A DNA stretch of 57,418 bases, the filler included, from Jimgerdemannia flammicorona (taxonomy: Eukaryota): assembly GCA_003990765.1 (NCBI GenBank). It is 3 parts of 3 records of this genome, joined end to end, with 100 filler letters (N's around TTAATTAATTAA, not from the genome) between each part and the next. Parts side by side here need not be neighbours in the genome. Positions count along the whole stretch, not along the records: positions 19,174 to 38,246 come from RBNJ01002036.1; 2 more parts are not named here. One strand, written 5' to 3'. Under the pieces are notes generated by a model. It was not told the origin of the DNA. It saw only the letters and a program-made list of their open reading frames with translations, and ran no database searches. Position numbers and translations under genes: made by a program. Below, one piece after another: positions 1 through 57,418 of the stretch (positions are counted from its first letter, which is position 1; each line of letters begins with the position of its first letter).

Positions 1-225
1 TGGGCTTTTATAGTCACCATAGTCTTTAGTAATTGGTATGACAGACTGATAGTTCCTTGAAGTCTGAGATCTTAGTATACTCCAAGTTAGAGATTAACCA
101 TAGTACATGCCTAAAGACCTGATAAATCTTCTTAGCTATCCTTATTTCATATGTATCCATAAGAGTGGCATCTTGTATTTCTTGAGGACTGGCTGAGAGA
201 ATTTCTGGTAGAGAAGATTTCTTAT

Positions 226-1390
226 CAGATCTCTTTCTCTGCTACCTTACTGGTCATAAGGTTTGGTAGATGATCTTCTGAGTCCCCTTTCCCCTATTAT
301 TCCCTCTACCTTGGATTGGTTTACTGTGCCTGCAGGGGCATAGTAGGAGGAGGGTAATAGTGATGAGTTACCCCTTTATCAGTGTCAGATTAGTGCTTTC
401 TCCACTTTTTCATGGATTCTGGTACCTTCAGCTGCATCTGGGGTATACTTGTTTTGGTACAGTACCTTCTTCCTTTTACTGTTGCTAACAAAGAGGTATC
501 TCAGTATGTCTTGGACTATATAGGGAGTCAGCTGACCTTGGGCATCAAGTGCTCAGTATAGGTTATCTGCAGGTCCTCAGTGCCTGTAATGGGGTCCTCT
601 GGCTTTGACAAGCTTCTTGGCAAGCATGGTTCTAGCATAGGTGACTGTTTTTCAGATGTTGTTGGGATGGGAGGGGAGATGGCTATTACAGATAGGAGGA
701 AGGATAATTATGGTGAACCAGTAGAGTACCAGGCTGGGGGTGGTCATCAGGGCTGGGGCAGGTACTGCTTCAGTGGGGCCTTTTGATTGATGCGGCATAG
801 TTAGGTGGTAGGTGTCACTCTCAGCTTCTTTTGGCAGTCAGCAGGGTTGGGCCCCAGTCATCAGGGGGGGTTGGGGGGCCTGAGGCTACCCATTTCAGAC
901 ATCTTAGCTACACTCAACTGAAACCAAGAGCTGACATAGCAATGTGATCGAGGCTTACAGGCTTGAGTAGTGGGGTATTGGGGGGTTCCTCCTACCTCAT
1001 GTGTAAGTCCTTTACTCACCTCAACTGAGAGAACCAGGCCCTACTCACTATATTGTGCTTTAATGAGAGTTTTTCTTTACCTGTCATTCTCTTTGGAGTA
1101 GTAGGGGCTATTCTATTTAGCTCAGGCATGGCCTTGTACATACATTGGGTTCTCAGGCATGTGCTTTCAGTTGTTGGTATATGGTTGGGTTTCCCCTGGT
1201 GGTAGGGAGAGTATGGTGCACAGAATGAGATATAGGCCAACATCAGCCCTATTGTACCTGGTATGGTTGAGCTGCTGGACAATAGCTAGCCTAGGTTAAT
1301 GGGGGAGCAGTGCTTGGTGAGTAGTGGGGAAGGGTTTTGGCCTATATAGTCTAGATTCCCTTTCAATAAAAATCTGCAGGATATGAGTCC

Positions 1391-1424
<34 letters not shown>
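226..1424 (+). mobile_element. ~1.2-kb non-autonomous poly(A) retroposon (SINE-like), full-length copy
   Basis: AATAAA then a poly(A) tail at 1394-1424; TSD AAGATTTCTTAT at 214-225 and 1423-1434; absent from the other LTR of element A; homologous copy at 35834-37029. Confidence 0.85.
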
Positions 1425-1426
<2 letters not shown>

Positions 1427-1669
1427 TTTCTTATTTCATATTCCTACTATATCCAGAGGCATTCAGTAGTAATAGTGATCCTTGTTTCTATTTTATAATA
1501 GTAGAGGATATAATGATAAGGGTTACTAGTACTTAGATTGAGACTAGGAGTCCTTTTTGTATAAATCCTTATAGCTCTTCTGATATCTTGGAATATTCTT
1601 TCCTAGACTGAGAGGTTTTAGTGATTCCTGGATCTTGAGGTTTGGCAAGTGGCAGGTATTTTTATTTAT

Positions 1670-1860
1670 TTTTATTTATTTATTTATTTATTTATTTTTA
1701 TTTTATTTTATTTTATTTTATTTTATTTTATTTTTATAGTTACTTGGACTCAGCCATTTATTACCAGTCAATTGTTAAATATACAGTCTTCCTCCTACTA
1801 CTCAATCCCCATAGGGGGGCCTCTCCCTACCCCAACTCAAGCAAAGACCACCTTCTCCTT
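1670..1860 (-). mobile_element. 5'-truncated LINE 3' end inserted in LTR A
   Basis: (TTTTA)n tail on + strand; 16-bp TSD AGGTATTTTTATTTAT at 1654-1669 and 1861-1876; resembles the 3' UTR of the LINE at 23014-23110. Confidence 0.75.
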
Positions 1861-2329
1861 AGGTATTTTTATTTATAATAAGTCTTTTGAACTATTTCTA
1901 TAAGTCTTATTTGAATTACTACTACTGTGGTTTCTTGATTCTTCTTTTATATTCCTTGATATGTCTGTCTTGTAGTCATGATGACTCATAGTTGGTCATC
2001 ATTACTCATCTTATAGCCTAGGTAAGTTATACTATATAATCTTCTTGTATTCTGATCTAGTGACTTGTAAGAAAAAGCTATCTTCTGTAATGATATTATC
2101 ATTCTGAGATCACTATTACATCTTTTTCCTGAATAAGGATCTTCTCTTGAACATTCTTATTCATTGGTCCAGTCTGAAAAATTTGCTGATCTCATAACCT
2201 CTGATAGAGGGTTAAAAAGTGGTGTTTATGGGCTGATATTTTTCCTATATATTTTGGCATGATAGTGAAGAGTCACTCTCTTTATATAGAGCAAGGGTCT
2301 GATTCTGATCTTGACCAATCAGTTGATGG

Positions 2330-3600
2330 TTTGAACTTCTCTAGCTTTGAAAGTCTTATGGATAAGTAATTGCTAGTACTGTATCTCTTAGAGAATGGTT
2401 CAGATAGATTACTTATTGATTATAGAACATATTATTATAATTTGTGAACTAGAACCTTATGGGCAATCATCATATTTTGTTTCTCTTATATAGGTTCATG
2501 ATATTTCTTGAGTCTATTCCTATATATTATGATAGGCAGTATGGTCTCTGAGAGTTTTCTAAGCCAGAAGGTAGTTCTCTTGATATCTTATATATAGAAG
2601 GGTCTTTTCTATTTGAGCTCCAGTTTTTGCAATCATGAGGCTTCTACTATATTTCAATATAGTAGGACCTTTTCTCTGATTTAGATGGGTTCTAGGATCT
2701 TGTGATTATTTTCTACATTCTTTCTGATTTGATATAGTCTCCAGATTTCTGAGTTAATCTGTCTCCAAGTTAGATTTAGATTTGTGGCTGAGGTTCCATT
2801 GGAATCTTCTTTTCTAAAGAGCAGTTCTCTTAGAGTAAAATATATACTCTGTGACCATATGTCTTATAGGACAAAGAGGGCAGTTGAGAGATAGTTATCC
2901 CAATTGTCATATATGTTTGAGATCTTTGCCAGAATATTCTTGAGGGTCTTATTGATTCTTTCTATCTATCTATTTTCTTGAGAGTAGTATACAGTGGTCT
3001 TGATATGCTGAATCTTATATTTCTGATACATTATCTCATAGAATCTATTAATAAATTCTATGCTATAGTCTATGATGATTTATCTTAGTGTCTTATAGTA
3101 GTAGATGATTTCTCAGTACAGGAAGTTGACTATAGAGAGAGAATTGACTTCTTGTAATACTCTTGCTTCTATCTACTTGGTAAAGAGATCTACAATAACT
3201 ATAATATAGTGATTTTCTGATAGTATTACTAGTAGCAGTCTAATGATATCTATTGTGATGTGATGGAAGGGGATAGACTCAATTCTTGATGATCTGGATG
3301 TCTGGTATTATTGATCTTATTTCTGTTTTTAGTACTTATCACACTCTTTGACAAATTGGTACAGGTCTTCTTCCATCTTGGACCATCACATAGTTCTTTT
3401 TATCTTGTTATATATATTGATTTCTCTTAAGTATCCTTATTTGTATACTTCCTTCATTATTTGATACTTCTTATATTTGGATATTATGAGCTTTCCTCCT
3501 TTTCTGAGTATGGTGTTATCTAGTTTAAATTATTTCTAAGTCCAGTTAATGATGGTAATAGTCTAAGATTTGAGATGGTTAGACATCTTCCACTACCCAA
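2330..3600 (-). pseudogene. Integrase of element A (degenerate)
   Basis: Manual translation gives IPFHHITIDII...HYIIVIVDLFTK and HIKTTVYYSQENR*IERINKTLKNIL (rve core), plus a GPY/F-type tail KVLLY...KLELK*KRPF; many stops. Confidence 0.8.
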
Positions 3601-3659
3601 AATAGCTGATTAATTTATAGTATAGCTCCTTATTCATATTGAATAGTCTTGATGAGGGT

Positions 3660-4950
3660 GTTTCAGAGTATTCTTAAGAGTATATCAGCATTGATATTGG
3701 TTCTTTCTGAGTAGTACTTAATAGTATAGTTATACTCTTGTAGTCTGTAGATCCATCTGGCATATATTTCTTTAGAGTTCAGAGTATAGAATAGTCAGAC
3801 AAGAGTGGAATAGTTTATTTGAATAGTAAAGTATTTCCTGACTAGATAGTAATAGAACTTGTCTACTATCCAAACTACTGCTAAGTATTCAAGCTTGTAT
3901 GACTCATAGTTCTGTTCTGCTCTATAGATACCTCAGCTTACATAAGAGATGACATATTCATGTCTATCTTTCTTTTAAGCTAGGACTGCTCTAAGTTCTA
4001 TAGTACTTATATCTGTCTGCAGAATAAACTCTAGGTTCCAATCTGGTCTTCTAAAAATGGATACTTGAGTCAATCTGATCTTGAGTTTATTAATATTTCT
4101 TAGTCTATTTGAATTTGGTCTTCTTCTTCAGTAGCTCATAGATAGGTACTTCAATATTAGAGTATTCTTTGATAAATCTTCTATAGTAGGAGATTAGTCT
4201 AAGGAAGGCATAAACTTCTATAGTTATTCTGAATCTTAGATAGACTGCAATAGCCTCAATCTTCATGAGATCTGTGTAATTTCCAGTCTAATTGATGATA
4301 TGTTTTAGGTAGGTAATTTTCTGAGCTATAAACTTACACTTCTTAGACTTGATATAGAGATCATACTTCTTGAGCTTCTTGAGAGCTAGCTGTATATGGT
4401 TGACATATTCCTGTGCTGTATTGCTGAAGATAATCATATCATTAATATAGACAAAGAGCCATTTTCCAATCTCATTACTGAAGACTCTGTTCATCATTTG
4501 CTAAAAACTTGCTGAGGCATTATATATTCCAAATGGTATTTATAGGTAGACATAGGTGGTATTAGGTGTGATAAAGGCTGATTTCTCACTGATATCTTAA
4601 GTGAGACCAATCTGATAGAAGCCTGAAAACAGATCTAAGGTAGTATAATATTTGGCTTTGCTTCTAAGGATAATAAGGATTTTTTAAATATTTGGTAAGA
4701 GCTGCTTATCCTTCTTAGTGATTGTATTGAGCTTCTTGTAATCAATGCAGAGTCTTGGAGTAAACTCTCCAGGCCTGCTTTCTTTCTTTGAGGTGAGAAC
4801 AATAAGTAAAATCTAGGGACTGATAGCTTGCTTAATGATACTGGCTTCTTCCATTTCCTTGAGTTCTGCTTGCAGCTATTCTCTATAGACAGGTAGTATA
4901 GGTCTGGCTTTCTGATAGATGGGCTTGATATTGCCAGTATCAACTTCATA
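3660..4950 (-). pseudogene. Reverse transcriptase and RNase H of element A (degenerate)
   Basis: IPFGIYNASASF..MMNRVFSNEIGKWLFVYINDMIIFS (YIDD mutated to YIND); FILQTDISTIELRAVL and EQNYESYKLEYLAVVW (Ty3 RNase H). Confidence 0.85.
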
Positions 4951-5139
4951 GTAGTATTTAGATTCTTGATTGTAGATGTCTCTGAAGTCTATGGCAAGTA
5001 CTCCTTCATTTTGGTACAGAATCTTGAGAAGTTGTTCTTCTAGGGAAAAGTTTTCTCCAATGATATATGTGTGCTTGTTCTGGTCCTTGTCTTTCTTGTG
5101 CTTGAGTTTGGTAATCTTGATAACAGTATAGACTTCTCT

Positions 5140-5555
5140 TCTAGTAGATCCAAAGTCTTGTTCTTCTCTCTTGATCTTGATGAGTTCAATGGCTTCAGTG
5201 ATCTTAGGCTTCTTGACTTCATGAATCAGTATCTGGCCAATTCTGTTATGCTTCTTGACTTTAAATAGAGTGGTGGGGTTGTGATTCCTGACTATAAGAA
5301 AGATCTCACCAGTATAATTAAGGTTAATTACTCTTCCTTTAACTGAGATTTTACTTTTGGCCAGACTACTTCTGGTCTTGATAATTCTGGTATACTTTTC
5401 TGACAACTTGACTCCAATTCCAGTACCAAGTAGAGTGGTGGTCTGTGGTTCAAGAATAGCATCTTGAATGCTGGCAAGGTCTATTTCTATGGCTCCTTCA
5501 GTCTTATATTCTGGGATCTTAGCTTCAGGATGAAACTTCTTGACCTTGAGAGTAA
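5140..5555 (-). pseudogene. dUTPase domain of element A, between PR and RT
   Basis: KVKKFHPEAKIPEYKTEGAIEIDL..GTGIGVKL..IKTRSSLAKSKISVKGRVINLNYTGEI..RIGQ..REEQDFGST matches trimeric dUTPase motifs 1-5 with substitutions. Confidence 0.85.
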
Positions 5556-5929
5556 TGTCTGATTCTTATTCCTCCTCATCATTACTATCAGCTTGAAGCT
5601 CTGGGGGCTGGTCATCTTCTTCAGCTTTCTTTTTTACTTTAGCAGTTTCTTGCTCTTACTTTTGTTGGTGGATTTTCCTAACTTCACTAATATAGGACCA
5701 GCAGTCATTTAGATGTTCAGAGTAGTACATTCTAGTATTATGGGGGCATCTTCCTTGAGGGGTATAGCCATTGATGATCTTATTGTACCACTGCTCATCT
5801 GTGAGCTTGGGTGTCTTACTCTTGTTCTTGTACACTGAGTGTATGAAGACTTCTGTGTCTTCTTCATCTCTGTCCTTCATGTCTAGTAGTACTCCTTTGT
5901 AGATATTGATAGAGACTTGTATCTTTCTT

Positions 5930-6250
5930 TCTCTATAGTTGATCTGTATCTTCTGAACATTGAGGTCAATGATGGCCTTGGCCTTATAAAGCTATTAGTT
6001 GCCAATAAGAATGTTATAGTTAGTGGTGCTTATAATAATCACATCTACTAAGATAGTAGCTCCTCCTATCTTGATGAAGACTTCTTGAATCTTGCTTAGA
6101 GGGATAGCTTATATATCATCTGCTATAACATAGACCATTTTGGTAGACTCTTCAATATCCCAGCCTAAGTGGTCAATTGTCTTCTTACTCATAAAGTATC
6201 CTCTAGCATCAGTATCAATGATGATATCAAGATACAATTTTCAATCTGAC
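5930..6250 (-). pseudogene. Retropepsin aspartic protease of element A
   Basis: IIIDTDARGYFMSKKTIDHLG (degenerate DTGA) ... NYNILIGN..LYKAKAIIDL. Confidence 0.7.
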
Positions 6251-6599
6251 ATAGAGTATAGACTGATATCTTACACTGATCTTCAGATTCTTTATCTGAG
6301 TTCTCAGATTCTTCTTGTACATTGTGAGCTTCTATAATCTTGTACTCTTAGTTCTTGATAGTAGTTGTAAGTCCTACTCTTAACTGCTATCTAAAGGTAG
6401 GAACTTCTGCTAGTTATTCAAAAGTAGTATTGATCTTCTATTCCTTGAGGTCCTTGTAAATATCATACTGATGGATCTTAGTCTTGTACAGCTTCTATTC
6501 TTTCTTGCTTTTACTTTCTCCTGAGACTGAAGTAGTGCCTTCAATAATTTGGCAGACAGCTTTATCTAACTCCATATCTTGATCAATCTCCTCAGGTTG

Positions 6600-7750
6600 G
6601 GTCTTGCTTTAAATAGTAACAGCTGGGGTCTTTTTTAGTCTTTCAATTGGCTTACTGTTGCCCTTCTTATTATAGGGCTTAGACTGAGTTCTGATACCTT
6701 CAGTAATAGGGTAGAATTTAGACTCCTTGTAGTATTTTTTATCATCAGTATCCCCAATCTCCTCAATGACTACTGTATTGATTTGTTCTCTGGTTTTGGT
6801 AGTATTGCTTAGTTGGGCTTTGCATCTTGTTTCAGTCATACAACTCTTTGTATAGTGGCATTTTTCTCTATATCTGAAGTATATGATATTGTATTCTTTT
6901 ATAGCAACTGCAAATCTCTGTACTGGTCTCCTGTTGGTGCTTTAGACTTCTCTAACAATATCACCAAGGTATGCAGTTATCTCAGCAAACTGCTTGGCAA
7001 GTTTCTCCACTAGATCAGCTTTGGCTATCTTGAGGGTAGGTGGAGATAGTTGTCTGTTTACAACTGTGATATATACATATGACACTGGTTGACTTTTGTA
7101 GCTCTATCTTAATACTAGTTATTTTCTCTATTGAGTGTTTGGCGGAGTGTCTAGTAGTCCAATATCTCTATATAAAGATCACTTTCTGGTCAAGAGTCAG
7201 AGCAACTGGGATAGACTGGATTACTAGGGCAATTTCAGAGTAAACTCTTTTGAGAAAGGTTAAATTAGCTATTTGTTCCTTGAGGGTATCATCATAGCCA
7301 GCCAAAACAATCTGGTGGTAGATTCGAGTATAGAATAAGTTGAGATCTTCATTAAGTCTCTGGAAGATAGTATTGAGTTAATCCTTGAGAGCTTGCTTGA
7401 TCTTTTCATTATAGTATATAGTTCTAAGAAAGTTCTTTATATTGGAAAGTTTGGCTGCACCAATATTAGTAATGGTGACTATATTGAACTTGTCTCTGGT
7501 AGATCCTCTGAGGCTGACAGGTAGAAGAGCCAATTGTATATCTATGATGAGGGCTCATATGGTGGCAAATTGTTCAAAGTCTTCAATGAAGATCAGGATT
7601 GACTCTTCAGTAATATATCTATAGAATATGGAGGGATGCATTTCTATCTTATCTTGAATTCTTGCAAGGTAGTCAAGGTAGTTATTGTGATATTTGTTTG
7701 TTTTTTAGCTTAAAAGTGAGAGATTTATCTTGAATCACTAGTTAATAGAC
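6600..7750 (-). pseudogene. gag of element A with decayed CCHC knuckle
   Basis: Gag-like FIEDFEQFA and IFQRLNEDLNLFYTRI segments; YFRYREKCHYTKSC at about 6840-6885 is a mutated CX2CX4HX4C. Confidence 0.6.
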
Positions 7751-7838
7751 ACCAAGTTGTTACATATATAGTAGTCACTGAGTTCTTCAAATATGTCAGA
7801 TTCTCTTTAAGGTATATCTCTTAGACTAACTATAAGTT

Positions 7839-9330
7839 TGTTATAAGTAAGTTCTTATTGGAGTACCTTCCTAAGGTCTTATAGTCCTCAAACTTCTTAT
7901 CTTTAAACTGTCTTATTATCTCTTAGATTGCTTATATAGAATTGAGTATAAGTGAACTGAAATTGACTTTATTTTAAAGGAAATAAGAGGAGTATTTATA
8001 CAAAATATAATTCAATGGTTGCTAAGTTATAAAGCTAAATATAAATTCTAATAACCAAATAAAATACTAGAATATAGAAAACTATAGTTGTAAGTACAAA
8101 TTCAAATATCTATACAAATGATTGTATAAGTTCAGAATGCTAGTAGATTTTGGTAATATAGGAAAAGAGTGTCTAAAGATTCAGGTGTTATAGAAAAAAG
8201 ATACTGATAGAATTTAGTTACATATGTAGAAAAAGGATACCAGAAGATTTTTGTATTACCAAGAACTTAGAGCAGAATGTTCAAGACTATGGGGGCTTCA
8301 TCTTTATTGCTACTAGAGATCAGGATATCCTCAAAGGAAATGAGGTCTATGAATGTTTTATCTGTTTTATATGTTTCATATATGTCATGTGGGATGACAT
8401 TATCACTAGTGATATCATCACATTCAGTAGTAGTGGGGGCTCTTCAATCTATGACATTCTCTTCCACAAAATAAGAAACAAATGTGAGGTCTTGGAGAGA
8501 TCTAACCTGGATGCTGGGGCCTTGAAATGCTGAGATCAATTCTTGTATGAATTGATCTGGATTTTCCTAAAGAATGAGATATCAAAACTCTTCTATTTTA
8601 TCACTATTGAGAGTGATGATAGACTGAGCTTCTGTGGCCACCATGGTCTCCAGGGCATTGGTACAGTGGGCTAATAGTTCCTTGAAGTCTGAGATTCTAG
8701 TATACTCTAAGTTAGAGATTGATTATGGTATATACCTAAAGATCTGATAAATCTTCTTAGTTGTTCTTATTTCACACACATATATAGGAGTAGCATCTTG
8801 TATTTTTTGAGGACTGGTCTGAGAGAATTCCCAGTAAAGGAGGTTTCCTATTTCATATTCCTGCTACATTCAGAGATATTCAGTAGCAATAGTGATCCTT
8901 ATTTCTATTTTGCAGTGGCAGAGAATATAATGATAAGAATCACTAGTACCCAGGTTAAGGCTAGGAGTCCTTCTTGTATAGGTTCTCATAGCTCTTCTGA
9001 TGTCTTGGAATATTCTTTTCTAGACTGAGAGGCCTTGGTGGTTTCTGGACCTTGAGGTTTGGTGAGCAGTAGGTATTTTTGTTTGTGGTAAGTCTTTTGA
9101 ACTATTTCTATAAGCCTTGTTTAGATTGCTACTACTGTGGTTTCTTAATCCTTCTTTTATATTTCTCAAGATATCTGTCTTATAGTCACAATAACTTATG
9201 ATTGGTCATTATTACTTATCTTATAGTCTAAATGAGTTATACTGTATGATCTTCTTGTGCTCTGATCTGGTGGCTTATAAGAAAAGGCTATTTCCTGTAA
9301 TAATATCATCATTCTGAGATTACTATTATA
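7839..9330 (-). repeat. 5' LTR of element A (~1.5 kb; lower boundary approximate)
   Basis: Right end ...ctattata at 9330 (CA mutated to TA) matches 2120; minus-strand TATAAATA at 7993-8000; TG at 7839 lies next to a decayed PBS-like sequence. Confidence 0.7.
8280..9030 (-). pseudogene. Degenerate LTR(U3)-encoded accessory ORF of element A
   Basis: RIFQDIRR...QEYEIGNLLYWEF...KKIYQIFRYIP*SISNLEYTRISDFKEL, then an acidic tail (TECDDITSDNVIP); aligns with ORF 20002-21018. Confidence 0.65.
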
Positions 9331-9493
9331 ACATATAAGAATTTTATTTTTTTTATTTTTTTTATTTTATTTTTATTTTTATAGCAATAGTGTTTTAAAA
9401 TTTAATCTCAATTTGATAAAGTACAAATCTTTAATAATTAAAATTTATGCTAACAGAGTAATTAAATCTAAATAATACTTAATAACTTTACTA

Positions 9494-11080
9494 TTTTTTT
9501 TTTTTTTTTTTTTTTTATAAAATATATTTTTTATTTTTTTTTTTTTTTTTTTTTTTAATAAACTCTAAGTCTCATAGATTTTTATTTAATAAGAACTTAG
9601 ACTATATAAGCTAAAACCCTTCTCTACTCTACCCTGAATACTACATCCCTATTAATCTAGACTTATTATTGTCTAATAGTTCTACTATATTAGATACAGT
9701 AAGGCTATATAACCTATATCTCATTCTATATACTATGCTATCTTTACTACTTGAGAAAAAATAACTATATATTAATGATCAAAAATACACATATAAAAGC
9801 TAGATTACAAAGCTTCTATCATCTCAAATAGAGTAACAGATAAAGAAAAAATCTCTCAAAAGATATAAAATAATAGATAGAACCTAGTTCTCTCTGATGA
9901 AATAAGTGAAAAACTTATATGTAAGATGAGAGAAGATCTCTAATACTCTACTACTCAAGTTTATAGGCCTTGATTATATAACTACATCAGCTCTTAGTTC
10001 TAGTTGAGTATAGTCTAAATACTCAATCTGAATAATCTTAGGCTTCCCAATAATTTTAAATAACTAGAGCCTAATTCTATATATATATTATTAAAAGTAG
10101 CTAAGAGTAATATCTACTATCTAACCACTCTATATCAATCAGAAGGTCTCATTGATATAGTGTCTACTCTAGCTCTAATAACTATTACTAGTCTGGTACC
10201 TGACTAGTCTACTATAATCTTCTTTCTACCTATCTATAATAGCTCTCATCTTGATACTATCTGAAAAGCAGTTACCTATATAGAATTATACTTATAAAGA
10301 AGCTTGTCAAAACTTAAAGAGCCCCATTACAGATACTAAAAATCTATAGATAACCTATACTAATACTTAACACTCAAGATTAGCTGACTTTTTTTTTTTT
10401 TTTTTTTTTTTTATAGTCTCTTAGACTTCTATATTTATTACTAAACTAATTTATAATATTAAATATATAATAACCAAATTTTCTATCTAATTCTCTTAGA
10501 GTATCTCTTCTTTTTCTCTATTTTTTTTATAGTAAAATACTATTTAATTATTAATAACTACAACCTTCTTATTACTTTTGCATAAATTCTCTCTACTAAA
10601 TAATAATAGTGACTATCTTAGAGACTCTACTCTCTATATAGTCAAACATATACATATAATATCTATCATCAATCTCTCTCACTATACTACTCTCTTCTTT
10701 AACTCTATCTATTTCTCTTTCTCAAATACATATAATCAATATTTAGCTAACTCTATCTATACTACCAAAACTTATCTAATAATAATCAGCTGACTTCTTA
10801 TATAACCTATAATATATTAAAATGATATCTTATTAGTAATAGCAAAAGAAAGAAAGTACTATACTAAAAATGAGTATATTCCAGATATAGCCAAAAGTAC
10901 ATATTAAAAACTATAAAAAAGTAGAAAAAACACTAATCCAACACTAATAAAGAAACAACTCATCACCATTACCTCTCTATTACTGCTCTATAATAGGTAT
11001 AGTAAACTAATCTGAGATAGAGAAGATATAAGTTATAGAAAGAGAACTCAGAAGATTACCTACCAAAACCTTATTAATAA
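9494..11080 (-). mobile_element. Heavily mutated copy of the 1.2-kb poly(A) retroposon
   Basis: Poly(T) at 9494-9557 followed by a reverse-complement match to 226-1393; interrupted at 10391-10784. Confidence 0.75.
10391..10784 (-). mobile_element. 5'-truncated LINE 3' fragment nested in the retroposon
   Basis: Poly(T) tail; TSD AT(T/C)AGCTGACTT at 10379-10390 and 10785-10796; 3' end resembles 1735-1800. Confidence 0.65.
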
Positions 11081-11175
11081 CTTCACTGATAGATAATCAA
11101 TTAATAAAATGAAAGCTTGATACTTTAAATAATATTACATCTACTATGCTTAGTATATTTCATATTTCTCTTTAC

Positions 11176-11447
11176 TTTACAGACTCAGAGTCCTGTGGAT
11201 TTTTATTAGAAAGAAATCCAGACTATATAGACCAAAACTCTCTCCTACTATCTATTGAATACTACCTCCCTATTAAACTAAGCTAGCTATTGTCCAGCAG
11301 CTCAACCATATCAGACATAGTAGGGCTTATAGTGGTCTGTATCTCATTCTATATATCATGCTCTCCCTATTATCAGAGGGAACTCAGCTATATACTAATG
11401 ACTGAAAGTGTATATCTGAAACTCCAATATATATATAAGACTATACC
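11176..11447 (-). mobile_element. 3' fragment of the 1.2-kb retroposon, cut by LTR C
   Basis: Reverse-complement match to about 1125-1392; similarity stops abruptly at 11447. Confidence 0.75.
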
Positions 11448-12804
11448 TATAATAACTCTTATTTCTATCTCTCTCTTATCCTTTGGATACTTAGAGAAAT
11501 AAGATATTACTTAGGGACTTAGTACACAATGTATATCAAGAAACCTTTAGTTTGAGAAAGTACTCATTTGAAAGTAGTTGTAGTGATAGTACCTTATCTT
11601 TCAAAAGTCTTTCTTATTAGTCCTATCTTCTAAAGATCTTATTCTTTACTGTATATAGACTGAATTTACCTTGGAATTTAGGTTCAATGGATTTACTTAA
11701 GTCTTTTGTAATTTGTATACTGGTCTCACTTCTGGTAGAAGTTAGCTAGGCTTCTGGAGTTTAGTTAGAAACACTAGAGTCACTTAGATGTCATTACTAA
11801 GACTCAAGAGAATGTGTGTGTATAGGGGGGGGCTTGATTCTTATAACAAGAACTGAACTAAAACTACTTTATTTCAGATAGAAACTAGAGGTATTTATAC
11901 AAGTTAGTCTGTGATTTCTGATTAAGTATGAGTGACTAATTTGGTAACTATAGTGAGATTTATAATCATAATCTTTGTCAGATAGTTTGTGGCAAAAAAT
12001 ACTTTGTAATCAGAACCTTAATTACTAGGCAATAATTAGCTACTGTAGTAATGGTTGTTGCAGTACTGATTGTTGGAGATAAGCTGGATATTGTTTTTTG
12101 TATCATTTGCATCATTTATTATATTCATTATTCATAATATTATATATTATACTCAATTGTATGATGATATCATCACCAAGTTACATGATTACTTGTTGTG
12201 TCTTATCTGTTCACTTGTTCATTCTATTATATTCTTCTTTTCTTAGAAATCAATATCTTTATTGATTCAGAAATTGAGAACCAGGTGAGAGAAAGATGAA
12301 GAATCTTTCTCAGTATTGTTTCCTTCTCCTTCAGTAATAGGAGGAGTTATTGCTAGTGGCTTAATGTCTAGAATAAAAAAGTCAATGAGGTCTGCAAATG
12401 GTTCTTGAACTGATATAGACATTGGTGTAGGGGTTCTCTATTTAATATAGTTGAGATCATCTGGGTTCTTGATCCTCATGCCTGGAGATATCCATTTAGA
12501 TGAGTAGTCCTTCAAAGAGATCAGAGAGACCTTGGAGCCATTGGTCTGAGTTGTCATTTAGAAGGGGGCTCTAGTGGGGTTTGCAGTTAGTAGACTTGAA
12601 AGTAATTCAGAAGTTGGTTTTTTAGACTATCTTGATCTCTAGCTCATCAATTTCAGAAAATGAGAGATTTTAGAAATTCTTCAATTATATATAATTGAGG
12701 TTAGGGATTGCAAAAGGTATATAATACATAATTTGATAGATCTTCTTGGCTAGTCTTTGCTCATACCTATCCAGATTGGTCCAGTCTGAGACCTGGTCAG
12801 TCAA
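11448..12804 (-). mobile_element. Partial LTR of a third family (C) with U3 ORF remnant
   Basis: Begins at the retroposon break; minus-strand TATAAATA at 11892-11899 as in LTRs A and B; 12620-12800 translates LDRYEQRLAKKIYQIMYYIPFAIPNLNYI*LKNF*NLSFSEIDEL. Confidence 0.6.
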
Positions 12805-12926
12805 CAGCTCCTTTCTCTGCTATCTTACTGGTTATAAGATTTGATAGGCAACCTTCTAAGTTCCCTTTCCCCTATTATTACCCCCTTTACCTTGGATTAG
12901 TTTGCTGTGCCTATAGGGGCATAGTG
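12805..12926 (+). mobile_element. 5' 120 bp of the 1.2-kb retroposon, cut by element B
   Basis: Matches 226-345; similarity ends at the TGTAAG of LTR B. Confidence 0.8.
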
Positions 12927-14401
12927 TGTAAGAGGGTTGCTTTTTAGGGTAACCGTTACATAGTTCTGGAAGGGTTTTCTGGATATTCTGGATATTCTGG
13001 AAGACCATTTTCTTATGGTCAAGATCAATTTCGTATGGAGTACATCCTCTATGCTTATTGATTTCAAGATTGGGTTGACATCTCAACCAAAGTCCTTTTC
13101 CGGACTAGTTCTGGATGTTCAGGATTTTCCGTATTTCAGAAAGTTCAAGAAACTAAGACCAGCTTAGTTGAATTGGCGTATCGCTGCAGACAATACCCAA
13201 TTAGGAAATTTCATGATGGGGTTAGGAGTAGGACCTAACGGGGAGCGGATTTACTTAAGAGTGGGTTGTGGGTTATGGAATAGGTTTATTTGCTATTCAT
13301 GATATTGCTATACTAAGAGTATTTGTGTGAAGGAATATTGTGGGGAAGTATTCAGAATGTTCTTGTCTGTTCAAGTCTGAGATTCTGAGGTCTGGGGGAG
13401 GGGGTATTTATACTAGTGAGGGGCTATCTGGACTATGCTGAATATGGATGTAGCACTAAGTGCCTTGCTGAGTCGGAATGCAGTCATGTAGTACAAGTGT
13501 GATCTGACATGTCAAGAGATTATCTGACTGCTGAGTCAGTTCACAGTCACGTTGTACAAGGCTAATCTATCTATACTATGACTGCTAGACTATTTATAGG
13601 TTTAGGCACTATCTGGGTAGTTCTTGATGACATCACTATTGATGACATCATCACTGGCAAAGTCTGAGCAGTTTTTCTGACATCATCAGTTTTCAAGATA
13701 TCGTTACATCTATCTCTTGTAAGATTAAGGCTGTCCTTGGTGGCGGTGGTTGTACAAGGATAACAGGTCTTGGTTCTCTTTTTTTTTGGTCTGCTGGCGC
13801 ATTTGCGAGGACTGGCCATTCTCGTCTAGGGCAAGGGCTCCCAATGTCGCGGCTGGGGGTTCGAACCTCTCGGAAATGATATTTTCTGTAATCCAAGGCA
13901 ATTTCTAGTAGTAATATCTGTCACGTGGATGGCTTGAGATTGGTTTCGACATTGTCAGCTTTCTTGAGTTCAGATGAAGCGTCCATCACTCTCCAACGGA
14001 GGTGACACAGATAAAGCGAACAGAGTTGTTCAAATGCATTTTACTTCTGCTAAGTAATGAGGTCTTGTATAGTCACGGTATATCTTGGTCTTGAGTTGAT
14101 AAGTGCAGTTCGTGAACCTTTTGATGGGTGAGATAGGGTTCTTCTTGTCTTGATTTGAGTTTGGTACTTTCAGTTTCTTTTGTAATAGTACAGTACACCA
14201 AACTAGCTATAGCAGTTCAGAGTCAGTCTTATGGTTGTAGTACTTCTTCTAGTATTCTTGTATCTTAGCGGTGGGTTCTCGTGCTTGCTGGCGTATTTCA
14301 TGTAACCAGATGATCTCTTGTTTTGTAGTCTCACATGTGGTTTCCGAATTAGTTCTAAGGATACCATGCGATTTTGGTGGCTTGGAGGTTGTGCGCTTAC
14401 A
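12927..14401 (-). repeat. 3' LTR of element B (1475 bp)
   Basis: Inverted ends TGTAAG/CTTACA; PPT GAAGGAGAGAGT on minus strand at 14402-14413; TATAAATA at 13405-13412. Confidence 0.92.
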
Positions 14402-17400
14402 ACTCTCTCCTTCTTAGCTTTCGACGTCCTCGTCGGGGCCTTCTAATTTGTTCTGGTGTTGTTGTACCATTTGGATGGTTCTTGTGGCTATTTTTGTTGA
14501 GGATTTGTTCAACCTTGTATTCTTCTTGGTCATTAATAATAACAGGTGCAGGTGGTTCTGTGGTTCAGTTTGAAAATGTGTCTCGGACCTTCTGGAGTAG
14601 TGGTCTGACACGGCTGTCAACTTTAGAAAAATCCTCTTCAGAGTTCTCGGGTTCTCCTTTGGATGGTCGGATGGAGATGGTGAAGAGAGGGCATTTCTTG
14701 GCCAATTTCTTGAGTTGTAGCTTGTTGATGTGGGTGATCTTTGGTCCAGGGTCACTAGAGTTGAGTGAGTCCTTTTCACCTTGTAGTTTGAAGTTATGGC
14801 ATCCTTTCTTGATGGTCAGAGAATGGTTTACCCAATCGATCATAGGGTTCTCTTGTTTTAACCATGGGGTCCCAAGGATGATTTCATTGTCAGGAAGTGG
14901 TACGATTTGGAGGGTAACATATACTCAGTAGTCGCCAATTCAGAAGGGTAGATTGCGGACTTCTTTGCTAATAACATGTGAGGTTCCATCAGCTGTAGCA
15001 ACTGCTTGAGTTTGCTGTACTGGGGAGGTGAAGACCTTGAGTCTGTTGGCTGTCTCCTCATTGATGAAATTGCCTGAGGCACCACTGTCTATCATGATCT
15101 TGACAGGTGCTCCGTTGACAAAGGCTTTAAGGGTGAGCAGTTTGTCTGATCCAATGGTGGTGATTTCGGTTGTAGGAGCCTTTCTTCTGTTGGTTCTTCT
15201 TTGAGCCAGTTCGTTGACATAAGAGAAGCAATCATCAATCATTCAGGAAGAGTACATTCCAATACCATGAGGGCATTGGCCACTTGGTACATATCCATCT
15301 TCTATCTTCTTGTAGAATTGTTCTTCTTTGCTCATAGTAGATTGGGCTGGGGCCTTGTTTGATGAGCCAAATCCTTTGGATCCTTGGATAGTGGGTAGTA
15401 GTTCAGGGACTTCCTTGACTGTCAGAGTTGACTCGATTTTTTCGAATAGGATCTGGACGATGCAGAAACCAATAGGGATCTTGAAGGGTGTCCAACTGTG
15501 GTTTCGGATGAGGACAATAATTTCACCTGTATAATCTTCGTCAATGACTCCTCCTTCTACTGAAAGTTCTTTCAGTGCTAGGCTGCTGCGACAGCATATT
15601 CTTCCAACATGTCCTTCAGGGATTTGAATACTGATTCCTGTATAGACTTGTTTGACTTCTTGGTTGGAAACTGTAGCTTCTTCAGCTGCATACAGGTCAT
15701 ATCCAGCTGCTTTTTGATTTCTTTTGGTTGGGGCCTTAGCAGTTTGTCTTAACTTGACAAAGTCTAGTGTTCTGGTGGTCAGATTGTTGAGGTGGTGCAG
15801 AGTGGTAACAATTGCTCATGTTGCTGTTCGGGGTTTTCGGTTGGGGCAGGCACTGGCCATATGTCCTGTCTTTCGGCAATAGAAGCATGCTCCGCTTCTT
15901 CAAAGTTCATTCCTTTCACCTTCAGTAAGTTTCTTGAAGGTACTTGGCTGGGTGGGTTCAGGATTTCTGGGTGTCCAAGAGGTGGATGTGGAGGGAGCTC
16001 GGGATGCTTCGTGCTTGAGTTCTTCTTTCTTGGTCCAAGTCCTTTCCTTATTGTTGAATTGCCTTCAGGGCAGAATTGGTCCAGCTGTTAGGATTCGCTT
16101 GACCATGGTCTTGATTCTTGCCAGGCACCATTGTTGGTGATCGCAACCAACTGGGTGGCCTTGTTCTCGGATTTTTCTAGTAAGCCATTCAGGCAGGGCA
16201 TCAAATAAATGGTCTGCTCTTGTACCAATTCGTGCTTCGTCATTGGCAATATATCCTAGGCCAACAGTGTTCAGGAGTGACTCGAGTTTTGTACAGAAGG
16301 TTTTGAATTCTTCTTTGCCATGTACATCAAATTTGAGGTTGCGGAGTTTTACTCGGGATTCGGCAATCATGGTTTCACTGTGGTATTGAGCAATCATGAG
16401 TTGTTTGAGTCCAGGGGCTGCAGGATGGGCTCCATATCCTGGGACATTGTTTGCTGCATTCTGGGCAACTACTGCAGATCGAGTATCCCATGTGAGGGGT
16501 TTTTCAGGAAGGGTTCGCCACCATTCTTCGGCAGGTCCTCGGAAGAATGTAACAACTCGGCGGACATAGGCTGTAGTGGTAGCAAAGAGTTGTTCCAGGG
16601 TGTGGTCTTGATTGTTTGTCAGAACGCAGTCAGCAACTCGTTCATTGGTCCATTGATTAGCTTCAAAGTTGGTGTCAACTATACTAATAAAGCTTTGGAC
16701 TTCTTGTGCAGTACCATTGAAGGTAGATAGGCTCAGATTTTTGGTAGGTCGGGTCTGTTCGGCTAAGGCAGTAATGGTTGCTGCCATTATAGCTACTTGG
16801 GCTGTGAGATCTAGAATCTGTTGGTTTGCCATATTGATTGCTGGAGGCGGTTGGACTGCTGGTAGTGGTGTTACCGGTACTACTTGAGGTACTGGTGCAA
16901 AGTGTGATGGGGTTCTTTGGGTCTGTGTAAGTTGCTGGAGTAGTAGTTGTGGATCTGGAGTAAGGGCTTGATAGATAGCTGTTTGTTGCTGTGTAGGTAT
17001 ATTCTGTCCTGATGGAGGTACTTCTCCTTTGGTAGTATATCTGGGATCGAATTTAGTGAGATACTCCTCCTCCTCTTCAGTTTGGTCCCCGTGTAATTGG
17101 GTTTGCTCAGCATCGAAGTAGACAGAATCAGTAGTATATCTGATTTTAGATGGACTTAATTCAAAGTCAAGTTCAGGTTCGGTGTTGGTTTCAGATTCAG
17201 GTAGGGCTGTAGCAGGGCCTGCTTCGGGTTCGGGGTCAGATAGTTGATGAAGGGTTTCTCTTGCTTCTTCTTTAAGAATATGGCGGGCCTTGCTGTTCTG
17301 GAATTGGTAGTATAAGGCAGTCTTGGTCCTGGTACGGTGATAGTCGGTAGAGTTGAGCCACTTGGCTACAGAGGCTTGGGCTTTGTGAGGAACTAAGACT

Positions 17401-17525
17401 AGAAAGACTGCTGCTGGTTGTCCTAGGTCGCTCGGGATTTGTGGAGCTGACAAAACTCTTGTTGAGAAGAGTAAAGAAGGCTTCAATAAGACCTTCTTCG
17501 TCTTGACTTGCTGGGTGTAGTGCAA
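14398..17525 (-). pseudogene. Single-frame gag-NC-dUTPase-X-protease-chromodomain-remnant polyprotein with 7 internal TGA stops
   Basis: ORFs 16065-17525, 14940-15242 and 14565-14843 share one frame. Motifs: CFYCRKTGHMASAC (NC), AGYDL/RSSLA/GVIDEDYTGEI/GFGSS (dUTPase, 15360-15767), IMIDSGASGNFI (PR), PPAPVIINDQEEYKVEQIL (chromo start), end RRPRRGRRKLRRREL*. Confidence 0.88.
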
Positions 17526-17779
17526 GAAGTTTGGTGAATAGGGCTTCGCCTATTTGCTGGTTTAACTTGAGTACTTCTTTCTTTGAATGAAGTTTATCCC
17601 ACTTGTTGCAAGTGTGGAGGTCAAATTGTCCTTGTACGTCAGGTTCAATTCTCTCCAGATTGTCAGACGGTTCGGATAAATTCCAGTTCAGAGGTTGGGC
17701 TTTATATCAACTTGTAGGAATTCACAGGAGGGTTTGTAGCGGAGTGAGGAAGCGTCTTGAAGCGGAATTGGATTGAAAA

Positions 17780-17791
17780 CCGCTGCTACCA
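17780..17791 (-). promoter_or_regulatory. Primer-binding site of element B (probably initiator tRNA-Met)
   Basis: TGGTAGCAGCGG on the minus strand, 3 nt inside the 5' LTR end. Confidence 0.7.
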
Positions 17792-17794
17792 AGT

Positions 17795-19073
17795 TGTAAG
17801 AGGGTTGCTTTTTAGGGTAACCGTTACGTAGTTCTGGAAGGGTTTTCTGGATATTCTGGATATTCTGGAAGACCGTTTTCTTATGGTCAAGATCAATTTC
17901 ATATGGAGTACATCCTCTACGCTTATTGATTTCAAGATCGGGTTGACGTCTCAACCAAAGTCCTTTTCTGGACTAGTTCTGGATGTTCAGGATTTTCCGT
18001 ATTTCAGGAAGTTCAAGAAACTAAGACCAGCTTAGTTGAATTGGCGTATCGCTGCAGACAATACCCAATTAGGAAATTTCGTGATGGGGTTAGGAGTAGG
18101 ACCTAACGGGGAGCGGATTTACTTAAGAGTGGGTTATGGGTTATGGAATAGGTTTATTTACTATTCATGATATTGCTATACTAAGAGTATTTGTGTAAAG
18201 GGATATTGTGGGGAAGTATTCGGAATGTTCTTGTCTATTCGAGTCTGAGATTCTGAGGTCTGGGGGAGGGGGTATTTATACTAGTGAGGGGCTATCTGGA
18301 CTATGCTGAATATGGATGTAGCACTAAGTACCTTGCTGAGTCGGAATGCAGTCACGTAGTATAAGTGTGATCTAACATGTCAAGAGATCATCTGACTGCT
18401 GAGTCAGTTCACAGTCACATTGTATAAGGCTAATCTATCTATACTATGACTGCTAGACTATTTATAGGTTTAGGCACTATCTGGGTAGTTCTTGATGACA
18501 TCACTATTGATGACATCATCACTGGCAAAGTCTGAGCAGTTTTTCTGACATCATCAGTTTTCAAGATATCGTCACGTCTATCTCTTGTAAGATTAAGGCT
18601 GTCCTTGGTGGCAGTGGTTGTACAAGGATAACAGGTCTTGGTTCTCTTTTTTTTTTGGTCTGCTGGCACATTTGCGAGGACTGGCCATTCTCGTCTAGGG
18701 CGAGGGCTCCCAATGTCGCGGCTGGGGGTTCGAACCTCTCGGAAATGATATTTTCTGTAATCCGAGGCAATTTCTAGTAGTAATATCTGTCACGTGGATG
18801 GCTTGAGATTGGTTTCGACGTTGTCGGCTTTCTTGAGTTCAGATGAAGCGTCCGTCACTCTCCAACGGAGGTGACACAGATAAAGCGAACAGAGTTGTTC
18901 AAATGTGTTTTACTTCTGCTAAGTAATGAGGTCTTGTATAGTCACGGTATATCTTGGTCTTGAGTTGATAAGTGCAGTTCGTGAACCTTTTGATGGGTGA
19001 GATAGGGTTCTTCTTGTCTTGATTTGAGTTTGGTACTTTCAGTTTCTTTTGTAATAGTACAGTACACCAAACT
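17795..19073 (-). repeat. 5' LTR of element B (truncated by contig end)
   Basis: Direct repeat of 12927-14203; differences seen are almost all C>T/G>A transitions. Confidence 0.92.
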
Positions 19074-19173
19074 NNNNNNNNNNNNNNNNNNNNNNNNNNN
19101 NNNNNNNNNNNNNNNNNTTAATTAATTAANNNNNNNNNNNNNNNNNNNNNNNNNNNNNNNNNNNNNNNNNNNN
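19074..19173. other. Artificial contig linker
   Basis: N44-TTAATTAATTAA-N44; flanking contigs are of equal length (size-sorted concatenation). Confidence 0.97.
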
Positions 19174-19841
19174 GCCTGAAGATTTCCGCCGCCTTTTGAA
19201 TTATCCGCCGTATTTCCAGTTAAGCCGCCGTTTTCGAGAAGTCCGCCGATTCAGGAAGAATCCGCGTCATCCGCCGCCAGTTATCCGCATTCCCATAAAA
19301 ACCCACGCCATCCGAGTAGTATTCCCAGTTGAAGCCGAAACCGCGACATCCGAGTTATTCGTTATTCCCAGTGAGCCTAGGAAGAATCCACGCCATACAA
19401 TTCCCAGTAAGAAGAATCCGCGCTACCTTCTATTCCCAAACCGCCACTTTTGGACAACCCACACCAAATCGAGAAGTCCGCCAAAATCGTCCCGCCAGAA
19501 ATCGCATACTTTTGGAGATCGTCGCGCTACACAAGAAATCGCCCGCCACCCAAGAAGGAGAACCGCTAAATTACCAGACCGTCACGCACAAGGAGATCGT
19601 CATGCTACACAGAAATTGTGCCATTCCCAGTTGACCTAAGAAGGAAAGGACATACAAATTGCCGCTACACTCAGAGAACCGTCCCAATAAGGAAATCGCT
19701 CGCACAGTATCCAGATCTTGACTATTATACCGCTAAACACCAAGAACATTTTGTTGCTTTTAACAAAGTAACTGGGGGCTCAAGCCAAACTACATCAACC
19801 CCCAACCTTATAATTTGCCTCCATTGAGCCGGCACGTTACA
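19174..19841. mobile_element. End of a young, CpG-rich LTR-like element inserted in a B-family LTR
   Basis: Ends ...gcacgTTACA at 19841, after which B-LTR sequence (matching 13442 onward) resumes; internal gaagaatccgcg-type repeats. Confidence 0.55.
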
Positions 19842-21385
19842 ATATGGATGTAGCACTAAGTGCCTTGCTGAGTCGGAATGTAGTCACATAGTACAAGTGT
19901 GATCTGATATGTCAAGAGATCGTCTGACTGCTGAGTTAGTTCACAGTCACGTCATACAAGGCTAATCTATCTATGCTATGACTGCTAGACTATTTATAGA
20001 TTTAGGCACTATCTGGGTAGTCTTCGATGATATCACCATCGATTGCATCATCTCTGATGAAGTAGTCATCTAGGAAGAGTGGTTTGCAGATTACTTCTCC
20101 TTGTTGGCTGAGGTAGTAATACATTGGGACTTCATCTCCATCCCACAGGATAGCGTCATCTGTTTCGTATGCTGAATAAGGTGTTGGTGGGCGAAGAATG
20201 GGTGTATTGTCTTCGCTTTCGTCCGATTCACTGTCTGCGTACCTTCTATAGGTTACAGCACTATGAGTTGCAGGATTGTAGTAAGCTGGCGGCTGTAGTT
20301 TATGTTGCTCATACTCAGGTGGTGGAGTGGTTGGTTCAATCTCGAGGGTTGTCTGGAGGTACAGGTTGTGTTCTCCGGTCTCTTCATTGTAGTTGAAGTA
20401 GTCAGGGGTGAATGTAGGTTGGTATTCGTACCAGTGGTCATTGTCCCAATAAGTCTCATATATAGTTATGAACTGTTGTAAGTTCATTGGCAAGATTGGC
20501 GGAGTGATCAGGGTTGGCAGAGATCCTTGGCTAGAGGTCATGTCGGCGTCAGAGGGATCATTGTCTTCTGCTTCATCTTCATCGAAGTGAATTATATCGT
20601 AGACATCCTTCATAGCATATCCAACTTGGGGCATTTGCAGGATTTGATCGTCAGGGTGTGGGAAGGTTCTATCTGTAGTTTTGACGTACTCGAGATACTT
20701 GTGGTTGAGTTCTTGTATCATGTCATCGATTTGGCTATAAGACAGAGTAGCAACCATTTCGCTGGTAGTGACTCGGAGGCGGGGAATAAAGGTGTTGTAC
20801 TCATAGAAGAGTTCTCGATGTTTGCAGGCAATGAGCTTCTGGTGTTGAGACATCTGGGTAATGTCTGTATCATGGTGGTGTTCGACCATGTCTTCCAGGA
20901 GGTGGCCAATCTGGTAGTAGCTTGAGATTTGTCCGATTTGGTGGGCCTCGCTAAGCATGTTCAGGGCATTCCATCGGGCTTCCATGAAGTAGAGGGGTGC
21001 CAGGCTATGGATATTCATGAGGGGCAGAGGGGGTGTGGCTCGGTTGACAATGGTATTCCAAATGTCAGCATAGATGCAGTTGTAGATCTCAGGTCATGTT
21101 TGTGTATTTGGAAGTTGTGTTTGTTATTTGTTTTGGTTTTCTGATTCGATGTGTCTCGGTGCTCGGTATATATGCATTTAGTCCTGATTGGTAAGGTTCT
21201 GTTTGTGTGGATCTTGTGTTCTGTGACTTTGTATTGACTCAGCTTTGTGCGCTGTGACTTTGGTTTGACTCAGCTTCATGATCGAGCAGGTGATTTCCAG
21301 ATTTGTTCAGAGGTCGCGTGTGATTTCAGTGGCTTGTTCAGAGGGTGACATATAGTTTCAGTAGCTTGGAGGTTGTGCACTTACA
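19842..21385 (-). mobile_element. B-family LTR variant carrying a long U3 ORF
   Basis: 19842-20045 matches 13442-13645; the end gcttggaggttgtgcacTTACA matches 14380-14401; the interior differs from LTR B. Confidence 0.85.
20002..21018 (-). CDS. LTR-encoded hypothetical protein (338 aa; helical N-terminal domain, acidic/Pro/Tyr-rich tail)
   Basis: Open 338-aa frame inside the LTR; it may extend past TGA 21094-96 and TAA 21124-26 to an ATG at 21177; homologous remnants in LTRs A and C. Confidence 0.75.
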   Translation of the reverse strand: MNIHSLAPLYFMEARWNALNMLSEAHQIGQISSYYQIGHLLEDMVEHHHDTDITQMSQHQKLIACKHRELFYEYNTFIPRLRVTTSEMVATLSYSQIDDMIQELNHKYLEYVKTTDRTFPHPDDQILQMPQVGYAMKDVYDIIHFDEDEAEDNDPSDADMTSSQGSLPTLITPPILPMNLQQFITIYETYWDNDHWYEYQPTFTPDYFNYNEETGEHNLYLQTTLEIEPTTPPPEYEQHKLQPPAYYNPATHSAVTYRRYADSESDESEDNTPILRPPTPYSAYETDDAILWDGDEVPMYYYLSQQGEVICKPLFLDDYFIRDDAIDGDIIEDYPDSA

Positions 21386-21431
21386 ATTACTTACCAAACT
21401 ATTATGACCAGTAAGGTAGTAGAGAAAGAGG
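21386..21431 (-). mobile_element. 5' tip of another 1.2-kb retroposon copy, cut by the B-family LTR
   Basis: ccaaactattatgaccagtaaggtagtagagaaagag is the reverse complement of about 231-270. Confidence 0.7.
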
Positions 21432-22314
21432 CCAGATCTGTACTTCAGAGACTCAGCTAGAGTATATGTTCTTTCATCTCTAAATATTTTTATTTTCAAA
21501 ATGAACAAGTAGTGAATAAATATATACACAATTAGACTCTATCATTAGACTAGTTCAATCATTAAAGTTTTTTTTTTTTGCTTTAGTAAAAGTTGGATTA
21601 TTTTTTCAAATATCTCTGTTAATAATAAAATTAGTATCTCTATAACACTTCTCTTAGTAAATTCCTTAGTAGTATATCAGTTATATAGTATGTGTACTTT
21701 CTCTGAGTAATCAATTTCTATGATGGTGGCTAGTCAAGCATTTATGGAAAAAAGGTGTGGGAACTATATAGATATATTGATCAGCTACTATATATGAAAA
21801 TATTATCAAATGTCAAACTCTATCACACTCTATAGTATTGTCAGAATTAGAATAATTATACTGGAATCATAAAATATATATAATAATGATTTGTGCAGAA
21901 AGGCAGTAGTCAGAATAATAGTAAGATAAAGTGGTTAGAATAGAGTATTGGTCCCAAAAAAAGTTTTTACATCTAATTCTAACTTGTCTGACTTCTTAGT
22001 ATAGAGATTTAACTTGATTAAGGTAGTATACTATATACTTTAAAATAAATAAGAAATGAGTCAATATATACAAATCTCTATCAGATATAAGGAATATGTC
22101 AAAAGTAAAGTTAGTAAATATTAGAAATTTATTGATATGAAATAATATTAATATAAAATACTTATATATATAGAGATATTTAATAGATATAAAAGTACTA
22201 GATATATTTACAGCCCAGTTTGTTTGAGTCTGGTCAGGGTGAGTACACATAATGAAGCCATGAGGCAATGAATACTAAAGATGAAGTCCAGAGAGCCTTG
22301 TATGAGAAGAAGAA

Positions 22315-22378
22315 GTAGACTATATAATAACAAGTAAGGCTATATAATAATGAGTAAGACTATATAATAACAAGTAAG
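22315..22378 (+). repeat. 21-bp tandem repeat x3
   Basis: (gtaagactatataataacaa-like) units. Confidence 0.6.
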
Positions 22379-23013
22379 TGAGGAGATCTGATGAACCAAC
22401 TCAGAGATAACATAAGTATAGGTCAGGAGGGAGATAGTATATTATCAACATTACTTCTGCAGACTGATAAATATACTCTATAAATTGCACTGGCTTGAGA
22501 AATGTTTGTTTTGAACTAAAAAAAAAAAAAAAAGTGATGTTATCTAATTGTCATATCACTACTACCCAATTACTAAAAGAGTAGATCTTATTATATATAA
22601 TAAAGCTCAGTCTTGAAATATTAGAATCTACTTATATTTGTAAGAGATCAAAAAAGATAAGTAATAGCTGAGATTGACTGTCACAAATCTATATTATATA
22701 ATACTACTCTATCATCTATTCACTGCACTACAACTTATAATTTATATATCAGCTGAGAGCTGGTAAGTATACTTAAAGGAGCTCAGGAGATACACTTTTC
22801 TTACTGTATTACTTCCTGTTCAGGCCTTTACTCAGAACAATCATATCTCAGATTTAGTTATAGTCTATAGAGCTTAAATAATATATATGTATGAGAGGAA
22901 TTCTTAAGGAAAACATTGATTTACTTTTTTGAAAAAGTGATGATCCATTGGCTATTATTATATTAGTATAGTTCAAAATGACATATTTGTATTAAAAATA
23001 AAAAAATTAACTT

Positions 23014-24572
23014 TTTTTTTTCTATTTTTATTCACATTTATTACCACTCTATTGAATACCATTATATTCCCCCACCCCCACTACCCTATCCCTCTAGGGA
23101 GCCCCCTCCCCTATACCTTTACACTTAAATACAACCTTATCACCCACTACTCCAACTCTCTCCATACTCTGCCTACAAATTCTCTCTACTAATTAGTATC
23201 ACTAACTATCCTGCAGACCTCATCCCAGTCACCAGTCTGTCAAAACATTCTCTATCAACTCTTTCTACCTTGATAGCTACTCCTCCAAATCCAAATATTT
23301 CTCTTCCTCAAAAACAAACAACCAGTGACCTGCCAGTCCCACTCATACTACCAATACTCAACCCAAAGTGAGTCACTTCTTTCCAACTCCTACCTATCAA
23401 TCTATTCTTAAGATCCTTTCATCAACTCCTCTCATTATTCTCTTTATATATAATATCCAATCTATATCCAACTGCTAACCAAAAATCACTAAGTACCTCA
23501 TACTCTCCTAGCCAATGTTCTAGTATATATATAAATCCTCCTTCTTGCTCTATATTATAACATTCCTCATAATCAAAACTCCTCCCCTCTATAAGATGGC
23601 CTAAGCAAAAGTTGAGCATAACATTTCTCTATAGTATATACCACCAGACCACTCAGTACTTAGGTGATAACTATCTTCTCATCTTTATACTCTAGGTCCA
23701 GACTCTATTTCAGTTCTACTCCTCTCTAATATCTGCTATCTACCAACCATCAGGCCAAGTATCCTGGTCCAACCCCTCTCTGGTACTCAATCCTATCACC
23801 AATGTCAAAATCTAGAAGAAGAGTACTCCATAACAATATTTTATCCCATTGCTACATTGTGGGCTCCAAGGTATCTCTCTTTTATCTCTCTACTAGTGAA
23901 TTTCAATATAGTGAGCCCTATTCACTACTCTCTATCAGAGGCCCTTATACTGCATATACCCACTATTTTGAAGCCCAACCAAGGATAGTAGATCTCTGGT
24001 AGAGCCTCTTAGTGAGCACCTTATCTCCCAGACCTTCTTCATTAGTAGGACCTAGCTACTACTCCTCAGTTCTACTGCTCTTTTCTGCCACCAAGCTCTC
24101 AAACAATTCAGCCTCTTTGGGAAGGCAATCAGCTCAATTCCTCCTCTAGCCACTGGCAATGATAAGATTTCTCAGCTAATCTGACTCCTTCTAGCCCAGA
24201 TTCAATCTCTAGTAAACTTTAATAGTCTCTTCACTATCCAGACCAGAAAGTCCAGATGATATGCCAGATACCACAGCTTCAGCAGCCAGTAGACATTCAA
24301 AATTGTAATATGATCTGTCAAAGAAATGTGGCAGCCTCCCCAACTCCACAGGACCTCCCCCCAGAAAGCCACCCTCTGCTCTCACCAAGATCTTGGTAGA
24401 ACTGACCCATACACCAAAAGATAGACTCCCAAGTACCTCACAGCCTCTCCAACAGGGACAATTGTTCCAATGACATCCCCTCCCACCAGGCCATTGCCTA
24501 ACACCATTGTTTCACACTGGTGCCAGTTAAGTTTCACCCCAGAATGTGCCTCATACCACTCCACTGTTTCCC
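23014..24572 (-). mobile_element. 5'-truncated L1/Tx1-clade LINE (ORF2 C-terminal part and 3' UTR)
   Basis: YEAHSGVKLNWHQCE...VRYLGVYL (RT thumb region); A tail; 15-bp TSD TAAAAAAATTAACTT at 22999-23013 and 24573-24587. Confidence 0.85.
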
Positions 24573-25921
24573 TAAAAAAATTAACTTCTGCATTATTGTA
24601 TACCAGCCATCAGACTTTATTCTGTGATACAAAATGAACTCACCGGCACTCTCTCTGGCACATTTTGTTCATCCCATCGTTTTCGCCAACTCCGAACATT
24701 ACGCAGTCAAGGCCCTCATGCCCAATGTTGCTATGCCATCGCCATAAGCGTTTATTATTGACGTCGCCAAAGGTTTCGATCCACCAATATCGACCACTCT
24801 ATGAAAGACCATCACCTCAGGAAATTATTCACTAGCTAAAAAATTGACCCTGTACCAGCAGAAAGAATATCTGCTCCCACCACACTCGCCTGTGCCATCT
24901 TTTCGATTTTTCCGATGATTGCATTTCGTGTGTGCACACAATAAATTAGGGGTTTTTTTTATTGAAATCAAGGCCCTAAAATGAATACAGCACACAACAA
25001 ATCATATATACGTAATTAATTGCTTTTATAATTTCGCCCTTTTCATTGGAGACATATTGCATTTTTGTGAGATATTGATTTCTGTGAGTGGGCTGCATCC
25101 CGCCACATATGGGCCATCTTACTTCGACCATTTTAATCATATAGAACTGATTGTGACTCGTACTTAGAGCCTCTTTGGATTGTATGGCATTTTGGTACGT
25201 CATCGCCAGCCACCCAGTGACGTGACCACCCAGATTTGGAACATTTCAGCGACCTACAAAACTTTCTTGTCAATTTACATCCTTTTCCATATAATAATCT
25301 GTGGTACAATGTAGTTAGAAGCTCATTAATAAAAGTTGAGAATGTGCTCGCACAAACCGCATTTGCATTGCTGTCCTCACCATGGAGATCTGAAAATTTT
25401 CAGTTTTCGCGTGGCCGATCGACACTGGTGTTACTGGTTTTGGATTTGGTGTCGTCACCAGCCCAGTGACATGTTACCGAATTCCCACTTTATTATCATT
25501 GACAAACATACCTATGTATACAGCTTTATCTAATACTATCAACTATGTAAAGGGCACTACCTAAGCCTTATTAAAGGGCCTTGAGGATGCGCAGAACATG
25601 TAGAGTTGTGATCAATTTCTACTGGGCACAGGGTTGGGGATGGGAGGCAATGTGGGCGTCGAGGGTCAATTTGAGGGTCATCATATTGATCGTGAGGGTA
25701 GATTTTAGGGCGTCTATGTCAGCTTAGACTTCTTGTCATCACCCTTCCTAGCATCATAAAATTCGTTCTTTTCCTTTCCATAGTATCAGAGATGTCCGTT
25801 ATTGCCAAGTCGTCAGCTTTAACGATTTTGCACTTTATTATAAAGAGCTCTGGGTCATGCCCCTGGGTCACAACTAAGCTATATTAATGCGCAGTGATTT
25901 TGTATCATGAGGTCGAAGACG

Positions 25922-25952
<31 letters not shown>

Positions 25953-26257
25953 TAGACAATGTGCATGGCGCTATCATATCGATGTACCCGAAAACCCCCA
26001 GTCGAGCTTCGTAGAGAGGGTGCAGACTAGGTTCGAGGTGTATAACGCACTTGGCGTGAGTTACAGTTTATTAATTATTTCGTCCATGCATTCGACATTG
26101 GATTGCGAACTCATCTTGCTTCACCCTAGCTTATGCAGACACTCTCGCCACGACATATTTACATAGAATAGGAATCAGATACAACTATAAGTCGTTCTAC
26201 CATAAAGGCAATCAATCTCACATATGCCTCCGACCACAACCAGCAATGCTACATTTG

Positions 26258-26838
26258 CTAATGTTCTTTCATCACGACCACCCGATCTGCTAATGTTCTC
26301 TCACCATGACCACCTGATAAGACAACCGACCTGACAATGGACTCAGAGATTTCATCAAGAAAAAACGCTTCTTGATTCACATCGATTATGAGGCCAGAGT
26401 TAGATTTCTCAATCTTCCAGTTTTTGGACCGTTTCGACATCGTTCCCGTCATGTACACAATGCACTTTTTGACATATCCATCGCTCACATGAGACCCGAG
26501 CATATTAGCCAAAAGCAGACAAATGTCGACGAATCGAGGCTGGCGAGGGTGATACTTGAGATTTGGTTGCACTCTGTCATTTTGAGACATTTGAGGGTGC
26601 TGCAGAGGCGACCAAAGTAGTCGAGTACGTTCACATCGGAAAAATGCGTGCAGTGGTTGAAGTCAATAACCTCAAGCTGATTCATGTCACTGACTGGACA
26701 CAAAAGACTGTCTGATGAGAGATCGGAGATCCGTGGGATATTGACTACGGGAGGGCGAAGGCTTGGAAGACTCTTCATAATGTCATAGTGCTGATACCCT
26801 TCGATTCCTGAAATATGGGCAAGATTTAAGCATGTCAA
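26258..26838 (-). pseudogene. RNI-like LRR (F-box/LRR-type) gene fragment
   Basis: LEVIDFNHCTHFSD and LKCLKMTECNQIS resemble cysteine-containing LRRs; split across frames. Confidence 0.35.
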
Positions 26839-26867
26839 CCTTTGCAGCCTTCGGTGCTATTGTTCAG

Positions 26868-27090
26868 TAGATGTGGTGGATGGATGGTGGATGGAATGGT
26901 GGATGGATGGTGGATGGAATGGACGGTGGATGGAATGGTAGATGGATGGTGGAATGATAGATGGATGGTGGATGGAATGGTAGATGGATGGTGGATGGAA
27001 TGGTAGATGGATGGTGGATGGAATAGGATGGATGGTGGATGGAATAGTAGATGGATGGTGGATGTGGATGGAATGGATATGGAATGGTGG
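26868..27090 (+). repeat. Compound (GGAT/GGT/GGAAT)n simple repeat
   Basis: Directly visible gatggatggtggatggaatg array. Confidence 0.9.
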
Positions 27091-29984
27091 GTCTCGATGG
27101 TCGATATATCAACAATAGTGCAGTCACATGTGCCACCTCCTGACGTCACGCGGTTTTATCTCAATAAACTAATAAACTGGCTCGTGTTGTCAGTCGTCAC
27201 AGATGGATTGGGTGGTAAGTCTTAAAAATCGACATATTCTTCACAGACCACACCACATACTCCTTCCCTTGTGTGGTACTTGTTTCAATGTAGGGACGCG
27301 TCGATTTCAGGGTACGTACCTACATTTAATTTGAGGGTGAAGGATCCTCGTTGTTGGTGCCACTGTCTTTATATAGTATTTATTAAAAAAAAAAAAAAAG
27401 ACTAGAAAACAAGAGTACAGCACTATTTCCGTTATGAACTGGCAAATAAAATAAAATAAAATAAAATAAAATAAAAATAAAAAACTCGAAATAATGTTTT
27501 TTTGACATCTTTTTCCTTACAACTCACCTCGCTCATCCCAAACAACTGGCATCCCAATTCATTCCTTCTCTCTCCTCCATCATTTTGACATATCCAACTT
27601 AGCATAGCTCCCACTCAATACTACCTCCACGGCCCCCTGATTCTCAACCCTGACCACGGCCTCAACCATTTGATTCCCCCATCTCTCCTAATCCATACCA
27701 CCTGCCTCAAAAATCTCCCTCAGTCTCACGCCACTCGACCTGGCCAGCAGTGCCATCAACGTTGGTCTCAGCCTCTCCACCTTTGGCACCAGTGCCACCA
27801 GCAGTCTCTGCAGCTCAACCGGATCATTGAGTAGACACTGCACGCTATCAGACTCGGCCGATGCTCCCAGTACGGTAAGCACGTTGCTGACTTTAACGTC
27901 GTCGCAATGGACATGATACCTGAGGGAGGTGTCGAGGCTGCGCTGGCGGGAAGCTGTTGGGCAGCGGGTAAGGAAAGTGTCAAGATGATGTGTGCATGAA
28001 TCGGTGTCACGGAAAGCTACTGAAGGACTATAAATGGCTTGAAATTGAAGAGCATGAGGATGTTGACGATCTCTGGGCTTGGACAGGCGGAGTGGGCGAG
28101 GGAGATGCACCAGGGATGGGCAAAGAGGCGGGCGCGGGTGTGATGTAGTCATGGAGGCGGAGGTAATAGAGAAACTCCGGGTTACGCTCCTGAAAGGCGA
28201 GGGTGAGGAGGAGCTTGTGCGCAATGAGGTTTCTGGAGATGTCTATGATGAGGCAAATGAGAAGGTTTGGAATGCGGATGCAGGAGAGGAGGGACATGTA
28301 TTATTATTGCCGAGCATCTCGAGGGTTAGACGAGCAAGGTCATCCTATTCGCTGGCGGACACGAGGCACATGTTGGTTCATGTGGCATCGAAGCCATGAT
28401 AGAGGCGCTTGAGGAGGTGGATGGCCTGTTGACCTGGCCGATGATGTCGTGTGGATAGGGGGCATGGAGTAGAGAGAGGTGTACCAACCCCGAATGGAGG
28501 CAGCCCAGGGGTTTGGGCGCTAAGAAAGCAGTGAAGAGGATGCAATGATCTCTGGAAGCAGCCCAGACGAGGGGAAGGTCCTTGATGAGGTCTGCTCCTT
28601 TGGAGAAGAGTAGCATGGCAACATTGCCATTCAGCATTTTCTCATAGCCGGTATTAAGACCAGAATTGAGGCTATTGATAACAGTAGAGCTGAGAGCAGA
28701 TGCGTTCGCAGCGGAGGATGTTGCGGATGTCATCGTTCACAAGGATGCGAACGAGAATTTGAAGGGGATGCGACACCAAGGTGGTGGCTTAGATAAATGA
28801 CACGAATCACGTGAAATGGGCAAAGCTCACTCACCCCAAAATACAATCCCACTAAGAAGCATTCCCCGAAGACGACACCGAACTCACTGTCCAATGTGAG
28901 TTGTAGTGGGTGATGATACATCGGGGATTTATCATATCCCGCAATGTTCAGAGATAGGGTGTCTGACATTCGAATTCACTTGCCTTGGTATTATGTTTGA
29001 AATATAGCATGCACGAGAACATACAAATGTACATAGGCAGAACCCATATCCTATTAGGCAAACTGGGTATCGAAGTATAGACGTCGCTTTTTCAGTCACT
29101 CTCGCTACGCCAGAATTGCATTGTCCCTCATACCGAGGTAATAGAGGACAATAATCTTCGATTGGATCGGGATATCATTCCCTCTGTGATGATTTATGAC
29201 GATGAAGCGGAGCCTTCACCAGCCATGAATATGCTAGACATGATCGCTCATTCTGATGACGGTTCTGATGGAGATACAAAAGTTTCAACACCAGCACATC
29301 TGACCACTCATTCGTTACGACATCTTCCCCATTCCATCGCTCCATCCACCATCACTACCATACCCGTTTTTTTCCACCCTCCTCATATCGAACAATATGC
29401 TGCAGTCCGAATCCGAACCTCTTAATCACAACACCCTCCGCCCAGACCACCACATTCCCCCACTCTAAATCCTCGCTGACCAATCCCTCTTTCATCTGCT
29501 CCGCGCCCACTGCCGTCTCGTCAATGCATCTGTCCTTTCCTTCCTCAACCTCTGCAGCCATCTCACCATCCTTCCGCGCTACATACTCCTTGGAGATGGC
29601 GTCTTCATCAGCAGCCTGACCGAGTCCCTCTTCACAGACAAGATTGAGATAGACACAGTGGGAAAACGTGCCGGTATCATGCTGCATATCAGACTTCACT
29701 CAAGGAAGACGTGGCCTCCCAGGGGCGCCGAGCGCTCAAGGCCGTGCTGCTGGAGAGTATTGCCGCGAATAAGGGGGTGTGGAGGGAGAGAAAGGAGGTC
29801 GTGAGGAGGTGGAGCGATTGGATGATATGATGGCATTTGTGGTGCTAGGCGAGGAGGATGGTGAGGGGAATGAGCCGTGGAGGGATCCTTATGGTAGGTT
29901 GAGAATTGAGGTTCAATTATGTTTTATATTTCCTTTATCGCTAATTCTGTATTGTCAACCTTTTTTTTTTTTTGTTTTGCCGAT

Positions 29985-31110
29985 GATAGCTGTCAAGGCC
30001 CTCGATTTTCTGTGCTTGTCCTACCGTCCTCTTCACCCTGTCAACATCTGTCTTGCTCCAGACAGCCTGTTTAGTAAGAGTTGCAAATCGTCTTGAACTA
30101 AACTGTCCCGACAACGAAGCCGTTCCTTCTTCCTTCCTCACCACTATCTAACGATCCTCCTTCTCCTCCTCCCATGCTATACAGAACCCTGTGAGCACTC
30201 TCTGCGACATCTCTGAGCATCGCCCCAGGCTGCTCGCATGGCACGACCAGCATCCTTACCTAGTGGCCTCGTCCGTCTCGTTCCAACTGAATGTCGACAC
30301 CACCGAGGGAAGCATCGGCACTCTTGATGTCACGGGGTATGCGCGCGGCCTGCTGTTCAACGCAAATAAGCTGGTGCATTTGCAAAATTCCAGAGATTTC
30401 CAGGTCAAGTAGGTGCGATATGGACGGGGAGGAAAGGTGTGGAGAAAAAACCATAGTGGGTGTATGTTGAATATGGTGTGGCTTCTCTCGCTCCATATGC
30501 TAGACTCATCCAACCTATTGAATCTGGCCCAAAAACCTCAGCCCCCCTCACACGGCAATGGCAGCGTCGGAGATGCAGGAGGACGTGCGTGTTGGACGCA
30601 CCAGACCCAGCACAGCAAGATGACTTGTTGCGGAGAACGAGACAGAACAAACAGATCTGGGCCCACCGAATAGTAAGTAGAAGCGGATAGCATGTGTGTT
30701 CATGGGGTTGGTGAGGGGTTTAGAGGATGAGATGGCGCAGCGATTTTATGGAGGTGGTGACGGTTGCCTTGCAAAGAGCTGCATCTTATACAATCACGCG
30801 ACCCTCATTCAACTCACTGGTATAAATCTGGTCCTCCTTGCCAACCACATTTCAGAACCCGCATACTCCACTGCAACTCAGATTCCTCCATTCTACAGCA
30901 CCGCCATAAAACTCTCGACCAAGATGACAAAGCAAGTGCCGAGGGGGATGTCGTTGTACCAGGCGTGGATTGTAGACGATGCATCAGGACGAAGATACAG
31001 ACGAGGACGAGAAGATGGAGCCAGATGTGGAGATGGAGGAAGGGCAGGAGAATTGAGGAGTAAGGTCGAAGAGACGATCAAGCAGCTGGGCGACGAAGAA
31101 GAGAAGTAGT
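29985..31110 (+). pseudogene. TSR1: Partial, frameshifted TSR1 (pre-40S assembly factor) copy
   Basis: WHDQHPYLVASSVSF...GTLDVTGYARGLLFNANKLVHLQNSRDFQV (AARP2CN), PDPAQQDDL and KQVPRGMSLYQAWIVDD motifs; stops and frameshifts; no C-terminal domain. Confidence 0.7.
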
Positions 31111-32298
31111 AAGTATTTGGGGTGAGAACGTGACTGACCTGATGATATTTCGAACATTCTCACACACTCCACAACGACAACAGACACACCACTCAACGCG
31201 CTAACATGGCCTACAGAGCTTCTGCACTGGGACTCCACTATCACCTGCTTATCGGTTATGCACGCATATTCCAGTTCGAGAACTATAAGCATATGAGGAT
31301 GATAGTTGTTGCGTGGTCGTCAGATAAATTTCTGCGTTGACCCAATGGAATGCTTTAAGAGTTGCTTCAATTAGCCTGTGGAGAGCGCGTGTTTTTGGTC
31401 ATGCCATTTGTCCACGGCTTTAGGGACACATTTTGATCTGAGAGTGAGGGCGAGGGTTTGGTGTCTGATACAGAGATGGGTTCGTAGTGCAATATCGCAG
31501 GACTGGCTGGACCTTATGAAAGCCGGAACAGGAGGTGGAACCGCTGTACGAACAGGCAGGTGTTGCGATCAGAGTACCTGGAAACAGTTTAATCTGACGT
31601 GAGGAAAGGCCCGATTTGAATAAAATCATCCCACCTTAATGAAGGATATTTACGCACGATGCCGAGGGCAAGTGGTTAAGATGTAAGTTGTGCAGCTGAT
31701 GATGAATGATATGGGTATGACAGCAAATATATTCTAGAAACTAGAGCTGGAATGTTTGAAATATCCAAACGCCTTTTGTGGATCAAGTTCTCGATTTTCC
31801 ACTTCAAACAACAAAGGGCGAGGAATTCACATGCGAAGAATTCTTGCGCATTACGTGGATGTTCTAGCTCGAGGCGCCGAGGTTGAATAATATGGTAAAT
31901 TTTGAGTTGGTTCAATGCTATCCTCTGTATATATATGCATATGTATATTGACATCAAGCATCGCTTTTTATTTCATTATAATTATGGGGCGTGCTGTAAC
32001 AAAATGAACATGTGACTGGCTTAGATCGATTCTATATAACAAAGATCGTGTCGTGAGTCTCCCTTTTTGAAAAAAAAAAAAACCTGGTGAGTCTTGTCAT
32101 TGCTCTGCACATACACTTTTACCGCTACATTCTAACAATGGAAATTCCTACCCAACCTGTCAGAACTGATAAACCTTTTGGGCGAGTTTGACCCTACTTA
32201 TAAAGGCTGGACTAGAAACGACATACCGTGACATTGTTGATAAGGGCTTGACACGAGAAGATATCTTAGAAAAACTCTACACCGCTACTTCTTCGCCG

Positions 32299-34447
32299 AT
32301 GGAAGGGTCGTCCAAGGTGAGATAGTCGTGTCTAGTTCGTGGTATCGATCTTGCAAAGGATATACACGGGGACGAGGGCGAAGTACGTCTTCTCGATATA
32401 AACTATGCCGCAGTCGAGCTTCTAGTTACTAAATGCTATCTCTGCCACGCAGGCATCCACAAGCTCTTCCGAAGCCACGCAGCCTTTCACCACTGATGAC
32501 ATCAACAAATGGAGTACAAAGGATGTCATCCAACACCTTCAGGCCAAATTTCCTGATGACTTTGACGCGGAAGACTTTGAAGTTTTGCTAAAGAGAAAGA
32601 TTAGAGGCCGTGCGTTCCTGAAACTGACAGAAGGGAAACTCTCGGCAATTGGCATGGAATATGGACCGGCGTCTATCATCGCCGGATACATCGAAGAATT
32701 GAATTGTATGTATCATTGAGACTCATCGCCTCCATTCATCCACCCATCCATACGTCCATTCGTCTTTCCGTTGGTCCAACCACTTTTAAACCATTAATCT
32801 ATTTACATTGCACACGATCATATTGCCTGCGTCCGTCCGTCCGTCCATCCATCCATCGTCTATTCAACCATTCATCCATCCATCCGTCCCACCATCATCA
32901 TTTATTCATATACAGCTGGTAAGTCATAGTTTAATGGGATCGGAGACAATGGGAAGAAAGAAATGAAAAGAATACGTCATATTGCCTTTAGAGGGTTTTG
33001 TGTCTGGTGTCATTCACCATTAATCTATTTACATTGAACTTACTTCTGTCTGTTTTTGATTATACCTCAAGTGAACCGACCATCCCAAGAGCCATTCCAA
33101 AGTATGAGTTGTTGCTTTTTGGCATAATGATCATTTATTTCATCACTCATTCGTTTGTTTTATTTTATTTTATAAGCTTTCGATGTCGTTGTGAAGCCTA
33201 GAACGAAGGCGTCATTTCCATGGTACACGAACATCAACGAAACCACCATCAATGATTTCAAGGAAAAGATTACCAAGGAATATCCTGATATGGAGGAGGA
33301 TGTCGACGACGATGCCACAGTCACGATTCTCGTCAACGAGACGAGTACGAACATAGCGAATGATTCACATCTGCGATGGACACTTAACGTTTTTGCGGTG
33401 TCGGGAATCAAAAAATTTACTGTTTCTCTCAAGAAATGTACGTATGTGTACTCGATTCATTGTTACTTTATAAGAGCACTGTTTCTCATGGTCACTATGC
33501 TATACTTCACTTAGTATCAAAGGCTTTCACTGCTTTCAAATTCTCGGAAGTCTGTCGCTTGTTTGAAATCTCTGACGACACCGACCCTTCTATGGACGCC
33601 TTTCCGGAGTTTCACTGTGGTATGTATTTTTGTTGTTTCAGTTCTACCAAACGTTATGATTCGAATTCGATGCTTAGGACCATACTTTGCAGATTCAATG
33701 ACGATAGATGAAAATGAACATGACCTAAAGCATCTGATCGAAGATTTGAAGGTATGTAACCATGATAAATCCTGTATCTCTAAGATGAATCCTGTGTTTC
33801 TTATATGATTTTGACTGATCATTGGAGTGAGTAATAGGTGCTAAGGCGCACGACCGTGTTCGAGGCTACCCGCTCCCTATATGTCAATCGCTTCATTGTC
33901 GCGGCGGTTTGTAGTTTCGACAAAGATGTTGTTGTCAGGCCGCAAAAACAACTTCGTGGAAAACATGGCTACGGACCTGTAGATCTCGGCCTCGAGTCTC
34001 GTCATACAACATATACGTTGGGCGTTACTGAGATCAAAAATGAAGATATTAAGAAGGGGATTGCGCAGAATGCACTCCAGCTTGAAGCATGCTTGGTATG
34101 TGTAACGAGCGTATGTGAATTCTTCTTTGAACCATGCTAACTTACTAACTTACTATTGGGAATAGACTGTTTCGCGCAAACGCATACGTGATGAAGTGGT
34201 GGAAGACCCTGTTATACTTAGGCATGCATACGGGATCATCACTGATGCGGAGAAATGGTATTTTCTCCATTGCATTAACGATGACAAGATCACATTCCGG
34301 TTGTCAAAGCCCGTCTCTGTTGATTGGTTTTCGGATTACTCGAATGATGTAAAGACGGTGCTTGAGCATATTCTTTGGTTATTGAAAGAAATGGGGAAAG
34401 CAGAAACCGAAACGGGAGTGCATTGGGATACTGATATTAGTGGTTAA
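32299..34447 (+). CDS. Multi-exon SAM-domain + PD-(D/E)xK restriction-endonuclease-fold protein (Crinkler/CR-effector-like family)
   Basis: SAM exon 32453-32705 (WSTKDVIQHL..IRGRAFLKLTEGKL..GMEYGPA); nuclease motifs EATRSLYV, GYGPVDL, GVTEIKNEDIKKGIAQNALQL, YGIITDAEKWYFL; GT-AG introns restore frame. Start codon uncertain. Confidence 0.75.
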
Positions 34448-34689
34448 CTTGCGAAGATGCGGGGTTGCCTTAGCGATTTTTGCAGTGTTCTAGTGCATTC
34501 ATTTCTTAGTCAAATTTGTACATCGCCTTTTGATATTCATACGTTCCTTGATGTATTTGCGAAAAATAGCGGCTTGATAAATCTAGGCATTAATCTGTTT
34601 GAGATAAAAATTACTTTTACCAAGAGATTGCCGGAATCAAAAAAGAGTAAAAGATTGCACAGGTATACATACAATGGGTATTCCTATAG

Positions 34690-37400
34690 AAAATGGGGTG
34701 CGATTGCGGCTGCTCAGCTAAGGTTCCCAAGGAAGCATTTGCCGAGATGCGCGAGGCTTTTCAAGCTCTTTCCAAGTCAGAACAAGACATCTTTTTGATG
34801 GCGCAGCTCAAGTCTATGGACGGGGGATCAAGAATAGGGCTCGAGTCAATAAGAGAATTACCTACGAAATTTCAACAATTATATGTCAAAGCATAAATGT
34901 CACTTACCAAGAAGTTATTTCTGGACAAAGTCAGCAGGAATTAAATTCTAAGAAGTGAGAATTACCATAAACTTCCCAAGAACCAAAGAAAAAATCAAAA
35001 TATTAAAAGAGTAAAAGATTGTATATAGGGGTATATATTCCTTTATATTTTTAATGTACTATATAGAAAAAAAATTACAAAACCAGGCAAACTGAACATA
35101 AAAATATATATATGGTAAATGTTTTTTTTTTTTTTTTCCTATAGTATCTCAAAAACACATCAGGTAATATCTCTGGAAAATTCATCTTCATAAAATTAAC
35201 TCTCAATACTTGTCAATACTTATAGAATGACTTACAATTCAAAGCTCATAAAGAGGAAGAGATCTAAGATTTATTAAAGAAATATAAAGAATATCTTGCC
35301 AAAGCCAGGTTAGAATGAAACTATTATAATAAAAATACCAAGTTGGTAGAAGAATAAAGAAAACTTATCAATATTTACAGATAAATGCTAAGACTCAAAA
35401 TTATAGCATTGATGCAGTTGTCTATTATAGTTAGGACTGAACTCAGAATATCTATATACTTTATTCAGATCAACAGATCAGTAAGGTATATTATCTTAGT
35501 ACTTGTAAAGTATACTTATTTGATATCTAAGATAAAGTAGTATATAAGTAAATTAATTATATACTAGATGAGAATAAACTTCTTGAAAAGGATCTAAATA
35601 GTATACTTAGTCTAGTCTTTGATAGAATTAAGCAATTAAATAAAGATAAAAAGCATTTGAAAGTCACTTATAACAATGTGGATAGATAAAATAAAAATAA
35701 TACCACTCTTTAATTTTACTTGTATTTGATAATTACTTATTATTATAAAAGTATTAAATTGAACTTTATAGTTCTGGATCAGACTAAATTTAAGTATAAT
35801 AATAGATTTGACCTGATCAAAAGACTTTATCATCGATGTCCTTTTCTCTACTACATATCTTACCAGTTACAATAATTTGGTAGGCAATCTTCCGAGTCTA
35901 CTTTCCACAATTATTACCCCCTCTACCTTGGGTTGGTTTGCTGTACCTGTTGCAGGACAGTGGGAGAGAGGCAATGGTGATAAGTTGCCCCTTTATCAGT
36001 GTCAGATCAGTATCTTCTTTACTTTTTTGTAGTTTTTGATACCTTTAGCTATATCTGGAGTACATCTGTTTTAGTGCAGTGCCTTCTTCCTTTTATTGTC
36101 ACCAATAAGGTATTGTCTTGGTGTGTCTCAGGCTACATAGGGAGTTGGCTGACCTTGGGCATCAAGTGCTTAGTATAGGTTACCTGCAGGTTCTCGGTAC
36201 CTGTGGTGGGGCCCTCTGGCTTTGGCAAGCTTCCTGGTGAGCACAGTTCTGGCATAGGTGACTGCTTTTTGGATATTGTTGAGATGGGAGGGGAGATGGC
36301 CATTACAGATAGGAGGAAGGGTGATTACGGTGAACCAGTAGAGTGCCAGACTGGAGGCAGTTGTTGGGGCTGGGGCAGATACTGCTTTGGTGGAGCCTTT
36401 TGATTGGTGCAGTGTAGTTAGGTGGTAGGTGTCACTCTCAGCTTCTTTTGGCAAGTTGGTGGGTTAGGCTCCAGTTGTCAGAGGGGATCAGGGGGCCCAA
36501 GGCTACCTATTTCAGGCATCTTGGCTGCACTCAACTAGAACTAGGAGCTGATATGGCAATGTGATTGAGGCCCACAGACTTGAGTAGTGGAGTATTGAGG
36601 ATCTTTTCCCACCTTATGTATAAGTCCTTTACTCACTTTGACTGAGAGAACTAGGTCCTACCCATTATGTTGTACTTTGATAAGAGTTTTTCTTTATCTG
36701 TTATTCTCTTTAGGGTGGCAGAGGCTATTCTATTTGGCTCAGACATGGTCTTGTATATACATTGGGTTCTTGGGTGTGTGCTTTCGGTCATTGGCATATG
36801 GTTGGGTTTCCTCTGGTGGTAGGGAGAGCATGGTGCACAGAATGAGATATGGGCCACTATAGGCCCTACTGTGCCTGATATAGTCAAGCTGTTGGACAAT
36901 AGCTAGTCTAGGTTAATAAGAGGACAGTGCTTGATAGGTGGTGGGGGAGGGTTTTGGCCTATATAGTCTAGGTTTCCTTCCAATAAAAATCCATGGAACA
37001 TTGAGTCTGTTAAAAAAAAAAAAAAAAAAGACTTTATCATAAAACATCTATAGATTGTATAGATTATATTATAGATATAGTAAGAAGGGCTAGTATTATA
37101 ATAGTAGAGATAGTTGCCAATACTTTAATATTATAAGTAGTTTAAAAATCTACTTCAAGAAGCTTTCTGATATATAGAAGTTTCAATATTTTTATTTTAC
37201 TAGCTTTAGTCAAAATTTAAGAAGTCACAAATAGTCTATTTTAAGAATTCAAATAATTAAAAAATAGTAAATTAAAGGCTTCAAAAGTTATAGAAAAAAT
37301 CAAGATCTTGTTATTTTTGATGCTTGTACTTTTTATAGAATTGAAATACTAGAAATATATTTATTACAATATTTACCTATTTGTCAAAAATAAATTTAAA
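34690..37400 (+). mobile_element. Decayed Sola-like DDE DNA-transposase remnant, interrupted by the retroposon
   Basis: CDCGCSAK..FQALSKSEQDIFLMAQL; YKEYLAKARLE*NYY; degenerate DNC.GQNKN and GHTKF..D..FGLIKRLYH motifs, with frame resuming after 37040 (KTSIDCIDYI). Confidence 0.55.
35834..37029 (+). mobile_element. Full-length copy of the 1.2-kb poly(A) retroposon
   Basis: Colinear with 226-1424; poly(A) at 37012-37029; TSD AAGACTTTATCAT at 35821-35833 and 37028-37040. Confidence 0.88.
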
Positions 37401-37751
37401 GATATTACTTATCTAAGACCAATCTAAATTATTAATAAATAAAAATATTACTTCTTTACTTTCAATTAAGATCACTTTTTTAATCTTAATTTGAGTTATA
37501 AATTGACTATTTTTGTTACTCTAATTGGGTTTTTAATTTATTGATTTCTCTTATTAGTTTTTTGGGAGTTATTTTTTTTAATCTTTTTAATTCTACCTCT
37601 GAATCTTTAATCTTGTCTAATAATTCTTGCTTCTGTATTTTATATCAGTCTTTTGAGACTTTTAAGATATCTAAATAAGTATCAATTTCTACTTCTATAT
37701 AGCCAATATACTCCTAATAAATCAAATCAAATCAAAGGTCTAATTTAATTT

Positions 37752-37938
37752 GAGATTTAATTTAAACTCTATTTTTCTTAAAATATAATAACTTGATAAA
37801 ATATGTCCAAATTTAATAATATTTAGCTTGTTAGATTTCTCTATATAAGAGAAATCTAACAAGTTAAAGATTATTTAATTTGAATATGTTTTTATCAAAT
37901 TATTATATTTGGAAAAATAGAGTTTAAATCAGACCCTC
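37752..37938. mobile_element. Fold-back/MITE-like imperfect palindrome
   Basis: About 90-bp arms around ttagatttctc-tatataa-gagaaatctaa; ends gagatttaatttaaactc / gagtttaaatcagaccctc. Confidence 0.65.
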
Positions 37939-38246
37939 TATTCAATTTATTTAAGAGCACTAGTCAGGCTAATTCTTCTTATAAAGAGTTTATTTATTAT
38001 TTATAAAAAACAGATTTGATGAGATAAAGATAAAGTCAATATCTTCATTATACAGTATGTTCCAAAACTGAACCAATGTTTTATTAAATTTTATATTTTA
38101 ATTATTTAAATAAAAATACTCTAAATAAATATATTTTATATTATAATATATTATAGTTTTATATTAGAGATATTTAAAAATATTAAATTTATTGTTTTTA
38201 AATTTTTATTTTATCTTTAAAAAAAAATCTAAAAAAAAAAATTTAT

Positions 38247-38346
38247 NNNNNNNNNNNNNNNNNNNNNNNNNNNNNNNNNNNNNNNNNNNNTTAATTAATT
38301 AANNNNNNNNNNNNNNNNNNNNNNNNNNNNNNNNNNNNNNNNNNNN
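38247..38346. other. Artificial contig linker
   Basis: N44-TTAATTAATTAA-N44. Confidence 0.97.
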
Positions 38347-39282
38347 TCATTATTATTCTCTAATTAATTTATTATAATTTTATAATTTTTCTTTTTTTTT
38401 TAAAAAAAAATTAAGTTCTATTTATAACTGACTATAACTTTAAAAATAAGAACTTTTACTAAGTTTGATAAAATTATAACTACTGAAATTCACAGCCACA
38501 TATGCTCAAAATAGAAATAATCATATTTAGTTAGAATATTACTACATATATTTGGTATATTATATATTTAATTAATATTTTTTTGAATTATTGAATTATT
38601 GAATTATTGAATTATTTAATAATTTATTTTAAGAGTATTATTTAATATTACTGTTTATATAACAATTCTTAATATAACAAGCTTTGAAGTTTTACAACAT
38701 TAAATAATCCAACTGCTCACACAAAAAATATTACAACACATACTTCCGAATTCATCATATATACAAAAGTCAATGTACACTGTAAGTGTAAATATTATGC
38801 AGTCACACCTCAAGTCATGATACTCATCAGTTGACTCTGCACAAGTGCTTATCCGACCAGTGACCAAAGCTACAACGTAAACAGTCCTATCGCGGAAGAG
38901 GGGAGGCAACAAATTACACATAATAGAAGTACATGGACTGAGAATTTGATATGTGCGAGGGAAAGATGGGTACAGAAATAAAAAGATAATGTCAATGGAG
39001 TTTGCTTCATGATCCAGAGTCCAGGGTGTTGGAATTCCCGGTATACCTGCATAGTGCAACCGAAGCGTGACAGAGACGCCCGGCCTCAGCCCTACGACCG
39101 AGTAATAGTGTAACGATAGAAGGTGAATCGTGTGTGTGTACGTACGCAATATGTGGCGCGGAAAAAAAAAAAAAAAAATGGTGGGAGAAAGGAAATCCTT
39201 AAATACGGAACGAAAACAGTCTCCGAGTCTGATTGTTCGTTATTGATGATCCAAGTTAGAAACAGTCTCATATTCTTACACA

Positions 39283-41359
39283 TTATCGATATACCCTCGG
39301 GTTCTCTTCCACTTTCTCCGCATCCATTGCCTTCGCCTTTAGCACGGTCTCCTCCTCTGCTCTAGCTAAAACATCCCCCGCTTCTCCAAAGAAAACCACC
39401 GTCACTGTAATATCATCTCTGAATGCACGACACATAGGTGGTGGTATCGACATCATCGCAGAGAGCTTATCATCACTAGCGCCGCCCAGAGCGTTGCGGA
39501 TCAGATGAGTGGAAGCGTTGTTGTCCTTGAAGGTGAATTGCCGTTTGGACCGCGACCTCCCTGGGGGACTTTGTGGGGTGTCGGTTGTTACGGACGCAGA
39601 GACGCTGATGGGATTGAATTCTGGTACCACGTCTGCCTCCCCTCTTTCGAGAGCGCTGAGGTAACCGCCAACAAGCGCGACAACTTCGTCATTGCTCAGC
39701 TTGTCCCAGAGGCCGTCTGTAGCCATAACCAAGAAACGGTCGTTCCGGGAGAGCTTGCGGTGATTAACTTCGGGTTTCGCCGTTACGTATGGAGGAGACA
39801 TGAAATTGTTGGGTAGGGGTCGCCGCCCTGGGAAGTAGGACTCGAAGATTTTATTTTGCACTTCTTGGCTCCATTTGTAGCGCGCGTCGCCAAAAGAACG
39901 TGTAGGCTCTAACGAAATACGAGGGGGATAAAATATCGACCTATGAAAACCGGCACGTCTTTCCAGCCGACTACGAAAGGATGAAGGAAACATATTAGGA
40001 CTCACCCAATGCGCCCAAAACCCTCCCTCTCATCACTACGCTCTCTTCCTCTCCCGGATGCTCCTTCTTCAACCTCTCCTTCTCTCTCTCATTCCTGCCT
40101 GTCTGATCCACACTCATGGGTACCGCGCTCCATTCGCCCATTTCCTCATCCCATGTCCCCAATACCGCCCGACTATCTCCCGCGCATGCTACGAATAAAT
40201 CATCGCGATCCATATACGCCAATAGCGCGCACGATCCTGCAAGCGCCGGCAACAGCGTTTGCGTCGCCTGCGTGTGAGACGAGTCCGCGTTTGAGAGAAT
40301 CCGTTCGACAGAGTGCTCGACAATCTCGGCGTCCAGCTCTATAAAGGCTGTCTGTAGGGCCTCAATCACCTTCGCAATGCGCTCGATCTCGGCCTTTGCG
40401 TCTGAATCCGCCGCGGGAACTTCGGGCCCGACGTGTTTCTCGAGGGACTTGGCTGCGTATATGCCCAATTCCTTGGCTACCTTCTGCGAGCAGTTCCATC
40501 CGCTATGACCGTCGTAAACGCCAAATAACATCTGGTCACGCCCGCTTGCGGCGTCCTTAACCACATGTTCTGAATGGTCGTCTTCGATGGGATTATTGGA
40601 CGCGACAGCGTTAACGTCGTATCGCCAGACAGATCCATTGTCACTACGATATTCGTGGGAATCCTCGGCGAAGGTCACCGATTTTTCGTTCGCTCGCAAG
40701 AGGCTCGTTACCGCTTCGGGCGTAAGCATTTTCATTAGCTTGCTCTGCTTCGCACGCTCAACTTCCTCTTCAGCGACACCAGCCGCGTCGCTTTCAACCT
40801 TGTCCGGATCAAACGAACCAAGCACATTATCAATAGTGCCATACATGAACATGTCCTCGTCCTCGCCGCCCGATTCCATCAGATCTGTACGGTCGAAAGG
40901 CGACGAAGCTGGGTTCGTTCGCCGCCAGTTTTCGTAAATGGTCGTGGCGAGTAGAATGGCCGTCGTGTAGAGCGCCAGGTCGGTGAATGGGGATTGCTGA
41001 CCATTCTGCTGTGGGTTAGGAAAACGGAATTGCTCGCGCCCGAAGTCAGCATGACTGTGGAAACGGTCGGCAGCTGGCGCGGAAGTTGGTGTCGAAGGAG
41101 CTACAGAAGTTGCTGTGGGAGTGGACGTGTGTGTGGTGGCCACGGCACGAAGACTGACAGTCCGCGTGATGGCCAGAACCTGGGCGGGGCGGAGATTGTG
41201 GGTAGCGTTGTTGGCAATAACAGTGGTGGAAGCGGTTTTGCTGCGTAGGGCGGAGGTGAGATAGGATATTGTGCGGCGGTGGGGGTATTCAAGAAGCCGG
41301 CGAGGAGATTGGTGGGTGTGAAAGGTGATTTGGCGTATGATAGGCACGTTGTTCGTCAT
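39283..41359 (-). CDS. PP2C phosphatase, mitochondrial pyruvate dehydrogenase phosphatase (PTC5-like); exons 41359-40006 and 39908-39283
   Basis: SNNPIEDD, FGVYDGHSG, ACAGDSRAVLG, GRVLGALEPTRSFGDARYKW (across a 97-bp intron), MATDGLWD, RDDITVTVVFF; Arg/Ser/Thr-rich presequence. Confidence 0.92.
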
Positions 41360-42126
41360 CTTATCGTGTGCATTGAAGTGTCTGTTATGAGGTCGGCGGT
41401 TCTCGAGGGCTGCTTCGCTTCGTGGGAATCATCAAAGGGAAGTGGGGATGGGCTTTGTGATGAGAACTGAATAACGGAATGCATGAGTATATCTCGGAAC
41501 ACGATATGGTCCGTTCCCGGATTGGTCCGCCATGCGCCACACCCATGACTGCCCTTACTGCCCTTGCTTCGTCATCCGATCTGACACGCCACCTGAGCAA
41601 CTGACTATTAATCCACTGTTCATTAGTATGCTTTTTTTTTTTTATAGTCAGTTCATTAGTATGCTTAGAATTGTGTATGTTTAATATATTAAAGCATAGT
41701 TATTTTATTTTTATTTTTATAATAAAATTAGACAAAGTGAATATTAAGCAATTGTGACTTTGATAGTTGAAAAGATGCTATCACTATCTTTCTTGTCTTT
41801 TTGCTAGCTTCCTTCTTAGCATCTAGTATACTATTGCTATTATCTCAGCTATAGTCAAGATAGTTAAAATTAATTATAAAGAAGATTTTAATTTAGATTA
41901 TATATTTTTTTCTAATTATTTTTATTTATTTATTTAATAGTTATCTCTATAATTTATATTTAGAAAATAAATCTACTACTAGCTCAAATTATAATAATTA
42001 TTAATATAAGAAGTAAATACTTTTAATTTTTTATTTTTTATTTTTGAGATTTTATTTTTATTTTAGCCAAATTTTAATAATAAAATAATAATAAATATTT
42101 TTATATTTTATCTATTTGAGCTTAGA

Positions 42127-42159
<33 letters not shown>

Positions 42160-42704
42160 AAGTAGTCTTTGGTAATAATATAAATATACTTTGAGATATT
42201 TCTATATTATTTTACTTTTTTTTTTTTTTTTTTAATAATAATACTATTTTTATTAAGTTTAAGAACTTTTTAAATTTACTTTACTTATTCTTTAATAACT
42301 ATCAAGTAGATTAATATTAATATTACTATAATACTTTTTATATTTAGATATATACTACTTATATATAAAATATAAAACTAGTTAACTCTAGATAAATATC
42401 TATTAGAAATTTTTAAAAAATATCTATATTGATAATATATCCCTTAACCTGTAATGCAGGCAAATTTGCCTGTAAAAATATTTGGCATAAAATATCTCAC
42501 TCTACACTATATATATTTATAAGATAAACATATATACTGTAATTCCAACATAATCAAATATGTATGTCAGTAAAAGTTTGGAGCCAAACGCACTACAATT
42601 GACATTAGTCGAGCAGTCATTGTCAATGCTATTGTTCTGGCTGCAGGCAAATTTAAATCACATGATTTAAGGACTGTGATTGGTCATAATATCTATGTTG
42701 CGTC

Positions 42705-42917
42705 ATGCTCCTTGTCTCATATTAATTGGATAAAGATACTCCTATCGCATAGATAGAGATTACTCCTGTTACGTGTTAATTGGATAGAGATTGCTCCTAT
42801 CGCGTGTTAATTGGATAGAGATTACTCCTGTCATGTGTTAATTGGATAGAGATTGCTCTTGTCATGTGTTAAATTAGATAGAGATTGCTTTTGTCACGTA
42901 TTAATTGGATAGAGATA
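42705..42917 (+). repeat. ~31-bp tandem repeat x6-7
   Basis: tgttaattggatagagattgctcctgtcacg-like units upstream of a TATA-like tataataaata. Confidence 0.85.
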
Positions 42918-42986
42918 TAATAAATACTCCATTACTCTTCTTCTGTACTTTTTATGCATTTTTCTACTCTACATTACACATTCCCT

Positions 42987-43785
42987 ATGTCTCGTGAAGG
43001 AAGTCTAAAAGCAACTGATGCTCAGGATACTGATGCCCTGGGCCAGGGTATTGATTTAAATACTTTCCTACATACTGTTTGCTTGTGCCTCACATGTCAA
43101 CAGGAGGGCCTTATGCATCAACAGGAGGAGAATACTAGAATTTTATCTATTTTGTCAGCAGGTATGCATTTCTCATTACTTTGCTATAACCTTCAGATTC
43201 TGTTTAAGCTAATCAGAGATCTTATTACCTCTGTAATCTCCACAAGCTCTACCACCAACTCAGCCAAATACTCCACCAACTCTGCCTCAAACGCTACAAA
43301 TGCTACAAATACCACAAGCACAATTACTACAAACACCACCAGTTCAGCTGCAAGATCCGCCGCAAACACCACCAGTTCAGCTGCAAGATCCACCGCAAAC
43401 ACCACCAGTTCAGCTGCAAGATCCGCTGCAAACATCACCAGCTTGGCTACGAGATCCACCACAAACACCACCAGCTTGGCTGCGAGATCTACCACAAACA
43501 CGAAGCCGGCGACGCTCTTCGGAGGCACTCTCAGAGATACCTATTCTTTGGACATAGTCCTTTTCACCTTCACTATATCCTCCAACACAGCAACTTTCGT
43601 CTTCACTAAATACTAATGCTGCCACCATGTTACAACTTTGCCAAAATTACAACCACATCAATAGGAATGGTAATATTGTGAATACTCAAGGTTGTTTACA
43701 TGATCTCTGTCTATTTCACCATATATGTGCCTCGTGCCGTAGTCCAGACCATGGCTATTATAATTGTCCAAATCGACAGCAATGA
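42987..43785 (+). pseudogene. Pro/Gln-repeat protein with C-terminal CCCH+CCHC zinc finger (degenerate)
   Basis: 33-bp repeats (QTPPVQLQDPP)n; read-through of one TAG gives CQNYN...GCLHDLCLFHHICASCRSPDHGYYNCP*; probable intron at about 43162-43196. Confidence 0.55.
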
Positions 43786-45000
43786 AGCATCAGACTGATG
43801 AAGGGCATCGGATGGTGAAGAGCGTCAGATGGTGAAGAGCGTCGGATGGTGAAGAGCATCAGACAGTAAAGAGCATCGGATGGTGAAGAGCATTGGATGG
43901 TGAAGAGTGTCGGATGGTGAAGAGCATTGGATGGTGAAGAGCGTCAGATGGTGAAGAGCATCAGACAGTTATACGAGAGGAGAGATCCTGTTCAGATATA
44001 TATGAACTTACACGAGAAATGGCGAAACATCTGTGGGATATGTTTGATCTATCTAATCTAATAGTTCATTTTCCTTTACTTTATGAACAGTACCTGGATG
44101 GTGAAGAGCATTGGATGGTGAAGAGCATTGGACGGTAAAGAGCGTCGGATAGTGAAGAACATCAGATAGTGAAGAACATCGGATGGTGAAGAGTATTGGA
44201 CAGTGAAGAGCATCGGATGGTGAAGAGCATCAGATGGTGAAGAGCGTCAGACGGTGAAGAGCGTCGGACGGTGAAGAGCATCGGACGGTGAAGAGTGTCA
44301 GATGGTGAAGAGCATCGGATGGTGAAGAGCATCGGACAGTGAAGAGCATCAGACGGTAAAGAGCATTAGACAGTTATACTAGAGGAGAGATCCTGTTCAG
44401 GTATGTGTGAACTTGCATGAGAAATGGCAAAACATCTATGGGATATATTTGATCTATCTAATCTAATAGTTCATTTTCCTTTGCTTTATGAATAGTACCT
44501 AGATGGTAAAGAGCATCGGATGGTGAAGAGTGTCAGACGGTGAAGAGCATTGGATGGTGAAGAGCATTGGATGGTGAAGAGCGTCAGATGGTGAAGAGCA
44601 TCGGATGGTAAAGAGCGTTGGACAGTTATACAAGAGGAGAGATCCTGTTCAGGTATGTGTGAACTTGGTACAAGAAATGGCGAAATATTTGTGAGATATG
44701 TTTGATGATCTATCTAATCTAATAGTTCATTTTTCTTTGCTTTATGAACAGTACCCAGATGGTGAAGAGCATCGGACAGTGAAGAGTGGTCAGACAGTGA
44801 AGATTGTCAGACAGTTCAGACTTGTGAAGAGTGCTGGACAGTTCAGACTTGTGAAGAGTGCAGGACAGTTCAGACTTATGATGAGCATTGGACAGTTCAG
44901 ACTCATCTATGGGTATCTGGCTCCTCATGTTCCATAAGTATCTGGCTTCTCGCATTCCATAGGTATCTGACTCCTTGTATTCCACAGGTATCTGGCTCTT
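43786..45000 (+). repeat. Higher-order repeat: arrays of 17-bp GATGGTGAAGAGCATCR separated by three ~130-bp units, then 27-bp and ~25-bp arrays
   Basis: 17-mer arrays at about 43786-43966, 44097-44370, 44501-44621 and 44758-44790; spacers are similar to each other. Confidence 0.9.
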
Positions 45001-45847
45001 GACATTGACGTCACTTGGCCTCCTCAGATGCTCCTCCTGTTGTCCTTATATTTTAGGCAATATACATTATGACCCCTGTATATAGAATATACATAACCTA
45101 TAATTGTAATTGAATAGTATAAGAAATCAAATAACAATTCTGCACTGAAAAAGTGGGGTGAATGGTTATATTTTCACTTATTATATGTAGATTGATGACG
45201 TCATACATATTTGCCTATACATAACTACGGGTTAAGGGATAAATATTTAATACTATTCTTTAAGATTGATAAATATCAACTTATTTCTAATTAGTTATTT
45301 ACTATAAATCTTTATAATATCTTTTAGTAATTATTATTATAAACTTTAATATTAAAAACTAATGATTTTAAATAAATATATATATATAAAACTATAACTA
45401 AAAAATAAAATAAAAAATATTATATCTCTCTCTCTTCTTGAAAATTAATATTTTTGTTAAATTTTAAGATTATATAAGAATAATTATACTTAATCAAAGA
45501 TATCAGACACTATTACAATGAGTTGACCACTTTGAATAAGATGAGGACTAAAGACTTAGTAGTGAAAAGTTCAAATTATATAGAGAACAATTATTGTTAT
45601 TCTAAGTAAGTATATTAAGCTAGTGAGTTAATATCAGAAGTATGTATTTTTGTTCAAAGTTTTGAATGAGATCTTGTATGTTCTTGAGGTTGATAAATAG
45701 TTCTCAGATAGCATCATATTCAGAATATTCTATCTATTGATAAAGTATTTAGACCTTCAGTAGTAATTCATATATGTATATAGAGATAATCCTATATGTC
45801 AACCATTGATGTACAGTGCATCGTTGAACTCTTCTTATTGACCATTC

Positions 45848-45883
<36 letters not shown>

Positions 45884-46415
45884 CGTTGGAGTGGGAATGG
45901 TTTTTGGTTTTTTATTTCAATTTGGCAACGCCACCGTCAACTGTACGCAACGTCTTCTTGGGTGTATGCATGGATGGCGGTAGTGATAGCGTTATGCGTT
46001 TTGGTGATTCTAGTGAGGACCCAGCTTCGTTAATAACGCTCAACGGACGCTCTGCACACCATTAGTCATTGTATAATCTTTGTCGCGCGAAAACGTCATG
46101 GCTGGCAAAACGCAAAATGCCCAATGTTTCCATCATGATTATTCGGCTGAAGTTACGTCACCCTGGGCTAAGAGATTGATGAAACTTTGAGTCCTAGTGA
46201 ATCAGGGACTCGTAGGTATCTCACAATCTGGACGCAGAATAAAATCGTCATCGTTCTTTCTTATCTTTCCATCATCCTTTAACCTACTATTTCTCGCGGC
46301 CAAAAGGTAATCGACTACTTCTCGACCAAGGAATCTACCAAGGTAGGTATTATGTCACCCATGTAAATAAACAATCGTACCGCCCGTTCCTTCCGCACGT
46401 CCTAAATCACTCAAA

Positions 46416-48950
46416 ATGTCTACAACGCGACAAGGAAAAGCGACAAGTTCCAGCAAAAAGTCCTTGAAGTAAAAAACCATATGAAGGAAGAAGATTACTG
46501 ATCAAGGTACGAATAGTTGTTTATACTCGTGGATATACGAATTTTTTTTCGGCATTTTCACCCTTCTTCCATTTGAACGGACACGGACATAGGCGTCAAT
46601 ATCTGGTATCAAGTTGAAGGCCGTGATGAAGTGTTGTTAGGAGGCTTCACCGGGCAATACGTTGACGAGCTGTTAAAAAAAATAAAGGAGAAAAGCCAGC
46701 TTGTCGATTCGCCGGATACGTTGCAGCCTTTTGTCAAGCGACAAGAATCCGACGAGGAGATATCGCTACGTGAGCTGGAAAATATGCTTGGTCGTAACGA
46801 GACGTTGAATTTCGGAGATCTCGTCTCGAAATATGACATTTGGAATAAAAATCCCATCATTATTCGGTTGCCAGGTACGCTGCTTTCGTCGCGGCCATTT
46901 CGTTTCTTGACCGCTCACTCAAACATTCACGACCGTTACCTCTACACATTGCTCTTGTTGTGGGAAGGTCATTTGGTCGTGCTGACTCTGTTGACATGTT
47001 TGAATTTGTCCTCTATTCCATCAACTCTTCTTTTCATGCTTTGAACCGTTTATCTTCTATTATCAGGGTTAAGGAGAAAACTTACAGAGCTCGGCGATGG
47101 TAAGGATCTGCAAAACTTGGATAAATGTCTTTGGTTTTTCGCCAATTCTTACTATGGTTCTGTTTGGTAGATGAGCACATATAAAAATTTCAGTCAACGG
47201 GATCATCGAGCCAGATCGATACGCAGACTATTTTGTCGTGAATCAAGCTGAAGAGAACCAGCCATTCATCAATCACATCATGATGAGAGAGTTTGTGAGC
47301 TATCACGCGCCGCGTGCATCCGGCAAGTCCACTCGTATATGGAACAGTTGGAACATGGCATTCAAACGAAGGACGAGGGATTCAAGAAATTCCAATGTTT
47401 TTAGTAAGTGACTTTCACTTTCAATTGTTTGATTATATTAATGGCCATCAAATAACCATCTCTCTATTGATTTCTCTTGCATAGCGTGAATTTCCAGCAC
47501 GTGGTCGTCGATAGTGGAGCATATGAATTCTGGTCTTCTTTTGGCAAAGCTTTTCCAAAACGCAACTCTGCCAGTCTCGATAACAGATGCGAACACTTTC
47601 CGAGACCCTTTCAAAAAGGAGCTAGACCAGTCAGATAACAAGCGGTGGAAGCTTCCTGTGGTTCTGATTTTCGACGAATTCGACCACCAGAAGTGTCGTT
47701 GCCCGCACTTCCTACTTTGAGACAATTCGCGCCATCAGAAACAACCGAAGTCAATGTTATAGAATCCATCACCATTGTTGGCACCTTCGGCGTCGTGATG
47801 ATTAACCAGGATAATCCAAGGTTATCGCCGTTCAACACTACCGAAAACCTTGGGAGCAAAAACTTCAGCTAGAAGACCTTTTCGGCCAGTTTTGCTCTGC
47901 CCGGAGAATGGATCTCGACCGAAGATATCTATTCAAGAACGAATAGGTGTGTAAATAAATAGCTGAAATTACGAAGTCGGAGTTCTTCACAATTATTCAT
48001 AATCTGGTGCTCATCTTTTTTATAGGTATGCTGGCCTGGTTTGTCTTTGCGGCCGTGCAATCGATGAAGACCTCAAAGGGTACTCTGGCGTTTCAATCAG
48101 CTTTGAATCTTGGTAAAGCTTCGCCGTCACCAAATTTCAGGGTGCAGTGATGAACCATCGTAATTACGTTCAACAGGTTGATAAATAATCTCAATAGCGA
48201 TTGTGTGGCCTTACTGCAGAGGATATTTCTGGCCAATCCCGATCCCATCTGTGTCACCGACAACGACGAAATTAGGCTGTCGGAGCTTCTTGCCAAGGAA
48301 GGAGCTCTGATAAGTTACAGATAGAAACACCCCTCGCCCTTGCTGCGCTCTCTCATGATGAAGAATGTCATTACCAAGCAGTTGCCTTGTCCATCGACTA
48401 AAGTTCCGTTACGCCAAGACTATAGCCTCAACATACTCGAGGCTCTGAAAACCGTCGTTCCTTTATTCGTTCAACACGACATGAAAAATGGAGCCGAATT
48501 TTTGTACAAGTGAAGGTCAACGACGCATCGAATAAGCGGGTTCCGAGAGAGAGCGTGTACCAGCAATAATTGGTCGGCATTCTCGCAAATTGGCTCGCCT
48601 AATACACCAGATGGTGAACCTGGCCCGATGGTAATTCTCGAACTCCTCGCGACATCGACGAATTCTGAAATAAATGTACATTACGAACGCGTGCTGGAAT
48701 ATGCCGAAACCCTCAATATTCGTCATCAACAAAACCCATCTACTCAAGGCTCCTCTCTCAATATTCGGGATATCTGGGTTGTCCATTTTGCTTGCGCAGA
48801 TGGCGCCACTGGGGAGGATAATTGATCTTGGCGATCCAAAGAGCAGCAAGAGAAGAACCTAAACGCTGTGGTCTTTTGGCACAACCTCGACTTCACGGAA
48901 GGTGAAGATATGAAAGAAGTGTACGACGAACAGGTCCTAATCATTTAACG
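46416..48950 (+). pseudogene. Crinkler-type ubiquitin-like header + P-loop NTPase + PD-(D/E)xK nuclease pseudogene
   Basis: IWYQVEG..VDELLKKIKEK..NPIIIRLP header; Walker A HAPRASGKSTR; Walker B VVLIFDEFD; SPFNT; TNGYAGLVCLCGRAI; VPRESVYQQ; VILELLAT..HYERVLEYA..IWVVHF; several stops and frameshifts. Confidence 0.75.
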
Positions 48951-49703
48951 ACCTTTGATCAGTCGCAGATTTTCCAAAGTTTACCAAACCAAAAAAAAAA
49001 AAAAAAATTACTTCTTCCTTTTCACTTTTCTTTTCCACATTCATCGGAACTCTCTCTCTCCATATGTACTTCCGATCTGTTGTCACGGACAAACGTTTCG
49101 GTAGTGCTATTATAACTTGAATCACAAATACAAAGTGTTCGTATACTTGGACGAAACTAAACCAATAAAGCACACTCAAAAGGCTGGGATTTTTTACACG
49201 CCATCCCTGTTCAATGATCGAATGAAAATAAAGCGAAAACCAAGGATAAATAGTGTGTGGCGGGAGGTGTAATGCATGTTTGTATTGAAAATAAAATTTT
49301 AAATTCTCTCAAGCAACAATTACTTCCACTAATTCAATAGTAGGAGTATTTCAAAAACAACTTAAACCTTTTCCTCACACATGTAACATAAATACAAATT
49401 GGATAATACAATATTAACAATTACATTGATATTGTTGCTGCTAACATCATTTCCACGAATAGTGTAACACTAATATCACGAATCGCCTTTGTAATATTCA
49501 GAAAGGCCGACCCAGAATGTGCGGTCTACGTTTGGGAACAAATTCGCAAGCCTCAAGGAGGCGGCGAAAATTAATAAAAAGATATGGTGGTTATAAATGA
49601 GGCGGAATGAACAAAACCAACTAATATATTACTAAAGAAGATGGACGACGTCCCTTTCCCGCAAAAATACAATAAAATAAAATAAAATTCAAGCATCGAC
49701 CGT

Positions 49704-50753
49704 TCAGAAGATCCAAAACCACTTCTTCCTTTTTTCCGGCTCGGCTGGCGCTTCAATAATTTGTTCCGCCTCCTGCTCCTCCGGCTTCTTCCTCGCGTAC
49801 GTCCGGCTCCATCTTTCCTGTCTAGGATGGACCTTGAACTGGACAATGATGCCGACAATGGCGAGCGCCGCCACGCCGGCGAGCATGGCTTGGACTTTCC
49901 ATGTAATCTGGGTTTCTGTCTGATGGTTCCTGTTCAAGAACTGCTGGACCTCCTCGGCGAACCCAGTGTGGATGAACATGTCCAGCCCCAGGATAACGGT
50001 CCAAGCGCCGATAACGGACGTGAGGACGATGATGACAAACCGCTCGAAGAATATGACGAGGGCGACGCAGACGATGATCAACCCGACGAGGAGAATGATA
50101 CGGCCCCAAGTTTCGTGAATTACGCCACCGGTGGACCAAGAAAGAATCCATAGGCCCAGGACGTAGCCGCCGATGGCGGCGAGGAAGTAGATGCCGATGT
50201 GGTAGCAGCAAACGAAGAAGAGGCCGCCGATGAGGCCGATACCGAGAGAAACAACGAGATAGACCGTGTCACGGAAGGCGCCGTAGCCGTCGGTTGGTTC
50301 AACGTTGCTGAGAATAATCCACGCCAGATTGGCGAAGAAGTAGAAGCCGGCGAGGAACATTGTCACGCGGAAGAAGCGATAGCCAGCGAAGGTGTAGATC
50401 AGACCGGTGACGATCAGTACAACGCCTAAGACAATGAGATGAACTGTCAATTGGTAGCCATCGTCTGGGCATAGTGGCAGCAGGATGCAAAGCAAGGTAG
50501 AAAATACGGTGTGTGAGATAAGGGGCCTATTCCATCGGTTACGGCAATGAGCCTAGAGCAGTTTGTTTGGAAGGCGCGGTTTTCACTTACCGAGTTGTAT
50601 GGCACTATCGGGCACGGTAATGGTGCCAGTACTGTTCGCAGCTCCTTGGCGTTTTTCTAGACCCACCGGGGATGCGCTCACCGTGGGAAGGAGAAGGGCG
50701 AACAGAAGGGCGAGCAAAAAGAACAAAGCAGTAAGGTTCTTTCTAATTTCCAT
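49704..50753 (-). CDS. TMEM198/TM7S3 (DUF4203) membrane protein; exons 50753-50591 and 50464-49704
   Basis: Signal peptide; 7 hydrophobic helices; FAGYRFFRVTMFLAGF and TSVIGAWTVILGLDMF motifs. Confidence 0.85.
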
Positions 50754-51809
50754 CGACGTAGGTACATGTGTAGAGGACACCATAACGGAAATGAGAGTAA
50801 CTGGTGTGTATTTCTTCAAAAAAAGCGACAGGCAGTCAAACCGGATTGCCCGCCATTTTAAAATCGGCGCCACATCCTCCGACCGTCCTACCCGTGCAAC
50901 AAACAGAATAGCCGCGTCTCGGCTGATTTGGGTGAATGTTTACTCTTCGGGCGATCATACGTCATGCACGTCCCCTTGTGTGTCTATATCATCACCATTG
51001 CATCATAATTAGTTATTTTAAACCTACACTATCCACGACATAAAGTTCTTGATATAGGCATACATCTGATATCTGCCAAGATGAAGCCTGACCATTTCCA
51101 GAATGTCATGTCAGGTCCAAAGGTTCGCATTTCTTGTTTCGATAGCCACGAAGGCGAAGGCATTGGTGGACTCGAAGCAAATTCTTAAATAGATGGGCCT
51201 GCCATTATAGAAAGAGGGTGTTACATCAAAACTGGGAAACTAGGACAAACAGACAAAGACGTGGGATGTGACCGCCAATCCCACGTTTACCACAAATCGA
51301 TCTAATCGTTGGAGTAATACATTGCATGAAATGCATAGGTTGTGATGTAATCGTCAACTACGACTATGGATATAATTATAATGCGTGTGAGAGATCACGA
51401 CCAATGTACTTTTGTGCAACGAAGAGTTACAAGTATTACACATGACATTCCAGTAAGATATAGATAGGGGGCTCTAACCGTCATTTTCTTTGAGACTCCG
51501 CTTTTTCTGCGACTGATGCTTCGTGTATGCTGAGAACGCCTCGGTGCGCGCCGGCTAAAGCGGTTGCATGGGTGTGACGAAGGAAACCAGAGGCTAATTG
51601 CGGTGCCAGCCAACGCTGCCTCCGTTATCTTCGAGCCTGATCGACAGGCCCTAGCTAAACCCATTCTACGAAACGGTAACACAGGCAGTTATTCGGCCCA
51701 CTCGCTATCTTGGTTGCCCTTGCCTCTTCCGAGCTCTATAATATATACATACAATCCCATCCCCTTCTTTTCTACACCATAAAAAGCCTTCCTACTCCTC
51801 CACCTCTAT

Positions 51810-53010
51810 TTACATTATGTGCCATACTATATAGTTCGGCAGCCCCCACACGCCATATCCTAATGACTTAGCCATCTTGGCCAACCCTTCCGTCTCAAGC
51901 TGATGCTTGAAAGGGAAAGTCGGAAACACGGCGCCCTCGCGGTGGACCTGGGCGCGTACCAGGGTGCAGGTCCCACCGACGCCGTCGAGCTCGACAGCAT
52001 GGTAGAGTGAGGTTTCGTTTTCGTAGCGCATATCGAGCAAGAGGCGGCGGTGAGTCTGGTGATCGTTGTATCCTTGGTGGGGAAGAAATCAAGAGAAAGA
52101 ATCGTGAGATGAAGAGTGATGAAAAGCCATTATTCAAGGGCGAGGATTTGAGAGAATCGCCGCCAAACCCACAAATAAATAAAATCTTCCTCTCCCTCCC
52201 TCACTCCAAAAGATCCGTTCTCAAACAAGAACGCTCACCCTCAACAAGTACATCATTTACGCCTAGCCGCTTCTGCATCTCCAGGCTCTCGGGAGTCTCC
52301 CGCCAGTTGTTCCTATCATAACCTCCCTCGTCGTCATAGCTGTGCCACCAGCAGTTCGGCACGATTATGTCCTTGCCCATGCCAATCAAATCCTCCAGCA
52401 GCGTCTCGGGGTACTCAATCACGTCGCCATCCAGCCATAGCACCCAGGCGTGTTCGGGCCGCAAGGTTGATGTCAGCAGATAGTTCCTGCTCTTAGACAT
52501 GGTCACACGGCGCTTGATTTGCACCTGAAATGAGTGGCGGTCCTCGTTGGAAAGCTCGAATGCAAAGTCCTTCTGCATGATGCTGACGGAACGGAATCGC
52601 TCCCAGTCGGTCTGCTGGGTTTTCATGAACCAGCGGGCATGGTCCTGCAGGAACTGGACAGTGTTGTCACGCGAGTCGGAGACGAGGAAGCCAAGGGAGA
52701 TGAGGTGATGCGGGTAAGTAAGCTTATTGACATTGATTAAGTAACTTTCGATGTGGTGGGCGGCCTCCTTGAAGGGGGTGAGGATTAGCACGTGTTCATG
52801 GTTGAAGTGACCAGCGGCAGTGCCGTCGACCTTGTTCATGTTGTGGTACTGGAAGACATTGGCGTCTCGGCAGGTTCTGCCTCGATAGGGGCTGAGCCAG
52901 ACAAGAAAGAGGATAGCAAGGAGGGTCAAGAGGACGGTAGCGGCCTTGCAATAGGGAGATGCGATGCGCATTGATGGAGTTGTGTTGATAAGTGCAGCGA
53001 ACGTTGACAT
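51810..53010 (-). CDS. Anp1/Mnn9/Van1-family (GT62) Golgi mannosyltransferase; exons 53010-52239 and 52072-51810
   Basis: N-terminal TM anchor; VLILTPFK, LTYPHHLISLGFLVSDS, SRNYLL, WVLWLDGDV, IIVPNC, YDRNNW, LDGVGG, ETEGLAKMA, GLPNY. Confidence 0.92.
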
Positions 53011-53151
53011 TCATAATAAATTTCGCGTCACATAAACACACCCGTGATTTCCTTGTTTCTATTTTACACTACAAAGTTGGAAAATATAGCCAGTAAAGAT
53101 CAGACTAAAAAAAAACCAAGAGATTGATTCCTGTGTTTACTGCTACCACTC

Positions 53152-57113
<3,962 letters not shown>

Positions 57114-57418
57114 TGGTTGAGATGTTTAGGTTTTTGTTGTTGAGGAGTTGGGTGAGTGGATGGGCACGAGCACGGGAACCAATTGTGTGTTGGGATGAGC
57201 CAAAATCAAGAGCAACAGGTCAGCAAAGTCTTACTGCGATCAAAAGGAAAATGTTTAAGCGACGAGCAGGTTTTGTCGCAGCAGAGAATAACCAAGAAAA
57301 TGTGTGTACAGTGATGTTAGAGGATAGCAGGGAAACAACTTCTCGCTAGCCGTCTAGAAGTCTTTCCGAGGTACTCTCAGAAGCGAGTGAGGGGGAGTGT
57401 TTGTTGACTTTTTGGGAG

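Follow-up and report, generated by a model that had tools for sequence, protein, structure and literature searches.

A frame of 363 codons on the minus strand of a long terminal repeat (LTR) of Jimgerdemannia flammicorona is likely to be a real accessory gene of a fungal dUTPase-carrying Ty3/gypsy-type lineage, contained wholly in the U3 of an LTR of about 2 kb. The frame lies in the truncated LTR D of a stretch of 57,418 nucleotides joined from three records of assembly GCA_003990765.1, hereafter the window, and is accompanied by the following features.

19841..21385, minus strand: truncated LTR D, which comprises U3 and the first part of the promoter core and begins TGTAAGT at 21385
20002-21093, minus strand: open frame, 363 codons from stop to stop, with its stop TAA at 20002-20004
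20002-21018, minus strand: ATG-initiated part of the frame, 338 aa, from the first in-frame ATG at 21018
21095..21097, minus strand: family start ATG (MTTEIY...), out of frame in the window copy
21187-21191 and 21167-21172, minus strand: CCAAT and TATATA pair, a candidate internal promoter 75-95 nt upstream of the family ATG
19991..19998, minus strand: TATAAATA, within the core common to LTR B
19841..20063, minus strand: core common to LTR D and LTR B, 88-91% identical to 13441-13663 and 18309-18531

The original prediction of an open 338-aa frame was confirmed. The frame runs for 338 aa from its ATG within 363 open codons, a length reached in none of 1000 dinucleotide shuffles of 19841-21385, where the longest frame had 204 codons. 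Its orientation in the sense of the element and its position on the U3 side of the TATA of sister LTR B were equally borne out. Of the extent first proposed, 20002..21177, the open frame at 20002-21093 stands, but the LTR reaches 21385. The frame starts about 290 nt after the first base of LTR D and its stop codon is separated from TATAAATA by 3 nt. The window's own copy is a relic, as the LTR is broken at 19841 and the original start is frameshifted by 2 nt missing between 21091 and 21092. Most other copies have two more bases, restoring the upstream start MTTEIY; an extra GT behind 21091 occurs in nine contigs of run X1 (depth 265 of 396), in three contigs of X2 and in one each of X3 and X5. 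The relative P0002 begins MTTEIYN, which matches this family start.

The stretch is highly repeated in four public runs, and in all four the frame is covered to a depth similar to that of the non-coding parts and ends of the LTR. The copies differ at 456 sites in total, and the 40 best-supported differences include 23 within the frame. Selection between copies, proposed at the outset as a check, came out in favour of a gene: 16 of these 23 best-supported in-frame differences are third-position and synonymous, where 32.7% would be expected for random transitions (binomial p 3.2e-4). This synonymous excess, at 23 sites chosen as best supported of the 456, indicates purifying selection on the frame, which is thus supported as genuine coding sequence at LTR copy number. 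The accompanying claim that the genome heavily mutates its repeats fared less well, with mixed RIP indices, of which the simple ones give no clear signal.

LTR D is interrupted at 19841 by another repeat. Its 3' end is missing for the same reason, and no second copy of it occurs within the window. In the four public runs, high read depth extends from 19823 to about 21390, and beyond 21443 the depth is zero. Contigs of these runs with loose ends at 21385/21386 bear differing flanks, one of them a polypurine tract, and those whose loose ends fall at 19841/19842 run on in the manner of LTR B in four of four runs. In three of the four, contigs link the 5' end of LTR D to a polypurine tract like that preceding LTR B; three contigs of run X2, and also X5, join LTR D to GAAAGCTAAGAAGGGGAGAG, the same tract as before LTR B. 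LTR B itself belongs to a sister element in the window, laid out as follows.

12927..14401, minus strand: 3' LTR of element B, with a U3 that contains no ORF
13591-13598 and 13405-13412, minus strand: two TATAAATA in this 3' LTR
13285-13290: AATAAA in this 3' LTR, about 120 nt further on than the TATA
14402-14420: polypurine tract of element B, adjoining the 3' LTR on its upstream side
14402..17794, minus strand: internal part of element B, with gag bearing a CCHC knuckle, dUTPase, aspartic protease and a short tail (Pfam)
17780-17791: primer-binding site TGGTAGCAGCGG, directly after the 5' LTR
17795..19073, minus strand: 5' LTR of element B, ending ...TTACA and cut by a gap at 19074

The LTRs of element B are a proven pair: they are 97% identical over 1279 bp, have TG..CA ends, and come with both a polypurine tract and a primer-binding site. 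The LTRs of the window had been described as lacking DNA similarity otherwise, which is wrong for LTR B: its start aligns with that of LTR D over the first ~25 nt (TTGTAAG[T/C]GCACAACCTCCAAGC), and the two share a core of 216-223 bp that includes the last 19 codons of the frame, its stop and the TATA. Other copies of LTR D share the downstream part with LTR B as well. Across the start of LTR D, LTR B and the junction contigs, the TG...CA ends, the polypurine tract and the primer-binding site expected of an LTR are all present. The direct-repeat nature of LTR D itself is shown only indirectly, through the 97% identical pair of LTR B and the junction contigs. The stop of the frame falls 3 nt before TATAAATA, which would put the frame in U3, judged by the conserved TATA core and by comparison with LTR B. 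Since sister LTR B does without the gene, the gene is not needed in cis. Pfam detected no RT, RNase H or integrase in the internal part of element B and no chromodomain in the elements of the window, and a protein search with the gag of element B returned zero relatives. The tail of element B (...EEYKVEQILNK...) presumably resembles the start of a chromodomain. Searches of the LTRs with Rfam and ARAGORN gave no match.

The frame protein appears to stand outside every known family, with relatives only within a small family of its own. Among 1.84 billion representative proteins just two true relatives were found, the unnamed fragments P0001 (64% identity and 82% similarity across 250 aa, interrupted by two in-frame gaps only) and P0002 (90% identity); both owe their presence in protein databases to being open, a bias toward intact frames. 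Protein searches at near and shorter lengths returned the same two only, and metagenome contigs (alignment and protein queries) and viral contigs yielded pattern matches and zero relatives. Pfam assigned 0 families to the protein, the best match of a PDB sequence search had an E of 0.24, and the Atlas gave zero usable matches. A further candidate, the 68-aa tandem-repeat protein P0003, was uninformative, its score being inflated by six repeats and accompanied by 25 spurious Pfam matches. Matches mostly in ordinary host genes, which the original prediction had named as evidence against itself, did not appear: no host-gene relative was found among the 1.84 billion representatives. The host genes of the window itself look fungal, and an Anp1 fragment among them points in the Atlas to a eukaryote, with Ascomycota the commonest group.

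The protein is very acidic (pI 4.2), and the acidic low-complexity tails that had been predicted are present. With K+R at 6.9%, its N-terminal part is not basic, a point against direct DNA binding. P0001 retains the acidic-aromatic motifs of the frame; PPxY-like motifs noticed by eye in the tail are absent from P0001 and were dropped. The mean pLDDT of the AlphaFold models is 32.7 over the whole protein and 36.0 when the N-terminal 170 aa are modelled separately, with every block below 50, so that the suggested modelling of this N-terminal part produced no confident fold. At this low confidence the N-terminal 140 residues are mainly helical, and the long tail, rich in Asp, Glu, Tyr and Pro, is mostly without predicted structure. 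Neither a DNA-binding family nor a confident fold was found by Pfam and AlphaFold.

Decayed counterparts of the frame had been proposed in two further LTRs of the window, A and C.

7758..9333, minus strand: 5' LTR of element A, about 1.58 kb, ending ...GTAACA, then TTGGTG...
7993-8000, minus strand: TATAAATA in LTR A
8270..9040, minus strand: decayed frame of LTR A with 7 stops in 257 codons; like that of D, it lies about 300 nt into the LTR
12400..12810, minus strand: fragment C, related to the LTR A frame, likewise decayed, and interrupted by repeat X (12811-12925) and element B

Element A contains Pfam domains for dUTPase (1.7e-17), RVT_1 (7e-23), RT_RNaseH (3e-19) and Integrase_H2C2 (9e-5) in that order, spread over three decayed frames. 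It thereby shows the domain order of Ty3/gypsy elements with dUTPase (protease/dUTPase - RT - RNase H - integrase), and its dUTPase is only 34% identical to that of element B. The frame in LTR A is depleted of stops, as shuffles contain 18.9 on average and seven or fewer in only 1 of 1000, and a portion recurs in the 3' LTR of A at 1-225. Fragment C shows no such depletion (8 stops, with as few in 314 of 1000 shuffles). The peptides quoted in the original prediction were found in these segments with the 47/48-aa spacing given there. The notion of three different LTR families did not survive, for A and C form one protein-level family (Smith-Waterman 132, z 19.9, reached by 0 of 500 shuffles). 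In protein-guided alignments, where saturated dS biases the ratio downward, dN/dS is 0.38 for A against C and 0.27 for the 3' copy of A against C; the ratio for the 5'/3' LTR pair of A is 0.77, in line with expectation for a pair that decays once inserted.

An ancient origin of the frame in common with the LTRs of A and C is plausible but statistically borderline. It is possible, if rather doubtful, that the likeness is due to chance and that only the D lineage has the gene, a reading that is compatible with an accessory gene in U3 and competes only with its ancient spread over several LTR families. Several comparisons lean towards chance: tblastn of the frame against C gives E=2, an HMM search gives an i-E of 0.32 for C and zero match for A, and hhalign gives E=0.2 at a probability of 0.3%, so that the proposed profile alignment among the three segments is not significant. 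The frame against A alone reaches only z 0.7 (122 of 500 shuffles as high), P0001 reaches z 0.2 against A and z 0.7 against C, and fragment C is not depleted of stops. Against chance, the frame matches C with a Smith-Waterman score of 69 (z 7.4, 0 of 500 shuffles) and P0002 matches it with z 8.2 (0 of 1000). C is also the best non-self segment for the frame among 2526 six-frame segments of the window, scoring 68 where the next unrelated segment scores 54, for which a Gumbel estimate gives E ~0.04-0.1. The motif blocks of the frame and A/C are moreover colinear, with spacings of 47 vs 48 aa and 10 vs 10 aa, both frames lie in sense about 290-300 nt into the LTRs of related dUTPase elements, and the A frame is stop-depleted. 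With the dUTPases of A and B at 34%, an identity of 23-29% for an accessory protein fits true homology. The predicted homology thus finds borderline support in C, but none in A taken alone.

It is distinctly improbable that the frame is a passenger, either a transduced piece of a host gene or a frame born by chance in U3, with no role for the element and a constraint that predates its capture. Such an origin would agree with the empty searches for a function or family (Pfam, Atlas, PDB), with an LTR B that does without the frame and with the high variability of U3 regions in LTR families, as described in the accessible text on crapaud (PMC10787394). It is opposed by the differences among the LTR copies themselves, which are mostly synonymous (16 of the 23 best supported), by a read depth that puts the frame at LTR copy number and by the empty search for host-gene relatives. 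A relative at only 64% identity is still open, and a lineage whose dUTPase is 34% identical may have a counterpart at this LTR offset.

Transcription from the upstream CCAAT/TATATA, which would place the frame outside U3 as the first cistron before gag in a very long R/leader, is very unlikely: the pair does lie 75-95 nt ahead of the family ATG, which is the first ATG after the TATA (none was read between 21167-21172 and the family start) and follows a CA-rich leader, but an R exceeding 1.3 kb would be out of the ordinary, the TATAAATA core that follows the stop is, besides the ends, the only stretch strongly conserved between LTRs D and B, and a second motif, TATAAATAC, is common to LTRs A and B downstream of this core, followed in B by AATAAA. 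The TATAAATA core, TATAAATAC and AATAAA fit an LTR of the usual U3-R-U5 layout whose U3 contains the frame.

For an accessory gene in U3, reverse transcription, which is established to place a copy of the U3 found at the RNA 3' end in each LTR, would let the gene travel with the element and be doubled at each insertion. The protein most likely acts for the element, because copies that were still spreading retained its sequence. It may be expressed via a sub-genomic or spliced RNA, as is MMTV sag, or alternatively from the CCAAT/TATA pair, a candidate promoter inside U3 judged by its motifs, which would make each LTR a small gene. The best guess for its role is a protein-binding factor that would raise element expression or counter host silencing through its acidic-aromatic motifs. 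In the boldest reading, an unlikely one, each LTR, solo LTRs included, would be a self-contained gene with a U3 promoter, a 360-codon frame and its own poly(A) signal. It would encode an acidic trans-acting factor, older than the split between lineages with 34% identical dUTPases, that boosts LTR transcription or blunts silencing at a dose raised with every insertion. In a bolder variant, GTAAGT at the first bases of the LTR could allow in-frame splicing of the integrase tail onto the frame protein.

The frame would represent a new protein family, carried in an LTR by a fungal Ty3/gypsy lineage that soil data show to be abundant, and would extend the U3-gene layout to retrotransposons. LTRs and solo LTRs could then be protein-coding, though they are masked by annotation pipelines, and the frame would offer a tractable candidate for control by an element of its own expression or of host silencing.

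Genes inside U3 are a textbook feature of a few complex retroviruses such as mouse mammary tumour virus (MMTV), and LTR retrotransposons are thought to place extra genes in their internal region. In the main text of the literature searched, no description of an LTR-embedded gene in fungal elements was found. MMTV sag, the superantigen gene in the U3 of the viral LTR, is like the frame a coding frame wholly in U3 and in sense, hence present in both LTRs of each integrated copy. Sag, from a vertebrate retrovirus, is a membrane glycoprotein, whereas the frame protein is acidic, has no predicted strand-rich or membrane part and belongs to a fungal retrotransposon; no sequence or family relation to Sag was found (0 Pfam families; 1.84 billion representatives). 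The foamy-virus tas/bel and HIV nef are also 3'-terminal accessory genes reaching into U3, but they overlap it only in part, and no sequence relation to the frame was found in Pfam, the representatives or the PDB. Tas, which is transcribed from an internal promoter, has an acidic activation region and acts as a transactivator, and a Tas-like role for the frame protein would be only a guess by analogy.

As far as the accessible literature goes, the term 'LTR ORF' refers almost only to MMTV (e.g. PMC2118998). Chromodomain Ty3/gypsy elements with dUTPase occur in fungi, namely in Postia placenta (PosPlaTy3), Phanerochaete and Tuber (Tmt1), and dUTPase takes varying positions in fungal Gypsy elements (PMC2864245); in A and B it lies next to protease/RT. 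The accessible text on these dUTPase chromodomain Ty3/gypsy elements describes no LTR-embedded gene, and an 'additional ORF with unknown function' is named in the legend to a figure (PMC2864245). The accessible text on additional ORFs (aORFs) distinguishes a sense type between pol and the 3' LTR in plant Athila/Bagy2 from an antisense type in Grande, RIRE2, Retand and the fungal Boty (PMC7264820). Like the frame, aORFs are extra, family-specific genes in many copies with no relatives outside elements (PMC7264820). Sense aORFs are env-like with transmembrane segments (PMC7264820), which the frame protein is not. Vicient and Casacuberta define the sense type as internal, between pol and the 3' LTR, a position that the frame does not occupy: aORFs precede the polypurine tract (PMC7264820), whereas the frame follows it and lies inside the LTR.

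The frame carried on the minus strand of LTR D, a truncated LTR at 19841-21385, is a real and constrained gene that is embedded in an LTR and belongs to a new protein family. The frame and its start are located as follows:

20002-21093, minus strand: the frame, 363 codons from stop to stop; translation from its ATG (21018) gives 338 aa
21095-21097, minus strand: the family ATG (MTTEIYN in the database protein P0002), out of frame in the window copy

Across 1000 dinucleotide shuffles of 19841-21385, the longest frames measure 99 codons on average and at most 204, and 363 is never reached. Two extra bases behind 21091 put the family ATG back in frame and are present in most Logan contigs from four public sequencing runs (depth 265/396 in X1, 20/25 in X2, 5.3/5.3 in X3 and 4.3/10.2 in X5), from which it follows that the window copy, with its ATG out of frame, has lost the original start.

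The frame matches just three proteins among 1.84 billion representatives, and searches of a 5.8-billion-cluster set returned no further relatives. P0002 (128 aa) is 90% identical over residues 2-126, and P0001 (247 aa) shares 64% identity and 82% similarity over residues 113-362 with two gaps, both in-frame. The third match, P0003, is a tandem-repeat protein and was discounted. A substitution test was confined to the 40 best supported of 456 differences, 23 of which fall inside the frame and comprise 16 third-position synonymous changes and seven replacements; among these best 40 the synonymous share of 16/23 compares with 32.7% expected for random transitions (binomial p 3.2e-4). Three of the seven replacements (H64R, C90R, S120G) convert the window residue to that of P0002 or P0001. 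The synonymous excess among the LTR copies indicates divergence under purifying selection on the protein. The product has a pI of 4.2 (Asp+Glu 17.6%, Lys+Arg 4.7%) and its tail contains acidic-aromatic motifs that are retained in P0001. A low-confidence model predicts helices at residues 2-139 followed by little regular structure; with mean pLDDT values of 32.7 (full length) and 36.0 (residues 1-170 modelled separately), no fold is claimed, and searches of Pfam, PDB and Atlas found no relation.

The left 23 kb of the window consists of nested LTR elements on the minus strand, and the genes further right (PP2C, TM7S3/TM198-like, Anp1) appear fungal; at 43745-44800 lies a tandem array built of 17-bp units (a 174-nt block in 28 register copies). 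When the Logan contigs of the four runs were mapped onto 19175-22400, the region from ~19823 to ~21390 emerged as a high-copy repeat, X1 alone giving 3158 contigs with a likeness of at least 99% for 340, 95-99% for 962, 90-95% for 1412 and below 90% for 444. Depth is alike across the frame and the non-coding LTR ends and falls to zero past 21443. At the 5' end of LTR D the contigs diverge into various flanks at 21385/21386, the flank in X2 (three contigs) and X5 being the reverse complement of GAAAGCTAAGAAGGGGAGAG, a tract that also precedes the sister LTR B; the first bases are TTGTAAGTGCACAACCTCCAAGC in LTR D and TTGTAAGCGCACAACCTCCAAGC in LTR B. Past 19841/19842 the contigs of 4/4 runs carry on like LTR B, and the window copy of D is therefore interrupted at 19841 by another repeat (19175-19840). 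This repeat starts TGTAACG (minus sense) exactly where LTR D is broken, contains short internal repeats whose copy number varies between contigs (many 'skips' joints) and has no other match within the window.

The frame starts ~290 nt past the first base of LTR D. At its other end, 19841-20063 is 88-91% identical to the mid-part of LTR B, and this common core contains the last 19 codons of the frame, its stop and TATAAATA, which starts 3 nt past the stop. A second TATAAATAC lies downstream of the core in LTR B, where AATAAA follows after ~120 nt, and is found in LTR A too (7993-8000). As the frame lies upstream of both candidate promoters, motifs and conservation would place it in U3. The analysis establishes a gene at LTR copy number, with a constrained protein, in the U3 of a mobile LTR as placed by motifs and conservation; with that placement, the core of the original prediction, a gene within an LTR U3, holds.

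LTR B flanks element B, which is delimited as follows:

12927-14204 and 17795-19073, minus strand: LTRs of element B, 97% identical over 1279 bp
14401, minus strand: true start of the 3' LTR of B, TGTAAGC right behind the polypurine tract

The 5' LTR terminates in ...TTACA, followed by the primer-binding site TGGTAGCAGCGG, and stops at a run of N (19074-19173), its start missing; of the two N runs (the other at 38247-38346) this first one conceals that start and its junction to the repeat at 19175. In the interior, gag with a CCHC knuckle is accompanied by dUTPase (5.7e-31) and aspartic protease domains. The protease is followed by a short tail, the polypurine tract and the LTR, with RT, RNase H and integrase all missing, so that element B is a non-autonomous derivative. 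The accessory frame is missing from the U3 of LTR B save for the last 19 codons. Element B is likely a non-autonomous parasite of D-type elements and, lacking both pol and the gene, shows that the gene is dispensable in cis. The same U3 has GGTTCGAACCC resembling a tRNA T-arm (~13850-13880 and 18720-18750), in which ARAGORN and Rfam detected no RNA gene. The TAA ending the pol frame of B comes from the first LTR bases (TGTAA; 14395-14401), and the equivalent bases in D read GTAAGT (21379-21385), a consensus 5' splice site. Spliced to an AG at 21141-21142, a hand-picked candidate acceptor, this site would fuse pol and the accessory frame into a single reading frame.

The gene had also been predicted to recur, decayed, in two further LTRs, A and C, and so in three different LTR families. 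The relevant features are:

~1-9333, minus strand: element A, AT-rich and decayed
7758-9333, minus strand: LTR of element A, ~1.58 kb
222-1423; 35827-37029; 9527-11074 (inverted); 11165-11448 (inverted); 12811-12925; 21392-21430: repeat X, ~1.2 kb

Element A has dUTPase, RVT_1, RT_RNaseH and Integrase_H2C2 domains in Ty3/gypsy order, and pieces of its LTR are repeated at 1-225, 1424-1667 and 1860-2118. The quoted peptide strings of A (8270-9040) and C (12400-12810) are found in the sequence, and by alignment the two are clearly related at the protein level (Smith-Waterman 132, z 19.9; codon-aligned identity 52%), with no DNA match by blastn with 7-nt words. The frame in A holds seven stops in 257 codons vs 18.9 expected (as few in 1/1000 shuffles), begins ~300 nt into its LTR, like D, and is LTR sequence because part of it is duplicated in the 3' LTR (1-225). 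The frame in D aligns with C at a score of 69 (z 7.4; matched by 0/500 shuffles), and P0002 does so at z 8.2. Among 2526 six-frame window segments C is the top non-self match to the frame (68; E ~0.04-0.1 by a Gumbel estimate), followed by the tail of LTR B (64, a DNA-level likeness) and the next unrelated segment (54). Speaking against a relationship, tblastn gives E=2 for the frame and C, and the frame against A alone has a z of 0.7. An HMM built from the three segments picked up C at an i-E of 0.32 and missed A, and hhalign gave an E of 0.2, short of significance, though the predicted colinear blocks were reproduced. With the dUTPases of elements A and B sharing only 34% identity, an accessory protein that evolves fast would be expected near the detection limit even where homology is genuine. 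Homology of the frame with A and C is considered fairly probable. The three families reduce to two lineages (D; A/C) plus the sister LTR B without the gene. C, which repeat X and element B have reduced to a fragment, is not demonstrable as an LTR on its own. The evidence is suggestive of a spread of the gene over several LTR families. Repeat X interrupts the decayed frame at a nearly identical site and in the same orientation in the A 3' LTR and fragment C, which are two diverged A-type LTR copies, and LTR D is inserted into a copy of repeat X; this arrangement suggests target preference or recurrent nesting.

Under the retroelement replication scheme, the RNA would hold a single copy of the gene, within its 3' U3, which would then be copied to both LTRs. 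The frame may be expressed from a sub-genomic or spliced RNA. Alternatively, a promoter within U3 may drive it, for which there are two candidate motifs:

21187-21191, minus strand: candidate CCAAT, upstream of the family ATG
21167-21172, minus strand: candidate TATATA, upstream of the family ATG

The first ATG after these motifs is the family ATG, and transcripts from such a promoter would be ended by the LTR's own poly(A) signal. As a guess, the product could be a protein-binding factor acting either to boost expression or to oppose silencing.

The literature search, which covered main text, found no conserved gene inside a fungal retrotransposon LTR, though figures or supplements could hide one. 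A review places additional ORFs of LTR retrotransposons, the fungal Boty included, in the internal region in sense or antisense (PMC7264820), and 'LTR ORF' refers almost wholly to MMTV sag, its single fungal use there denoting polyprotein ORFs (PMC12037069). Fungal Gypsy elements bearing dUTPase have been described, with an 'additional ORF' named in a figure legend (PMC2864245), and in crapaud the 5' halves of the LTRs are variable, with no gene described in the passages on them (PMC10787394). The gene of LTR D may be likened both to the aORFs of LTR retrotransposons and to the U3 genes of retroviruses.
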